Origin: Barthelona sp. PCE
Lineage: Eukaryota
Assembly: GCA_040285745.1 (NCBI GenBank)
Contig: JAUFOR010000008.1
Coordinates: forward strand, 2,108,001-2,170,504
Direction: 5' to 3'
Length of the DNA: 62,504 bases
In this document: one piece after another, positions 1-62,504 of the stretch
Layout of the letters: each line of letters opens with the position of its first letter
How positions within the stretch are numbered: the stretch's first letter is position 1
Program-made: the position numbers and the translations under genes
Notes under the pieces: generated by a model
The model's input: the letters and a program-made list of their open reading frames with translations, nothing else
Database searches by the model: none
What the model was told of the DNA's origin: nothing

Positions 1-1155
1 TTTTTCCTTGCATTAGAAGTTTGGATCCAACACAATCGACGTGTTTTTCAGGTAACTAATAATGGTAAAACACTAAAAATGAGTCCTTCAGCATGCTGGG
101 TATTAACAGAGATGATAAAAGTTTCATCAATTCTCAAAATGCAGGCAGAACAAGATCCCAAAGAGAACTATACCCTACCCTGGCATTTTCCGTTGATAAA
201 ACATGAAAAAATAACAAGGATAGAGATTTTTGAGCCTTCAGAAGACCTAAAATCTCCATTTGTTTTAGAAATTATCTTTAATCATGTGTATAGACCATTA
301 AAATACAACAAATTCTTTGAAGAAGATACAGTTAAATTGGATTTGGGACCATTTATAAATCTCAAACATTTAATACTAAGAGAAGTTAATCCATTAAGGT
401 TACATTGTGTTCCATCACAGATAACTACACTTGAGATATATGATGTTCAACATTCCTTTACACTTTCTTCTTTTTTTTCTGATTGTGTTGAAACCAACAT
501 CCCCAGGCTTGATAAACGTATCCCACCGAGCACAAACCCCCTTGATACATGTAGCTGTGTACTTTTTAATCCAAAAGTTGCCGACCAGGTTAAGCTTTTT
601 TCGATAGAGAAACTAATCATTAATAATACATCCTTAGTAGATACAACAAACATATTCCATAAGCTGCCCTTGCTGGAGCATCTTGATTTGAAGAAAAATG
701 AAATCAGGCAGATAAATAACCTAAATTTATGTGGATTTCTATCATTTGTTGATTTAAGCTTTAATAAGATTGATAACCTAAATGCAATCAGTAATTTGCC
801 TGATATGGTAGCGAGTGTTAATCTTAGTAACAATAGCATAAGTAAGTTAGATTTTAATTTCCAAGCTTCCATTAAACTTTTAAATTTGAATGATAATATT
901 ATAATGGATGAGAAAACAATTATAAGTTTACTTATTAATAATTATATTGAACAAATCTATTTCTTAAATAATCCAATCATTTTTCAGACTAATTTTAATG
1001 AAAACTTTTTAAACATGCTATTTCAAGAAATTTTTGAACAAAACTTAACAGACATTAACTTAAAAACAATAATTAACGATGAAATCAATTGTTTTAAAGA
1101 ATTTCAAAAAGAAAATGAAAAACAAATTGAATCCAATCACATTCATCTTTTTTAA
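1..1155 (+). CDS. Leucine-rich repeat protein (SDS22-type LRRs; nischarin/STK11IP-like layout), 5'-partial
   Basis: The frame of ORF 79..1155 is open back to base 1 (FFLALEVWIQHNRRVFQ...). LxxLxLxxN repeats: LEHLDLKKNEI, LSFVDLSFNKI, VASVNLSNNSI, IKLLNLNDNII. Confidence 0.75.
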   Translation, partial: FFLALEVWIQHNRRVFQVTNNGKTLKMSPSACWVLTEMIKVSSILKMQAEQDPKENYTLPWHFPLIKHEKITRIEIFEPSEDLKSPFVLEIIFNHVYRPLKYNKFFEEDTVKLDLGPFINLKHLILREVNPLRLHCVPSQITTLEIYDVQHSFTLSSFFSDCVETNIPRLDKRIPPSTNPLDTCSCVLFNPKVADQVKLFSIEKLIINNTSLVDTTNIFHKLPLLEHLDLKKNEIRQINNLNLCGFLSFVDLSFNKIDNLNAISNLPDMVASVNLSNNSISKLDFNFQASIKLLNLNDNIIMDEKTIISLLINNYIEQIYFLNNPIIFQTNFNENFLNMLFQEIFEQNLTDINLKTIINDEINCFKEFQKENEKQIESNHIHLF

Positions 1156-1197
1156 TATATTGACATTTTGATTATGAAGGTCTTTATCAGAAAACTA

Positions 1198-1692
1198 TTA
1201 TTTGAGATCATCAAAATAATCTAGTAAAGTTGTAGGAGCAATTTTATAATTTGTTTCTGTGTTACTCCGCCTAAACACATAAAAATCAATGTGCAGTTGT
1301 CTGATCAAGTCCCCGTCTTCCGAATCTAACAGGAAATACTCGCTATCCTCTGAAATAAACTCACTATCTATTCGCATATAACAGGGCTTCAAAAAGTTCG
1401 AAATTACTGTTGAAAATTCTTTTGGGATGAAATAACACTTAAAATATAACTGATTCATCCAGTGATGTATGTCAAAATTTTCTTCTGAAGGAGAATATAA
1501 TACTATAGCTTGTTTTTGAGGTGATTTATGCATCATTGTGTTTAAAATAGGCACCAACCTTCGACTCAAAGGGAAAACAAAAGGTGCATTAAGGAAAATT
1601 ATCTCATTAGGAAGACTATCAAAGGAAACAGGTCGTCCATTTATCTCAATAATGTTTAAACGCTCAAATTCCTGCTTGGTTATTGTAAGCAT
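1198..1692 (-). CDS. Small protein, probably a degenerate thioredoxin-like (nucleoredoxin/tryparedoxin-type) fold without CxxC
   Basis: 164-aa ORF. The segment NGRPVSFDSLPNEIIFLNAPFVFPLSRRLVPIL...AIVLYS follows the nucleoredoxin pattern, but no Cys pair is present. Confidence 0.45.
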   Translation of the reverse strand: MLTITKQEFERLNIIEINGRPVSFDSLPNEIIFLNAPFVFPLSRRLVPILNTMMHKSPQKQAIVLYSPSEENFDIHHWMNQLYFKCYFIPKEFSTVISNFLKPCYMRIDSEFISEDSEYFLLDSEDGDLIRQLHIDFYVFRRSNTETNYKIAPTTLLDYFDDLK

Positions 1693-2011
1693 CTAGCTCT
1701 GCTCTCTAATATGCGCTAATTTAAATCGAAAAGGAAGATTATTCAAAAAACAACATCTTCATCTTCAACAGTAAATCAATCTGGTATTTGGGAAGATTAG
1801 TTCATTTTCATGCTTTTTTTGATGACTAAGATGTATTAAATTACAATATAAGCTGCCAGATTTTTCCCTGCACAAAACCTTTTTCCCGCAATTCGAAAAA
1901 TGGTTTGGAACTTGCACTTGTATAATTTACTCTGAATTTATTTTATCAATGAAATGTACAATAAATGATATAATCACATTATCCATCTTTATCTTTCTGA
2001 TTTGTCAAAAA

Positions 2012-4441
2012 ATGAGCACAAATCAACCGTACACCAACATAGATACCTCAGAAAACGATGAAATGAGATCTGGTGTCACTAAGAACAAAGTTTATGCGGT
2101 TGAAAAATTGAATAAGCGGAATGGGTTTTATTTGTGGGGATTTCTGATGGTAACACTCATTCTTTGCATGTTTTTGCCATCATATATGGATTCAGTAAGT
2201 TTAGAATGGCCAAACGGAACTTCTGCCACAAGGGCTTTAGATCGCCTTGTTATTGCTTGTAACCATAGTCATAACTACGGAAGTCCTGCGTTTTATGATG
2301 TTGAAAATGGAATAATTTCTGAATTAAATAGCATTAAGACCGACATTGAAACTAATCTTGACGATTCGTGGAATGCACAGGTTGAATTTGATAATTCTCC
2401 TATTGAAGTGCCAGTTCACTGGATGAAGTACTTTGTAACGAGTTATAACATCACAAACGTCATCTTTACGCTTACTCCTAAACATTTAACAGGAAATTTT
2501 TCGTACGTTATGGTAAATGCACATTATGACTCTGCATCGTTCAGCCATGGTGCATATGATGATTATATTCACATCACAGCCATGTTTGAGGCTATATACG
2601 GTCTTTTAGAGAAAGATAGCACATCTTTCAACAAAGGTTTCGTTTTTCTGTTCAACGGGGCTGAAGAGCAAGGATTACTTGCCGCACAAAAATTCATCAA
2701 CACACACCCCTTGGTTGATCGTATTAAACTGTGTGTTAATTTAGAAGCAGCCGGCGTCACTGGTACCAAAATGGCCTTCTTCAGATCGGATCCAGCTTTG
2801 ATTCCTTTATGGGCCGAATCAGGTGCCAGTCGGTCAACCATCCTTACACTCATGGGTGCTTCTCTGATGAAAGCAGGCATCGTCTCCTCCAATACCGACT
2901 ATGTTGTCATAAGCCCCAAAATCCCAACGCTTGACTTTGCCTTTGTGCGTGGCCGCTGGGGATACCACACGGTGTATGATGCATCAGATCGTATAAGCCC
3001 TGATGCGATACTGGGATCTCTACACACAATTTTCTCAGTCTTTACCCACTCTGCCACATTTGATATCCCCACGAACCCCACGCAGACAGTAATGCTGCAA
3101 ATTCCAATCGTGGATGTTGTCATCCCCATCAATAACATTGTGATCGTTTCAGTAATTGCAGTTTTTGTGGTGATTATTCAATTACAAAAGAAAAAAGGTG
3201 AATTGGACCGCTGGATTGGATGGAGATCCCTTCTATCATCACTTGCATACCTTCTTATCGTTGCAGCTTTGGGATTCTGTTTTCAAATGCTCATGCCAGG
3301 TGCATTTTTCGGTATTTCAATCGCCCCCATGGCATACACATTGCTCCTATCGGGAATTGCCTTACTGCTAACACCAGCATTCGAACTTAACAGTTTTGTA
3401 TTGGTGCTGTATGCACTAGCATTATATTCTAGAATCCTCCCCGAAATGATTGGTATTCTCATCGTTATATCACTTCTTCAGCTCATTGTGTTCCGTGCGT
3501 TAAGTGAAAAGTCTTATCAAAAACTTGCCCTCATTATAGTGTACCCAATAGTTTTTGTTCTCATATATATCCCTAGTTTTGAGCTCATTGCTGACCAGAT
3601 TTTTACCGGACTATTACTCACCAAGCGTGTGGATATGTTTTACAGTGTCTTTTTGGGTATTTCTATCATGCTTGCTTTCTTTGGCATTGGACCCTTGTTA
3701 AACCGTCAGAAACGCATGCAAAAACTTTCCTCTATCCTCATAATTGTGGTAGGTTTACTGATGGTCATCTATATCATCCTCATTGGCCCCTATTATCACG
3801 CTAATGAAAAGATTGACTTCAGTGAGCGAAACACCGTTCCCTATTTGAGTAAGCATCCGTTTGCCTTACCCATTGGTAAGGCACTGTCACATCCTGACCT
3901 AGAAGATAACACTTTCATTGTTGAAATACCAGGCGGCTTTGATTACAGTGCTTTTTCTGATTGGTTAAGTGACAAGGGATACACTGTCAGTGAGTGCGAT
4001 GTTTGGGTGGCCCTGCGGATGATGACGTGGCCCACAAATCAGATATGCGTGCACAAGAACGAAACACCAGCCAGACCTGCCCAGGAAAGTGTAATTAGCA
4101 TTACAAAAGGAAATAATAACACAATTGATATTGATATAGTTGGTTATGAGTCAATAACATACGAATTTTCCTTCAACGTATCATATAAAGGAGATCAATG
4201 CGATTTTAAAACATGCGGTAAAGGTTTACGTATTATTGATGGAGGTACACCCCATCATCATTCGGTTACTGTTCAAGTTGAAGAGTTCCCGGTATCCATC
4301 GACTACAACGTGCACTATAGCAACTTTGTTGATCCAGATGTTACTCAATTCATCGAAGATCTTCCTCCTGTGATTAGCATATTTGGTGCAGCACCTTTCC
4401 TCCCCCCTACTGGTACGTATGGTCGTATTGTCTTAGAGTGA
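2012..4441 (+). CDS. M28-family membrane metallopeptidase (ERMP1/Pff1-like)
   Basis: Motifs NAHYDS, GAYDD, FLFNGAEEQGLLAA, NLEAAG, SNTDY, YHTVYD, followed by ~8-9 TM helices. The ORF opens at 1949; MSTNQ at 2012 is the likelier start. Confidence 0.9.
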   Translation: MSTNQPYTNIDTSENDEMRSGVTKNKVYAVEKLNKRNGFYLWGFLMVTLILCMFLPSYMDSVSLEWPNGTSATRALDRLVIACNHSHNYGSPAFYDVENGIISELNSIKTDIETNLDDSWNAQVEFDNSPIEVPVHWMKYFVTSYNITNVIFTLTPKHLTGNFSYVMVNAHYDSASFSHGAYDDYIHITAMFEAIYGLLEKDSTSFNKGFVFLFNGAEEQGLLAAQKFINTHPLVDRIKLCVNLEAAGVTGTKMAFFRSDPALIPLWAESGASRSTILTLMGASLMKAGIVSSNTDYVVISPKIPTLDFAFVRGRWGYHTVYDASDRISPDAILGSLHTIFSVFTHSATFDIPTNPTQTVMLQIPIVDVVIPINNIVIVSVIAVFVVIIQLQKKKGELDRWIGWRSLLSSLAYLLIVAALGFCFQMLMPGAFFGISIAPMAYTLLLSGIALLLTPAFELNSFVLVLYALALYSRILPEMIGILIVISLLQLIVFRALSEKSYQKLALIIVYPIVFVLIYIPSFELIADQIFTGLLLTKRVDMFYSVFLGISIMLAFFGIGPLLNRQKRMQKLSSILIIVVGLLMVIYIILIGPYYHANEKIDFSERNTVPYLSKHPFALPIGKALSHPDLEDNTFIVEIPGGFDYSAFSDWLSDKGYTVSECDVWVALRMMTWPTNQICVHKNETPARPAQESVISITKGNNNTIDIDIVGYESITYEFSFNVSYKGDQCDFKTCGKGLRIIDGGTPHHHSVTVQVEEFPVSIDYNVHYSNFVDPDVTQFIEDLPPVISIFGAAPFLPPTGTYGRIVLE

Positions 4442-4639
4442 CCCTAATAAATTATATTCAAAGCTTAGAAAAGTATAACCGGCATAAAAAACTTGTTTAT
4501 GTTTTCTTTTAGATATTTATCAGTGTTGACATCGTGCAATATAGTTATACAACAGCGAATCACAACATACTATGGCCATAACAGGAGAAATAACTTGGTA
4601 TTCGCTTATTTTGTCCATTTCAAGGGAATTCTTCATCAT

Positions 4640-5359
4640 ATGAGCCTCAGGCGTTCAAGAACCAAGCAAAAGACCGCTACCAATGTGGGCATGCCTACAA
4701 AAGTGCAGAAAACATCAAACAGTGACGAACTAAACGATAACTACAATATACCAGCACAATTCTCACTTATGGCACCAGAACAACTGCTTACAAGCGACGA
4801 AATCAAGTCGAAAGAGTTCTATCTCTTTACATTACCCTCAAATATTTCCGTTAACGATCTCAACGGTAAAGATATTACGATAGGGATGCCAGACGTACAT
4901 TCTAAGGTGGCGTCAGTGGACTTGGACAACGGAAAGTGCATTGTCTCACGAAAGAAGCCAGAAGATTTCAGCAACCTTCAATTATGGTTTCCAAGAGCTA
5001 CAGAAGGTAATGTCCTTTCGAAGGCGTATTACTCAAACGTTGAGCTGAAATGCGTTGAACATTTTGGTATTTCACAAGATATAAGTCATGCAGAAGTTGA
5101 TGATGATCTGCCTATCAAACCCAAGCCTGAACAGCATGATTTAACAAAGATGGAGGGTGTATTTCACTTTGCTGATTATACTGAACCTGTAAGGAAAGAG
5201 CCAAAATCAGAATCAGAGACTGAAGAACCTGAAGTAGTTGAGAAGAGGAAAAAGAAGAAAAAGAAAAAGAAGACTTCAGACGGTGAGAAGATAGTGGACG
5301 GTGAGAAAAAAAAGAAAAAGAAGAAGAGAAAGAAGAAAAAAACCGAGGAATCTGAATAA
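4640..5359 (+). CDS. RNA polymerase I subunit A34.5/PAF49-like protein
   Basis: KEFYLFTLPSNISVNDLNGKDITI resembles the A34 dimerisation motif, and the C-terminal tail is Lys/Glu-rich. First ATG is at 4640; the ORF-track start is a TTG. Confidence 0.6.
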   Translation: MSLRRSRTKQKTATNVGMPTKVQKTSNSDELNDNYNIPAQFSLMAPEQLLTSDEIKSKEFYLFTLPSNISVNDLNGKDITIGMPDVHSKVASVDLDNGKCIVSRKKPEDFSNLQLWFPRATEGNVLSKAYYSNVELKCVEHFGISQDISHAEVDDDLPIKPKPEQHDLTKMEGVFHFADYTEPVRKEPKSESETEEPEVVEKRKKKKKKKKTSDGEKIVDGEKKKKKKKRKKKKTEESE

Positions 5360-5376
5360 AATTTTATTACTATATT

Positions 5377-6300
5377 TTATTGTTTTACCACTATCATTAA
5401 ATCTATAACATCCCATATATCACAAAGTATACTTGATTCTTCAACTAATTTAGTTTCTGAAAAAGTATCAGTGTCAGAGAAATTCAACCGCAGATATTTG
5501 CCACCATACTCTCTCAATGACTGTTTCATAGTAACTCCACAACTGTACTCCTGTGCCTTCGTCACGAATGCTACATAATTAACAAAATTTGCTGTTACTG
5601 ATTGTGAAGACCCAAATGACTTGAAAGAAATGTGGTTTTCGCTGTTTTGCTGCTTATTTCTCTGTGTGATTCTTACTTTTGTTCCTTCCAGCTCAATTTC
5701 AAACATGTGGTTATCTCTGAGTATATGTAATAATGAACGAAAACAAAATAAAACGATAAAGCCATGATACTTCAATTTTGCAAGAATATTCTTCATAAAT
5801 ACATTAAATGAAGACATGTTGCGCGCGGCAGAGTGGAATTCCATTAATCCTACAAGAATAAAATCAAAACCTGTTCGTGAATAAGCTGATAATGGTACTG
5901 TAAGGAAATTAATGTTATAGACCTTTGGAGGAATGCTCAGGTCGTACTGTGTCTTCATAAGAGAGGAAACATTCTCAAAATCATCATCTTCCTTTCGAAA
6001 CGAAAATAAGTACAACATTGTTGTGAGATGAAATGATAGCTTATTGTTGTTATCCAGTAACACTTCTCTTGCAATAATGTCCCTCAAAAATATACCTGCA
6101 CAACATTCAATTTCATCTGAAGGTAGATACACTGACAGAACGTGTTCAATGAAAGGTATTGCAAAATATGCTTCCCTATGTGTGTACTGTGCCTTTGACG
6201 GAATTGCTGAATGGTCTGTAATTGTTCTCTTTTGGTCATATGAGTTGGGATGAACTACCGATGTATGATCGACTGATGTGTCATAATTCACAGGCTCCAT
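5377..6300 (-). CDS. Divergent mRNA cap guanine-N7 methyltransferase (RNMT/Abd1)-like protein
   Basis: FDFILVGLMEFHSAARNMSSFNVFMKNILAKLKYHGFIVLFC and NFVNYVAFVTKAQEYSCGVTMKQSLREY parallel the C-terminal RNMT motifs. The SAM-binding glycine motif is not recognisable. Confidence 0.55.
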   Translation of the reverse strand: MEPVNYDTSVDHTSVVHPNSYDQKRTITDHSAIPSKAQYTHREAYFAIPFIEHVLSVYLPSDEIECCAGIFLRDIIAREVLLDNNNKLSFHLTTMLYLFSFRKEDDDFENVSSLMKTQYDLSIPPKVYNINFLTVPLSAYSRTGFDFILVGLMEFHSAARNMSSFNVFMKNILAKLKYHGFIVLFCFRSLLHILRDNHMFEIELEGTKVRITQRNKQQNSENHISFKSFGSSQSVTANFVNYVAFVTKAQEYSCGVTMKQSLREYGGKYLRLNFSDTDTFSETKLVEESSILCDIWDVIDLMIVVKQ

Positions 6301-6430
6301 GATCTATTCTAGTGTGGTTTGACCAATCCAAGCATGAAAAGGTGGAGAAAAGGAATAATGACTCTGTAGTAATATTTTAATATCTTTTACCCTTCATTTT
6401 TTGAGTTTTTTTTGGGCTTAACGATATTAA

Positions 6431-7294
6431 ATGGACACTGTTGATGTAGACGGGGGTTTCACTGCCAGCAAATCGAAGCAAGAACTAATAACTATTGGAA
6501 AAAGTCTATTTCGCGATTATCTAGCTATCATCGATGACTGTAAGGTCTTGGATGAGATGGTTAAAACGCAAACAAAAGTAGCACAAGAGGGCAGACGTAA
6601 AACTCAAAGGCTGGAGGAAGAAATGGAGAATATGACTGTAGAACAGCGTAAAATTATTGAACGGAAGGATAGAGTAATACAATTAATCACAGAGGAGAAC
6701 AATATGAATCTTTCAGCATTGCAGGCGAAGGATGAACGCATATCTTCATTAAACACACAAATTGGGAAAAAGCAGGATGATAACACAATGTTAATTAAGG
6801 AAAATCATGAATTGATATCCAATATTGACTTTTTAAAGGAAAAAATTAATGAGCTAACACGATTGACGGAGAAAAAATCAAAAAGAATTCGAACAGTCGA
6901 AGAAGACCTGCAGCAATCAGAGTTGTTGTTGTTAAAGTACAGACTTGACATTGACACATTTGTGCTTTATAGAGTGAAACAAGTTAGTCTAATTAAGAGT
7001 TGTTTGAATATTGTGAAGAATCCAACAAATGGTAGTTTCTCTTTAGAATTTACAACATTGAAGACGACACAGACCTTTAATGTTACAGATATCAAAGCAC
7101 TGACACTCGAGGACGACAATGAAGATGGGTTTTTTATTGAATTCATTCAAGAGATCCATCATTATAGGAGCAAAGCTGGAGAACGATTTGAGATTGTAAG
7201 ATTAATCAATGAATTGGTACGGAGGGAAAGAGAAAAGATGGCTCCGCAGGTAAGTAATGTTGTAGATAATATATCTGCCTTTTTAGGTTGTTAA
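6431..7294 (+). CDS. Coiled-coil protein with a C-terminal PH-like domain
   Basis: 287-aa ORF with a heptad-rich N-terminal two-thirds and a beta-rich C-terminal part ending in a helix. Confidence 0.6.
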   Translation: MDTVDVDGGFTASKSKQELITIGKSLFRDYLAIIDDCKVLDEMVKTQTKVAQEGRRKTQRLEEEMENMTVEQRKIIERKDRVIQLITEENNMNLSALQAKDERISSLNTQIGKKQDDNTMLIKENHELISNIDFLKEKINELTRLTEKKSKRIRTVEEDLQQSELLLLKYRLDIDTFVLYRVKQVSLIKSCLNIVKNPTNGSFSLEFTTLKTTQTFNVTDIKALTLEDDNEDGFFIEFIQEIHHYRSKAGERFEIVRLINELVRREREKMAPQVSNVVDNISAFLGC

Positions 7295-7339
7295 TAAAAT
7301 ATGTTTCTAAATTTTTATCCTTTTCGTGGTTTTTTTAAA

Positions 7340-8449
7340 ATGGAAGAAGAGTTTTTTGGGCTGCATCAATTCAGTGAGTATGATCCAGATGATGTAATTA
7401 GTGAAGAAATAGATTTTGCCAGTTTATCTCTGGAAGAAGGTCTATTCTTCAACATTTATTTTGCTTTATGTAACCACTGTGATGTCACACCTGCACCATG
7501 TATCATTAAATCCTTTCACTGCATCTGCAATCTTCAAAATACCGAATACAGGAAATGTAAGCGAGCAGATCCTGTTCAATTCGAGATAGATAGTCAAACT
7601 TCGACCATTGAAGCCGTGAAGCTGCAGATAACATCAAACATTACGGAATCAAACTGGAAGCTCATTAATATTGCACTACCTCTTTCAACTGATATAAAAG
7701 GTGTTAATTTCTACGGCGATCTGCCCGAAGAACACCACTTAGAAGAGATTTTTAAGCACAACTATACCTTTTTTGGTTTTGAAAACGTTGCTGACTTGAA
7801 CCCTGTAATTAATTACTTACGCACATTTCTGACTGAATTCGACAATGGAGACACATATCTTCGCCAGCTCTTTGTATCAAATTGTCATGGAGAAGAAATT
7901 AAAGAACTTTTTGAAATTTTGTCATTGAGCAGAATAAGTGAACTGTTAATGGTAGATTGTTCACTCCATGCCGCAACAGACGCTCTCTACACGTTTCTTG
8001 ACAGTAGGTCTATCACGCTACGCAAGTTAGGTTTTGTTAATTGTGATTTGAGTCCAGAAGATTTAGCTAATTTAGTAGAGTATCTCGACGAGCACGAAGC
8101 TAGTGAGACAGAGCTCGAAAGATACGGACCGTGGTCAGCTGATTTCGAGGCGATGTACGCCAAGAAGAAGAAGAAGAACGTATCATTCAAAAAACAGTAT
8201 TTCGGCGAAAATGAATTCAATGCAAGAGCGATTAGCAGTTTAAATGAAGTTCCATTCTTCCCTCTAGAAGTTCTTGATTTGAGCTTTATGCCTATTGGGG
8301 ATTTGCAAACAAAACTAATGTTTTATGCAGAAAAAAGTGAATGCTCAATAATAACAGAAGGTTGTTCATTAACTCTTGACACAAAGGAGGCTTTATTGGA
8401 GTCACGATCTACATCAAGACTTGCAAAAAATGAAGAGCAGAATGAATAA
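7340..8449 (+). CDS. RNI-like leucine-rich repeat protein
   Basis: LRQLFVSNC, ISELLMVDC, LRKLGFVNCDL, LEVLDLSFMPIG. Likely start is MEEEF at 7340; the ORF opens at 7301. Confidence 0.6.
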   Translation: MEEEFFGLHQFSEYDPDDVISEEIDFASLSLEEGLFFNIYFALCNHCDVTPAPCIIKSFHCICNLQNTEYRKCKRADPVQFEIDSQTSTIEAVKLQITSNITESNWKLINIALPLSTDIKGVNFYGDLPEEHHLEEIFKHNYTFFGFENVADLNPVINYLRTFLTEFDNGDTYLRQLFVSNCHGEEIKELFEILSLSRISELLMVDCSLHAATDALYTFLDSRSITLRKLGFVNCDLSPEDLANLVEYLDEHEASETELERYGPWSADFEAMYAKKKKKNVSFKKQYFGENEFNARAISSLNEVPFFPLEVLDLSFMPIGDLQTKLMFYAEKSECSIITEGCSLTLDTKEALLESRSTSRLAKNEEQNE

Positions 8450-8459
8450 AAAGTGTACA

Positions 8460-10424
8460 TTAGTATTCTGGAAATGCATATTGATGTTCAGCATTTGGAT
8501 GACTGTAACTCGAATCAGATGAAGGAACGGAAAATATTGAAAGCTCCACCGAGTTCTGCACTAAAATGCTCTCAATATTAAGAACTATAACCTCTTTTAT
8601 AACTGAAGGGTCATCAAAAGTGAGTGCAAAATGGGAAATATCATTGGGACATGTTTCAGCTGATAATGTTAGGAAAAAGAAATTTTCGCCTAACATTCGC
8701 ATTGGCACAGCATCTATTTCAACATACGATGTTGAACCTGTCATTCTCACTTTCAATACTGGTCGATCAGTTGAATATGCTGCAGTCTTCCACAAAATAA
8801 CGCAACCTAGAACTGGCCTGATCAACTTCTGATGCTCACTGTTGTCCCATGCACACTCTTGGTTTTCCCACTGATAAAATACTTCAAGGTCCATTGGATT
8901 TCCATCAAGCCCAAAGTGCGATGAACAGATTGTAACGAAAGAAGTCTCAAACACTTCCTTTTCTTTTGGGTTCGGAAACAAAACACTTCCACCTCCGCTA
9001 CTTGAGAGGTGTTTCGGCTTGTTTCGTTCAAAATTAAGCTGGATTTCCAACTCCTCAATATTGACACGGAAGGTTTCAATCTCATTCTCATGCAGCGCCT
9101 TTAGCTCGGCAATTTCCTTCTTCTTGTCAAGGACTTCAGCTTCCAAACGAGCTTTATGTTCAGCCAAAATTCTGTTGTTACGGTGCACTGTTGTAGCATT
9201 TCTTTTCAGACGGTCATATGACTTCCTCAGCCTCTCAAGTGCCTCTTCAACATTTTCAGCATTTGTTTCACGTGATTCTTGCAGTAGAGCTTTGAGTTTC
9301 TGATTTTCGTCCAGTAAATGCTGTTTTTCACGTTTGATAACCTCCCTCTCCTTGTCATACATCTCACGCTCCACGGACGCGTTCAGTTTAAGCTTTTTAA
9401 GTTGATCCATTAAGGGAGAATACTGACGAGCACGTTGTTCAAACTCAATGAGTTTCAAAGCCAATTCATTATTTTCAACACGCAAGCGCTTCTGCTGCTC
9501 GTCAAGAACCATGACGTTGAGCTCATGCTGCCTGCGCTGGAAATCGAGCTTTAACAATGACATTGCATGCATCATCACAGGGAAATTGAGAACGTCAGTC
9601 ACTGTTGGACGCGTAGATGGGTCTTTATCAAGCATGCACTGCACAATGAACTGCACAGCCTTGCTGTAACAGTCACCCAGAGGAGCAGGTGTTCGTCTTA
9701 ATATCATCTGAATTAAAATCATCTGATTACTTGCTTTGAAGGGGACAGAGAGTGTCATAAGCTCGTATAATATAACACCGAGACTCCAAACATCACTCTT
9801 AGTATTGTAAGGATCCCCATTGCAAAGTTCTGGAGAAAAATACAGTGGGGTTCCACAAAATGTCTTTGCGAATTGTGTGGAGCTGTTGAGAATGCGCCCA
9901 AGCCCCATATCCCCGATTTTGAGGTTTCCATCACTGTCAACCATAATATTAGAAGGTTTCAAATCCCGATGAATAATATTACTTCTATGGATAACTTTTA
10001 GGCCCTGTAGCAGCTGTACGAGCCACTTGAGTACTACATCCTCACGGAATAACTGTTTTTTTTCGATTTGACGCTTAATAATTCCATCAAGGTCTCCTTT
10101 AGAACAATACTCCATAATAATGTAAAGTTTCCGGTTTTGACAAAAGTGGCCATAGTAGCGCACAACATATGGACATCTAATTTTATGCATTACGGTTATC
10201 TCATTTTGCAAGGCACTGATCTCCCGTTTTGAGGCGTTACCGATAGGGATCTCCTTTAAAACGCAGCTCAGCCCATCCCTGCGACGTGTTGCTCGATAAA
10301 CCACGCCAAAAGCACCGCGCCCGATGGGCTGTGGCACAATATCAAAATCATCAAGTGGGGTGGGGTTCACAGGCCTTCTTTGAGGCTCTTGAACCTCGCC
10401 ACCGGATTTTGGACTTTCTGTCAT
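8460..10424 (-). CDS. NEK (NIMA-related) Ser/Thr kinase with coiled-coil tail
   Basis: GRGAFG, VLKEI, HRDLKPSN, DMG, FAKTFCGTPLYFSPELC, YNTKSDVWSLG, then a long coiled coil. Confidence 0.93.
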   Translation of the reverse strand: MTESPKSGGEVQEPQRRPVNPTPLDDFDIVPQPIGRGAFGVVYRATRRRDGLSCVLKEIPIGNASKREISALQNEITVMHKIRCPYVVRYYGHFCQNRKLYIIMEYCSKGDLDGIIKRQIEKKQLFREDVVLKWLVQLLQGLKVIHRSNIIHRDLKPSNIMVDSDGNLKIGDMGLGRILNSSTQFAKTFCGTPLYFSPELCNGDPYNTKSDVWSLGVILYELMTLSVPFKASNQMILIQMILRRTPAPLGDCYSKAVQFIVQCMLDKDPSTRPTVTDVLNFPVMMHAMSLLKLDFQRRQHELNVMVLDEQQKRLRVENNELALKLIEFEQRARQYSPLMDQLKKLKLNASVEREMYDKEREVIKREKQHLLDENQKLKALLQESRETNAENVEEALERLRKSYDRLKRNATTVHRNNRILAEHKARLEAEVLDKKKEIAELKALHENEIETFRVNIEELEIQLNFERNKPKHLSSSGGGSVLFPNPKEKEVFETSFVTICSSHFGLDGNPMDLEVFYQWENQECAWDNSEHQKLIRPVLGCVILWKTAAYSTDRPVLKVRMTGSTSYVEIDAVPMRMLGENFFFLTLSAETCPNDISHFALTFDDPSVIKEVIVLNIESILVQNSVELSIFSVPSSDSSYSHPNAEHQYAFPEY

Positions 10425-10797
10425 TTGAAGAAGACAAAAAAATCAATAAACAAGAAAAAAATACCTGTGAATCACACGTTTTACTGCTAATAGTGGTTTC
10501 CTTCTATTAAAAGGCTGCTACATGTTTAAGATAGCAATCCAAAAAAAAAACTTGTTAAAGGAATCAAACAAGAAAAACTGTTGTTAAAGCCCTAACGACC
10601 TGACTTACTGTTCAAAACAGCACCCAAAACAAATGTTGACACGACAATTGATGCTGAAATTGAAAAAACAGTTGTTCGTGCTCTGAATCGTTTAAATAAT
10701 GATGGTTTAGGAGGCTTTGCCTGAGCTTGATGTGTGGATGAAGAGGTATTCATTAAAAAAAAAGATGATAAAGATGATAAAAGATTTACAAGCGATA

Positions 10798-13115
10798 CTA
10801 TCTGCGCTGTGACAAATTAAACTTTCTAGTCTTTCTGAGGTTGTCCGCCTGTGTCTGAAGCTTCCTAGCCTTAAAGAAAGGAACCTCTTCGGGAGCCAGG
10901 TTGGCTAATTCGAGGGTATCAAACACTTCACCAACATCATCAGTCTTTGCTGCCATAGCAACCTCACCCTTGAATGTTGTCTCGAACAAGCTAAAGCCTT
11001 GGAAGATACGGTAACGAACCATATTGATCTGTTGACTCAGGAATGCCTTCTGCTGCTTTAATGAATCTAAGTCACGGTACTGTGCCTTATAGGCATCCTT
11101 CTCCTTTGTCAGGTCAGCACGGAGTGTGTACTCATCAACATCAATAACATTTGTGTCCTTGTTGCCGATCGCCTGAAGCTTCAAACGCAGTTCATCAATG
11201 TGTGCCTTTGTATCGTTGACCTCCGCAACCTTTGCGACCATTTCGGCCTTGAGCTCATCCATTTCCGACTTCTGAGCCTCCAGCTGGGAGTTCAGCACTG
11301 AGCCATCACCGTCAAGGTACATCTGATACAGATCCTCTCTGTTCCTCGATGCGCTCACTGTCTCCACAGGCGTGTGGCTGTCCTTCTCGACTGGGGCTGC
11401 AACCGGCTCGACCGGTGCCTTGTGCATCTCGAACAGTGTTTCGTCGGGCCTCATGTTCGACTGAACAGATCCAACGACAGCTGTCGATCCAATAGCTTCA
11501 CCGACACCCTCATCGACTTCACCAGTGCGTGCGACGTTCTCTGCTTCAACAGCGGCCGCAACAGCCTCAGGCTTGCCCGACAACACAGGGAAATGACCGT
11601 TGATCATGTCTTCGTATGAGACCTGGACACCAGAAGCCTTTGTGAGGTACTGCTTGACAGTCGATCCCATGAGCCTCATGAGCTCCAGCACCTGTCTAAT
11701 CTGACCGATGGACTTGATGTCAATATCCGTTGTTCCGTTGAGGAAACCCAGGACGGAGTTGCGTACCTCAAGGGAGTCAACGAAACGAGACTTAGGATCA
11801 CGGTTGTTCAGCAGATCGTACATTGCGAGCTCCTGCTTTAGTTGACCGATTTCTGCTTTCTGTTCGTGAACAAGCGCCTCCAGGTCCTCCTTTACGTTAA
11901 CCTTGGGCTGACTGTATATGTCTCCAAGTCTTGAAGCAAAACGCAGCGTTGCGAGACTCTCTTCCAATGTTTCTCTGATGGGATACACGCATGCTATCAA
12001 TGTTGTAAACGCGTTTCCACCCACCGAATCACGGAGGATGTTCGTCAACTTGGATGAACGGAATGGCACGAATGCGTTGGGATTCCTCGCCTGCAGAATG
12101 ACCTGCTCCAACAAAGAAAGAGACTTGTTAATATATTGGGCCTCCTTCAACAGCTGTCCGACGGAACCTGTCTTCTTGACACGTTCTGAACCGGCTAAAT
12201 CAACAAAGTGGACCTTAGAAGTCAGCACCTGACTCTGACTCTCCAGTCTGTTCTGCACTTGAAGGTATATCGAAATAATACAATGGGAACGGCTGGATGT
12301 TGAGTTCAACGAATGGCCCGATACTCTACGGTGACTCTCGCCCTCGAATATGTAGCTGAGCGCCTGACTTTCGTTCTCAGCAACAGGCTTGGTAAGACCC
12401 ATGATCTCTGCCTCGCCGTTGGGACCGGTTACAATCTGTAACCCCTCCCCGCTTGAAATTGGGTTGCCCAGAGGATCGGCAGGAAGATTACAAAGCAGAT
12501 CCTTAATTTGATTCTGGTAAATTTCAATATATGAAACACGAACCGTAACGTTAAGGTCTGAACGGCGTTCAATCTCATTGAACAGGTCAGAGACTGCACG
12601 TGCAGCAATACCACGAGTGTTAAAAGTGGCGTCCGCACCTCCACTAACTGTGTAAGTCTTACCTGCTCCGGTTTGACCGTATGCTAGAATAGCGCCGTTG
12701 TATCCCTTGATGGCTTTTGCGATGATACTCTTGGCTGCCAAAGTGTACACTTGATCCTGGTTGGCTTCCTTGAGGATGTTCGTAAATTTATACTTCCACA
12801 GGTCCTGTTGGTTGTTAACAATGCCTGCTTCTGGATCGCGCGGAATATGAATGGAGATTTCCTAGGTATTAGAAGATTGTAGTGTGCATTTACGCAGAAA
12901 AAAATGAAAATGGATTTGACCATATGATGCTTTAGACCATATAAGGACATCGTCCAATGCAGGGATGTTTGCTCTCCGGGATCAAAAACATTGTACTGCT
13001 CTTTTGCGTTAAGAATGCTATAAAAATATACGTTGTCTGTGACTTGGATCCTCTCCGTATCGAATTCCGATGTCGGCCTAAGCCTAATAAGCACATTGAT
13101 CGGAGTCTTGCTCAT
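10798..13115 (-). CDS. KIF9: Kinesin-9 (KIF9/KLP1-like), two exons: 13115..13032 and 12861..10798 (715 aa)
   Basis: P-loop GQTGAGKT, NSTSSRSH, VDLAGSER, PFRSSKLT. Splicing gives MSKTPINVLIRLRPTSEFDTERIQVTDN/EISIHIPRDPEAGIVNNQQDLWKYKF, which matches the KIF9-type N-terminus in frame. Confidence 0.9.
12862..13031 (-). other. 170-nt phase-0 spliceosomal intron (GTATAT...TTCTAATACCTAG)
   Basis: GT-AG ends, and removal fuses the two kinesin motor-domain segments in frame. A branch-like CTAA lies 7 nt before the intron's 3' end. Confidence 0.9.
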
Positions 13116-13399
13116 TGAAATGGTATATAAAAGGGAAAACAAAAAATTCATTCTTTGTACCAATCCAAACATGTAACAGTCTATATGTAACCCAAGTGAG
13201 ATTGTATGAGTCTGTGTGCAATATTGAACCAGACTAACACTTCAAAAACCAGCCTGTTATCCAATCCTTCATAATGAGTGTTATTTTTTGCTCATTTACA
13301 CGCAAAACAATCTTAATCGTTGTTTGCAAATTTTGAAGACAAAGAAAAGTTTGTCAATACCTTGTACCACTCTGCAATTCACTTTCATCCTCATTCTTA

Positions 13400-14995
13400 A
13401 TGAGCGATTTTTCAAAGCTCGATGGGCTACTCGCAGATGTACAGCGCATTGCCAAGGAGTTGCGCGTTGATCCTCCTTCGGTTGAACCACCAGCTATTCC
13501 GATGATGAATAACTCAAAACCGATTTCTGAGAACGCACAGGGTTTGAATCCTGCCATGATGGCTGCCATGGAGCAGGACGCAAAGCGCAGGCTCGAAGAT
13601 AGACTTATTCGTGAACGAGCAGCTGAACCATTCAAAGAAGCTGGAAACAATCTATTCAGGAAGGGAAAACATAGAGAGGCCATTGAACAATACACTGAGG
13701 CGATAACGCGCCTTAAAGATTTCTGGGATGCACGAAACAATAGAGCATATTGTTTTATTCTTTTAAATGAGCATAATGACGCTATGGATGATCTAAATGT
13801 CATAATAGACGTCACTGACGGACTCATTGCACCCAGACTGAACTTGGATCGTATTAAATTCAGAGCGCGCGATCGTAGATCGATTTGTAACATTGCACTT
13901 GGTGACTTCGCACTTGCAGCCGAGGACATTTCATGGATCATTGAAAACAGTAAGTACTATAGCAAGAACAGGAGGAGAATAAGCTGCTGTAAGCAGCTAA
14001 TTGAGTTCATGAGGGATAATGAGATTGAAAATGACGTGAAGGAACGTGTTCAAGGTGTATACATTCCCCATATATTCTCAAAGGTGTTGCCTAGTAGCAT
14101 AACTCAAAATATAGACATTTATTCCAGTTTCCTTTCCTTCGAATTTGCCCCTGTTCTTTTCCATTTCACTGCATTCTTTAGACAGCTGATGGGTGCGGAT
14201 GACGCGCAGCTGTCCCGTACACAGGCTGTTATGATGGTGCACCGAAATCTTCCCGTAAGCGACGCCTTCAAGGGAGAACGAGACTTTAATGCGCTAAGTG
14301 CTGTTGGGGAATTCGGGTCACTGGATGACCCGGGTTCAATTCTTGAAAAGCTTCTTATCAACAGATTTGAGAACAGCGTGGTTTTTTTCGCTCTCATCGT
14401 TACGCTTTTGAAAAAGATGAAGGGTCCATATTCAGTCAGCAGCGAAGCATGGGCGCCTGTCTATGATAGCTTTAATACAGTTTCCCAATTAGAACAGGTT
14501 CATCGTAAGCTGGCAATTGCAATTTTGTTTAAGGTTGTTTCCAATTCTCAAATTCCTGTTCCCCAGCTAAAAAGCTTCAGCACTGCACTTTCTCAGTGTA
14601 TTTTTAATGACGAAGAAATGTTGAATCATTCTCTGTTAGGTCTTATCACGATTCTTCATCCCTATGATTGTATCACACATACAACATTACAACGCTTGCA
14701 TGATTTTGTTTTGGATGTATACGTGTCAAAATCTACAACAATAGAGAAAAATAGGTTTTTTATCACAAACAGTTGCATGTGTATTAAAGTAGCAATGTCA
14801 ACTCTTTTCACATGGGGTGAAAAGAAGCTGCTCTTCCCTGTACTTGTGCGTTTAATTATCAAACACCAAAATACAGTTGCCAACTCAATTGCGCAGGCAA
14901 TAGCAGCAATGATTAGTTGTGAGGATGATAAGCAGATTCTACGGGACTGTAATGGATTTGAGGCCTTTATGCGCTGTGTAGGTGCAGGTAAGTAA
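13400..14995 (+). CDS. TTC12: TPR plus ARM-repeat protein, TTC12-like (dynein arm assembly)
   Basis: MAAMEQDAKRRLEDRLIRERAAEPFKEAGNNLFRKG...YTEAI...NNRAYC matches the TTC12 pre-TPR and TPR region. The C-terminal part is helical-repeat-like. Confidence 0.7.
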   Translation: MSDFSKLDGLLADVQRIAKELRVDPPSVEPPAIPMMNNSKPISENAQGLNPAMMAAMEQDAKRRLEDRLIRERAAEPFKEAGNNLFRKGKHREAIEQYTEAITRLKDFWDARNNRAYCFILLNEHNDAMDDLNVIIDVTDGLIAPRLNLDRIKFRARDRRSICNIALGDFALAAEDISWIIENSKYYSKNRRRISCCKQLIEFMRDNEIENDVKERVQGVYIPHIFSKVLPSSITQNIDIYSSFLSFEFAPVLFHFTAFFRQLMGADDAQLSRTQAVMMVHRNLPVSDAFKGERDFNALSAVGEFGSLDDPGSILEKLLINRFENSVVFFALIVTLLKKMKGPYSVSSEAWAPVYDSFNTVSQLEQVHRKLAIAILFKVVSNSQIPVPQLKSFSTALSQCIFNDEEMLNHSLLGLITILHPYDCITHTTLQRLHDFVLDVYVSKSTTIEKNRFFITNSCMCIKVAMSTLFTWGEKKLLFPVLVRLIIKHQNTVANSIAQAIAAMISCEDDKQILRDCNGFEAFMRCVGAGK

Positions 14996-15050
14996 AAAAA
15001 ATAGTGTTTTCACATTTTCTCCCCCTTTTCAAAAGATGGTCGATTAATGA

Positions 15051-15908
15051 ATGCAAGGTATCATTGTGTACAAGCGGCTTGGCGGTCAGATATTGTACAA
15101 AAAAGCAATTATCGATAATTTTGGGTTAAAATCAGAAGACAGAAATAGTGAACGTGTAGCTACGTTAATATATGCCGCATACTCGCAAACACACGAGTTC
15201 GAGGTCCCAGCTCAGCTACATACTGTTACAATGGCAGGGTCTCGCATACTTTTTCGGGAAGATAGTCACATTATACTTGCTGTTATCTTCTCTTGCACCC
15301 TTTCCGAGTCTCTATGTGACCTATACACCACAGGGATGCATGAGATGTGCTCAAAACAAGGAGAAGCCTTCCGAGGTTTCACAAAACAGGTTGCTAGTTT
15401 TTCGTTTTCGTTTTTGAAGGAATTCATAGTAGAAATGGCATCAATTGCATATCTCAGCCGTTTATCACAAGAAACTGTCACTGCTCCAGCCCCAGCACCA
15501 CCTCAATCATCAGGACGTGGAATAAGGAGGCAGCGAAACGTAAATCAAATTGAAACGCAGCAATCGCGCGCACCTCCAGTTCTCCGCCGCCTCTTAAGCT
15601 GTTTTGATGCGGAAACAGTGACTGCAGCTGAATTCGTAGTGAATCCGTGTGACAGAGTTTATTCTGATGACCAGCTTAAGAGTTTCAACACTTTAGTAAC
15701 AGAAAACCCTTGTCTGAGCAGCGAGAGGCACGTTACTACCGCTGTTTATGGTCTGAATGAACTAATTATTCATGCAATCATCCACTCTAACGCTTGGATG
15801 TTTGTGTTTACACCACACACACCAATTACCCCAGACGAATTGAACTCTGTGGTCTCTGACGTTCTGGAATTCAGCCAGTTCTGTTATAATGCTGGTATCC
15901 GCTCATAA
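15051..15908 (+). CDS. Protein with an N-terminal longin-like domain
   Basis: 285-aa ORF. GIIVYKRLGGQILYKK...LHTVTMAGSRILFREDSHIILAVIFS fits a longin/sigma-adaptin strand pattern. Confidence 0.5.
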   Translation: MQGIIVYKRLGGQILYKKAIIDNFGLKSEDRNSERVATLIYAAYSQTHEFEVPAQLHTVTMAGSRILFREDSHIILAVIFSCTLSESLCDLYTTGMHEMCSKQGEAFRGFTKQVASFSFSFLKEFIVEMASIAYLSRLSQETVTAPAPAPPQSSGRGIRRQRNVNQIETQQSRAPPVLRRLLSCFDAETVTAAEFVVNPCDRVYSDDQLKSFNTLVTENPCLSSERHVTTAVYGLNELIIHAIIHSNAWMFVFTPHTPITPDELNSVVSDVLEFSQFCYNAGIRS

Positions 15909-15989
15909 CAAGAGAATAAAATGAGCTCACGAATTTACTAGTGCAATATCATTGTTTAAGATTCAAAGCAGCCGAAATAAGAGAATGTT

Positions 15990-17250
15990 AATACGTCACA
16001 ATACGAACTTGACAATATCTAACATCTCAGTTTCAAAGTCATAATCATCACCTCTAAACGCCAATGTGCCCAATCTAACCCGATAGCTGCTACACAGATA
16101 TTTATACACAACTGCAACACCCTGTTTCGGAGAAAGAAAATTTCCCACCTCTAATATAGGCCCTGCAACACATACCCTGTAAAACTCTTAGACGAACACA
16201 ATAATGTGACTGAGTTACTAAAAATTTTTAAAACGAGTGGAAAATCTTCTCTTTTCAAACAAAAGTGAAGGCATTGACTGGTCTAGAACAAACATACATG
16301 CTAAATATTTTCTACAAAATTGGAAAAAATTGGTATATCCCGACTTACAATCATATACAGTACAGTACAATATTTCATTATTCAACAGTATAAAGTCCCA
16401 AAGATCGCTGTAGATATCATGGAAGCGGTTTCTAATTCCTGGATGTGGTATTTTTGTATCCTCAATGCGAGAAAACTCAGTCAAATTCAGTTCTTTGTCA
16501 TCAAATAGCGTTCTTTGTTGAATACTTAAAAAGCATTCCGTTTTGCTTATCAATTACGCATATTTTACGAGTATTTTGATAAAAACAACTGTTAACTGCA
16601 ATAAAATTCTTTAAAGGTGTAAAAATAAAATTCTTTGGCCCTTTTGAAATGGAATGTCTCATATAAAGTGTAAAAAGTGGATCTGGTTAAAAGTATAAAG
16701 TGGGACTCTAAAAGAGAAAGAAAAAAAAAGTATTACAGAAACTTTGTATCAAATTGTTCAAAATATATGTACAGTTTCGGACGACTTTTTCTCACCCTTG
16801 ACAGTTTTCATAATCCATTACGGCTATTTTAGTAATCTTGGGAACCTGCATTCTTACATCTTCACTGTTCTATATCTCAAGAATTTACTCTGTCTACAGC
16901 ATCTTTTTGATGAGTATTAGAGTAATAAACACTGAATAATTTGTCCAATGAAGTGGTAAAAAGAAAAGACAGGAGTTCAATTTAAGTTCAGCTACACTAA
17001 AATGGAATCATGTTAATGTGCTAACATTTACTGAAACGCTGGGAAATAAGCATTTTTATCTGAAACTGCATAACAGTAAAGATATTCAAAAATATCTGCA
17101 TATAAGCACAGTGGACGAAATAAAGCCACCTTACATCAGACAAACATACGGTTAAGTACCAATTCTATGACTTTTCCTAATGAATTCCAGACTATTAATG
17201 AATTGAATGCTAAAAAGATTGGGTCTCCATTTTTTGAGTTTAACCACTTT
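15990..17250 (-). pseudogene. Probable decayed gene remnant
   Basis: A 1.4-kb gap in otherwise dense sequence. Minus-strand coding-like fragments (ORF 16218..16553; EFYRVCVAGPILEVGNFLSPKQGVAVVYKYL...) are separated by stops. Boundaries approximate. Confidence 0.35.
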
Positions 17251-17357
17251 TGAATACATTTCAATGGCCAACTGGGGAAGCAGAAGCGATGCGTCACCTT
17301 GAATAAAGTTTTTGTCTACATTTTCCTACAATTGATAACATATCCCTTTACACCACA

Positions 17358-17864
17358 ATGTCCGTCAAATCAAACCGTAATTTACAGCGTATTGGCTCAG
17401 GTATAATCTTTCTACTGACTTTGTTTTACACATTAAACTATTTTCTTGAGTTTGGTGTCACATGGACAATCTACTTGATCTATTTTTGTGCCATTGACTT
17501 CTTGTGGAAGGTTGTTGCCCCTGCTCATCTTCTTAAATACAGTCCTCTTGCCATTATTGTGAGACCCCTTTCCAGATTCGTTACCAAGTTCCCCGTTGAT
17601 GCCAAAATGTCTGTTTTAAAGAGCGCTACTGTTGGTCTCATCTTCACTATTGCTGCCATTGTCCTGTACTATATTGATTTGTTCCTTATTTCTGTCATTC
17701 TTATGGCTATTCTTTGTTTCTTTGCTGGTCTCCAGTCTTTCTGCGGCTGGTGCGCAGCCTGTTGGTGCTACTCCACACTCTTCTCAAAGAAGGCTTCCAA
17801 GGATGCTTATGCTGAAGCCGAGGAAGATGTTCCTGGCTGCTCTGGTGGTGTTTGTGGTATCTAA
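17358..17864 (+). CDS. DUF4395-like membrane protein with a Cys-containing tail
   Basis: About 4 TM helices, FAGLQSFCGWCAACWCY (DUF4395-type A-L-x3-G-x-C-x-x-C-x-x-Y), and a GCSGGVCGI C-terminus. Confidence 0.7.
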   Translation: MSVKSNRNLQRIGSGIIFLLTLFYTLNYFLEFGVTWTIYLIYFCAIDFLWKVVAPAHLLKYSPLAIIVRPLSRFVTKFPVDAKMSVLKSATVGLIFTIAAIVLYYIDLFLISVILMAILCFFAGLQSFCGWCAACWCYSTLFSKKASKDAYAEAEEDVPGCSGGVCGI

Positions 17865-18142
17865 ACTATTTAGTACTACTTTGCATCTATCATCTGTCAC
17901 ATAATTTCTCCATCCGGTAGACATAGTAAAAACACGCGAATTGCAGGTCTTTGTAATGTGTATTTAAATGTTTTTATATGTTCAAATACATATGAAAATG
18001 GTCTCCAATGAGAATAGGAAGTGAGAAAAAGTTAAACTAAGAATGCTAGAACAATGAATTCCGTTTCTCTATAGTTTACCCTTTCCAAAGCATACCTTAC
18101 ACATAACTCCTTTTTAGCCATATATCCACTGTATAGGTAAAC

Positions 18143-18994
18143 ATGAGGAGCTTTTTAATTGTTGTAGCGATACTTTTTATCGCAATGTTTGTTTGTGCAA
18201 AGGCAGAGACTGAAGCCGTTCCTGACTATTATTCGTATCTTGGTGTTGAGATGACCGCCGAAACTAAAGAGATTAAAAAGGCATACAGAAGATTAGCCAA
18301 ACGTTTCCATCCTGATAAGAACAAGACAGAGGAAGCAGTTGACATCTTCTTTAAGATCCAGGAGGCATACGAGACGCTGGGTGATGCGGAAAAACGTAAA
18401 ACTTACGACATTATTCTAAAAACTGGTGCTAAGGATGTACAATATCATGGTAAACATGCTTATTGGACTGTTGAGCCATATAAGTTCTCTCCAGTAGAGA
18501 TTACAATATTCCTTGTCGTATTTAGCAGTTTAATTACCTGGGTTCATTGGTGGTATTTGAACTATCGTCATCAACGAATAATTCATAAGATAAAACGTAT
18601 GCGTGTACGCAAATACGGTGAGCGAAAGGCAGCAGCTATGGGTGATGATATTGATTTCAAAGGAGGTTATCAGCCACCGACAATTAACAAATTGTTACCT
18701 CTTGAAATTATACGCTTCCCTAAGAAGATTGGTCTGCTTTTCTACAAATGGTTTCGTGTATATATTCTAATTAAACGTTTTAAAATGGAACCAACAGAAG
18801 ATGACAAAGTTTTTATCCTTTCTTCCATACATAATTGCTCTGAGGAGACGATCCGTTTCAGAATGGCAGAAGAAAAAGAAAGAGTTGAAAAAGAAATGGC
18901 TGCTGCCAAAAAGGCACAAGAAAAGAAGGAGAAGAAATACAAAAGGCGGACAGGTAGATCTATGAATGAGCCTGTAGATGAACGAGACCTTTAG
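18143..18994 (+). CDS. DNAJC25: ER J-domain co-chaperone, DNAJC25-like
   Basis: Signal peptide, J domain with HPD (FHPDKN), a TM helix, and a DIDFKGGYQPP...LL motif typical of DNAJC25. Confidence 0.75.
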   Translation: MRSFLIVVAILFIAMFVCAKAETEAVPDYYSYLGVEMTAETKEIKKAYRRLAKRFHPDKNKTEEAVDIFFKIQEAYETLGDAEKRKTYDIILKTGAKDVQYHGKHAYWTVEPYKFSPVEITIFLVVFSSLITWVHWWYLNYRHQRIIHKIKRMRVRKYGERKAAAMGDDIDFKGGYQPPTINKLLPLEIIRFPKKIGLLFYKWFRVYILIKRFKMEPTEDDKVFILSSIHNCSEETIRFRMAEEKERVEKEMAAAKKAQEKKEKKYKRRTGRSMNEPVDERDL

Positions 18995-19057
18995 TAAATA
19001 ATATATTGTTTTTTACAAAGAAAAAAGTTGTTTTGCTTAATACAACCTTTTTTTTGG

Positions 19058-20932
19058 ATGTACAGCTGGGCACGTAGATTTGAACCGCATCCCATTGATG
19101 TGGGGGAGGCAGATAATGATTTTTTAGTTCCTTTACTTACATATTTATCTCAATACTGTATTTCTGACGATATAGCTGCAGAAACATCCAAGATTATGAT
19201 CAAAGTGGCCACAGACCTTCTCATTGGATGTGCTGAGGACACTATAAAGCACTGTCCAATGATTTTTAGCCAGATCATTGCTTCGATAACTAGTTTTGCT
19301 GTATTGAATGCCGAAAAACTGCTAAAGGGTAACGTTGAGCTCATCAACAACATGTACAAATGCTTTTCTTTGTTGAAGGACAGAGTGGAGGACATCACAT
19401 TCTTCATGATTGAGAACTCTATAAAGCAACTGGATAGTGCATTCCCGACCCTGTCGGGCGAGCATATGACGGTCTCGGCAGCAGCGACAGTCAGGGATAT
19501 CTGGACAGCACCGGATGAGTTCGATTCAGTTTTCAATCCAGTACAGTTGAGCACTGATTATAAAGTGAAGGATCTAATCGAGTACACCTCAAAATTACCG
19601 ATGTACGACGATTTCGAGTTCGAAAGCATGTGTTCTTTTGTTGAACAAATTGACAAGAACGGTATAAAGGACGACGAGCGAATAGAACGAAATCTTCACC
19701 CATCGATGCTCTATGGTGACAATCAGAACGTGAGCTTGTGCCGATGCGTTGGGACCCTCTCAAAACCAGCAGCAGCTCTAAGGTTTCTGTCCCTCGTTCG
19801 ATGCAATTTTAAGAGGAGCATCTGCCCTGTTCTATTGGGAACGCTAATGGACACGTGTGTACGTGGAATGATCCCGAAACTGCTGTACATAACAACCAGC
19901 TTGAGGCCAGAGTTTATTCCTGTTCTTTTTGAAATGGTAACCAACATGCCAGACTGTGATGAACTTATTCATGTGGCCGAGAGGCTGATACTGATGCACC
20001 ACTCGCCAACTTATTGGAACGTCGCACTTTTTCTGCTGGAAACAGCAAGCGATAGCGCTTTTTTCCATGTTTGCGCATATTTACAGGGTCTAACTTTAAA
20101 GCAGCTATCATACCAACAGGCCAAGAAAATTGTGGCTGTTGTACAGCGCATTTCTGCCCATGTCATTGAAAAAGGACAGAATCAATCGATTATTTCGAAA
20201 GCCAGCGTGCTCCACGACGGATTGTACTCCATTTGCACTAATTTATTCAGATCACAACGCAGTGATATACGTAAGGCTGTTTCTGGAGTGATGGCCCGTT
20301 TGAAACAGCGCAGAGTACGGAAAATAGAGACTGTGGATAACAAAAGTGAAACACTTCAGTTCAGGTGCTCGAGTGAAATGGTTGAGTCTACAAAATCATC
20401 AATAACACTACAACTGATAATCACAAGCGCAGTTGAGTTTGTGATCTGCAATGTTATATCAGACCCCGAAATAGAATATCTCACAATCAAGGATATTCTA
20501 TTAGACGGAAAGGAAATCAAAGTGTACGCTCATTTTGAATGCCGCCAATTGGAGCCATATAATTTCAAAGTGAGTTTTAACGCTATGGATGCAAATGGAT
20601 GCATGCATAATTTCACACTGACCAACATTCTGGTTGACTACTCGGATCTCATATTCATGTTAAAGGATGATGAGCACATTGACATGAGCGCTGTCCCAAC
20701 ATTCGAGACAATGATCGTCCTAACTGTTGAAGAGTACACAACTTTTTTGGAACGCTACATTGGTGATGGTACCCTTCCTGCACAATGGCGAATGCGCGGT
20801 ATCGAAGTTTATATGTCATGCTCCGTTGAGAATAACGATACATCCGTTGTCCTTACATTTTGCACAACTTCCAAGGAACTAACGAGGAACCTTACTCGAT
20901 ACGTTCGGTTATCTGTTACTCAGCCCACATGA
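19058..20932 (+). CDS. Alpha-solenoid plus beta-sandwich protein, AP-5 beta subunit (AP5B1)-like
   Basis: Helical trunk, then FECRQLEPYNFKVSFNAMDANGCMHNFTLTNILVDYSDLIF, which resembles the AP5B1 appendage region. First ATG at 19058. Confidence 0.45.
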   Translation: MYSWARRFEPHPIDVGEADNDFLVPLLTYLSQYCISDDIAAETSKIMIKVATDLLIGCAEDTIKHCPMIFSQIIASITSFAVLNAEKLLKGNVELINNMYKCFSLLKDRVEDITFFMIENSIKQLDSAFPTLSGEHMTVSAAATVRDIWTAPDEFDSVFNPVQLSTDYKVKDLIEYTSKLPMYDDFEFESMCSFVEQIDKNGIKDDERIERNLHPSMLYGDNQNVSLCRCVGTLSKPAAALRFLSLVRCNFKRSICPVLLGTLMDTCVRGMIPKLLYITTSLRPEFIPVLFEMVTNMPDCDELIHVAERLILMHHSPTYWNVALFLLETASDSAFFHVCAYLQGLTLKQLSYQQAKKIVAVVQRISAHVIEKGQNQSIISKASVLHDGLYSICTNLFRSQRSDIRKAVSGVMARLKQRRVRKIETVDNKSETLQFRCSSEMVESTKSSITLQLIITSAVEFVICNVISDPEIEYLTIKDILLDGKEIKVYAHFECRQLEPYNFKVSFNAMDANGCMHNFTLTNILVDYSDLIFMLKDDEHIDMSAVPTFETMIVLTVEEYTTFLERYIGDGTLPAQWRMRGIEVYMSCSVENNDTSVVLTFCTTSKELTRNLTRYVRLSVTQPT

Positions 20933-22484
20933 GGCTCCCCAGAACATTATCGTTGAGAAGGAAGTTGCTGTCTGGGTCGCTCGAACTGGGTGATCGCAGA
21001 TAGTAACTGTATAAACCAAGCAGTGTTATGTTAATTGTGAGTATAATGATCAAATGTGAAACTGTGTTAACTGCAACAAAGTAGAAACTGTACAACACTG
21101 CAGCAAATATAATACACAACTTAGCGCATTGTGTATTGAGTGTTTGCATCTGATACGGTTTGAACAAAGATATGCTACAGTAGTAAGTAAATAGCGTAAA
21201 TGAAAATAAAACAACAGTAGCTGTAGTGCTCTGCTCAATACAGATACTCAGCTGCATGAATATCCTCAAAAAAACAACAAAAAACTCAAAATGGATTGCT
21301 TCGCTTTTAAGACCATTTATCCATAAATAATGGTTATGAATGTCCTCACGTTTATGTGAAAGGGAAAAGAGGGTGACCGTTTGAATGCAAAACATTAAGA
21401 GCAGAATGCCTGAGCTTACCAAAAAAGCTTTCCACTCCCCAACTACCTCATGCGGTCTCAACAAACTTCGAACACCTTCAATCTCAACTGGAGCATATGG
21501 GTTCGTTCTATCAACGCGCAAAAGCTGCAGAATTCCGTCGCATACATAGTTGGGAAGAAAAAGCATAATACACAACAGATGAATCTGGAACATCTCAAAG
21601 TTGATCGCTGTCCTCTTCTTGGAACGTCTGAAGAAAATAAGAGAGATAACCAGTGGAAGGTATGTGACTCCGAACCAGACACCGTTGCTTACCAAATTCT
21701 GCCAAGGCAAACTTGTTACATTAAAGAGACAAAGAACAATGCTCAACGGACTGAGCGCCACTGGGAAATCCAAGTTGAACACCATGTTTACGAGGAACAT
21801 AAGACACGGTGAGAAGTGAATCGTGCACTTAATACGAACCAAAATGATGAGGTATTTTTCAAAATTAGTTATGTTCTCGTGCTCTGTGTCGTTCAGCATT
21901 TCAAGCAACCTGTCAAGTTTGTAAAGACCAAAGATCAGTGCCACAATTACAATTAACCATATTATAAAGAATCCGAGCAGTAGAGTTCTGTCAGGACACG
22001 TAACACACTTGCCAGAAATCGGTAACTGAACAATACCCGTGAAAGGACCTGAATCACATCTGGAGCAGAATGGGCCTGAGTACCCAGCGTCACATCCGTT
22101 CTGCAACTCAGGATGGTACTCATCTCTGATCCAGCGAGAGGCACCTCCCTTTGATGACTCTACAAATACATTAGAAGAACAGAAACGTGAGCACTGTAGC
22201 AAAAATGGCTGCCTGACACAGCCAACGCTCTCATCCAAACACATATCATCAAAAACCATTGTTTTGTAACGAAGCCAATATACGCTACCTGTGAAATGTA
22301 CCAACTGCTGTTCTGAAAGTTGTTGCATGTATGGGAGTGTGGCACACTCTGAAAAAGTCTCGTTATATAAGTTAAACGTTCCTGGAAGACACTTATGACA
22401 TGAACTTCCATCAGAATACTCGCCGTATGTGCACGAGAAACAGAGTCTACACAATAATACTAAAACTACCAACCACTTGTGCAT
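20916..22484 (-). CDS. Multi-pass (~7 TM) membrane protein with a Cys-rich ectodomain
   Basis: Signal peptide MHKWLVVLVLLCRLCFS, Cys motifs CHKCLPGTF and CDAGYSGPFCSRC, then 7 or more hydrophobic segments. Confidence 0.75.
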   Translation of the reverse strand: MHKWLVVLVLLCRLCFSCTYGEYSDGSSCHKCLPGTFNLYNETFSECATLPYMQQLSEQQLVHFTGSVYWLRYKTMVFDDMCLDESVGCVRQPFLLQCSRFCSSNVFVESSKGGASRWIRDEYHPELQNGCDAGYSGPFCSRCDSGPFTGIVQLPISGKCVTCPDRTLLLGFFIIWLIVIVALIFGLYKLDRLLEMLNDTEHENITNFEKYLIILVRIKCTIHFSPCLMFLVNMVFNLDFPVALSPLSIVLCLFNVTSLPWQNLVSNGVWFGVTYLPLVISLIFFRRSKKRTAINFEMFQIHLLCIMLFLPNYVCDGILQLLRVDRTNPYAPVEIEGVRSLLRPHEVVGEWKAFLVSSGILLLMFCIQTVTLFSLSHKREDIHNHYLWINGLKSEAIHFEFFVVFLRIFMQLSICIEQSTTATVVLFSFTLFTYYCSISLFKPYQMQTLNTQCAKLCIIFAAVLYSFYFVAVNTVSHLIIILTINITLLGLYSYYLRSPSSSDPDSNFLLNDNVLGSLMWAE

Positions 22485-22664
22485 ATGAAAAGCCCAAAAT
22501 AGTCTTGCAAACAAAACTGCAATTGAAGAGGGATTGAAGTACAGAACTGAGTTTTACTGTTTTGATAAGGGTATTTTGCTTTCACAGTCTCATACCCCCC
22601 TTCTATAAATGTCGGAACAATGAGTAGACACAGATAGTCTGTTTTTTTGTTCTCATCCCTTTCA

Positions 22665-25403
22665 ATGAATAACCTTTCTGCTCTATCAGACTGGAAGGAC
22701 GGTTTGGGTTTTATGCAGGACGTGGAATCACCATACATACACTCAGCGGGACAAAGTCACAATGAAAACGGTATTTTTACCGTCGCTTGCGTCCATCCTG
22801 CCGATCCCCTGATCGCTGTCGGGAATAACTACGGCGTGGTTGACTTCTATGGATTTTACGATGAGAGTTTGGCTTTGGAATTCGAGTATGTTCTCCCAGA
22901 ACCACAATCTATATCAGCCATATCTTTCAACAACGATTGGCTAATACTGGGCACATCAAAGGGGGAGATAATTCAGGTGGCTATGGATACAATTCAGGAT
23001 ACGCCAGCTAAGTCCAAACAGCACAAGTTCACGCTCCGACCAAGTGGGCGTCGCTCCATGAAGATGCCTCATTCAAACCGCGTGCGGGCAGTTGCTGTGT
23101 CAGATACGGAGGCTGTTGGGTATGCCACAGTTGGAGGTGGTCTTTACACGTGGCAGTGCGATGACCCTATGAGCATTGTTAACGCCGTCCCTTCCAATAG
23201 TCAGGATACGTACACGTGCCTCGACCTGGGCTTCAACGCTCTGCTTGGCGGTACATACGAGGGTGAGTGTCACCTGTATGACACAAACAACCTGACTACT
23301 TCAGTTTGTGATCCTCTGATACACCCTGCAGCTGTCACGGCTGCAAGTTGGAATAAGAACTGCTCATGGCTGTTTGCAACCGGTTGTGCTGATGGATATG
23401 TGCGCATATACGATACGAGACATATAAGCCGTCCGTACTACACACTGGAGTTCGACAGCGCAGTCATGGGCGTTGATTGGTCCCCCTTGCATTATGACAT
23501 CATCGGCACCTTTACATCGCAAGGTAATGCATTCTTCCACAACATCACAGCCGAGCCAGAGTCATTGATGCACACTCAGTCAGTGGACATATTTGATACG
23601 CAGGGAGGGTTTGCGTTCCTTAACTCACAATGGGAAGAGGACCTGGATGCTCCATTCTCAACATCGATTGCAGTGACGAGCGGTGATGGATCGGTGCGTG
23701 TCGCATCGCTTCCGACGAGCTCCTTGTCAGCTGCTTGTCAATACGATGCCCCTCTTGACTTACTTTACAGTGGCCAGGTTGGTAGCTTTATAGACGCGAC
23801 GGTTGATCGCTGTGTTAGCTATTTGACCCGACCGAACGTCAACTACAAACGCGCATACGATGTTTTACTCAAAGCGCGCAATACAATGACGCACATCGAG
23901 ATCAAGGAGGAGGACATCGTCAATATGAAGGTGAAGGAGTTGCTACGATCTGTGTCGTCACACCTGGCGCCACTATACCCGAATTTGAGTGATAAGCGAA
24001 GCACAGTGGGGATATCTATGGACTTATTGATTGCAATGGTCGATACCATCACAGCTAGAGACGTTGACCGCGAGCTGTTTGAGATCCAAGACGAGGTGCT
24101 GAGTGTCTTAATCGAGCACTTGAACTCTGGTATCCTCAGGGGCTACGAATGTCCGATGAATTTATTTTGCGATTGGCTCTCCCAATTCATGCGCTTTGAT
24201 TTCAAGCGTGCCGTGGACTTTGGGCTGCAGCTTTTCCCTCAGTTCATTCAAACAGACCTCAGAAATGCACAAGACTTCGTCACACTCGTTTTCACACTTC
24301 TTAGTCCCACGATCCTTGCACCCAGTGGTGCAGCTCTCGGTAAATGTATGGGCCCAATGCCTGAGGAGCTCGAGAAGATCGGTTTCGTGAACCACCAGCT
24401 GGAATTATTGAATCGTTTGCTGGAGTACGAAAATAATACCGAGATGATCATTACGTATACAAACAGTCGTTTCAAGAATGATGACATAATGGTCTCGTTC
24501 GAAGCTTGTCGGATTTACTTTGGTGCGCTTATTGATGCTGGTCGCTGGTTACAACTGCTCAGAAACGTCTCGCACATAAGTCTAGTGGTAAAGACAAATT
24601 TAGGAGCCAGTCGTACATCTTGTTTGCTTGATTTCACACGCGGTGTAATGGACAATGAGCTGACAGAAATGATCAAGAAGCAGATCGAGAACCTTGAGCG
24701 TCCCACTGATACGATTATTGACGATTTCACAGAACTGTTGGACATTTTGCTGAGCAACAGTCTGTTCACAGAAACGCTTGTTAACGCGCTTTCAGACCTG
24801 GTTACGTGTTACTTCACACAAATACTTGTTCTCTGGCAACAGAACGAGCTGCTGGATATCAGTTCTATCTTTTCTTTCTTCAATTCAGAAGAAATTATTG
24901 CTGATTATGATGTGTTCCCGTTCAAGGCATCTCTGTATGAGGTCATTCTACGCAACTACGGATGTTTCTCACTGATTGCGCTCCTCAACGCTTTTCAGAC
25001 TTGTACTAACGAAAATCAGTATTTCTTAACCAACATGCGTGAGTCAATGACGATAAAGCGCTTCAACAGCTTTTTCTGTGCCCAATCACCAATGTTTGTT
25101 ACAAAAATGTTATTCCAAGTTCGTGAAGCATTTGAAATGGAGAATGCTGAAGCAAAACGAGTATTGAGTGCATTCTTCTCAGAGATCGTATACAAATTAG
25201 GCTTCCTTGATTTTGACGAAGAGCAATTGTGTGCATTCTCGCACGAACTGCAAACTTACCTTGCCAATGTTGATGAAGCAAAGAGTTGTGCAAAAAGGAT
25301 GGGTTCTGCAATGTGGAGTATGATTGTCGAAAACCAGGTCGATGATGAGCTTATACAAAGAAGTAATCACCCTGCGATCAGAGTTGTTGTAGATTTTTTC
25401 TAG
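22665..25403 (+). CDS. WD40 beta-propeller plus alpha-helical solenoid protein
   Basis: HPAAVTAASWN, LFATGCADGYVRIYDTR, VMGVDWSPLH, followed by a helical C-terminal ~550 aa. First ATG at 22665. Confidence 0.8.
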   Translation: MNNLSALSDWKDGLGFMQDVESPYIHSAGQSHNENGIFTVACVHPADPLIAVGNNYGVVDFYGFYDESLALEFEYVLPEPQSISAISFNNDWLILGTSKGEIIQVAMDTIQDTPAKSKQHKFTLRPSGRRSMKMPHSNRVRAVAVSDTEAVGYATVGGGLYTWQCDDPMSIVNAVPSNSQDTYTCLDLGFNALLGGTYEGECHLYDTNNLTTSVCDPLIHPAAVTAASWNKNCSWLFATGCADGYVRIYDTRHISRPYYTLEFDSAVMGVDWSPLHYDIIGTFTSQGNAFFHNITAEPESLMHTQSVDIFDTQGGFAFLNSQWEEDLDAPFSTSIAVTSGDGSVRVASLPTSSLSAACQYDAPLDLLYSGQVGSFIDATVDRCVSYLTRPNVNYKRAYDVLLKARNTMTHIEIKEEDIVNMKVKELLRSVSSHLAPLYPNLSDKRSTVGISMDLLIAMVDTITARDVDRELFEIQDEVLSVLIEHLNSGILRGYECPMNLFCDWLSQFMRFDFKRAVDFGLQLFPQFIQTDLRNAQDFVTLVFTLLSPTILAPSGAALGKCMGPMPEELEKIGFVNHQLELLNRLLEYENNTEMIITYTNSRFKNDDIMVSFEACRIYFGALIDAGRWLQLLRNVSHISLVVKTNLGASRTSCLLDFTRGVMDNELTEMIKKQIENLERPTDTIIDDFTELLDILLSNSLFTETLVNALSDLVTCYFTQILVLWQQNELLDISSIFSFFNSEEIIADYDVFPFKASLYEVILRNYGCFSLIALLNAFQTCTNENQYFLTNMRESMTIKRFNSFFCAQSPMFVTKMLFQVREAFEMENAEAKRVLSAFFSEIVYKLGFLDFDEEQLCAFSHELQTYLANVDEAKSCAKRMGSAMWSMIVENQVDDELIQRSNHPAIRVVVDFF

Positions 25404-25556
25404 TAGAAGGTTGAGTTTTAGTATGATAATATATTTGCTGCAAGCTTGAATGTAGGGAAAAAGGAAAATATAACCAGTTTAAAGTGCGAATTTTGTTTTG
25501 TTTTATGTAAAAATTTTTATTTCATCTTTCATTAATTTTTATTGCATATATAAGTC

Positions 25557-28500
25557 ATGTTTCTTGTTAGAAACCGACTTACTCTGCATTCTACACCAAT
25601 AGGATTTGCAGAGGGCTTTTTTTTAGCACATAAAGGTGTGCAAATTGCCATTTTGTACCCAGATCGGATCGAGTACTGTGAGTATGATCTCTCACTAGAC
25701 CAGCACAGAACAGTTCTCGAAACAGTTTACATAGAAGCTATCATTTCGTCATTTTGTGTGTTAAATATGAAAAACGCTCACTCAGTCATTGTAGTGGGTT
25801 GTGACGCTGGAAATTCCGTTATTTTACAGTACAACAGCCGCATGGGGCGTGTGGTGAACATCTATAATGTTGATTTTGGTCGTACAGGACTTCGCAGTGA
25901 CGTTCCAGCTGTTTTCTCTGTCAGTGATGGTGAGAGCGTCGCAATTACGTTTGCTTCCTTTCACAGATGTATCGCATATACACAGCGGTTCAACAAAGTG
26001 AACACTACCCCGATTGTGACTCAGTATCCAAACCAGTCAATGTGTTTTATTTCAGCGTGTTTTCTGGGTAAAACAGCAACGGAGAGCATGTTCTTATGTG
26101 TTTTTTCGGAGGATGAAGCTATTTACGCACGCCTTCTCGTTTATAGCACTCTCACTTCATTTATCAGCTTCTCTCCGTGTGTTATACCGCTCAGAGGTCC
26201 ATGTCGCGTCTTTCCAACGGGTTTTTTTTCCCATTCAAAACTCACGTGCCTGATTTGCTGCGAAAAAGAAGTCCAATTCTTATCAATCGAGAAAAGCTCA
26301 ATGTTGACGAATGACGCACACTTCAGCATGCACCCTCTGTGCAACGAACGCTGCTTTCGTGCGCATCGCTTCCCACATATTAACACAGTGGTCATCCACG
26401 CCGAAAGCGGAAATGTGTACTTAGTTGGTTGCGACAACAACGATGGTCTAGTCCTAAATGCAGCGCTGTGGACGAATGTGCCGACTGGGCCGATGTACAT
26501 AACAACAAAGAGTGACCTCATTTTGTTCAGCAACGGTCGCCGCATTTATGCCAGCATTGAGTCTTTAGAAACGAGGCAACATGCTGAGCTGTTGGCAAAC
26601 CTTGACGTATACGACGATACCCAGCTTATTTCCAGTGTCACGGCGCTTGGGAGTTCTAAGGGTCAGGGTGAGCTCATCTTCTCGATGGGGTCCAAAGGAT
26701 CAACGGCATCTCTCAGTCACAGTCTCCCGCTAGAAGCGCTGGAACACTCTCACCCGCTATCTTTGATGCATCACCGCGCAACTTACTGTGTGAACTCAAC
26801 ATTGTTCATGGTGCGAAGCCAGCAACCATTCTTGACTTCTATTCGTATTGGAGAAGACATCACACTTGAGACATATGATTTGGGGCTGCGCCATGGCAAT
26901 GGTGTTGTACATGTACATGCAATATCCCCTGAAGATATTGTCTTCACACTTGAATGTGGAATCATCAAGAGAGGTGTCAAGCAGGAGGTTTTCATGTTGT
27001 CAGAAAAGAGCAGGCAGCAGTATGTTGCCGCATCTGGTAATTCACAGGTCCTGTACGGTATTCTCAACGATGGAACAATACGGGCTTTCATGTTATCGCA
27101 CTTTTCGCTCCACAGTCACTTTGATATCGGTCTACACCGCTCTGCACGCCCAACACATATCACAACGACGGATGATCCCAAGTTTACGCGCTTCTGCGTA
27201 GCGGTGACGGCTGAAGAAGTATTTCTACTCGAGTGCACAATTGACTTGGCTTTAAAAGCGTCGATAAAGCACAACGGAAGTGTGGTCTCAGTCATAATGA
27301 TCGGTGCAAGGGTGTACATTTCTTTTGCCGATGGTGATCTTCTAACGTTCACAATCCGCCCTTACGGTGCTCCCATTCAGAACCTGATACGCTACTCTGT
27401 TTGCAACGGTCCACTTACGTTGGAGAAACGCAGTATACGCGGTGTCCAATGTGTCATCATGCGATATAAACAGCACGGTAAAGCACGTGTATTCGTAACC
27501 CTTAATCACAAACAGTACGTGTTACCAAAGAGCTTCCTGGATATTTTTGAGGTATCTGTGAGCGATAATGTGTACATTGGTATCAAGCGCGAAAAGTTTG
27601 AATTTTATTACCTCAAGGACGGCTCTGTCTCTCACACTGACGTTTATGAAGCGGGTGGCCTGGTACGCTCGCTCACAAAGTCGCCTTCTGGTCTTGTTGC
27701 TGTTACAAGAGATGCGCTTCACTTCATTAAGAAAGGTACACACACACCTTTTCCGGGAGTTACTGCGGCTGTTACTGTCGAAGACCACATACTGTGCGCC
27801 ACAACAACCGGTCTCTGCCTCATGAAGAGCGGGGAAGTCGTGTGGACGACCAAAGACGATGCTGTTGCTAAACTTTCTCATCTAACCGTTGTTGATGGTG
27901 TTGTTGTCGGTGTGCGAGGCAAAGATCTACTATCGATCTTTATTGAAGGTGATTCAGCCCGTGTCGCGAACACGCACTCCTTTGACTATCCCGTTACTTG
28001 CATTGACAGGAGCGGACCTCTTCTTTTTATTGGACTTGCGCAGCTCTTATGTTTCGTGCTATCTGTCAATCCCGTCAGTGGCACGTTTCTGCTGCTTGCA
28101 GAGACTGTTGAGTTCGGGCATGCTTACAGAATTCGTTGCATCGACTCAAGTAATTTTGTAATTGCTGACCGCTTTGGCACTTTACTTTTTTATCGCGTTC
28201 CCACCGTCAGCCTTGCCTCGGCACCAGAAGAGACAACGGTCAACGAGGCCGTCATCACTAAGTTGGTGCTTGAAGCATCGGTATCGATTGGATGCATGGT
28301 TTCTGATTTGATTGTTTTGGCAGGACATGTTTACTACTCCTCTTACACTGGTGAAATCGGATGCCTGAGCCCAATCACAAGCGAGAGACTAGCATCGGTG
28401 ATGAAGGCACTTCACTCTGTTATGTTTGCTAATAATGACTTGGTTTCACGAACAGAACATTCACGGTTTGGGATGTGCGGCCCATATCTCAACTGTATTT

Positions 28501-28667
28501 GCTCCCGAGTATTGCAGCGTATATATAGACTTACAAAGTCAGAGGAAAAGAATGTCCTTGAAGCCGTTAAGAATCAGATTGGAAGAATACATGAAGATAT
28601 CCATCCAGATAGCATCGATGAGCTATGCCGCATGGTAGAGGTGGTGAGTACAGTAAAAATCATGTAG
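25557..28667 (+). CDS. SF3B3: Divergent splicing factor SF3B3/Rse1 (DDB1/CPSF1 family)
   Basis: N-terminal MFL..LTL, FGRTGLRSDVPA (cf. FGKSGCRRIVPG), ADRFGTLLFYRVP (cf. ADKFGNI.VVRLP), and YSSYTGEIG; 1036 aa. Confidence 0.8.
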   Translation: MFLVRNRLTLHSTPIGFAEGFFLAHKGVQIAILYPDRIEYCEYDLSLDQHRTVLETVYIEAIISSFCVLNMKNAHSVIVVGCDAGNSVILQYNSRMGRVVNIYNVDFGRTGLRSDVPAVFSVSDGESVAITFASFHRCIAYTQRFNKVNTTPIVTQYPNQSMCFISACFLGKTATESMFLCVFSEDEAIYARLLVYSTLTSFISFSPCVIPLRGPCRVFPTGFFSHSKLTCLICCEKEVQFLSIEKSSMLTNDAHFSMHPLCNERCFRAHRFPHINTVVIHAESGNVYLVGCDNNDGLVLNAALWTNVPTGPMYITTKSDLILFSNGRRIYASIESLETRQHAELLANLDVYDDTQLISSVTALGSSKGQGELIFSMGSKGSTASLSHSLPLEALEHSHPLSLMHHRATYCVNSTLFMVRSQQPFLTSIRIGEDITLETYDLGLRHGNGVVHVHAISPEDIVFTLECGIIKRGVKQEVFMLSEKSRQQYVAASGNSQVLYGILNDGTIRAFMLSHFSLHSHFDIGLHRSARPTHITTTDDPKFTRFCVAVTAEEVFLLECTIDLALKASIKHNGSVVSVIMIGARVYISFADGDLLTFTIRPYGAPIQNLIRYSVCNGPLTLEKRSIRGVQCVIMRYKQHGKARVFVTLNHKQYVLPKSFLDIFEVSVSDNVYIGIKREKFEFYYLKDGSVSHTDVYEAGGLVRSLTKSPSGLVAVTRDALHFIKKGTHTPFPGVTAAVTVEDHILCATTTGLCLMKSGEVVWTTKDDAVAKLSHLTVVDGVVVGVRGKDLLSIFIEGDSARVANTHSFDYPVTCIDRSGPLLFIGLAQLLCFVLSVNPVSGTFLLLAETVEFGHAYRIRCIDSSNFVIADRFGTLLFYRVPTVSLASAPEETTVNEAVITKLVLEASVSIGCMVSDLIVLAGHVYYSSYTGEIGCLSPITSERLASVMKALHSVMFANNDLVSRTEHSRFGMCGPYLNCICSRVLQRIYRLTKSEEKNVLEAVKNQIGRIHEDIHPDSIDELCRMVEVVSTVKIM

Positions 28668-28677
28668 TAGTTTATTG

Positions 28678-30117
28678 CTAAAAATCATGCATAGCGATAT
28701 GCAAACCCATAATCCAGTCTTTATACTCTTGTTTGCTCGTTGCCACAATATACATTTCATTCTTCCCATCTGTTAGTCTGAGGGTCAGCAAGCTTTGCAG
28801 TTTTGACAACTCGCGTCCCCGGTAGACGAAAGGTGGTCTCTCGCTGATGGAGAACGAAGTCACTCTCATTCTGCGATAGAAGGGACACGCGTCAAAAACG
28901 GCACCAACAGCGGTGCTCCTTTCTGCAGAGTCAACGCCGCCCAACAACACTTCCTGGATACCAGTATGTGGATTGCATTCAGAGCGTGACCAGCACAGTT
29001 CTCGAGAGAATGGGTTGAACGCGAAGAAACGATAGTGGCCCTTTCCCACACCTTTCTTGATGTGCTTAAAGAACCAATTTCCACGAATAAGACACGACAA
29101 ATAGTAATTACGACGGACCGTTATCTCATCCTCCAATCTTTGGGGAAAAAAGAATGCCAGATCAACCCTCTTCAGCCCAAACTGACTGATCCTATCAATC
29201 TCTGCCTTATCGAATCCCATATCTGTTGTCATGTCATAAAACCCAATATCAGGCCGCACAACACCAAACTCAATCGTTTCCTGTAACTGCAAATATCTCC
29301 AAAAGTCTGATTGCTTAAATTCGTCTTCTGTTGGCAGCAGATCGTCGTCATCACTTAAATCGTCCCAGTTAGCATGCTCAAGTATAACGTTGGCCGTTGG
29401 AAATCCCAACTCTGCGTTGTCACTCTGCTTTGCACGCTTACGGATGAGCGCTGTACGCCCCATAATTGCAGCAATAACAATGTGAGAATGTAGCAAGTCA
29501 GTAACTAAGAACCTGTAAGAAGAGTCGCCAAAATAATTGATCTGGAGAATACCATGTTTGTTGGCGTTCAACAGCTGTGGGAAGTTAAGGTGCGGGACTT
29601 CATCGAGTGGTAACATCAACGACTGCAGGTCAACTCTTTCAAAATCGAAACTCTCAATGTCAGCGTATGAATGACATGAAAATCGACTCTCTGCAACATC
29701 AAACACGTGATATATTGTCGACTGCTCGAGCTTTAGTGTGTGTAAATGGCCTACATTTGTGTTATCAATACCAAATACACCAAAACTCAATGAAAGGTCA
29801 ATGTTCTTGTGCTTTGTGAGGTATTTAGAAAGAGTAGCCGATCCCTGGAAGAGTATCTCCCTTGAAAGCTTCTTTGAAACCTTGTATATGAGGCTATCCC
29901 GACACATTGTCCAAAAAACAAATACTTCGTTCAATGTAACGATGCGCATAAGTGTGGAGGATGGTTCGTCGACGTCTATACTTTTGACATCTGAGTATTT
30001 AATGTATTCGACACTATCACCGCTTAAATTTTTTAACACGAGTTCAGTGTCCTCCAAAACTCCCAATCGCAACAAAATCTGGCTTCCCTGACAGTGTACA
30101 AGTGGGAAAGTGTGCAT
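28678..30117 (-). CDS. PH-domain-containing protein
   Basis: LIRGNWFFKHIKKGVGKGHYRFF...ELCWS...YIVATSKQEYKDWIMGL is a C-terminal PH domain, and the N-terminus is PH-like. First ATG at 30117. Confidence 0.75.
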   Translation of the reverse strand: MHTFPLVHCQGSQILLRLGVLEDTELVLKNLSGDSVEYIKYSDVKSIDVDEPSSTLMRIVTLNEVFVFWTMCRDSLIYKVSKKLSREILFQGSATLSKYLTKHKNIDLSLSFGVFGIDNTNVGHLHTLKLEQSTIYHVFDVAESRFSCHSYADIESFDFERVDLQSLMLPLDEVPHLNFPQLLNANKHGILQINYFGDSSYRFLVTDLLHSHIVIAAIMGRTALIRKRAKQSDNAELGFPTANVILEHANWDDLSDDDDLLPTEDEFKQSDFWRYLQLQETIEFGVVRPDIGFYDMTTDMGFDKAEIDRISQFGLKRVDLAFFFPQRLEDEITVRRNYYLSCLIRGNWFFKHIKKGVGKGHYRFFAFNPFSRELCWSRSECNPHTGIQEVLLGGVDSAERSTAVGAVFDACPFYRRMRVTSFSISERPPFVYRGRELSKLQSLLTLRLTDGKNEMYIVATSKQEYKDWIMGLHIAMHDF

Positions 30118-30166
30118 AAAAACGATGCAAAACAAAAGGAAGGAGAGAAAAATGAAAACACTTTTA

Positions 30167-31669
30167 TTACTCAACTTGGCTGGATAGAGCGTTTTGAAGG
30201 TCAGCAATCTTCTTATTTATGGAGTCAGCGGCTTCTGATATTTGATTATAATTAACACTTGACCTGGAAAAAATGGAAACTTCCTCCTCTTCAACCGGTT
30301 TTTGTGGCTCATGATGTTCTGGAGCCTTATACATTGATAGCCTGTGAAGACGTTCACGCCACTCAGAACTACCTAACTCACTGAGACGACCTATATGACT
30401 GATGCTCACATCTGAAGCGGAGTTATCCTCCATCCTCTTCTCTATTCTGCTTCTTGTCTTACTTATTGACTTGGAAATTGACTCAACTGTGTCGTCCCTG
30501 TGCCTCTTACTTCTTCTATTAGCTCTGGGGCTAATCTTCGAAACCTTATCTCTCTGCAGCTTCTTCTTGGTACGGTCTCTCTTGCGTTTCAGATCGCGTA
30601 CATACGCTGTGGGGTCGAATCTGCCGTGAAGTGAGCTGGCAGATGATGATCTTGAGGATACTGAAGAACGACGCTTTGAACGGCTAGATCGGGTGCTACC
30701 TCTCTCGGATGACTCCGTCCTGCGCTTTCTACGTTTGGGGGTCGTTGAGCGTGCAGGCGCCTCTCTCCTTGGCGTTGATTTCCTTGAGAGTCTGGAAACC
30801 CTTCCCTGCAATTCGTCCATCTTTGCTTTCAACTCCTTGTTCTTTTTGCTGACAATCCTGTTCTTCACGGCCATGCGCTCGTTTTCCCGACGTAGATCTT
30901 CTGTTTCTGCACGAAGCTTCTTAACTTTCCGCCTCAATGAGACGATCTGCTTTCTGTCACCCTCCTCTTGGCTCTTGAGTTCTCTCTTTGCCGCTGCGAG
31001 CTGCTTTCTGATGTCACGAAGGGGTTGGCTCTCCTCCAACTGTGCATCCTTTAGGCTTTGAGTCAAAGCAGCGATTTCCTCCCGTAACACATCAATTTGG
31101 TGACGGAACTTGGTACGCTCTTTGCGGAGTACGTCCTTCATCAGATCAAGCTCCTTTGTGTGCTTGGAGCATTGAACGCAGGCCGATGTGTGTACTGGGC
31201 TGACTTCAGGCTGGACACTTTCAACCTTCGGTGCCATAGGTCTGGTAGTTGTGCCACCACCCATATTCATACGTGTTTGTGTGGGGTTCAATGGGAGAGG
31301 GAAGTGAATTGAGGCATCTGGAGAAACATGAATAAAGATAACATACATTCGATCTGAAACGACATTTGACACGTCTTTCTGATGTTGTTGCTGTATTTTC
31401 TTAAGTTCACGGTCAGAAAGAACGTCGACCTTTAGGTTCTGTTGCTCTGAAAGACATGCAGAACGCAATTGACTGACGAACTGATCGAAAGTTAGGTTTA
31501 GACCCGATAATGCAACGTATTCAACAATCATCTGCGCAATAAACTCGCCCTTCCACCGGCGCTTAGACTGGACATCCTCAAGGTATACGAAAAGACTGTT
31601 AGGAAGGCATTTCAATACAATCCTATATGAAACTCCCCTTAAATTAATATTATAAAACTCAGCGGACAT
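30167..31669 (-). CDS. CCDC61: Centriolar/basal-body protein CCDC61 (VFL3)
   Basis: SAS-6-like head (RRWKGEF, DRMYVIFIH...IHFPLPL), coiled coil, and the RFDPTAYV motif. Confidence 0.88.
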   Translation of the reverse strand: MSAEFYNINLRGVSYRIVLKCLPNSLFVYLEDVQSKRRWKGEFIAQMIVEYVALSGLNLTFDQFVSQLRSACLSEQQNLKVDVLSDRELKKIQQQHQKDVSNVVSDRMYVIFIHVSPDASIHFPLPLNPTQTRMNMGGGTTTRPMAPKVESVQPEVSPVHTSACVQCSKHTKELDLMKDVLRKERTKFRHQIDVLREEIAALTQSLKDAQLEESQPLRDIRKQLAAAKRELKSQEEGDRKQIVSLRRKVKKLRAETEDLRRENERMAVKNRIVSKKNKELKAKMDELQGRVSRLSRKSTPRREAPARSTTPKRRKRRTESSERGSTRSSRSKRRSSVSSRSSSASSLHGRFDPTAYVRDLKRKRDRTKKKLQRDKVSKISPRANRRSKRHRDDTVESISKSISKTRSRIEKRMEDNSASDVSISHIGRLSELGSSEWRERLHRLSMYKAPEHHEPQKPVEEEEVSIFSRSSVNYNQISEAADSINKKIADLQNALSSQVE

Positions 31670-31906
31670 AAAATGCAATTGTCACTCTTGGTGCGCAATG
31701 TAAAATGAGAAAAAAGTGTGTATTGGGGAGTAAAATGTAAAACATATTTGCAAAACTTTTCAACCACAACAATGTTTTACAAAACGCATATAACCTGTAA
31801 CTCGCCCATCAAACGAGGAATCTGAAAAACGAAATTTTGCGCAACTCAGCTCGTTTTCTTTATTTAAGCTCTTTCCAATATTTTTCACATCTCACACACG
31901 ATTTAG

Positions 31907-33262
31907 ATGGATCCTTGTACACCAAAACCTCCATCATTTGTGTTTAATTCGCAAGAAAACTTCGAAATGAAATCCACATCCCCCAGAAAGCAGTATCGTG
32001 AACCGCCAACTATAAATTCGAAGAATACAGAACGCCACACTGGGTTTGCATCGAGAAAAAAGCGGCTATCTAAGACTCCAAATACCTTGGTTTCATACGG
32101 TGTTGGTTTGGACAAGCGCTTCTTTAATCCTCCACCAGGCGAGACGTCGACATACTTTGAGCGCGCTTTTGACTTAATAGAGGAACTGGGATCAGGAGAA
32201 TTTGGTACGGCATATCATGTGAGATCAAAACCTCAAGAATATGAAGAAAGTGGGCAAGATTATTGCATAAAGGTGTCGCGCAACCCATACAGAAACGATG
32301 CCGAACGTCGTAGGTATGTAGATGAAGCAAAACTTCGTGCTGCATTTGGAAATCATGATTGTTTAATGAGGCAATTTAGCGCATGGGAAGAGGATTCACA
32401 TATATTCATGCAGATGGAGCTCGGCACGAGCACATTGGACCGCTTCATAATGGACTACTTCAAGGGGGGACCCCCCACTGAAGAGTTCTTGTGGGATCTT
32501 CTCACTTGTTTGTTTGCTGGCCTTGAGTATTTACATTCGCAAGACATTGGGCACTTTGACATCAAGCCTGATAACTTGTTTTTAGTTGATGAATTCTTTA
32601 AAATAGGCGATTTCGGATTGGCTAGGGATGCGAATAACTTTGATGACATCATGGACGGAGACAAGTTGTATTTGGCACCAGAATTCTTCGATGACGATCT
32701 GGAGAAGGGTCCACAGGCAGATATCTACTCAGTTGGCCTCATAATGTTTGAATACGGACTGTTTGTCAACTTGCCGAGCGGGGGATCTCTGTACAATGAA
32801 CTACGCCAAGACAAGACAGACCGTTTCGAGGGCACAGACAACGAGGTCAGTGAAAACTACCGTCTGCTGTGCAACATGTGTATGGAGAGGAACCCAAAGG
32901 AAAGGGTGACTGCTGCATGGGTGTGCGAAAATGTGCCAGCTATTGCAATGCGCATGGAATCGTACGACCTGAATCAGTTTATGGCGAGCCAACAAATCAC
33001 TATCAACGCAAGCGTTGCGGATAGTAACGACTTCATGGACGTTTCGCCGGAAGTGAGGAAGGCCAGACAAACGCTTAACTTTGGTGGTCCTCTGTCCCCT
33101 TCTCCAATGCGCAGCACATTTAATACACAAGAAAGTGAGTTTGCTGGCTTTGAGGATAGTTATGAGGAGACAGATGAGTATGCACATAAAACATCACCGT
33201 TCAGTAACAACACATGGAGGCGGCGGATCAACCGCAACTTCTACGATGACGATGAGTTGTAG
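31907..33262 (+). CDS. Wee1/Myt1-family kinase
   Basis: TYFERAF..IEELGSGEFG, YCIKVS, AWEE, HFDIKPDNLF, KIGDFGL, DGDKLYLAPE. Confidence 0.9.
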   Translation: MDPCTPKPPSFVFNSQENFEMKSTSPRKQYREPPTINSKNTERHTGFASRKKRLSKTPNTLVSYGVGLDKRFFNPPPGETSTYFERAFDLIEELGSGEFGTAYHVRSKPQEYEESGQDYCIKVSRNPYRNDAERRRYVDEAKLRAAFGNHDCLMRQFSAWEEDSHIFMQMELGTSTLDRFIMDYFKGGPPTEEFLWDLLTCLFAGLEYLHSQDIGHFDIKPDNLFLVDEFFKIGDFGLARDANNFDDIMDGDKLYLAPEFFDDDLEKGPQADIYSVGLIMFEYGLFVNLPSGGSLYNELRQDKTDRFEGTDNEVSENYRLLCNMCMERNPKERVTAAWVCENVPAIAMRMESYDLNQFMASQQITINASVADSNDFMDVSPEVRKARQTLNFGGPLSPSPMRSTFNTQESEFAGFEDSYEETDEYAHKTSPFSNNTWRRRINRNFYDDDEL

Positions 33263-33302
33263 AACTATGAAATAAAACACAAATCAGAAAGAAAGAGTTA
33301 AT

Positions 33303-33839
33303 TTACATTTCTTCTTTTGCGACTTCTTCAACAAACGAGCCGACTGCCATCGAGCTTGTCATGTCGAGGTTATTTGTGCCAGTGAGACTCAGTACCTCAG
33401 TTAAACGACGTTCATTCACCAAAAATCGATCTAAAGGTACGCCCAATGCTGGGTAATCATAATAAAAGTCTACTGAGGGTAGATCTTCCTCGCCCTCCCT
33501 CCTGGGCACACCTTTAATATCTAAATCTTTAAGTGTGAGGGCTGCGTTTGTGATTTGCGATTCAGGATTCGAATCATTAAGGAATAGACGGACATTGTTG
33601 ACGGCGTTGTTGTGACGCTTCTTAATCAGGTTCTTAACCGTGCTAATATTTGTGTTTAAAGAGAGTACAGATTTAAAATTTAGATATGACCATGGAAGAC
33701 TGAGTTTAAAGTTACAGATTACGTACAGGTTCTCAGGCCTTGATTCAATCAGCTCAGCAATGACAGCTGAATAGTCAAATGTATCTTTTTCTTTCTTAAC
33801 CTTTGATTTCTTCTTTTTGGACTTTTTCTTGGCTCCCAT
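33303..33839 (-). CDS. Small protein with a Lys-rich N-terminus and ubiquitin-like fold
   Basis: Beta-grasp-like pattern YVICNFKL...TNISTVKNLIKKRH...VRLF...LTLKDLDIKG...DFYYDY. Confidence 0.55.
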   Translation of the reverse strand: MGAKKKSKKKKSKVKKEKDTFDYSAVIAELIESRPENLYVICNFKLSLPWSYLNFKSVLSLNTNISTVKNLIKKRHNNAVNNVRLFLNDSNPESQITNAALTLKDLDIKGVPRREGEEDLPSVDFYYDYPALGVPLDRFLVNERRLTEVLSLTGTNNLDMTSSMAVGSFVEEVAKEEM

Positions 33840-34069
33840 TGTCAGTAAAGTGCGTGAATATACAGTTTAATCCGTAAATAACGGGATTAATATGATGTTG
33901 AAAGAGGGTAGAAAAGTCAAAACAATTGTATTATTGGGCGGTATGAACTGGGCACTGAGGCACATTTTAGAAGTAAATTTATTCAATCGAAAAATTGGTA
34001 TCGTTACAACACCATTATGCAATTTTTTCATCCTTTTTCATCCTTTATTCAATGTTGTAGATAGTCAAA

Positions 34070-35782
34070 ATGCCAAGAAAACCGAACATACAGTCTCTTA
34101 ATGAAACAAATCTCAATATATCGGGTCAACTTTCCAAACAACACCTTCTCTATATCACTCTGCTACGCTCAAATTTTCCCGAAGAGCTCATTCACTCGAT
34201 TTTGACGTTTATATCAGTGAATCAGAGCGTTCCTTCAGTAGATTTGGATGAAGAATTTGAGGTGGAAGATACCGAACCATTGACTTTAACCGTTGAACCA
34301 TTGACAAATGAAATCATGGAGACCATTGAAAATGAATCAGAAGAGGTAGAAGAAGCATATTATTTTGATCACTTGGTAGCAAAAATTCCACCATTACAAA
34401 CAAACAAATATATTTCACGACCAGAATACACTGTAGATGACTCGTTCATGGATATTAACAACTTGACACAAGTGAGGAAGCGAAAGAACCACTTCAAACT
34501 TCCACTTATCACCTACCGTGAACTTATCACAAATGAACACTGTCACCCATTAGGATGCATTGGTCTGTTCAACGAAGTGTTGCAAGCGCTCTTTCCCAAG
34601 CATAAGCATTCATTCTTCGGTGTGTCTCACATCCCGGATCCTAGGGTCAACAACCGTCTCCTACCGTGGAATATAAAAAAGATGTTCTCCTTTGACATGC
34701 TGAAGGATGAGGCGGTCAAGCAGTTTAAAGATGAGTATGACGAGACTCACAAAAACGATCCCATACACCTTATCCACTTCAGCGACCTCTTGTTCGACAA
34801 ATCCTTTTATATTCATAAGGTGATCAACCACAACACAGATTCAATCGTTGAGCAGCGGTACAGGTCAGCGCTTTCGGTAAGTGATGAAGAGCTGAAGATA
34901 ATCAAGCAACAGTTAAACGAACTGTTTGGCCCTGGTGTGACAACTGACATTGGTAAATGTGCAGAGTATTTCCAAAAAATACGAGATTTCGTGAGTAAGA
35001 AGAAGATTATGACTGATATTCGTAAATGGGGCATCGATCCTCGATTCCCTCAGATATTCAGCCTCTCTGACTTTATTGATATATCGGGTATGCACCTGAC
35101 TGTGCCCAAACGAACGAGAATCAAGTGTGACATGTCTCTGCTGCAACTGATGGTAGTATGTCGTATCCTAAATAACAACCTGGAGCTATGTTTTGACTCA
35201 TTTTTGGGGTATTTCCCATATTTTAGGGCAAGACATATGCAGTTATTTTCATGCCAAGAAACCATTCACCTGTCGCTCAAGAATCTGTTTAAAATGAAAT
35301 ATATATATTGGGATCCAGTACTGCACTTGTACGTCCCAACCGGATGTGTTCGATATTTAAGTATGGAAGCAATTGATGAGATACGCACAGCGCAGGTCTG
35401 CTCCATCAGCGGATTCCTTCTTTTCCGTAACTTTGGACTCTCTGAAGAAGAGCACCTCAAGATATGGTTCCAGATAATGCACTCATGTCTTCCTGAAAAG
35501 AAAAGAGTGAGATGGAGTCCTATGATGTGCTTTAAGGATCACATAGCATCTGATCTCGATCCCCGCATAAGTTCCAAGAGGAAAGTAGCTGTAATACCGA
35601 AGTTGAAAGAAACAAAGACGAAGGTTGAAGAGGAGAAGAGTGTACACAAAGAGGAGCCCTCCACAGAAGAGAGTTTGATGAGCAAGTTGAGGGCGGATGA
35701 GACGTTTGACAATTCTGTGACCGAATCGGATGTGGAGAGAATGGTTGCTATTCCAGAAGAAGGAAAGATGGAGATGAAATAA
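34070..35782 (+). CDS. Hypothetical protein (570 aa)
   Basis: Long ORF with normal composition and a stop overlapping AATAAA; no family recognised. Confidence 0.75.
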   Translation: MPRKPNIQSLNETNLNISGQLSKQHLLYITLLRSNFPEELIHSILTFISVNQSVPSVDLDEEFEVEDTEPLTLTVEPLTNEIMETIENESEEVEEAYYFDHLVAKIPPLQTNKYISRPEYTVDDSFMDINNLTQVRKRKNHFKLPLITYRELITNEHCHPLGCIGLFNEVLQALFPKHKHSFFGVSHIPDPRVNNRLLPWNIKKMFSFDMLKDEAVKQFKDEYDETHKNDPIHLIHFSDLLFDKSFYIHKVINHNTDSIVEQRYRSALSVSDEELKIIKQQLNELFGPGVTTDIGKCAEYFQKIRDFVSKKKIMTDIRKWGIDPRFPQIFSLSDFIDISGMHLTVPKRTRIKCDMSLLQLMVVCRILNNNLELCFDSFLGYFPYFRARHMQLFSCQETIHLSLKNLFKMKYIYWDPVLHLYVPTGCVRYLSMEAIDEIRTAQVCSISGFLLFRNFGLSEEEHLKIWFQIMHSCLPEKKRVRWSPMMCFKDHIASDLDPRISSKRKVAVIPKLKETKTKVEEEKSVHKEEPSTEESLMSKLRADETFDNSVTESDVERMVAIPEEGKMEMK

Positions 35783-35797
35783 AATCAAATTTATTGA

Positions 35798-38700
35798 CTA
35801 TGATTTGAATATTGATTCCGTTCGCAGCTTGTTATACGCGTTATAAAACTTTTGAGCACTGTAATGTTCATCAATAATGCATAGACGCAAAATAACCTCA
35901 TAATCACTCTTATAACTGCACAAGAGCGTGAAAAACTCATTAGGCTTTAACCCATCTAGGTCACATTCGTGCATATTGATATTATGCACCGTTCCTCTGT
36001 TCAGCGCCAGCAATAGGAGCTCTTTGAAGCGAGTTGCGTGTTCATCATACTTATTAACATACATTAAAAAGAAAAGCTCAACTGTCTTATCACCACCATT
36101 ATTGCCAAAGTGTTTATCAACTAAGAAAAACAGTGAGTCAACACCATAGACGTCGTATTTTTCATCTTCGGTTGATTCTTCATCGAATATCACACTGACG
36201 GGTTTGCAATCAAGCGTGAGTAGGCCTTTGCGCTTGAAACCAAACAGCTTCAGTAAAGCTAAGTAAAACCCTACGCTGCGTTTGTATTTTCCTTCTTTCA
36301 CTTCTACCACATTAAATGCATCTTTGCGTTCCTCCGGTACAAAAACATGAGTGTGATTACACAGTTTCACACATGCATACTCACCGTCCAAATTGCAATG
36401 CAAGAATTCAGTTTCTTTAGTTTTCAAACTCTTTGCGATGGACAAAAAGTCCTTTTTCATGCTCTTTGCATATGAAATGGCCAATAAAAAAATAACAATC
36501 GCCAAGATTAACCAAACAAAATAACTCAATTCTGAAACATTGAAAAACAATCCTATAGTAACAAAAATTCCACTGAATATACCCATATACCGAAACTGGG
36601 GACGCTCAAAGTATTCCGACACACGATTAACAAACACTTCTCTTGTTGCCTCCATTGCACCAAAGAATATTGATGGTACAAACGTTAAGAGAAGCGCCAT
36701 ACCACTAAATTCAACCTTGAAATGGCCACATAGCAGTGATACCGCGCATATCAACCAGGTTAGCAAAATTGAAGAATTTAAAAATATGGTTGAAATCTTT
36801 GAAAAAACAGAAGTAAGTATGAAAATGATAAAAACTATACAAACACATATACATGTACCCCAATTAAACCGAAGTTTTAAAATAAGAGAAAATACTAATG
36901 CAAATATAACAAAAAGTGATGATACAACACAGTTAATACGCCCAATGGAATATTTTTCAGTCATCTTTTTTGATATTGCACCATTAATCATCTCAAATGC
37001 TTTCGAATAACACAGAAAGAAAAGCAAAGTCAAAAAAAGATAGGAAAAAAATGATACTGAAGTGCACTTCAGTATAAATATTACCTCACTAATCACTGTG
37101 ATAAGTATTAAACCATACTGAATCATTGATTTCCAAAAAGTGGTTCTTTCCACAGAAGCACAAGAAGTAAGCGAACGTTCAACAAAATCGCTTAAACATA
37201 TTAAAACAAATGCCACAATGCATGAAACGGCCGAAAAAATAGACCAGTTGTTATCAAAAACGGCATCAAACTCTTGCGTTATGCTTTCAAAGAGATTGGA
37301 ATCTTCCTCTGAAAAAGAAGATAGAAAATCTGAAAAAGATGAATATCCACTGCTGATAAAGTATAACCTGTCAAATATAAAGGTAAAAACAAAGGTAAAA
37401 AACAGAATAAACGCAACAAAAAGACGACACGAGATGTTTTTCGGAGGCAGATAGCTGGAAGATTCAAAATTATCAATTTCTTCCGTTGAATACCGAACAA
37501 AAGCACTGTTATTACAGTAAACAAATTTGGATTTTTCAGTATCAACTACGTGAGTTACTACACTGTTGTGAAGTGTTCTTAATTTTGACAAACTAAGCAT
37601 ATCGTCTTCACAATCGCCCACACAAACAAAAGTAGCTCCTTTTCCCAGTGAAAGTTCAAACAAACTTAGACATTTTAACTCCGTAAGCTTTTCATGCAGT
37701 TCTTTAATCTTTCCTGCATTCTTGAATGCAGAAAAAACTGATGCACGCTCCAATGCTGTTAGGGACCGTACGAAATCCTCAGTAAAATGATGTAACAAAT
37801 CAATTAGCTCGAAATAACAAGCTTTATCCAGCAGAATGCTCAATGGAAAACGACCTTTATCATTCTTCCTGTCTAAAAGATCCTGAAAAACTCTATGTTT
37901 CTCACAAAATGGCAGGTAATGATTGATCAGTCGCGGATTTTCCATCACAACGTGCAAATATGTGTGCTCTTCAATAATTGAAAAAATATTAATTGCATCT
38001 ACAACTTCGTGGGAAAAACTGTGCAATTTCACTTCATTACACTTAAAATTAGCGCCTCCTATCGTTAAGCTGTCATAAACCGATCTTAGAACTGGACTCT
38101 CATCATAAACGCTTAAATGTACAAGACAAAACATTTTCTTGAAATCATTTGATAATTGACAAAATAAACTAAAAGGGAAGTAAATCTTTCTTTCTACACC
38201 TCTTTTTTCGGTGTAAAAAGTAAAGTCGGTTGAAAACCTGTGAGCAATCTTATAAAACGTGGTATAATTCCTATTTAAAGCCAAAACTAATAAATCTATT
38301 AGAGTTGGTGAACAAACTTTGGGAATATCAGCATCGGCATTGGGTGATTCCATAACTTGCAAACTAATGGAACTGAAATTATAAGCACCTATACTGGACT
38401 TTGCAACACGATTTAAGTAGTCCTTTAGCTTCTCCTCAGATAACGGTTTCTTTGAATATAAAAAATCTTCTGGAATAAATCTTACATTTTCCCCATTAAT
38501 GAAGTCAAATAATCCAAAATTTAATGAATTCAATGAATGAAAATCACCAGCCCATCCCAACATTTTCGGTTCCATGTAGCTCTTCAAATTTTCTTTATGC
38601 TGAAAGAGACAGCATAAAAAAAATCTGACAGAAAGTATAGGATTTTTCTGAATATTTTCTTTAAAAGCTATTCTAAGATCTTCAATCATTTCCTCAGAAA

Positions 38701-40465
38701 ATTTAGTTGTATCAATACATTTATCACTGAAAAATACTGAACCACTATTTAAAAAATGGATAAAGCGAGTCATAGCTGACCAAATTCCCTTGTAGAAATG
38801 TTTTTCAAAAAAACCTATATCCAATGAGTTAGTAATACGTGGGTCTTTAAATATGGAACCATAAAATAATAAATGTACTTCACTGCCCACAATGTCCTTT
38901 AAATCCCAATAATCTTCAAAATATATCAGCAATTTTAAACATTGGCAGAAAAATTCAAGTTCTCTGTTTTTCATTCTTGAAGAAAGAGACTCTATCAAAA
39001 ACTGCTGCTGCTGTTGTGGCAGTTTTTGAATGGCTTTTTTAACGTTCTGAATATCATTTTCACTATGATTTCCTCTATGTAATACTACAATTTCTCTCCA
39101 TAAGTCCGAATACCAGTGTGACATAGTGATTTTCATAAAATATGATATATGCATCTGTTCATCGTAATCAATGCCTGAATTCATTTCTTGCAGTGTAATA
39201 CATCGAATATTCTTGGCAACACAAGCTTCAATGTCATTTTCAATTATATTTGTCCCAAATCTGTGCTTGGGAAAGAACATTATACTTTCAACGGCTTTAT
39301 ACGGCTTGAATCGAAGAAAAAAATATCTTAAGGAAAAGAAATCATCACCAATTCGGGGTTTAAATACATTATCATACTCTAAATTAGTCTCAATCTTGTT
39401 TAAGTGATAGTAATTGAAAAAATCTTTAAAAATTAAAAAGGTAACACTGATCTGTTGAATACAATCATGGTGACATTTTTTCCACTGACATGCAAAGATT
39501 AAAGAAAACAATTTAAACAGTTGTAAAAACTGAAAACGAAAATATTCGAGAAAGCAATTCATGTTTAGTATTTGTATAATAAAATACAATACTTCAATTG
39601 AAACTTGTGGATCTTCCGTTTCTTCAAAAAACTGCTTTAACGAGTTATTATCAACATGTTCGCTCCATTGTGTATCATGAAGTGTCATCATATGCACATA
39701 ATCGGAGCTGGTCATTTCTTCATGATATTTCCCTTCTTGCTCAAAGATTAAATGATCAATAAAACCATTTCTATCCAGATTACTTGGAACATTTCGAATA
39801 ACATTCAAAAAACAATCATCTAACAGATAAATTGCATTTAATGCCTTAATATTCTTATACAGTACATCCAATACACTTGTATCAGCATGCAGCAACCAAA
39901 AATATCGAAAACAGAAAAAAAAATCACTCATGTTATTTGAATTCCAATAATGCAAATATGCACCATCAAAACATGTTATTGAAAATTCTGACATCATTGT
40001 TGAAACGAATTTTCTGCACCAAAAAATCATTTTAGGAGGCAAACATGGTGGAACAAAACACATTGCAACTATTTCATCAACAAATAGTATTGTATCAGCA
40101 GTAAAATTTAGATTAAAATCAAAAAGCTGCAAATCAGCTCCTGCAACCCATTTCTCCTCAAAATTATCATTTTTTCGTGGATGAATGTACAAAAAAACCC
40201 TTAAATCCAGATCATGCATCTGATTGCTATTAAAATTAAATGTATGATATATTCTATCACCAGATCGATCAAATCCCTTCTCAAAGAACATTAAAAACTT
40301 GTTTTTTTCATGAAATTCGCATGTGTCAAACTCAATTGTGCGTTGATTATTGATACCCATTTCCTGCAAACGTTTTGCAACATCTTTGTTCAGTTGCTCA
40401 AAAAATATCCCCTTATTCCGCATCTCATCGTGCTTTGACGTTGGTTCTGATATTGATGATGACAT
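35798..40465 (-). CDS. Large hypothetical multi-pass membrane protein (1555 aa)
   Basis: Uninterrupted AT-rich ORF with a helical N-terminal ~1000 aa, ~10 hydrophobic segments, and a soluble C-terminal domain. Confidence 0.75.
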   Translation of the reverse strand: MSSSISEPTSKHDEMRNKGIFFEQLNKDVAKRLQEMGINNQRTIEFDTCEFHEKNKFLMFFEKGFDRSGDRIYHTFNFNSNQMHDLDLRVFLYIHPRKNDNFEEKWVAGADLQLFDFNLNFTADTILFVDEIVAMCFVPPCLPPKMIFWCRKFVSTMMSEFSITCFDGAYLHYWNSNNMSDFFFCFRYFWLLHADTSVLDVLYKNIKALNAIYLLDDCFLNVIRNVPSNLDRNGFIDHLIFEQEGKYHEEMTSSDYVHMMTLHDTQWSEHVDNNSLKQFFEETEDPQVSIEVLYFIIQILNMNCFLEYFRFQFLQLFKLFSLIFACQWKKCHHDCIQQISVTFLIFKDFFNYYHLNKIETNLEYDNVFKPRIGDDFFSLRYFFLRFKPYKAVESIMFFPKHRFGTNIIENDIEACVAKNIRCITLQEMNSGIDYDEQMHISYFMKITMSHWYSDLWREIVVLHRGNHSENDIQNVKKAIQKLPQQQQQFLIESLSSRMKNRELEFFCQCLKLLIYFEDYWDLKDIVGSEVHLLFYGSIFKDPRITNSLDIGFFEKHFYKGIWSAMTRFIHFLNSGSVFFSDKCIDTTKFSEEMIEDLRIAFKENIQKNPILSVRFFLCCLFQHKENLKSYMEPKMLGWAGDFHSLNSLNFGLFDFINGENVRFIPEDFLYSKKPLSEEKLKDYLNRVAKSSIGAYNFSSISLQVMESPNADADIPKVCSPTLIDLLVLALNRNYTTFYKIAHRFSTDFTFYTEKRGVERKIYFPFSLFCQLSNDFKKMFCLVHLSVYDESPVLRSVYDSLTIGGANFKCNEVKLHSFSHEVVDAINIFSIIEEHTYLHVVMENPRLINHYLPFCEKHRVFQDLLDRKNDKGRFPLSILLDKACYFELIDLLHHFTEDFVRSLTALERASVFSAFKNAGKIKELHEKLTELKCLSLFELSLGKGATFVCVGDCEDDMLSLSKLRTLHNSVVTHVVDTEKSKFVYCNNSAFVRYSTEEIDNFESSSYLPPKNISCRLFVAFILFFTFVFTFIFDRLYFISSGYSSFSDFLSSFSEEDSNLFESITQEFDAVFDNNWSIFSAVSCIVAFVLICLSDFVERSLTSCASVERTTFWKSMIQYGLILITVISEVIFILKCTSVSFFSYLFLTLLFFLCYSKAFEMINGAISKKMTEKYSIGRINCVVSSLFVIFALVFSLILKLRFNWGTCICVCIVFIIFILTSVFSKISTIFLNSSILLTWLICAVSLLCGHFKVEFSGMALLLTFVPSIFFGAMEATREVFVNRVSEYFERPQFRYMGIFSGIFVTIGLFFNVSELSYFVWLILAIVIFLLAISYAKSMKKDFLSIAKSLKTKETEFLHCNLDGEYACVKLCNHTHVFVPEERKDAFNVVEVKEGKYKRSVGFYLALLKLFGFKRKGLLTLDCKPVSVIFDEESTEDEKYDVYGVDSLFFLVDKHFGNNGGDKTVELFFLMYVNKYDEHATRFKELLLLALNRGTVHNINMHECDLDGLKPNEFFTLLCSYKSDYEVILRLCIIDEHYSAQKFYNAYNKLRTESIFKS

Positions 40466-40748
40466 GCTTGTGTCAATAACAAAGAAAAGGAGAATATTAC
40501 ATTAAACAATCATTATACCAGCTTATTCACTTTAAAATGTTCCTGTATTCGCAACAAATCAACATTTTCAATATTTATGAGTTGAATTCACAACAAACTT
40601 TTTTTCTTCACTCTAAGCACAAAAAGTACATTTTTACAATATTTCATCACTTTATCAACCATAATGCACTTTACACAGGGATATATGCTGATAATAAGAA
40701 ATCGGTATGAAAAATTTCCATATAGAACCATAAAATGCTCTAAAAAAG

Positions 40749-42596
40749 TTATGAAAAGTTGAATCTCTTCAGCTCACGATTAATATGCTCGTTGCCCTTG
40801 TTCATGGTATTCAGCGTTGACTCCATGCGTTCATTAAAATCATTACAACAGTTCTGCACATCAACACTAACTTCTGACTGTATGGCTCCGACAACCGTAA
40901 CAAGTGAGTCCGACATCTTTTCGAGGGCGCTTGAAACATTCTTCATGAAAGCTGCCTGTGTATCAACGAGCTCTTCGACCCTCTGGGAAAGCAACTCCAC
41001 CCTCTCATGCACGGATAACTGTTCTTGTTTGTTGAACAAATCATCAATCTCCACATTCTTCTTCTTTTTAACCGATCTATCATCACTCCGCGATTTTGCT
41101 GCAACTACAGGCTTGGGTTTGGGTTTGGACATGCTGATAATAGCATCATCGGTTTTGATTCGTGTATAATGTGGTGTTGGCACGTACTGAGCACTTGAAA
41201 TAGCAGACGGTGATATGAAACGGAAAGAGCTGAAGTTGACTGAGTCAAAGCAGAATTGCAAAAAAAATGATAGTCTCATGTACTTAATTCTTCTCAAAAA
41301 TTGCACACTAACCGAATTCGTACGAACCAGCGCTCCAAACACAAAGAAATCAGGTAAACTCTTCTTGGATGGAATGTAAGTGTTATGTAACGGAACAAAT
41401 GGCTCAAGAATGTAGTTCGGGTAATCATATTCGAACATTCCATTGCAAATCAAATGCACAACAGTGTTGACATCATGCGAAAGAGAAACTTTCAACAGTC
41501 TTGCTGCTGTTTTGTTGATAAACTGTTCATTGTAGCTCCTTACATCCTTAACTGATTCCATCCCCAGCATCCTAGAAATGCCTTCGCATAACACATGTTT
41601 AGCTTGCCTGTTGAATACGGGGAAGAATTTCTGTTTCCCAAAAAGACAAATTAGAATGTGCACGAATCGGTCAACCTGCCGCATTTCCATGAGCTCGTCG
41701 TATCCTGGTGCGTTCTCAATCTCAGCAATCAATCTGCCTTGCTCAATCTCAGCTTGAAACACGGTGACTTCTTTTCTCATCGGTTTACCTTCTTTCTGAA
41801 CCACTGTATCACGCTTCTTTTTTGAGGAAGCACTTGGATCATCCAACATTCGACCCTCACTTGAAAAGTAGGAATCAAAAATTCTCTTACAATCAAAAAA
41901 CGAATCCCTAAATATATCCATATATAATATGTCAAAAACAGAATGATCACCCTGCATATTCAGCAGATTAAGACAGACAAATACGAATGAAGCACCCAAG
42001 GTGTCAATCACTAAAGTTGGTTCGGATGATTTAAACAGATGTGGAAATTGACGTAATAAGCACAGCATACAAATATGTTCTGCTGGAACGAGAGCATTTT
42101 CTTCATCACAACGTTCCAATACATTCCTGAACAGGACTGCCGTGGGTTTAAAACCTAACAACTTTTGGGGATTAGAAGACCTAAAAATAAACTGGGATAT
42201 CAACTTACGTGCCAGTTCGTCCAAATTAACCCTTCTTTGCAGCAAAACGTAACTATCTTCACTGCGAATGCCATCGAAGCTCATAGCGACCGATCTAAAA
42301 TTCAATATTGCTTGAGGGAGCATAGGAATGTTGTTTACCAAAAAAAACTCAGATGTTATATTCAAAACTGATTCAGCAACCACTGTGGGACGCTTAAACT
42401 GAAACAAAATCCCAAAAAAACGCTGTACAAAGGCATTTGTATGCTTAAGAATTAAAACAAGCTCTGCTTTGTTAACAATAACAATATCAGGCTCCATATA
42501 TATATGATCATCCATATGACTAAGTAAAACCCCTGAAAATCCAATGATACAACAACAGCTGTTGAAAGAGGAGGAAAAAAGAACCTGTGAAATCAT
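40749..42596 (-). CDS. Hypothetical protein with a C-terminal coiled coil
   Basis: 615-aa ORF; the start may be MDDHI at about 42515. Confidence 0.7.
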   Translation of the reverse strand: MISQVLFSSSFNSCCCIIGFSGVLLSHMDDHIYMEPDIVIVNKAELVLILKHTNAFVQRFFGILFQFKRPTVVAESVLNITSEFFLVNNIPMLPQAILNFRSVAMSFDGIRSEDSYVLLQRRVNLDELARKLISQFIFRSSNPQKLLGFKPTAVLFRNVLERCDEENALVPAEHICMLCLLRQFPHLFKSSEPTLVIDTLGASFVFVCLNLLNMQGDHSVFDILYMDIFRDSFFDCKRIFDSYFSSEGRMLDDPSASSKKKRDTVVQKEGKPMRKEVTVFQAEIEQGRLIAEIENAPGYDELMEMRQVDRFVHILICLFGKQKFFPVFNRQAKHVLCEGISRMLGMESVKDVRSYNEQFINKTAARLLKVSLSHDVNTVVHLICNGMFEYDYPNYILEPFVPLHNTYIPSKKSLPDFFVFGALVRTNSVSVQFLRRIKYMRLSFFLQFCFDSVNFSSFRFISPSAISSAQYVPTPHYTRIKTDDAIISMSKPKPKPVVAAKSRSDDRSVKKKKNVEIDDLFNKQEQLSVHERVELLSQRVEELVDTQAAFMKNVSSALEKMSDSLVTVVGAIQSEVSVDVQNCCNDFNERMESTLNTMNKGNEHINRELKRFNFS

Positions 42597-42644
42597 TGAA
42601 TTAACCTTGCAAAATGTTTATTCCAACACCAATTTTATTCTTCA

Positions 42645-44744
42645 CTATGTTTGAATAAACATGCTGTACTCATCTATGGATGCCTCAGCAAGGAACGATG
42701 GAAGGTGGAACGTTTCCACTGTGGGATTCATCGATTCCGGGTCTTCCTCAATATTGAAAGTTTTCACCACCATTGACTTGGTTTCTTCTTCGTACAATAT
42801 ATCTTGAACAATGTTATTGGGTAAATTTGGATCGTTGTTTTGCTTCATATCATGAGAATAAGGCAAATTATTGTTCGTAAAAAAACGCGTTGTAAGTACA
42901 CCGTTATCAACAGATGCTTTAACTACACCGTTACAAACATGTATATACGAATCTCCCAGGAAATCTCGGAAAAAGTTGCCTTCCTCCGTTTCATCATATA
43001 TATAATACTGATAAAGGAGAACAGGTTCTAAGAAGCTTCCTGTTGACCAATCAAGACAATTCAAATGCTCAGATTCAAATTCTTGATCGTGTTTCTGTAT
43101 AAGAAATAGCTGATGATCAGGTGTTTCAGCCAATGGACGAGGGTTAAGGTAAACATCACATGAATATTCATGTTCAAAAACAATGTGCTTTTGAACATCC
43201 ACGTCATACCCGCTGACATTGAACCGAAAAAAATGGACTGCTTCATCACATACAATGCACGCTGAATTATCAATATGTGAACCATAAACCCCTCTGATTC
43301 TAATATTAAGGGGAAGCTCCAAAATCATCTTACTTCCCAAATACAACAAGCATGTGTCTTCATAATAGCCAGCATTGACTGGTAACCCAAGAATGAAGCC
43401 AAAGATTTCAGACCCGCAATGCGGTAAAATAATTGTGGTGTGATTGGATCCTGAACCTTTCCAGTGTATTTTGGCACATGTAATACCTGTTTCACTGCGT
43501 TGCTGAGCCATTACATAGAAATCAACTGAATCATCAAATTTTATGTTGAAATTTCCTTGATGCTTATTCACATTCTTCAGCACAATAAGCCTCCTTTCTT
43601 TGAAACAAAAGTAACTCCTTCTCACAAGATCATCATACACTTCCGCTATTCCATCAAAAAAAATTCCTGTTGGATTAAGACTTTTTAAATGCACAACCTC
43701 ATTACCAACCTCACTGAATTTGATTGGGCCATAACGTCTTCTTCTATTCGCACCAAATAAAACACAACCTTCATCATGAAAGTAACTATCGTTCAAGTCT
43801 ATATGCTTAAAATTATCACAAAGTACATTCTTAAGATTCATTTCACCTCTTGCTATCTTAAAGTCACCGCTTACGATATGAATCATTGTAAAACTTGACC
43901 CAATAAGTAACATTGACAAAACATCTTGAGTGAGCGTCAACAATGAAAAATTTTAGTTTCTGTTAATACACAATCCTTTAAGCTGTGGAAACCTTTCTGT
44001 TAAGTTAACGCGGTTCCTCTGAGTATCAAGTATCATTAGCTCATCAATTTCTTGATCGCGAAACCGGACTGAACAAATACAATCCGAGTTGTAACACCCG
44101 AAGTATTTTGAATCAATACCATGCAACTGCTCAATATCAGGTTCATGTACCTCGTCCATGTCATCTGCAGAAAAATTGTAATGCCAAATGGATTTATCTT
44201 GGCTTTTCTTTAACATAATGTAGTTTGAAAAATTCACTTCAATTGAGCTGTACTCTCCAATACATCTATGTTCCTCTGTTAGCACATTTAATATGTAGCA
44301 CTTATGAAAAAATTGCCTGTTGTTAGCGGATTCCCCAATTGTGAACAGTAGGTGTTTTTCATCAATGGGAATTATTCTGCCTAATAGCCTCCTAAAGCTG
44401 TTCATCTCAAATGGGAAGGATATTCTTCTGCTTGTATGTTCAGCACTCATGACATCATTAAATAATAAGATATCAAGATGGGTTAAACTACGATTATCAT
44501 CACAAAGCTCTTTAATTATCATATAAAATTCTCCAGCTTTTAATTTGGATGTGTACTTGAGATGCTTATATGTGTCCTCCACATACCCAACGAATTCATT
44601 GCCTTCAATACCACTTTCAATGAGATTGGTGATACTTGTTCCTCTAGAACTTAACAATCTTAGACCCTGGCCCTCAAATATCATCTGCCCCTCGGGATAT
44701 GCCCTGATGATAAGGTCGTCCTCGAACTTTCGAACCCTAGGCAT
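42645..44744 (-). pseudogene. MPRVRKFEDDL-family paralog 1, interrupted by an in-frame TAA at 43953-43955
   Basis: ORFs 43953..44744 and 42645..43943 share a frame and together align end to end with 49598..51709, which has TCA (Ser) at this codon. Confidence 0.75.
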
Positions 44745-44809
44745 ATGGATGTGGTGAGAATTCCGGAAACAATGAACAAATTTTCATAACCTCTTTCAGC
44801 TCGAAATTT

Positions 44810-46286
44810 ATGAGCAGAAATGCATCAAAAGCACGAAAAATCGCGGATATAGCCCGGGAGGCGCCCAATTGCGCTTCAAAATGCACGTTCAAACACGTTC
44901 ATATCTTGCTCTCCCCGTCTGACGGCGGTGCGTGGAAAGTTACCCTACACTCGAGCACAGGGGGCACGTTCATCGACACACAGCTCGACAACGACGTGTC
45001 ATCACTCATCAACGAAACAAATCCTGAAAAGGTCTTGATGTCGTGCGGTGACACGTACTGAGCCATCGGTATCGTCAACAATAGCAGCAGAGATAGATTG
45101 TACGAGACGCACTTTGTTACTTTCACATACAACGATGATGGTATTGAAATTCTGAACCGTGTTGTTGTTCCGGAAGTTTGCACTCACATGTGCGTGTATG
45201 ACAGGAATCTGGGCATCATCGGTGCTAACCAAAACGTCATAACCACTTACTTAGTACTTAACGACGGATCGCTCGTGAACAGAACCGAGCATCATCTTCC
45301 GTTTCCGATAACAAGTTTTTACCTTTGCCTCCACAACTGGGTGATCGCCACCAAGCATCTGCATCTGAATGAGTCTATTATCGGCCTTTACAATATAGAT
45401 TCTGGAGAGCATACGACTCTTCCGTATATTGTGACTGAGCTGGACATTTCGATCTCAGCGAGCAACAGCTATTCGTTTGATGCCTGTAACATGGCAATGC
45501 GCGATGAGATTGTGTTTGTGACGCTTTCGTTTCCAAACAAGGAGATGTACACAATGAGCACTGCCAGTGCTAACCAAAAGTACGAGACAACGGATGAATT
45601 GAGGATGAATTCCATTTCCAGTGAGGATTACCAAACGCTAACAGTCGCTGATATAATTGAACCCAGTGCACCTTCATTTGGAGGAAGCGTTTCTGTGTGC
45701 GTTGATCTGTAAGAAGCAAAAACAACCAGAAAAGTCATTGCCCTCAATAGCTGCAACAATGCATGCGGCTGCGAACCGGAAGATGGGGGAAGGTGATGGG
45801 AAGGTGCTTACCAGAGATGGCAGCTTTGAATTGATGTCCAATGACGGAAAATTGATCTTAGTTAATGATGTCACAGGAGAGAGTTTTTCAACATTAGAAG
45901 CTTATGAACAAGATGCTGCATATTTGATGAGGGTAAATGAACATTATATGGTTATTTGTGCTAGTGGTTCATTTTTAAATATTGATGATATCACAGCTGT
46001 TTGTATATATCAAATTGAAAACGGTGATTGCACAAAAGTTTGCTTGAAATATTTTGGCAGCAAGACAATTTCTGCAGAATTAAAGCACACCAACAGTTTG
46101 TTTTTGGACTTTGAAGACAAAGAAGTATGTGCAAACATAACCATGCAGGGTTTAACGGATTTGGAGTATTCTCATAAGGATATTGATAGTTGCTCTTGTA
46201 TGGATATTGTCAGTTTTAAACCCTTATTATCGCTCATTGTAGTATTTTTAGTATTTTTTATTTATCAAGCAATAAAAAAATTATGA
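44810..46286 (+). pseudogene. Interrupted gene with a C-terminal TM anchor (in-frame TGA at 45059-45061; frame change near 45.7 kb)
   Basis: ORFs 44810..45061 and 45098..45712 are in frame across one TGA. 45657..46286 overlaps in another frame and ends in a hydrophobic helix. Confidence 0.55.
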
Positions 46287-46465
46287 CACAGTAATTTGTT
46301 ATTCCCATTCTTGTTTACTTTTACCAATTGTGCTTGCGGAAATATGTTGTTAGGTGTTACCTATGATTCAGAAGTAGAAATGAATTATGCTGGATTAACA
46401 AATTTTTTGTTTCATTATAACAAGTCTTCAAAAAAAGTGTCTTTTTTTATGCTAAGGTAATGGAG

Positions 46466-48652
46466 CTATTCATTATTTGTCTGTGAATGATAGTTGGGCA
46501 TATGGTACTCAACAACGGAAGCCTCCGCCAGGAACGAAGGAAGGTGAAACCTTTCCACAGTGGGATTAGTTGATTCTGGATCTTCCTCAACGTTGTATGT
46601 TTTCAACACCATTGTCTTGGTTTCTTCTTCGTAAATAACTTCCTGAACAACGTTATTAGGCATATTTAAGCTGCGAATATCGTTGCCAATATTTGGTAAA
46701 ATAGTATTTGTATAAAATCGCATTTCAATAACACCATTAACAATGGATACCTTATTAATACCTTGATCTACTTGAATGTACGAATCACCTATGAAATTAA
46801 AGAAACAGTTACCTTCCAAGAATTCTTCATCCATTTCACCATCATCTGAATATTTATATATCAAAACGGGTTCCAAAAAATTTCCTGTTGACCAATCTAA
46901 ACAATGCAAATACTGTTCCTCACCATCATTATTGTATTTATATGTAACAAAGAGCTGGTGGTCAGCTGTATCTATTAATGGATGATGACAGTAGAATACA
47001 TTCGAAACATCATCGCCATGATGAAAAGTGATGTGCTTTTGAACCTCAACATCATTATTATTGATCAACAATTGTAAAAAATGTGTTGAATTAGTACAAC
47101 TAACACACATAGAACTTCCAGTGACTGAAGGCTTGCAATTATTTATGTACTCATTTAGAGGTAGCTCCAATACTTTTGTTTTACCAATATAACCTTGACA
47201 AACATTTTCATTATACTCAATAAAAAATGGTAACCCAAGAACTAAGCTAACATAACTCAAAAAGCCATCATTTTCAAAAGGAGTTATTATTGGTTTTGAT
47301 TCTGAACCTTCCCAGTGTATTTTAACTATTTCTGGAGCATCTGGTCTTGCATCACACTGTGCAATCATAAAGAAATGCTCTTCCTCAAATGGGTGCATCG
47401 ATAGTTCTCTGTAATTCTTTTCGAACATTAAACTATCGTTAGTCATAACGCTTTTATGTGTGACGATTCTTTTTTCTTTGAAATAAAAGTAACACTGTCT
47501 TTTCATAGTGCTGTCTGTAAAATGTGCTGTACCATCATACATAACTCTGTGAGGCCAAAAATTTTGCAATCGAATCACCTCGTTATTGACTTTTCTAAAC
47601 TTTATAGGACCAAAAACACCCGTTGCATTACAAGTTCCTAAAAACTGGCATTGTTCATTATGAAAAGAATTCGCCAAGTCAAGGTGTTTTATATTATCAA
47701 ATTGAATATATTCACTGCATAAATCACCAGTTGACGACTTAAGCTCCCCGTTTTCAATATGAACAACAGTACAAATAGAGCTATTATAGAAAAGCGCAGA
47801 AAATTCATCTTGTGTCAATGTGAACAAGGAAAAACAAGAACAGTAAGATATTTTCAACTCTAGTAACTGTGGGAATCTTTCCAATAGATCAACACGGTTT
47901 CGTTTACGGTCAAAAATGATCAATTCTTCAAATCCTCTGCCAAATAAGGCAAAACAAACACATTCAGCATTGTTACATCCTATACAGCTTTGATTATGGA
48001 CACCTTCTAGCTGTACGATATCCGGCTCATGAGCCTCGTCCATATCATCTACGCAGAAATTGTAGTGAAATATTGAAAAATCATTTTCATAATTGCTCAT
48101 CAATACATATTCAATGGAACAATTGCTGTTGGTGGAGTAATGGTAGTACTCTCCAAGGCACCTGTACTGTTCTGTTAGAATATTGAGAATGTAACAATGA
48201 GTCGATTCTCCATTCTGGTGTTCTTCATCAACCTCTGCAATAGAAAAAAAAATGTGGTTCTCATCTAATGGAACAAATTCGCTCGATACATATTTATGTA
48301 AATTATCCAAATCATCAAAAGGGAAACGAATCTTTCTGTTTGTGTGTTCATCACTGTTAATTTCGTTGAAATACAGGATTTCAAGATCAGTTAATCGATC
48401 ATTTTCGCTAAAATGCTGTTCAACAATCATATATCCTGCTCCAGCTTTTCGCTTGTAATAATACTGAAGTGATTCACACGTTTCTTCAACATATCCACAA
48501 AATTCTTCCCCATCAACAGCATCAATGAGATTGTGTAAATGAGTGTCTTCTCTAGTTTTGACCATTCTAACACCCTGACCTTCAAAAATAATTTGCCCCT
48601 CGGGATATGCCTTAATGATAAGGTCATCCTCGAATTTACGGATACGAGGCAT
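46466..48652 (-). CDS. MPRVRKFEDDL-family paralog 2 (728 aa, beta-rich, unknown function)
   Basis: Shares MPR.RKFEDDL, HYNF..DDMDE.HEPDI.QL, L.ERFPQL, L.CLDWSTG.FLEPV and FHLPSFLAEAS with its neighbours. Confidence 0.85.
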   Translation of the reverse strand: MPRIRKFEDDLIIKAYPEGQIIFEGQGVRMVKTREDTHLHNLIDAVDGEEFCGYVEETCESLQYYYKRKAGAGYMIVEQHFSENDRLTDLEILYFNEINSDEHTNRKIRFPFDDLDNLHKYVSSEFVPLDENHIFFSIAEVDEEHQNGESTHCYILNILTEQYRCLGEYYHYSTNSNCSIEYVLMSNYENDFSIFHYNFCVDDMDEAHEPDIVQLEGVHNQSCIGCNNAECVCFALFGRGFEELIIFDRKRNRVDLLERFPQLLELKISYCSCFSLFTLTQDEFSALFYNSSICTVVHIENGELKSSTGDLCSEYIQFDNIKHLDLANSFHNEQCQFLGTCNATGVFGPIKFRKVNNEVIRLQNFWPHRVMYDGTAHFTDSTMKRQCYFYFKEKRIVTHKSVMTNDSLMFEKNYRELSMHPFEEEHFFMIAQCDARPDAPEIVKIHWEGSESKPIITPFENDGFLSYVSLVLGLPFFIEYNENVCQGYIGKTKVLELPLNEYINNCKPSVTGSSMCVSCTNSTHFLQLLINNNDVEVQKHITFHHGDDVSNVFYCHHPLIDTADHQLFVTYKYNNDGEEQYLHCLDWSTGNFLEPVLIYKYSDDGEMDEEFLEGNCFFNFIGDSYIQVDQGINKVSIVNGVIEMRFYTNTILPNIGNDIRSLNMPNNVVQEVIYEEETKTMVLKTYNVEEDPESTNPTVERFHLPSFLAEASVVEYHMPNYHSQTNNE

Positions 48653-49597
48653 ATAAAAGTAGTTTGCCGTGATGAAACAAGTGTAAAAAGAGATAGCAGT
48701 TTTGATTACTTACACTGTGAAGATTTAAAGATTCAATTTTATTGTAAAGCTTGACCCCTGATCCTTTATGGACGATAGGGATCAATTATCATTAACTACT
48801 GCTCAGATAATAATGATTATTGAACTTCTTATTGCTATTTTAGGTATTTTATTTTTTAGAAAAATAATCAATGTTTCGGAGACATTTTTTCAAAAGTAAT
48901 CTCTACAGTGTATTTAGGAGAACTAAAATTATCATGTTCACGTATCTAGTATATCATGAATATGTGACCAGAGACGGTCTTTATGTATTTCATTTTAGAA
49001 TGTTATCATTCCTTTAAGCATCAACCACCGGTTTGATGTTCAGTAAGTCCATGGTACAAATAAGAATAAAAATAATACAGGCTGGCTTACCATACATGCG
49101 TTTGTTTCCACCAAATAACTATCAATATTTAAAGCGGAAAAAATGTTAAATTCGAATAAAAAACGTTCAGGCACTATTACATGTTCAGAAAACGCAGAGC
49201 ATGATTCCTTGTAAACAAGAAAGAGAAACTTAAAAAAATAAATGCCCTCATCGTTCAAGTCTTCTGTTGCCATATATAAGAAATTCAATAGTTAACATGG
49301 TATCCAATTGAAGTCGAAAAGTTCTACGTCATCGTTTCTTGATAACATAATATTTTCAAAATACATTAAAAAATAATGTGCAAAAGTAAAGAATGAAAAA
49401 AATTATAAAAAAAAATCCCAAAGCGCCCTTTTTATCTTGATTATAGAATTTTCATAAAAACATCTTTCAGAACTCACAATAACCTCATAAGGGAATAACA
49501 TAGAACACACCAATTTTAAAAATCACAATTATTTTGTTTAGTAAAGAATGTTTGTTGGACACCAGTCTGAATATTTGTTCATCTGATTTTCAGTCTA

Positions 49598-51709
49598 TCA
49601 ACAACATTGTTCATGATAATCGGGCATGTGATACTCAAAGATGGACGCCTCGGCCAGGAACGATGGAAGGTGGAACCTTTCCACTGTGGGATTGATCGAT
49701 TCCGGGTCTTCCTCAATATTGTAAGTTTTCAACAACATTGTTTTGGTCTCCACTTCGTATGACATGTCTTGAACAGTGTTATTGGGCAGATTTGGATCGT
49801 TGCTTATCTTCATGTTAGAAGAATATGGTAAATTGTCGTTTGTGTAAAAATGCGTTTCAATTGCACCATCTTCAACGTATACTTTAATGATACCACCCCT
49901 CACCTGTATGTATGAATCACTCACGAAATTACGGAAACTGTGGCCTTCCTCCGCTTCATCAAACATATCATACTGATAAAGGTGAACAGGCTCTAAGAAG
50001 CTTCCTGTTGACCAATCAAGACAATGCAAATATTCCGCTTCAAGACCTTCATCATCTTCCCGTACAACAAATAGCTGATGATCAGGTGTTTCATTCAATG
50101 GACCAGGGTTAAAGTAAACATCCTCCACAGATCTATGTTCAGAAACAATGTGCTTTTGAACCTCCACATCATACCCGTTGACATTGAGCTGAAAAAAATG
50201 GATTGAATTTCTACACAGAATGCACGCTGAATTATCAAAATGTGAACCATGAACTCTTCTAACTTTCACATTCGGTGGAAGTTCCAAAATCAGCTTTTTT
50301 CCCAAATACACCGAGAGTGCATCATCTTCACGATAGTCAACATTTAAGGGCAACCCAAGAATAAAACCATAATTTTTAAAGCCGCAATGAGGTAAAATGG
50401 TTGTGATAGGTTTGGATTCTGACCAGTGCCAGTGAATTTTGACATATGTATTAGTTTCACCACGGTCCTCTGCCATTACAAAAAAATCACCTGCTTCATT
50501 TGGATGAACTGATAAGATCTTGTACCTCGTACGTGAAAATGGTTTCTTATACCCACGCAGCACAATAAACTTCCTTTCTTTAAAAAAAAAGTAATATCTT
50601 ATGAAAGAGTCATCATACACTTCAGCTATTCCATCAAAAAATATTTTCTTTGATTTAAGTCTTTTCAAACGCATCACCTCATTATCAACTGTTCTGAATT
50701 TGATTGGGCCATAACATTTTGTAATTTTATCAGCACCAAAAAAAACACAATCTTCATCACGAAAGGAATTATCGTTCAAATCTATATGCTTCCAGCCATC
50801 GCAAATTACGTTCTTAAAATTCAGTTTACCCTCTGACATCTTCAATTCACCGTTTTCGATATGAACCATTGTGAATCTTGATCCAATGAATACCATTGAC
50901 AAAACATCTTGAGTGAGCGTTAATAATGCAATTTTTGAGTTTTTCTTAATATACAATCCTTTAAGCTGCGGAAACCTTTCTGTCAAGTTAACTTGGTTCC
51001 TTTGACTGTCAAATATTACCAATTCACCATATCTATGAACTGAAAAAATGCAATCCGAGTTTAAGCACCCGAAGTATCTTGAATCAATACCATACAACTG
51101 CTCAATATCAGGTTCATGTACCTCGTCCATGTCATCTGCAGAAAAATTGTAATGCCATGTGGTATCATCTTGGTATTTCTTTAACAAAATGTAGTTTGAA
51201 TTAATGGTTGGTTGAGAGTCATAATCTCCAAGACATCTATATTCCTCCGTTTGCACATTTAATATGTAGCACTGTATCACTTGCCTGTTATTAACGGTAT
51301 CACTAATGGTGAATAGTAGGTGGTTTTCATCCATCGGAAATATTCTGCTAATTTGAAACCTTCCTATGTTGTCAAAAGGGAAGGGTATTCTCCTTCTTGT
51401 ATGTTCATCGCTCATGATATCACTAAACAATAAAATATCAAGATGGGTTAAAATACCACTGTCGTCAAAAAACTTTTCGATGATCATGTAAGATTCTCCA
51501 GCTTTTAATTTGGATGTGTACTGAAGAGGCTTACGCGTATCCTCCACATACCCAACAAAGTCCTTGTCTTCAATAGCGCTTTCAATGAGGCTGATTTCGG
51601 TGATTTCTCTTGACTTAATCAATGCTACGCCCTCTCCCTCAAATATCAGCTGCCCCTCGGGATATGCCTTCATTACAAGGTCATCCTCGAATTTACGAAC
51701 CCTGGGCAT
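49598..51709 (-). CDS. MPRVRKFEDDL-family paralog 3 (703 aa, beta-rich, unknown function)
   Basis: Same family motifs; closest to paralog 1. Confidence 0.85.
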   Translation of the reverse strand: MPRVRKFEDDLVMKAYPEGQLIFEGEGVALIKSREITEISLIESAIEDKDFVGYVEDTRKPLQYTSKLKAGESYMIIEKFFDDSGILTHLDILLFSDIMSDEHTRRRIPFPFDNIGRFQISRIFPMDENHLLFTISDTVNNRQVIQCYILNVQTEEYRCLGDYDSQPTINSNYILLKKYQDDTTWHYNFSADDMDEVHEPDIEQLYGIDSRYFGCLNSDCIFSVHRYGELVIFDSQRNQVNLTERFPQLKGLYIKKNSKIALLTLTQDVLSMVFIGSRFTMVHIENGELKMSEGKLNFKNVICDGWKHIDLNDNSFRDEDCVFFGADKITKCYGPIKFRTVDNEVMRLKRLKSKKIFFDGIAEVYDDSFIRYYFFFKERKFIVLRGYKKPFSRTRYKILSVHPNEAGDFFVMAEDRGETNTYVKIHWHWSESKPITTILPHCGFKNYGFILGLPLNVDYREDDALSVYLGKKLILELPPNVKVRRVHGSHFDNSACILCRNSIHFFQLNVNGYDVEVQKHIVSEHRSVEDVYFNPGPLNETPDHQLFVVREDDEGLEAEYLHCLDWSTGSFLEPVHLYQYDMFDEAEEGHSFRNFVSDSYIQVRGGIIKVYVEDGAIETHFYTNDNLPYSSNMKISNDPNLPNNTVQDMSYEVETKTMLLKTYNIEEDPESINPTVERFHLPSFLAEASIFEYHMPDYHEQCC

Positions 51710-51772
51710 ATATAGCTGTAATGAAGTAGGTGAATATTAAGATAGCTTGCATATATTAAATATTAGTGCTTG

Positions 51773-51926
51773 CACGTGGCATATAAAGATGATATAATAC
51801 ACGTGAAGCGTAAACAGAAAGCGCGAATGTGAAACAGGACTGCATTCGAATTTCTATCCCCTCACAGATTTATTGATGTGGTTCGCAGGGCTTGTAGCAC
51901 GTGGCACGTAAGATTGTTGGCACGTG
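51773..51926. promoter_or_regulatory. Cluster of four CACGTG (E-box/G-box) palindromes
   Basis: CACGTG at 51773, 51800, 51898 and 51921, 64-217 bp upstream of the paralog 3 ATG. Function is inferred only. Confidence 0.4.
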
Positions 51927-53359
51927 AGGGCATTGGCTTGGTTGTGGGGCACTTTTTTGCTGCGTTGTGGGTACGGCTCGCGCCTTTTGGGATGTGCTTC
52001 ATTGTACACGCATAAGCATTCAGTAAGCACCGCTGCATGCGTCACTGGATGCTAGACTGCGCCAAAACTTCTGTTTCCAAATTTTCAGCCTAATTCTCAT
52101 CAGATTTTCCTGATTCACACGATGCCAACCGTAAAGCGTGAATGTGAGGACGACGATATCGACGTTCAAACGTCTTTTGAGTTTGTGCTGGATTGAACCA
52201 CTGTTTTGGTGGCATTACGAAAGTCATGATGCCAATCTTGTCGCCAACGATTCCAATTTTGGTGACATATAGGAAGAGATCCGGTTGCTGACAGGATGTT
52301 CGACTGATGTATGTTTGTTGAAAGAGACGAAGGTTTGAAAATTGAATAATAAGAGGGAGAATCGAAATTCTTTTTTTTATCCAAGGTATCGTTACAAATG
52401 GATATATGATATGGGTGCTTCATAAGAATATTGTACAACTGCATATGCTTACAAATCACTAATTTTCAGATTTGTATTTAATCACTCAGTCAGAGAATGT
52501 TGTTTTTAATGTTTTCTATTTCTTTATATTAGGAATTGAGATATTGAGATATTCCATATGTTTTTGCAGTATCCCAGTGACACAATGCCTCTCATCATTG
52601 ATTGGCATCATCATGGACAGTGAATATTGAGAATAACTTGATGGCAATTATGAATATGCACTGCAGCAGAGTAGAATCAACGTTTGCTGAGATCATAGCG
52701 TTGGTACAGCGTGACCCCAGCGTTGTCTTATATCGATAATAAATTCGTGAATAATGAGTTTTAAACTTTTTTGAAAACAGAAATGAAAGCATTCTTTTGT
52801 CGTGACTGGTTGGAGCAGCATTTTGAATTTTTTTGAGTGAGCATGTTACCGTGTTGTGTATGCGTTTATCCGTTGTAAGCCTGGCATAACTCGGTGCATA
52901 CAGAGATACAGTTGCAGGTTCATGCATGCGGCATCTCTGGCTATTTGAATGTGTTGTGCAATTGGATGGTATGTGCTTATAAGTGGTGCAGCTCTGGTAT
53001 AGCAATAAATTTGAGCTCAAAAAAAGAAAAAAATGTTGCACGCACCTGTAATGCTCTGTGCATATTTCCGTCGTGATGGGGTTGATATATATGATATGTA
53101 TTGCAGTATGTTGCAGGACTGCGAGTGGAATCTTAATGGAATAAAAGATACGTTTTTTCTCGGCGCTGCGTGGCTATTTTTTCATTTCAATCAAGTTTAG
53201 TGTTAGTATATGTGCTTCTTATGCGTGGAGACCAATTTTGATTGAGAGCGCGAATTCTTAAGAGGAGAAATGAGCTCTTAGAAATTCCCAACTAGAAAGT
53301 TACCCCTAATAAGTCTGCTAATAAAATGAGAGAAATGCTACCGTGGAAATTTGGTTTTG

Positions 53360-53767
53360 CTGATATTTTTATTAGTATTTAGTGTGAGTTGAGTTTTGGA
53401 AACTATTAACACGATATATCATAGATGTGATATATACAATAGACATTATCAAATTCAAACTGTAATATATGATTTTATAAGGAATGAACCTTATTCTGAT
53501 TTCACTAACATAATATATTAGCAATTCTTTTAGATATTCGCGTGGAATTTAGTATTTACTAATATTTGTGTTTGTGAACTTTTTGAGTTCGCATCACTAT
53601 TGTTAAGATTTTTTTGTGATGCCCAACTTTTGGAATTCACTAATATCATTATTAGCAATTCGCTGAAAGTGAGCACGAGCGAATTTTTTTATTAGGCGCT
53701 AATGAATTATATTAGGGAGAAAATGAATAATTGGCGAGAAATCTCCGTTTACTAACATTATTATTAC
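53360..53767. repeat. Degenerate AT-rich dyad repeats CTAA-N8/9-TTAG with short inverted repeats
   Basis: Exact units at 53505, 53640 and 53699; one-mismatch units at 53360 and 53752. Inverted repeats GCATCAC/GTGATGC (53591-53622) and AATTCGCT/AGCGAATT (53657-53685). Confidence 0.5.
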
Positions 53768-53904
53768 TTATATTTTTGAAATGGTCAAAACAAATCAAAC
53801 TCCGCCGAAACGCGCGTAGAGTAGTAAATAGTTTATTAGTTTTCGAGCAAGCTGTCCCGGATTCTCGTATGTACTGTTCCTTGGTCTTCTGCTAACTGTT
53901 AGTA

Positions 53905-56900
53905 TCAGACTCTACGCCTGCTCCTTGCTGCCCTCATAATGTTCTTCATAGCATAAGCGTGAAAAGCAAATAGATGGTAGCTAAGACCTTTTTTAAGTTT
54001 CGTTCCACTGGTCTTAATTGATTGCGACGTTGATCTCTCGTTCAACGACTCGAGCACCTGTTCCCACGACGTGTAAGCTAGCTCGAAATTGTATTTCTCG
54101 CGTGCCTTCGACGTCGGTTCCCACAACATCGGATCCCAAATGGCTCCTCCGTGCGCAACGGCCATAATCTTGACCGGCGGGTCATCAAAGTTTTGTACTT
54201 ATTTAGCTTCTTGTAAAAATAGGCTGCACGTACGTGACCTCGATCTTTGCTCGTGAACGGCGATGTAGTCATAACATCCACCACAACCTTGGGTCCGCTT
54301 GCTTCCAGTATTGCAAAATCTGGTCGCTTACGTTCTTTCCGATTGGGGCACGACTCACCACTTTCGTACCGTTCATGTGTCCAACCCAATTGTACACGAT
54401 GTATGTCACTGTACTCCTCAAACTTTCTTTTAGGAATTGGCTTATCCAAGTTGAAAATATGAGCATTTCCTGATTTTCGAACAGTATCAACTGTTTTCTC
54501 AAGAATGTTGTTGTGCAGTTTGACGACAAGACCGTGATTTTTTGAACAAGAATAATGATGACTTCTTCTGTCCAAAACCTTCTCTCCACAGAAGTTGCAC
54601 CGCCCAGAGGCGTACATTTCGCGAAGTTCAGGGAACAACAATTGGTATATACCGGCTAAAGCATAACCAAACATGTAACGCTCATCAAACATTGAATGAA
54701 TATTGGCAACTGACCTTTGGGGCCATGTGGCGACGGTAGCATCGAGTGACCAGGCAACAGAACGCTGAGACATCAAGGCGTCTCGGGATATAAATGATTC
54801 TGGATGGAAACGACAATGTTTGATCGCATAATCAAACAATTCGAAAAAACGTTTTGTGAGAATGTTTTGTAGTTTGCTTTTTTGACGCACAATATTAGTA
54901 GCCATACTGATCTCAACATCGTACGACTCCATCTGAGTGTGCTGCCCATAGTTTACGGCAAGCCACAGTAAATTTGAAGCAAATTCATGCTTTGTTTCAC
55001 TGTTAAGAGAAACTGCTTCCACAAGTTTGTGTTGGCAATCCTCATCTTGGTAATGAGCATCCGGCATAAAGTAGGGTTTGTTATCTTTGTCATAGTTGAA
55101 TCTAGCTGCGGCCAAATAACGTGGGCTAAGCCTAGTGAAATCCGACCACTCAATCAAATTGAAACGCTTGATTGAGCTACTTACCGAAGCGGTACTTGCC
55201 AAGTCAGCTATTTTGTGGAGAAACACAAAGTCTAGACAACCAGTCCCACCAAGAGACAAAGGATAACGGAGAGTTGGAGCTTCATCGATCGATAACTCAT
55301 CGGCTCCAGGAATCATCTCAAGAAGTAAATTCTGTTTGATGGTCCTTTCCATATCATCAACTGCATCTTCAGTGAGAGTCACCGAGCGTACGTGATGAAT
55401 GAGCATCTGATCAATCGACATAGAAGCAAGATACTTGAACAAAGCTGTCCCTGGACTTATATACTCGAGAAGTTGTTTGACGCCATTGCTAAATCTTGCG
55501 CATGCATGACTAACATTAAAGTCGCCAATCTGAGTACCTAACAATTGATAAAAAGCTAAGCTTAAGTTGTGGGTAGCGATGTTCTCTTGCTCTTCACCTC
55601 TTGGAAATATCCTTGAAGCGAAAGCAATACTCCCGGCTCCATACCCCACCAGCTCACACTTCTCAGCGTTCACTTTCAGGTTATAGAACTCGAGCTTACC
55701 CTTGATTACATCAAAGGTTGACATGACAGTTGATGGTTCACCAACAATATAAATATCGTCAGCATACGCGTACATATTGACTGAATCTGGGGCTACGGCT
55801 TTCGTATCCTTCAAAACTTCAGCAATAAGAAGAGCAAACAACAACGGAGACGTTGCGTTACCCTGTAACACGCCCATACAACTATCAAAAGGAAGGCGCT
55901 CTCCATTCGACCAAATCGGAATTGGCCTTTTGCACATCTGATGATATGCTTGGAAGCACCAAGGAGCATGTGCAGCGACAATATGCAGCAGCTTGTCACG
56001 ACGAACGCTGTTGAAGGCGTTAGCAATGTCAATAACAAGAGCAACATTACGATCACTTCGCTTTAGATTAACATCCACGAGGTTTGCGACCAGAGCAGTA
56101 GCATCCCGCATCCCAGCACCGAATTGTTTGTGTTTAAACAAGTACTTTTTGACACGTTCAGACTGAAACTTCAGATCTTGACTCGCGATGATCTTATCAG
56201 CGATACCACCGAGTGCAGAGGCAACTGCGATGGGGCGTACAGGCATATGCTCACCCTCTTGAAGCTCCTCCACATGCTTTTTGTTAAGAGCAATTAGTCG
56301 GATATTCCAAAGGGCCCACGGGCGCGATCCGAACGCATAATCATTGATAACTTGAGTAAAAGCATCCATGTAGCGATCGTTACGATAGATTTCAGCCACA
56401 AATAACTTAAGTAAATATGGCATCACTCCATCGGCACCGGCAGAAATGTACTTTTTGACTTTTTTGGTGGTCTCATACACCATATCTTTCGATATTATGA
56501 ATTCCTCAGGGTCCCACTCACCTCTCTTGAAAGAACTCATGGTTTCGCGCAGAATCGCATCAGAAACTGGTGCACTGACTGGATGCTTTGATTGCATCTG
56601 TTCCAGCACGTTAGTATCTGATAAAGGCATGGTACCTTGACTCTTTGCTAGCCTTATGGCCTTTCCTGGTTGGTTGGCGTCTGCGTACTTCTTCATACGA
56701 AGGCTTACAGACTCCCTAGACTCAACGGATGGCTGATTGGAACGTTGCCTCGGCGTCTTACCAAAACATAGCGCAGAAGCTGCAACTATTAGAGCCTCGC
56801 CTATACATCGTTGAGACTCACGTAATGGAGTATTCCGTATTAACAAACCAATCTTCAGGACACAGAAATATAGCTTTCTTGATTTCTTATCACCAATTAA

Positions 56901-58760
56901 ATTATCTTGGTTCTCGATAACTTTCTGAAAAACAAACTCATTAAAAACTTCTAGAGCATCGTCTTTGTCTAGGTCTGGTCGTAAAGAATGTAGAGCCAGG
57001 ACCCCGGACAATTTGTTGACAAACTCCTTGATTCTCACAAGTGTTTCAATATTACCGCTCTGCCACTGAGGCAATCGCGGTGGATTAGCGCAATAAGCGC
57101 CCAGAAGTTCTCCAAAGAAATCTTCAGCAACTCTTCTCTCAGCAATTTCGCTATTACCGTCAGTTGCACAAAGTCGATTGAATCGGACCAGCGGGTCGTA
57201 CAGTAAAATGGGGAAAGTGTATTCCATACGAGAACTTGAAACTGGGTATGTAACATTGCTCATAATAGGAGGAGCTTGGTTGGTAACACTGCTCGTAACA
57301 GGAATTGAAGGCGTCGGGTTAGTATCTACCGGGTCAACATCCAATGTATGTGACTGTGACTGGTTCCGGTTAACCAATGCTGGCGCTCCAACTTCTTGGA
57401 AGACAGGATCATGCGATTCTGGATCACTTTCCACCTTAAAAATATGACTGAGTAGAGGAATCATTCTACTACTAAAACATGGGAAGAGACGGTACAATTT
57501 TCTACTTCCATTGAATTCCAAACAGGCCTTGATAAACGCAAACATCACGAAATAGAAATTATCCGTGAACGGTTCTACATTCTGCCAATGATAAACATTC
57601 TGGCCACGCGAGTCCATTCTGAATTTCATACAAGACACACTTCTAACGAAATTGATTGCTGCCGGATGTAAAATCCTGCAACGCTCATCTTCCTTTTCCT
57701 CAGAAGCGACACTCCTTATAGTGTCATCCAAATGTGTGAATCTCTCGTCTCCAAACTTCTCATTGATAGCATGTACAATCTCGTTTGCATCAACACCAGT
57801 GCTGCATACTTTCAGGATAGCATGTGCAATAACGAGTTGTCCTCGTGTACCTGGGCTTGAAAGACGTACACCAACGGTTTCCATCTTCTCACCTTCAATA
57901 CTGCGTAAAGACAACCAATCTGCGTCAGTGCACAAGCCACTCCACTGATCATGAACATTTTGTCGAATTATTTCTATGGACGGGGCTCTCCTGTTGTTTG
58001 AAGAAACTTTCGTCCTTTGAATTATTGACAACATCTGCTCACCGAACTCTGTTAGTTGGTACTTGACATCTTCCTTAAAATACATAATTGTTTGCAAAGG
58101 ACTATGTGGCGTAGTATCACTTGGATTGGCTAACATTGTTTCGAGTTCCTCATATACCCTCTCTATTTCTGGATCGGTTACATAAGCTGCAGGAGGAGTC
58201 CTAGATACTTCTTGCTCTTCATACAAATAATAATCATCATCATAAGTCCACTCTGGAAGTGGGGGAGGTGAGTCTACAGTATCTGAAAATGTATCTGATA
58301 ATGTATTGTGAAGAGAAAGGGTCACAAGGTTGAGCTGTGACTGTCGGTAGAGATATTCTACCACACTATTTGTCAGTTTTAGCGACAGAACACGACACAG
58401 TTGCAAAACGCACGAAACCATGAAAATAGCGTCGTGGCATGCATATAATGATAACACAGTGTCGTGGGGGACAGCTTGGGCCCGTGTGCGGGGCATAATG
58501 ATCGAATGAAGTGATGTTAAAAATCGTGAACTCCATAAGCTACCACAAATCATATTTTGGAAAAATAAATTCTGAAGTTTGCAGTAGGCACACTCTGAGT
58601 AGAGCTTGTGGACAAGTATCTTGACAAAACCGGCATAACGTGACCCAAATTTACCAAAGTCTTCATCTACCTTACGCAGGCATATGGGCTCAAATGGCGT
58701 ATATTGGTGGTCGTAGAGTACGTGGGGCGCCCCAGAGGACCTGTTACTGCTCGGAATCAT
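53905..58760 (-). CDS. Retrotransposon polyprotein: reverse transcriptase, CCHC knuckle and PD-(D/E)xK endonuclease (one frame break at ~54191)
   Basis: RPIAV, QFGAG, DIANAFNSVRR, GVLQGNATSPLLF, YADD, LKVNAEKC, PLSLGGTG, CNFC...H..SC, HN, RPDF...DVMTTSP...KLNKY. One extra A at 54191-54194 joins ORF 53905..54165 (KIMAVAHGGAIW). The start could instead be MPRTR at 58496. Confidence 0.93.
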
Positions 58761-59489
58761 CGAAAAATAGCGGCGAAACGGCTTGAAATTGATTGAAAAT
58801 TGTAAAGCGAGATGGCATGATTATAAAGATGTCTCATGCCCGCAGGGGGACCCATGGGATAAAACACTCTAACAAAGCTTGACGTAGTGTCTTGCCATGG
58901 CTGAAATCTGCTGTAAAACAACAAAATCCCCGCATCATGCATCTGCAACAAAAATTCCCTGCTTGAATACGTCGAAAGCGCCTCTTGAGGAGGGCCAGGA
59001 CATGGAAATAGCGAAAGAACCATCACTGTAGAAGTTTTGGAATTTGAATTTTGTTCAAAGTTGTTTGGGCGTTTCTGTGCTTGTAAAAGCGCGTCTACGC
59101 ACCCGATACATGCTGATCTGCTGGGTCTAACCCCTTTAGAATCGTTCTGCATCACAACTAAAAACGTTTTCTTCATATTCACTATTTGTGCCCATTTTTT
59201 CGTATTCAGCGATCGTAACGACACCAAAACGACGTCCTCCGAGTTTGAAATAGCTGCACTTCCATCACAACACGAGTCTTTTTTTTTCTCAAAACTAACA
59301 CCATTTTCGGCGTTTCCAGTAGTCTGAACGGGTTCAGGGCTGCCTTCTACGCGTGTTCCATGTATCCCATCAGGTCTAAAACCTTCTTGGTCCATATTCT
59401 GCAAATAGTCTCGTTTATGATCAAATAATATGACAGGCGATGCGATTTTCATGTTACTGCTCGGAATCATCGAATAGCGGCGAAAACGG
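58742..59489. repeat. ~40-bp direct repeat pair (58742-58781 and 59452-59489)
   Basis: TGTTACTGCTCGGAATCATCGAA(AAA)TAGCGGCGAAA(A)CGG occurs twice, 710 bp apart. Confidence 0.9.
58757..59470 (-). CDS. Putative upstream ORF of the retroelement (237 aa), overlapping the RT ORF through ATGA
   Basis: Open 237 codons. Its TGA overlaps the ATG of the RT ORF, and both ORFs begin MIPSSN. No family recognised. Confidence 0.4.
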   Translation of the reverse strand: MIPSSNMKIASPVILFDHKRDYLQNMDQEGFRPDGIHGTRVEGSPEPVQTTGNAENGVSFEKKKDSCCDGSAAISNSEDVVLVSLRSLNTKKWAQIVNMKKTFLVVMQNDSKGVRPSRSACIGCVDALLQAQKRPNNFEQNSNSKTSTVMVLSLFPCPGPPQEALSTYSSREFLLQMHDAGILLFYSRFQPWQDTTSSFVRVFYPMGPPAGMRHLYNHAISLYNFQSISSRFAAIFR

Positions 59490-62394
59490 TAGGGCCAGTT
59501 TGCTGGTTTTCGAGTGCCGCACCCGCTGGCGTACTGTTCCTGGTCTTCGCTAACTGTTAGTATCGCAGACTCTACGCCTGCCCTGCCGCCTCATAATGTT
59601 CTTTCCAGAATAAGCGCAGTGCCAAATAGATGGTAAAGCAGACCTTTTTTAAGTTTCGTTCCACTGGCCTTAATTGATTGCGATTGCCGATCTCTCGTTC
59701 AACGACTCGAGCACCTGTTCCCCACGACGTAAGCTAGCCCGAAATCAGGTATTTCCCCGCGTGCCTCGACGTGTCGAGCCCTTGCCAACATCGGATCCCA
59801 GCAAAATGGTTCTCCGCGCGCAACGGCTGGCTAAGTCTTGACCGGCGGCCTTCCAGTCAAAGTGGTAATTATTTAGCTTCTGTAAAAATAGGCTGCACGT
59901 ACGTGACCCTGATCTTTGCCTCGTGAACGGCGATGTAGTCATAACATCCACACCACAACCTTTGGGTCCGCTTTGTTTGTGTATTGCAAAAATCTGCGCT
60001 TACGTTCTTCCGGATTGGGCACGCTCACCCTTTTCGTACCGTTCATGTGTCCAACCCAATTGTACACGATGTATGTCCTGTACTCCTCAAACTTTCTTTT
60101 AGGAATTGGCTTATCCAAGTTGAAAAATATGAGCATTTCCTGATTTCGAACAGTATCAACTGTTTTCTCAAGAATGTTGTTGTGCAGGTTTGACGATCAG
60201 ACCGTGATTTTTTGAACAAGAATAATGATGACTTCTTCTGTCCAAAACCTTCTCTCCACAGAAGTTGCACTGCCCAGAGGCGTACATTTCTGCGAAGTTC
60301 AGGGAACAACAATTGGTATATACCGGCTAAAGCATAACCAAACATGTAAAGTGATCAAACATTGAATGAATATTGGCAACTATTTGGGGCCATGTGGCGA
60401 CGGTAGCATCGAGTGACCAGGCAACAGAACGCGGACATCAAGGGCGTCTCGGGATATAAATGATTCTGGATGGAACGACAATGTTTGATCGCATAATCAA
60501 ACAATTGAGACGTTTTGTGAGAATGTTTTGTAGTTTGCTGACGCACTATATTAGTGCAGCCATACTGATCTCAACATCATACGACTCCATCTTGAGTGTT
60601 ACGTCATAGTTTTCACGGCAAACTACAGTAAATTTGAAGCAAAATTCATGCTTTGTTTCACTGTTAAGAGAAACTGCTTCCACCGTTTGTATGTTTGGCA
60701 ACTCTCATTCCTGGTAATGAGCATCCGGCATAAAAGTAGGGTTTGTTATCTTTGTCATAGTTGAATCTAGCTGCGCAAAATAACGTGGGCTGTTTTGAGT
60801 GAAATCCGACCACTCGATCAAATTGAAACGCTTGATTGAGCTTTACTGAAGCGGTACTTGCTAAGTCAGCTATTTTGTGGGAGAAACACTAGTCCCAGAC
60901 AGCCAGTCCCACCAAGAGACAAAGGATAACGGAAGTTGAGCTTTCATCGATCGATAACTCATCACTCCAGGAATCATCTCAAGAAGTAAAATTCTGTTTG
61001 ATGGTCCTTTCCATATCATCAACTGCATCTTCAGTGAGAGAGCGCACCGAGCGTGCGTGATGAATGAGCATCAGATCAATCGACATAGGTAAACGTATGA
61101 TCGCGGGAACAAAGCTGTCCCTGGACTTATATACTCGAGAAGTTGTTTGACGCCATTGCTGGGACGTCTGCGCATGCATGACTAACATTACAGTCCGCCA
61201 ATCTGAGTACCTAACAGTTGATATAAAGCCAGCTTAAGTTGTGGTAAGCGATGTTCCTCTTGCTCTTCACCTCTTGGAAATATCCTTGAAGCAGCAATAC
61301 TCGGCTCCATACCCCACCAGCTCACACTTCTACGCAGCATTCTGTTCTCTAGGTTGTCATAGAACTCGAGCTACCCTTGACCACATCAAAAGGCTGGCGC
61401 ATGCAGTTGATGGTTCACCAACAATAAGTAACATATCGTCAGCATACGCGTACATATTCCAGTGACTGAATCTGGGGCTACGGCTTTCGCATCCTTCAAC
61501 ACTTCAGCAATGAGAAGAGCAAACAACAACGAGACGCCAGTTAGTCTGCAAACTACGCCCATACAACTAAGTCAAAAGGAAGGCGCTCTCCGCATTCGAT
61601 TCTAAATCGGAATTCGGCCTTTTGGCACATCTTGATGATATGCTTTGGAAGCACCAAAGGCAGCATGCATGACAGCGACAAATGCTTTGGCTTGTCACGA
61701 CGAACGCTGTTGAAGGCGCGAAGTCAAATGTCAATAACAAGAACAACATTACGATCGCTTTCTAGCTTTTAGATTGACATCCAACGAGGTTTGCGACCAG
61801 AGCAGTAGCATCCCGCAATTCCAGCACCGAATTGTTTGTGTTTAAACAAGTGCGCTTTGACACGTTCAGACTGAAACTTCAGATCTTGACTCGCGATGAT
61901 CTTATCAGCGATACCACTGGAGTGCAGAGTGCAAACTCAGCGATGGGGCGTGCTGAGGCGACATGCGTTCGTCACCTCTTGAAGCTCCTCATGCTTTTGT
62001 TAAGAGCGACTAGTCGGATATTCAGAAAAGGTGCCCACGCGCGATCCAGAACGCATAATCATTGGATAAATTTGCAGTAAAAGCATCCATGTAGCGATCG
62101 TTACGATAGATTTCAGCCACAAATAACGAGCAAATATGGCATCACTCCATCGGCACCGGCGAAAATGTGACTCTTTTGACTGCGGTCTCTCACACCGCTA
62201 TCTTTCCCTGATGTGCCCAGATTCCTCAGGTCCTGCTCACCTCTCTTGAAAGGAACTCGTTGGTTTTCAGCTGGGAATCGCATCGAAACTGGTGCACTGA
62301 CGATGCGCTTTGATTGCATCTGTTCCAGCACGCTAGTATCTGATAAAGGCATGGTACCTTGACTCTTTGCTAGCCTTATGGCCTCGGGTTGGCT
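59481..62394 (-). mobile_element. Copy 2 of the same retrotransposon, head-to-tail, 5'-truncated and indel-rich
   Basis: Colinear with ~53806-56660 (e.g. GTACTGTTCC at 59531 vs 53871; ATAAAGGCATGGTACCTTGACTCTTTGCTAGCCTTATGGCC at 62343 vs 56621), with dense small indels. Confidence 0.9.
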
Positions 62395-62504
62395 GGTCTA
62401 TGGTGGTCTGGCATGGCTCCAATGGTCTATATGGTCTATATGGTCTATGGGCGGTCTATGGTCTATATGGTCTAAGTGGTCTGTTATGGTCCAGTATTCA
62501 TATG
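62395..62504 (+). repeat. Terminal tandem repeat, consensus GGTCTATAT (candidate telomere)
   Basis: About 11 imperfect units, including three exact GGTCTATAT and several GGTCTAT, running to the window end. Confidence 0.65.

Follow-up and report, generated by a model that had tools for sequence, protein, structure and literature searches.

Does a retrotransposon array that lies at the end of a chromosome belong to a family dedicated to telomeres, or to an ordinary mobile element family that happens to occur there? This question is raised by a stretch of 62,504 nucleotides (the window) from the free-living metamonad Barthelona sp. PCE, the distal part of which carries two copies of an element that is best explained as a non-LTR (LINE-type) retrotransposon (Table 1). 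As the preliminary description had proposed, the copies abut in the same orientation, and both lie on the minus strand with their 3' ends facing the genes and their 5' ends facing the window end. Copy 2 (59531–62384) aligns with copy 1 (53871–56662) at 87.7% identity over 2929 columns (E = 0), a direct repeat that a repeat search of the window divides into 20 blocks; read by eye, the homology extends from 59506/53839 through 62399/56682 (copy 2/copy 1). No telomere unit was found at either copy junction: all three occurrences of GGTCTATAT in the window, and all four of GGTCTATATGGTCT (≤ 2 mismatches), lie at or beyond 62424, with none between the copies. The proximal 3' end of the array lies at 53820 rather than at the previously proposed 53806.

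The extent of copy 1 was drawn from its homology with copy 2, from short-read contigs that cover 53825/53834–59474 at ≥ 99%, and from the 3' UTR, which is read in frame down to 53820 in the annotated paralog PCE1_003952. Since the short-read contigs end at 53825/53834 and 59474, they confirm the boundaries of the unit. The non-coding stretch that separates the element from the last gene resembles the element in neither blastn nor tblastx searches (best E 0.55) and contains no Rfam or tRNA match and no long ORF. The setting is subtelomere-like, with three paralogous genes in tandem just inside.

Table 1. Features of the element array and its surroundings (window coordinates).
Feature	Position	Strand	Basis
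Unique non-coding DNA, 2.1 kb, between last gene and element	51710..53799	.	
Proximal flank CTACGCGCGTTTCGGCGGAG, resembling the tandem junction CTAC-CGTTTTCGCCGC (5' leader)	53800..53819	-	Sequence read; single junction
Copy 1, full-length element, 5,670 bp	53820..59489	-	Three boundary sources
3' UTR, 85 nt, without poly(A) or simple-repeat tail	53820..53904	-	End point from PCE1_003952 junction
C-terminal ORF continuation in consensus frame, ending ...RAARSRRRV	53905..54190	-	Translation
A4 run (T4 on + strand), 1 base shorter than in other copies; shifts frame before last RLE motif	54191..54194	-	
Restriction-like endonuclease (RLE) domain	54136..54545	-	Motif set and AF2 model of paralog
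CCHC motif CNFCGEKVLDRRSHHYSC	54546..54599	-	Regex
Reverse transcriptase core, residues 862–1038	55647..56177	-	Pfam RVT_1, E 7.1e-19
Main ORF, 1560 aa: N-terminal ~790 aa without recognised function, then RT, CCHC, RLE	54078..58760	-	
Upstream ORF1-like segment, 237 aa, starting MIPSSN as in main ORF	58757..59470	-	
5' leader (CCGTTTTCGCCGCTATTCGATGATTCCGAGCAGTAAC...), second occurrence internal at 58742–58781	59452..59489	-	blastn, 90% identity, 41 columns between sites
Copy 2, 3' part of element only (= copy 1 53820–56682), lacking ~2.8 kb at 5' end, indel-rich	59490..62399	-	
Degenerate GGTCTAT(AT) repeats up to window end, apparent telomere tract	62395..62491	+	

Intact copies of the element encode one long protein that comprises an N-terminal half in which no domain is recognised, a reverse transcriptase (RT), a CCHC motif and a PD-(D/E)XK endonuclease, and the RT-CCHC-REL architecture recognised earlier is borne out by the RVT_1 match, the CCHC regex, the RLE motifs and an R2-like fold. 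The N-terminal half yielded no Pfam match, no Atlas lead, no zinc-finger or Myb pattern (regex, Pfam) and no non-Barthelona homolog among proteins 858–2730 aa long. The RT motifs RPIAV (842), QFGAG (879) and DIANAFNS (911), which the preliminary description had listed, were located in the ORF together with YADD (999), and the pLDDT of the AF2 model across the RT part is 80–95. In an alignment with RLE-bearing relatives, the C, C, H and C columns of the CCHC motif are nearly invariant. The RLE domain features a KLH helix, RPD (54318–54326), VVVDV with its D at 54276–54278, KKLNKY (54195–54212) and GGAIW, a set that matches the one given for R2 (RH / PD / D-E / K..KY / RG.W) in the accessible part of PMC4838377; in the AF2 model of P0181, an intact paralog, residues 568–694 fold as helix-strand-strand-strand-helix-strand.

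In copy 1, the last of these motifs, GGAIW, sits in another frame, downstream of the shortened A4 run. The entire short-read depth carries an extra T at this run (13.9/13.9 in run X1, 10/10 in run X2), and the intact paralogs P0181, P0204 and P0206, in which the K..KY and G..W motifs are complete, read straight through the site (...KKLNKYKNFDDPPVKIMAVAHGGAIW...), whereas copy 1 and PCE1_003532 do not. Copy 1 may be inactive if the frameshift is real. The C-terminal continuation matches the ends of P0181, P0204, P0206 and P0002 at 100% identity. At the other end of the protein, the ORF1-like segment and the main ORF are fused in frame in P0013 and P0206, and part of the short-read contig depth carries one additional A at 58762 (3.5/9.85 in X1, 7.7/14.8 in X2).

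As described earlier, the distal copy breaks off upstream of the RT core, at a point corresponding to ORF residue ~693 and ~170 residues before the Pfam RT match, and passes into degenerate GGTCTATAT repeats. The first GGTCT stands at 62395, where the first repeat unit overlaps the element (TGGCGTCT in copy 1, TGGTCT here), and a period-9 array follows at 62422–62491 (7.7 copies, 70% matches), with the G/T-rich strand running 5' to 3' toward the window end. This terminal repeat contains 5'-TATATGGTCT-3', which is reported, in the part of the genome paper available, as the apparent telomere repeat of Barthelona sp. PCE on two contig ends (PMC11316075). Thus, the window end is a probable chromosome end, as had been supposed. 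The window's own protein maps to a 2,170,504-bp contig, and subtracting the window length of 62,504 from this figure leaves 34 × 62,000, which suggests that the window is the tail of that contig.

Beyond this locus, 17 other pieces of the family's ORFs are annotated under paralog names or locus tags on five contigs. Eight are on the 2,170,504-bp contig (tags 003348, 003447, 003532, 003600, 003854, 003952, 003960 and 004074), with neighbours 8–254 tags apart; four are on a 2,128,580-bp contig (000271, 000451, 000574 and 000726), two each on contigs of 1,334,541 bp and 134,457 bp, and one on a contig of 766,953 bp. Position was judged by locus-tag spacing, assuming that tags follow genomic position, and since the tags are scattered over hundreds of genes, most copies of the family appear to be internal to chromosomes. 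The preliminary description had itself named mostly internal copies as speaking against its proposal of a telomere-specialised family, and that proposal is not supported in view of the 17 pieces, the complete endonuclease of intact copies and a tandem at the internal tag PCE1_003952. The latter gene model (2834 aa) reads through a second head-to-tail pair, in the order ORF2 residues 89–1525, C-terminal tail, in-frame 3' UTR, ORF1 and ORF2 residues 1–1295, which indicates that head-to-tail pairing is a habit of the family. Paralog proteins are 97–99% identical to the window copy, and judging by these sequences the family appears to have been recently active. The short-read contig depth is higher in the 3' part of the element (13.9 and 10) than in the 5' part (~4–8), which we count in favour of 5' truncation within the family. 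In agreement with the earlier suggestion that the family is undescribed, no paper in the literature library that was searched names both Barthelona and retrotransposons, and the string 'retrotranspos' does not occur in the accessible text of the genome paper (PMC11316075).

We favour, as somewhat the likelier account, a newly recognised, recently active and dispersed RLE-type LINE family, one tandem pair of which sits at the end of a chromosome, where breakage or erosion was followed by capping with telomere repeats. The element probably belongs among ordinary mobile elements rather than among those dedicated to building telomeres. Its endonuclease would nick the target and its RT would copy the RNA starting from the RNA 3' end, incomplete copying giving rise to 5'-truncated copies. 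Head-to-tail pairs would form, and one pair would by chance be the last before the chromosome end. The distal copy would have lost its 5' 2.8 kb through breakage, erosion or incomplete copying, after which the end would have been capped by the host 9-nt telomere repeat in a putative healing event that started at a GGTCT-like stretch within the element. Several observations weigh against this account: one chromosome end was looked at; its layout is exactly as reported for Giardia GilM/GilT in the accessible descriptions; both junctions lie in a low-quality tail; and copy 1 is frameshifted ahead of its final endonuclease motif. Were the same array present on the other telomere-bearing contig mentioned in the available part of PMC11316075, this would argue for a real telomere association.

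The quality of the contig tail bears on a very unlikely alternative, in which copy 2, and perhaps the terminal repeat, would stem from a very small number of long reads (one or a few), unpolished or chimeric, leaving a single true copy or a contig that stops in an unresolved repeat. Between the two copies there are 133–136 mismatches versus ~160 indel events (257 indel positions), and copy 2 contains 29–43 stops in every reading frame. Since these differences are mostly 1–2-nt indels, copy 2 resembles the tail of a long-read contig left unpolished, and its differences seem to reflect long-read error and not decay. Short-read polishing of long-read assemblies frequently fails in repeats. According to the accessible text of PMC11316075, the assembly is a Nanopore assembly with short-read polishing afterwards. 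When short-read contigs from two public runs (X1 and X2) were compared with the window, coverage at ≥ 99% was confined to copy 1 within the limits given above; copy 2 had no match at ≥ 90% identity, no contig bridged the tandem junction (59474–59510), and no independent contig bridged the element/telomere junction, which lies in the low-quality tail like the tandem junction. The terminal array, moreover, comprises only ~100 nt with its 70% matches. However, both runs also miss the unique flank at 53001–53824, so the missing coverage of copy 2 is uninformative, and an error-rich sequence would still be a real second copy, badly read. The second annotated head-to-tail pair (PCE1_003952) argues that tandems are real for the family, and the terminal motif is the one that the assembly's authors report on two contig ends (PMC11316075, accessible part).

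A telomere-associated retrotransposon in the sense of Giardia GilM/GilT or Drosophila HeT-A/TART, which besides its internal copies would be preferentially added or retained at ends, with end-directed priming and end protection alongside the 9-nt repeat, seems improbable. The polarity is that expected from end-primed reverse transcription (3' ends proximal, antisense on the end-directed 5' to 3' strand), the abutting copies are not separated by telomere repeats, the cap follows directly on a terminal copy that is truncated at its 5' end, the sister group of barthelonids is Fornicata, to which Giardia belongs (PMC11316075), and an equal layout is described for Gil elements (PMC5537684, PMC10999387), as far as the accessible parts of these papers go. 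Yet tag spacing on the two large contigs leaves at most one or two of 12 pieces terminal; the internal tag PCE1_003952 also holds a head-to-tail pair; intact copies keep a full endonuclease, so a free end is unnecessary for them; and the 3' UTR is short, in contrast to the long ones of Gil and HeT-A (PMC5537684, in part). With a single end seen, polarity alone is a 1-in-2 event. Doubtful as well, although it would refine the dispersed-LINE reading and not exclude it, is self-targeting: an endonuclease recognising approximately CGTTTCGSCGS, a motif that every inserted copy would restore at its own 5' end, would let new copies land just upstream of residents, so that arrays grow head to tail and the telomere position is incidental. 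Both the tandem junction (CTAC-CGTTTTCGCCGC) and the leader repeat inside the element are similar in sequence to the flank on the proximal side of copy 1 (CTAC-GCG-CGTTTCGGCGG), a likeness that could possibly reflect a target-site motif; tandem pairs occur at two loci; and target specificity characterises most clades of RLE-bearing LINEs (PMC4640811, accessible part). CGTTTCGSCGS (≤ 1 mismatch) has five matches in the window versus 1.0 expected, but one of 100 shuffles likewise reached five. The sole basis for the site is one solo 3' junction, the PCE1_003952 junction appears to lack the CCGTTTCGCC part, short-read contigs end at both element ends and thus indicate that flanks differ between copies, and searches by regex and Pfam revealed no zinc-finger or Myb DNA-binding motif in the N-terminal part.

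Among known systems, the predicted fold is closest to R2: R2 proteins occupy the first seven places among the Foldseek matches (E 2e-14 to 7e-12, ~840 columns), and in VIA-align R2Bm ranks first (8gh6_A; Z 18.6, 564 residues, model 1–748 versus chain 422–1107). The element shares with R2 (R2Bm, R2Tg, R2Pm; PDB 8gh6, 9dou, 9nl2, 9nl3, 8ibw) the predicted fold across the RT, the linker and the C-terminal endonuclease, the domain order RT, CCHC, RLE and the RLE motifs PD, D, K..KY and G.W. In contrast to R2, it is only 13–15% identical in the structural alignments, shows no N-terminal zinc-finger or Myb motif (regex, Pfam) and no rDNA target (no Rfam match in the window), and is dispersed. In a FastTree phylogeny of 141 RT rows, in which Ciona Q76IM9 is the only named R2-like row, the Barthelona rows join no group and form a long isolated branch. 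The motifs RPIAV, QFGAG and DIANAFNS presumably resemble those of the CRE clade. This group includes CRE1, CRE2, SLACS and CZAR, and MoTeR and GilM/GilT are also placed there (PMC10088271, accessible part). By description, the RT tree holding no named CRE, Gil or NeSL references, the element shares with it the RLE, an early-branching LINE architecture and a YADD-type RT; unlike in that group, no spliced-leader or other RNA gene lies beside the insertion (Rfam and tRNA searches).

Elements at chromosome ends offer further parallels. TRAS/SART, MoTeR and Tx1-1_ACar are likewise located there alongside telomerase-type repeats, as the available part of PMC10088271 describes. They insert into the telomere repeat, however, so that repeats flank each copy, whereas the Barthelona junctions are free of the repeat unit. 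HeT-A, TART and TAHRE of Drosophila are known as APE-bearing members of the Jockey clade rather than as RLE elements. They resemble the Barthelona array in head-to-tail polarity, proximal 3' ends and a 5'-truncated terminal copy (PMC5537684, in part). Drosophila has no telomerase-type repeats, in contrast to the short-repeat cap in Barthelona, and its elements are telomere-restricted whereas the Barthelona family is dispersed. GilM and GilT (Genie) of Giardia were reportedly presented as telomeric non-LTR retrotransposons by Arkhipova and Morrison in 2001. In the accessible parts of the citing papers (PMC10999387, PMC5537684, PMC10088271, PMC1635262), Gil elements are exclusively subtelomeric with unusually long 3' UTRs, as opposed to at least 17 other pieces with mostly internal tags and an 85-nt 3' UTR in Barthelona. 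By these descriptions, the two systems nonetheless share a metamonad host, an element between subtelomeric DNA and terminal repeats, a one-orientation head-to-tail array with reverse transcription toward the end, a 5'-truncated terminal copy and copies that follow each other without intervening telomere repeats.

The full-length element near the window end (copy 1) is followed directly on its distal side by a second, 5'-truncated copy in the same orientation (copy 2), and the 3' ends of both face the genes (see table). Positions 59531-62384 of copy 2 align to 53871-56662 of copy 1 with 87.7% identity over 2929 columns. The two copies share 20 direct-repeat blocks, and the homology can be traced by eye as far as 62399/56682. 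Alignment, ORFs, and the terminal array all bear out the preliminary description of two abutting, same-orientation copies with a repeat on their distal side; the array layout stands, but its 3' boundary at 53806 does not and is moved to 53820. With the consensus-frame stop at 53905 and the element end at 53820, the 3' UTR is 85 nt long. ORF1 and the main ORF (ORF2) have the start MIPSSN in common because the leader is repeated at both sites.

Features of the window and other pieces of the element family in Barthelona sp. PCE
Feature	Location	Strand	Remarks
1555-aa ORF	35798..40465		no Pfam family
615-aa ORF	40749..42596		no Pfam family
Third paralog gene, split	43953..44744 + 42645..43943	-	no Pfam family
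Paralog gene, 728 aa	46466..48652	-	no Pfam family
Paralog gene, 703 aa	49598..51709	-	no Pfam family
Copy 1, full length	53820-59489	-	5,670 bp, within last 8.7 kb of window
Main ORF (ORF2)	54078..58760	-	1560 aa, copy 1
Leader repeat	59452-59489 and 58742-58781	-	~40 nt, copy 1
ORF1	58757..59470	-	237 aa, upstream of main ORF, copy 1
Degenerate GGTCTAT(AT) units	62395-62491, on to window end		period 9, 7.7 copies, 70% matches (TRF)
8 family pieces	2,170,504-bp contig		PCE1_003348, 003447, 003532, 003600, 003854, 003952, 003960, 004074
4 family pieces	2,128,580-bp contig		PCE1_000271, 000451, 000574, 000726
2 family pieces	1,334,541-bp contig		PCE1_004507, 004552
2 family pieces	134,457-bp contig		PCE1_003211, 003217
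1 family piece	766,953-bp contig		PCE1_002567

The main ORF encodes a LINE-type reverse transcriptase (RT), with a Pfam RVT_1 match at residues 862-1038 (E 7.1e-19) and the RT motifs RPIAV, QFGAG, DIANAFNS, and YADD all present. A CCHC motif, CNFCGEKVLDRRSHHYSC, lies downstream of the RT at residue 1388, and its C, C, H, and C columns hardly vary when aligned with sets of 31 and 36 relatives. RVT_1 is the sole Pfam family on the 1560-aa ORF at E up to 0.1, with no APE endonuclease domain; ORF1 likewise matches no Pfam family at this threshold. The N-terminal ~790 residues show no Pfam match and no zinc-finger or Myb pattern. Among proteins of 858-2730 aa, both matches to the N-terminal half were Barthelona paralogs, and none came from outside Barthelona. 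In the ESM Atlas, the N-terminal half scored no higher than 0.82 with any entry, and the RT part matched RVT_1 clusters that all lack names. When the whole ORF was compared with PDB sequences, nothing reached E 0.01; the part from the RT through the restriction-like endonuclease (RLE) matched only RTs of retrons or group II introns, with E-values of 0.01 or weaker.

The motif set of the R2 endonuclease comprises CCHC, the RH helix, PD, D/E, K..KY, and RG.W (excerpt of PMC4838377). In the window copy, RPDF...VVVDV and then KKLNKY are located 3' of the CCHC motif, and the frame shifts after KKLNKY. Three Barthelona paralog proteins (P0181, P0204, and P0206) carry RPDF, VVVDV, KKLNKY, and HGGAIW in one frame and continue past KKLNKY as ...KKLNKYKNFDDPPVKIMAVAHGGAIWDPML...RRRV, which corresponds to the frame of window 53905-54190. 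At the T-run 54191-54194, the entire short-read contig depth of two public runs (13.9/13.9 and 10/10) contains one extra T, and it is by such a 1-nt run-length difference that the last endonuclease motif falls out of frame in the window copy. Given the T-run correction and the paralog frame, the consensus protein therefore carries the full R2 endonuclease motif set. An extra A at 58762, found in part of the short-read contig depth, joins the main ORF to ORF1 without a frame change, an arrangement shared by the paralogs P0013 and P0206; with this fusion, intact copies thus encode a single protein of ~1,850 aa.

AlphaFold models from the RT to the C-terminus reached a mean pLDDT of 66, with values of 80-95 in the RT core. 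Foldseek ranked R2 proteins at positions 1-7 (E 2e-14 to 7e-12, ~840 columns), followed by human LINE-1 ORF2p, and the best VIA-align match was R2Bm (8gh6_A; Z 18.6, 564 residues, model 1-748 versus chain 422-1107). The C-terminus of the AF2 model of P0181, an intact paralog, contains predicted helices at 568-587 and 665-679 and strands at 592-595, 640-644, 647-657, and 688-694, with a pLDDT there of only 36-83. With modest confidence, this predicted succession of a helix, three strands, a helix, and a strand (568-694) fits a restriction-endonuclease fold.

Relatives of the element are distant. A HMMER scan of 1.84 billion representatives yielded 1,931 matches at E 0.001 or below, the best one outside Barthelona having an E-value of 3e-24; coverage was mostly confined to the RT core, and identity was at most 37%. 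Few of the relatives carry a name; those that do come from Closterium, Ciona (the RT Q76IM9), and Amphimedon, besides a jockey element. CCHC followed by [RKQH]PD..D/E was detected by regular expression in 24 of 173 collected proteins, namely two from Barthelona and 22 search matches. In a FastTree phylogeny of 141 RT rows, the Barthelona rows form a long isolated branch with a path of at least 3.18 to any other row, a placement that points to no particular clade; the CRE-like affinity first suggested is tentative. Searches of JGI metagenomes for relatives of the element produced 250 pattern matches, none of which was confirmed. Membership in the wider group of RLE-bearing LINEs (CRE, R2, R4, NeSL, and HERO) is well supported, and the element constitutes a new and highly divergent family of RLE-type LINEs, so far not described for barthelonids. 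The suggestion that the family is undescribed in this lineage is supported: within the library searched, no paper mentions both Barthelona and retrotransposons, and the accessible text of the genome paper (PMC11316075) does not contain 'retrotranspos'. The element adds an undescribed, endonuclease-bearing LINE lineage from a deep-branching, free-living metamonad, whose genome is tiny and repeat-poor (8 contigs, 10.2 Mb, 4.46% repetitive, 5,064 proteins; same part of PMC11316075).

At the distal side of the array, all exact repeat units in the window (3/3) and all two-unit matches (4/4) lie at or beyond 62424. The repeat published for Barthelona, as the apparent telomere repeat on two contig ends, is the 10-mer TATATGGTCT (accessible part of PMC11316075), which is contained in the window's GGTCTATATGGTCT across unit boundaries; the window array itself has a period of 9 and the unit TATATGGTC. 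One T of the 10-mer as printed seems to be an overlap with the next unit, and either the true unit is 9 nt long or the contig tail is short of bases. The G/T-richer repeat strand runs 5' to 3' toward the end, as is ordinary for telomeres. We infer that the window is the tail of the 2,170,504-bp contig, which carries the window's own protein and is longer than the window by exactly 34 x 62,000 bp, and a chromosome-end setting of the array, as first proposed, is probable because the terminal array contains the published repeat in this orientation. No telomere-type repeat was found at 53800-53840 on the proximal side or at 59470-59520 between the two copies, all units being located at 62395 or beyond; the insertions are thus not each flanked by repeats, as those of a telomere-repeat-targeting LINE would be. 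Where copy 2 breaks off distally, its sequence is ...GGTTGGCTGGTCTATGG..., as against ...GGTTGGTTGGCGTCTGCG... in copy 1, and the element's GGCGTCT is overlapped by the first GGTCT of the telomeric units. Such a GGTCT seed would be expected if telomerase had healed a broken or eroded end, which, at the low sequence quality of this region, is suggestive only. The site provides a concrete junction between a LINE and an unusual repeat, and thereby a handle on two questions: is the repeat really the telomere, and does a LINE-telomere association as in Giardia predate Giardia?

Three repeat units, used as a search pattern in metagenomes, identified eight stretches (GC 0.24-0.56), none of which encodes a relative of the element. 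One JGI contig (L004) is AT-rich and contains a perfect tandem array of the same 9-mer at 2001-2137 that extends to the contig end with the opposite polarity; another (L003) carries the 9-mer in tandem at 1860-2340 within an AT-rich mixed minisatellite. Neither has an RT nearby. These arrays were judged unrelated or uninformative.

Between the two copies there are 133 mismatches and 257 indel positions (~160 events, mostly of 1-2 nt), and every frame of copy 2 contains 29-43 stops. Natural decay proceeds mainly by substitutions, whereas an indel-rich profile is typical of an unpolished Nanopore contig tail, and where a repeat has a second copy, short-read polishing often does not succeed on it. 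To judge from the sequence, the differences look like those of such a tail, and the poor polishing of the last 3 kb calls for caution among users of the contig. Contigs assembled from the public short-read runs X1 and X2 cover only 53825/53834-59474 and confirm the unit boundaries. In these two runs, the unique flank and copy 2 are uncovered, no joints or telomere-bearing loose ends were found, and neither junction is bridged; a third run (X3) gave no contigs on the window. Contig depth is greater over the 3' part of the element (13.9 and 10) than over the 5' part (~4-8), which fits with 5'-truncated copies elsewhere. X1 and X2 belong to one study but have different organism labels, and both carry the element (53825-59474) with an identity of at least 99%. 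The two may be runs of one organism whose coverage was so low that nothing but multi-copy DNA assembled; otherwise, a second sample contains the element too.

Just inside the element, three tandem paralogs (42645-51709) with 43-67% mutual identity resemble a lineage-specific family of subtelomeric genes; the third is broken or has been mis-assembled. The region 36000-50000, with the last genes before the element, has a GC content of 0.31-0.37 and a negative GC skew; the mid-window GC content is 0.40-0.47. The last gene and the element are separated by 2.1 kb of unique non-coding DNA. An older decayed copy in this flank was ruled out, as there is no similarity to the element, and Rfam and ARAGORN searches revealed no RNA-gene target there. 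The sequence of the proximal flank, CTAC-GCG-CGTTTCGGCGG, is similar to that at the tandem junction, CTAC-CGTTTTCGCCGC. The leader-like motif, approximately CGTTTCGSCGS, has five matches in the window versus 1.0 expected, a number also reached in 1 of 100 shuffles, and the junction of PCE1_003952 seems to lack part of it. Based on one solo 3' junction, this motif could mark the target site; regeneration of the target motif at the 5' end of each copy would explain the head-to-tail pairs. Target-specific insertion is widespread, though not universal, among RLE-bearing LINEs. Flanks differ among copies, as indicated by the short-read contigs stopping at the element ends.

Homology searches and cluster look-ups identified a further 17 named ORF pieces that belong to the family, on five contigs (see table). 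At least 17 'hypothetical proteins' of the public Barthelona proteome are pieces of this one element (P0001, P0002, P0013-P0022, P0090, P0181, P0197, and P0204-P0206); several were modelled across frameshifts or with segments missing (P0002), and P0206 fuses two elements. Locus tags were assigned contig by contig, since the tag ranges of the contigs do not overlap. If the tags also follow position, as is usual, copies on the two large contigs are tens to hundreds of genes apart, at ~2 kb per gene, and at most one copy per free contig end can be terminal. Judged by these tags, and assuming that they are positional, the family is neither restricted to chromosome ends nor strongly enriched there. 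The 2,834-aa product of PCE1_003952 (P0206) consists of ORF2 residues 89-1525, the C-terminal tail, 18 residues, ORF1, and ORF2 residues 1-1295, and the eighteen residues correspond to the 3' UTR of copy 1 translated in frame, down to 53820. This gene model, which has an internal tag, spans a second head-to-tail pair, so that the family pairs in tandem as a habit, and such pairs provide no evidence of end addition. Intact copies retain a complete endonuclease and can therefore manage without a free DNA end.

These observations bear on the preliminary view of a telomere-specialised family, which conflicts with the 17 pieces on five contigs, the internal tandem pair, the complete endonuclease, and the short 3' UTR. 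It is most parsimonious to regard the element as an ordinary mobile one, of which a single pair sits within a subtelomere and was capped by telomere repeats. From the sequences at hand, the family as a whole looks dispersed and endonuclease-competent, with internal tandems as well. A true telomere role of the element is, in our estimate, unlikely.

The closest parallel to the terminal layout is found in the GilM and GilT elements of Giardia, which have been placed in the CRE clade (PMC10088271, in part). Like these, the Barthelona array, judged from one chromosome end with 3 kb of low-quality distal sequence, lies between subtelomeric DNA and terminal repeats, is arranged head to tail with the 3' end proximal, and ends in a 5'-truncated, capped copy. 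Gil and HeT-A have unusually long 3' UTRs (PMC5537684, in part), in contrast to the 85 nt of the Barthelona element, and, unlike in TRAS/SART and MoTeR, the insertions of the Barthelona element are not each flanked by telomere repeats. It is conceivable, if improbable, that the family is the barthelonid counterpart of GilM/GilT, that RLE LINEs stacked head to tail at chromosome ends, thinly capped with unusual 9-nt repeats, are a shared, ancient feature of Fornicata and barthelonids, and that the element or its RT takes part in end maintenance or healing; the internal copies would then be by-products.

What the first reader, a model, noticed from the sequence alone, without database searches (positions are those of the whole stretch)
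62370..62504. Candidate non-canonical 9-mer telomere repeat (GGTCTATAT)n added at a microhomology
Seen: the repeat starts where homology to the element fades, just after TATGGCC, which differs by one base from the repeat's TATGGTC. It continues to the last base. Inference: de novo telomere healing of a truncated element, using a repeat unlike TTAGGG or TAGGG (only GG, and containing C). The tract is short and noisy.
Basis: partly seen in the sequence, partly recalled or inferred. Interest (0 to 1): 0.75.

Follow-up and report, generated by a model that had tools for sequence, protein, structure and literature searches.

The report
Odd telomere capping a retrotransposon array
This is the already-published unusual telomere repeat of the anaerobic flagellate Barthelona sp. 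PCE, which here reads as a 9-base unit and caps a cut-off copy in a head-to-tail row of retrotransposons, an arrangement like the chromosome ends of Giardia.

Summary
The repeat is real, but it is already in print. A window kinesin is 100% identical to an NCBI protein of Barthelona sp. PCE. Its genome paper reports apparent telomeres 5'-TATATGGTCT-3' on two contigs.

Additions here:
(1) The unit reads as 9 bases; the published string is one unit plus one letter (log-likelihood -96 against -116 for a 10-mer).
(2) About 12 noisy units cap a 5'-truncated copy of an RT + restriction-like-endonuclease retrotransposon. It lies head-to-tail behind a second copy, 5' ends outward, as described for Giardia GilM/GilT. 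No telomeric repeat lies between the copies.
(3) The junction lies near 62392-62397, not at TATGGCC. The 3-4 base microhomology is within chance.

The noise looks like unpolished nanopore sequence. Not shown: the repeat in accurate reads, TERT, or the element's restriction to chromosome ends. Best reading: telomerase capped an eroded or incompletely reverse-transcribed element. The scan noted a similar Giardia case on other DNA (unchecked).

The parts
62392..62504 (+). Telomere-like tract, about 12 noisy units of GGTCTATAT, running to the last base; start uncertain by about 6 nt (62392-62397)
   Evidence: same motif published for this organism
59489..62396 (-). Copy 2: 3' half of the retrotransposon, truncated at its 5' side just upstream of the RT domain; error-ridden
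   Evidence: 87% identical to 53871-56677; 126 mismatches and 155 indel events, 101 of them 1 nt; mismatches even over codon positions, 31/37/29
59452..59488 (-). About 37-nt motif, distal copy; abuts the 3' end of copy 2; begins with the CGTTT(T)CG(C/G)CG core
58779..59451 (-). About 670-nt 5' segment of the repeated unit, with an open frame of about 238 codons and no Pfam hit
   Evidence: covered at 99%+ by short contigs; a noisy gene model elsewhere runs from an element's C-terminus into this segment (P0138)
58742..58780 (-). About 37-nt motif, proximal copy, at the start of the long ORF
53905..58820 (-). Copy 1 ORF: N-terminal region without Pfam hit, RT (RVT_1), then CCHC knuckle and LHN / RPD / DV motifs of a restriction-like endonuclease. 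The assembly has a one-base frame slip near 54190; other copies read on to a stop at about 53905
   Evidence: (E 7e-19); the motif assignment to a restriction-like endonuclease is recalled knowledge
53803..53904 (-). Short 3' UTR (about 80-95 nt) and innermost junction of copy 1, which abuts a variant of the same CGTTT(T)CG(C/G)CG core; no telomeric repeat
   Evidence: short contigs begin at 53825 and 53834

Best explanation
This is a true chromosome end of Barthelona sp. PCE. The chromosome ends in a head-to-tail array of a multi-copy non-LTR retrotransposon (single long ORF, RT plus restriction-like endonuclease) with 5' ends pointing outward. The outermost copy lacks its 5' half and carries the organism's telomere repeat, (GGTCTATAT)n on the strand that runs towards the end. 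Shown: the anatomy, the period, the junction zone, several copies in the assembly. Inferred: (a) the irregularity is mostly sequencing error in an unpolished contig tip, perhaps with real 7-base variants; (b) the repeat was added by a telomerase with a divergent template; (c) the free 3' end arose either by erosion or breakage inside the array, or as the end of an unfinished cDNA. The element's cDNA is the + strand growing towards the tip, the same strand and polarity that telomerase extends; (d) new copies may insert at a short motif carried in the element's own 5' region, so that the array grows outward without targeting telomeric repeats.
For: Organism: 100% match to PCE1_003549 on a 2,170,504-bp contig; 2,170,504 minus the window length is exactly 34 x 62,000, which fits the window being that contig's last tile (assumes a 62-kb step; inference). 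The motif is published at one end of two contigs (PMC11316075). Period 9: the published 10 letters occur 3 times, overlapping by one base, and the 10-mer tandem junction 0 times; simulated 10-mer arrays never favoured the 9-mer (0 of 60). TTAGGG and TAGGG fit worse than random sequence at the measured error rate. Noise: indel-dominated and codon-neutral differences in copy 2; the assembly is R9.5 / Albacore nanopore with later correction. 17 of 17 contigs laid from two public runs match at 99%+, and the 16 listed lie on copy 1 or its 5' segment (one study, possibly not independent of the assembly). Gene models of the same element sit on contigs of four lengths: 2,170,504; 2,128,580; 766,953; 134,457. 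Same orientation and truncation as described for Giardia elements. The core motif lies at both 3' junctions and at the ORF start, with 1 other match in the window.
Against: One short tract in one noisy tip. It fits a perfect 9-mer worse than 148 of 150 simulations at copy-2 error rate, and an alternating 9+7 unit fits as well (-95 against -96), so the true array may be irregular. No TERT or telomerase RNA could be tested. Only two of eight contigs are reported to carry the repeat, and the paper calls them apparent telomeres without experiment. Positions of the other element copies are unknown. The junction microhomology is not significant. The self-targeting idea rests on three sites in one noisy array.
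Confidence: 0.65

Rival explanations
1. Basecalling artefact: the chromosome end is real, but the true repeat has another sequence that the nanopore basecaller misread as GGTCTATAT.
For: Telomere repeats are known to be miscalled in nanopore data (abstract of 10.1101/2022.01.11.475254). The tip is unpolished-looking and the tract is noisier than the adjacent DNA.
Against: The miscalls named in that abstract keep period 6 and are other words. In the same study a related flagellate gave canonical TTAGGG with the same basecaller, though on another flow cell and kit. The motif is reported on two contigs.
Confidence: 0.1
2. Not a telomere: an internal minisatellite or a chimeric read tip at which the assembly happens to stop.
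For: The tract is only about 110 nt. The same 9-mer forms arrays in unrelated metagenome contigs (7 loci), so the word alone does not mark a telomere.
Against: Strand polarity fits a telomere (G 0.30, C 0.16 towards the end). It cuts an element in mid-ORF, as terminal copies are described to be cut in Giardia. Two contig ends are reported. No array of it elsewhere in the 62-kb window.
Confidence: 0.1
3. The element targets the telomeric repeat itself (SART/TRAS/MoTeR/FoTeR type); the distal repeats are the old telomere and the truncation is an ordinary 5'-truncated insertion.
For: Same orientation as MoTeR and FoTeR, in which truncated copies outnumber full ones (PMC12857005 passages).
Against: Those elements keep telomeric repeats at the 3' junction. 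Neither 3' junction here has any; the longest match to the repeat in 53800-62385 is 7 nt.
Confidence: 0.06
4. Telomerase-independent ends: the repeat is kept by recombination between ends or copied by the element's own RT, and the retrotransposon array does most of the end extension.
For: The repeat is G-poor and far from the TTAGGG of a sister lineage. The genome is strongly reduced (10.2 Mb). The element appears intact and in near-identical copies.
Against: The element carries no copy of the repeat that could serve as template. A short repeat joined directly to a mid-ORF break is what telomerase healing gives (established knowledge). Giardia has both such arrays and active telomerase.
Confidence: 0.09

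Closest known systems
Barthelona sp. PCE telomere repeat 5'-TATATGGTCT-3' (Williams et al. 2024, PMC11316075)
   Same: Same organism, same motif, contig-terminal position.
   Different: Printed as 10 letters; this tract has period 9. The main text has no mention of retrotransposons (0 hits).
Giardia GilM / GilT subtelomeric non-LTR arrays (Arkhipova and Morrison 2001, seen only through reviews PMC5537684, PMC10999387, PMC10088271)
   Same: Head-to-tail arrays between subtelomere and telomeric repeats, one orientation with reverse transcription towards the end, 5'-truncated copies; similar unit length (GilM 5,474 bp; here about 5.65 kb).
   Different: Repeat is a 9-mer, not TAGGG. The 3' UTR is about 80-95 nt, whereas Gil elements are described with unusually long 3' UTRs. 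No Giardia-named protein among the hits. No G-tract bias on the outward strand (36 GGG against 35 CCC runs).
MoTeR1 (Magnaporthe) and FoTeR (Fusarium) telomere-targeted RT+REL retrotransposons
   Same: RT plus restriction-like endonuclease, 5' end towards the terminus, many truncated copies.
   Different: They insert into telomeric repeats and keep them at the 3' junction; this element does not.
Other divergent telomere motifs: nematode TTAGGC / TTAGAC, Galdieria TTTATT(T)AGGG, many fungal motifs
   Same: Lineage-specific departure from TTAGGG, including C-containing, GG-only and 10-11-base units.
   Different: Unrelated lineages and sequences.

Membership tests
Telomerase-made telomeric repeat | Short tandem repeat at the very end of the sequence | tested here: met
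Telomerase-made telomeric repeat | G-richer strand runs 5' to 3' towards the end | tested here: met
   tract G 0.30, C 0.16, T 0.37
Telomerase-made telomeric repeat | Present at several chromosome ends | not testable with these tools
   no whole genome held; paper reports two of eight contigs
Telomerase-made telomeric repeat | Present in accurate reads | tested here: inconclusive
   only assembled contigs were on offer; see Tried and rejected
Telomerase-made telomeric repeat | TERT and a template RNA matching the unit; BAL31 sensitivity | not testable with these tools
GilM/GilT-type telomeric retrotransposon | Non-LTR RT with C-terminal restriction-like endonuclease, no APE domain | tested here: met
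   RVT_1 is the only Pfam hit; CCHC, LHN, RPD, DV motifs in the translation; motif meaning recalled
GilM/GilT-type telomeric retrotransposon | Head-to-tail array, 5' ends towards the terminus, terminal copy truncated and capped by telomeric repeat | tested here: met
   one array only, with a hint of a second (P0138)
GilM/GilT-type telomeric retrotransposon | Unusually long 3' UTR | tested here: not met
   stop at about 53905, 3' end at about 53812-53825; feature taken
GilM/GilT-type telomeric retrotransposon | Copies confined to subtelomeres | not testable with these tools
   copies on contigs of four lengths, positions unknown; cluster look-up could not be made
GilM/GilT-type telomeric retrotransposon | RT groups with GilM/GilT in a tree | not tested
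   no protein named as GilM or GilT was returned (the library holds no names), so no tree was built
SART/TRAS/MoTeR/FoTeR (insertion into telomeric repeats) | Telomeric repeats at the 3' junction or between copies | tested here: not met
CRE clade of non-LTR retrotransposons | RT-REL signature and grouping with CRE elements | tested here: inconclusive
   nearest relatives are 23-37% identical over local matches and mostly unnamed; none of the 36 hits scanned has an APE domain; the consensus looks CRE-like from recall only

The most novel reading that the evidence does not exclude
Barthelona sp. PCE keeps its chromosome ends mainly with a self-targeting RT+REL retrotransposon that inserts at a motif in its own 5' region and so extends arrays outward. 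Unfinished cDNA ends are capped with a G-poor 9-base repeat by a strongly altered telomerase, or by a telomerase-free route. In the sister group of Fornicata this would be either an independent origin of Giardia-like ends or a trace of a shared ancestral state.
Probability: 0.12. Interest if true: 0.75.

Novelty: new member of a known kind. Interest (0 to 1): 0.38.

Why it matters
The repeat itself was published in 2024 and left unexplained. If the reading here holds, it fixes the unit at 9 bases, which gives a precise query for the telomerase RNA template and for k-mer tests. It also adds a free-living metamonad to the short list of eukaryotes whose telomeres cap oriented retrotransposon arrays, which bears on whether the Giardia arrangement is ancestral or convergent. 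It is not a new kind of system.

Tried and rejected
Whole genome: none held, so other contig ends and TERT could not be examined. Cluster look-up of the element's copies could not be made.

Public runs: only assembled contigs, 3 runs of one study, kind guessed; no RNA holder listed. X1 laid 8 contigs, X2 9, X3 0. None covered 52700-53824, copy 2 or the tract, and the only loose end was 10 letters unlike the repeat. This lack of cover is no evidence either way: contigs drop rare variants, and a 9-base array collapses in such assemblies. Depth falls from the 3' to the 5' part of the element, but depth of contigs is no copy number, so it is not used.

Metagenome scan for three perfect units: 7 loci. 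None of 7 shows a clean array running to a contig end in telomere orientation; L003 has 15 units at an end but with the opposite strand outward. Not support.

Rfam: 0 hits at gathering score in the window; 2 chance-level hits in 51700-62504. No tRNA. Three junction stretches fold no better than shuffles, so no ribozyme lead. ESM Atlas gave only scores under 0.8 for the 238-codon frame and the N-terminal 561 aa: no information. PDB: three weak RT matches only.

Rejected unit models: 10-mer, 11-mer, two 8-mers, TTAGGG, TAGGG; the 7-mer is weaker; 9+7 alternation is not rejected. Rejected: TATGGCC as junction. Locus-tag numbers were considered as a guide to the positions of copies and dropped, because they could not be shown to follow position. 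Arkhipova and Morrison 2001 is not held. The scan holds no notes on this genome.

Full report
1. Observation. The last 110 or so bases are a noisy period-9 array. TRF reports 62422-62491, period 9, 7.7 copies, 70% matches. GGTCTATAT occurs 3 times in the window, all in the tract, and its complement 0 times. The longest perfect run is 27 nt; outside the tract the best match to the array is 9 nt on one strand and 11 nt on the other. In a pair-HMM with doubled error rates the tract scores -92.3, while 297 other tiles score -172.4 on average (sd 5.7, best -153.8). An alignment to a perfect array uses about 12 units. The observation of a repeat therefore stands.

2. Junction. BLASTN of the two element copies runs on to 62396. 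A model that switches from the intact copy to the repeat puts 0.98-0.99 of the posterior on intact-copy positions 56672-56682 and 0.0003-0.001 on or before TATGGCC, at two error rates. The overlap at the likely site is TGG or TGGT. A 3-nt overlap with some phase of the repeat occurs at 12% of element positions and within 48% of 6-nt stretches; for 4 nt, 3% and 13%. Microhomology-guided addition is possible but unsupported.

3. Organism and prior report. A kinesin fragment from 10801-12450 is 100% identical over the query to NCBI protein PCE1_003549 of Barthelona sp. PCE, on a 2,170,504-bp contig. That length minus 62,504 is 34 x 62,000, which fits the window being the last tile of that contig; this assumes a tiling step that I was not told. 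Williams et al. 2024 (PMC11316075; I saw abstract, passages, section 17, a search of the supplements, and parts 2 and 3 of 6 of the peer-review file) state that two of the eight contigs have apparent telomeres at one end with the repeat 5'-TATATGGTCT-3', significance unknown, while Skoliomonas sp. GEMRC has TTAGGG. The repeat is thus already known.

4. Unit length. The published 10 letters occur 3 times in the tract, two of them overlapping by one base, and the junction that a true 10-mer array would form occurs 0 times. Log-likelihoods: 9-mer -96.1, 10-mer -116.2, 7-mer -103.4, alternating 9+7 -95.4, TTAGGG -176.7, TAGGG -185.3, random -145.6; the 9-mer and 9+7 units lead at all 5 error rates tried. 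Of 60 simulated 10-mer arrays none favoured the 9-mer. Against my reading: only 2 of 150 simulated perfect 9-mer arrays scored as poorly as the real tract, so either the error is higher here or the array is irregular.

5. The capped element. Copy 1 (about 53812-58780, minus strand) holds a 1580-codon frame with RVT_1 as its only Pfam hit (E 7e-19), followed by a CCHC knuckle and LHN, RPD and DV motifs, which I read from recall as a restriction-like endonuclease. Copy 2 (59531-62396) is its 3' half, in the same orientation, 87% identical. The differences are 126 mismatches and 155 indel events, 101 of one base, and mismatches fall evenly on codon positions (31/37/29). That is the profile of raw nanopore error or of neutral decay; the assembly came from R9.5 reads called with Albacore 2.1.3, so error is the likelier. 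Contigs of two public runs match at 99%+ (8 of 8 and 9 of 9 laid; the third run laid none); the 16 listed lie within 53825-59474, and both runs show one extra base at 54190, where the assembly's frame slips. These runs belong to one study and may not be independent of the assembly. Other gene models read through that point to a stop near 53905 (P0291, P0122), so intact copies probably exist. Named models of the element lie on contigs of 2,170,504 (two), 2,128,580 (two), 766,953 and 134,457 bp, in clusters of up to 6 members. Five further fragments are noisy and are not this window's copy 2. One of them, P0138, runs from an element's C-terminus into the 5' segment, a hint of another head-to-tail array. 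Their positions are unknown.

6. Junctions between copies. No telomeric repeat lies between or inside the copies (longest match 7 nt). A motif of about 37 nt occurs twice, 710 nt apart, at 59452-59485 and 58742-58778. Its core, CGTTT(T)CG(C/G)CG, also stands at the innermost 3' junction (53812); only 1 other match exists in the window. It may be a target site that the element carries in its own 5' region, or simply the element's own end. Three sites in one noisy array do not decide this.

7. Mechanism. Shown: an oriented array whose outermost copy is cut in mid-ORF and joined to the repeat. Inferred: a telomerase with a divergent template added the repeat to a free 3' end. That end could come from erosion or breakage, or from unfinished reverse transcription, because the cDNA of a minus-strand element is the plus strand growing towards the tip. 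The data do not separate these routes. Overall confidence 0.65. Rivals: miscalled repeat 0.10, internal satellite or chimeric tip 0.10, telomerase-free maintenance 0.09, insertion into the repeat 0.06.

8. Comparison. It works like the Giardia ends: GilM and GilT lie in head-to-tail arrays between subtelomere and telomeric repeats, oriented so that reverse transcription runs towards the end, some with 5' truncations (passages of PMC5537684, PMC10999387, PMC10088271, PMC7000408; the original paper was not held). It is not filed as a member of those families: the 3' UTR is short, no Giardia-named protein was among the hits, and no tree was built. It differs from MoTeR and FoTeR, which keep telomeric repeats at the 3' junction (passages of PMC12857005). 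Divergent telomere motifs are common across eukaryotes (passages of PMC3622300; abstract of PMC10760449). Nanopore miscalls of telomeres are documented (abstract of 10.1101/2022.01.11.475254).

9. What is not in print, as far as searched. One work holds both 'Barthelona' and 'telomer'; 24 papers hold 'Barthelona' (19 listed, listing only); the motif search listed 30 of 92 papers, none on this organism by title or abstract. 'Retrotranspos' has 0 hits in the main text of the genome paper and in 5 of its 6 held supplements; the sixth is a scan, and the main supplementary PDF was too large to read and may bear on this. Most subscription journals are not searched.

10. Verdict. The headline (a non-canonical telomere repeat) is real and already reported. 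The 9-base period and the Giardia-like retrotransposon array beneath it appear to be unreported additions of a known kind. The specific microhomology claim fails. Interest 0.38.

Noticed in passing
window 59452-59488, 58742-58780, 53803-53812 (minus strand): A 37-nt motif twice in the element's 5' region; its core also marks the innermost 3' junction. Candidate target site for self-insertion.
   Followed up: partly
window 58760-59473 (minus strand): Open frame of about 238 codons upstream of the RT frame, starting with the same few residues because of the motif; no Pfam or Atlas assignment.
   Followed up: partly
window 42645-51736 (minus strand): Three related genes or gene remnants of about 700-750 codons in tandem, proximal to the array; the two intact ones have no Pfam hit. 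Possibly a subtelomeric gene family.
   Followed up: no
window 58076-58496 against P0121: 16 of 22 amino-acid differences between copy 1 and another copy fall in the first 140 residues, which suggests mosaic 5' ends or recombination among copies.
   Followed up: no
runs X1 and X2: Runs under two different organism labels of one study both hold the element at 99%+. Cross-contamination between libraries is the simplest reading; not tested.
   Followed up: no
L003 3001-3139; L002 2832-3397: AT-rich metagenome contigs (GC 0.24) carry the same 9-mer as a perfect or degenerate array at a contig end, beside genes that look viral to me (recalled impression, not searched). Unrelated to this telomere.
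   Followed up: partly
window 51737-53802: About 2 kb of gene-poor, partly AT-rich DNA separates the last gene from the array; no Rfam hit.
   Followed up: partly
P0294 (Eukaryota sp. TZLM1-RC): A distant RT of the same broad type, 26% identical, on a 1.2-Mb contig of another anaerobic flagellate assembly; its position is unknown.
   Followed up: no
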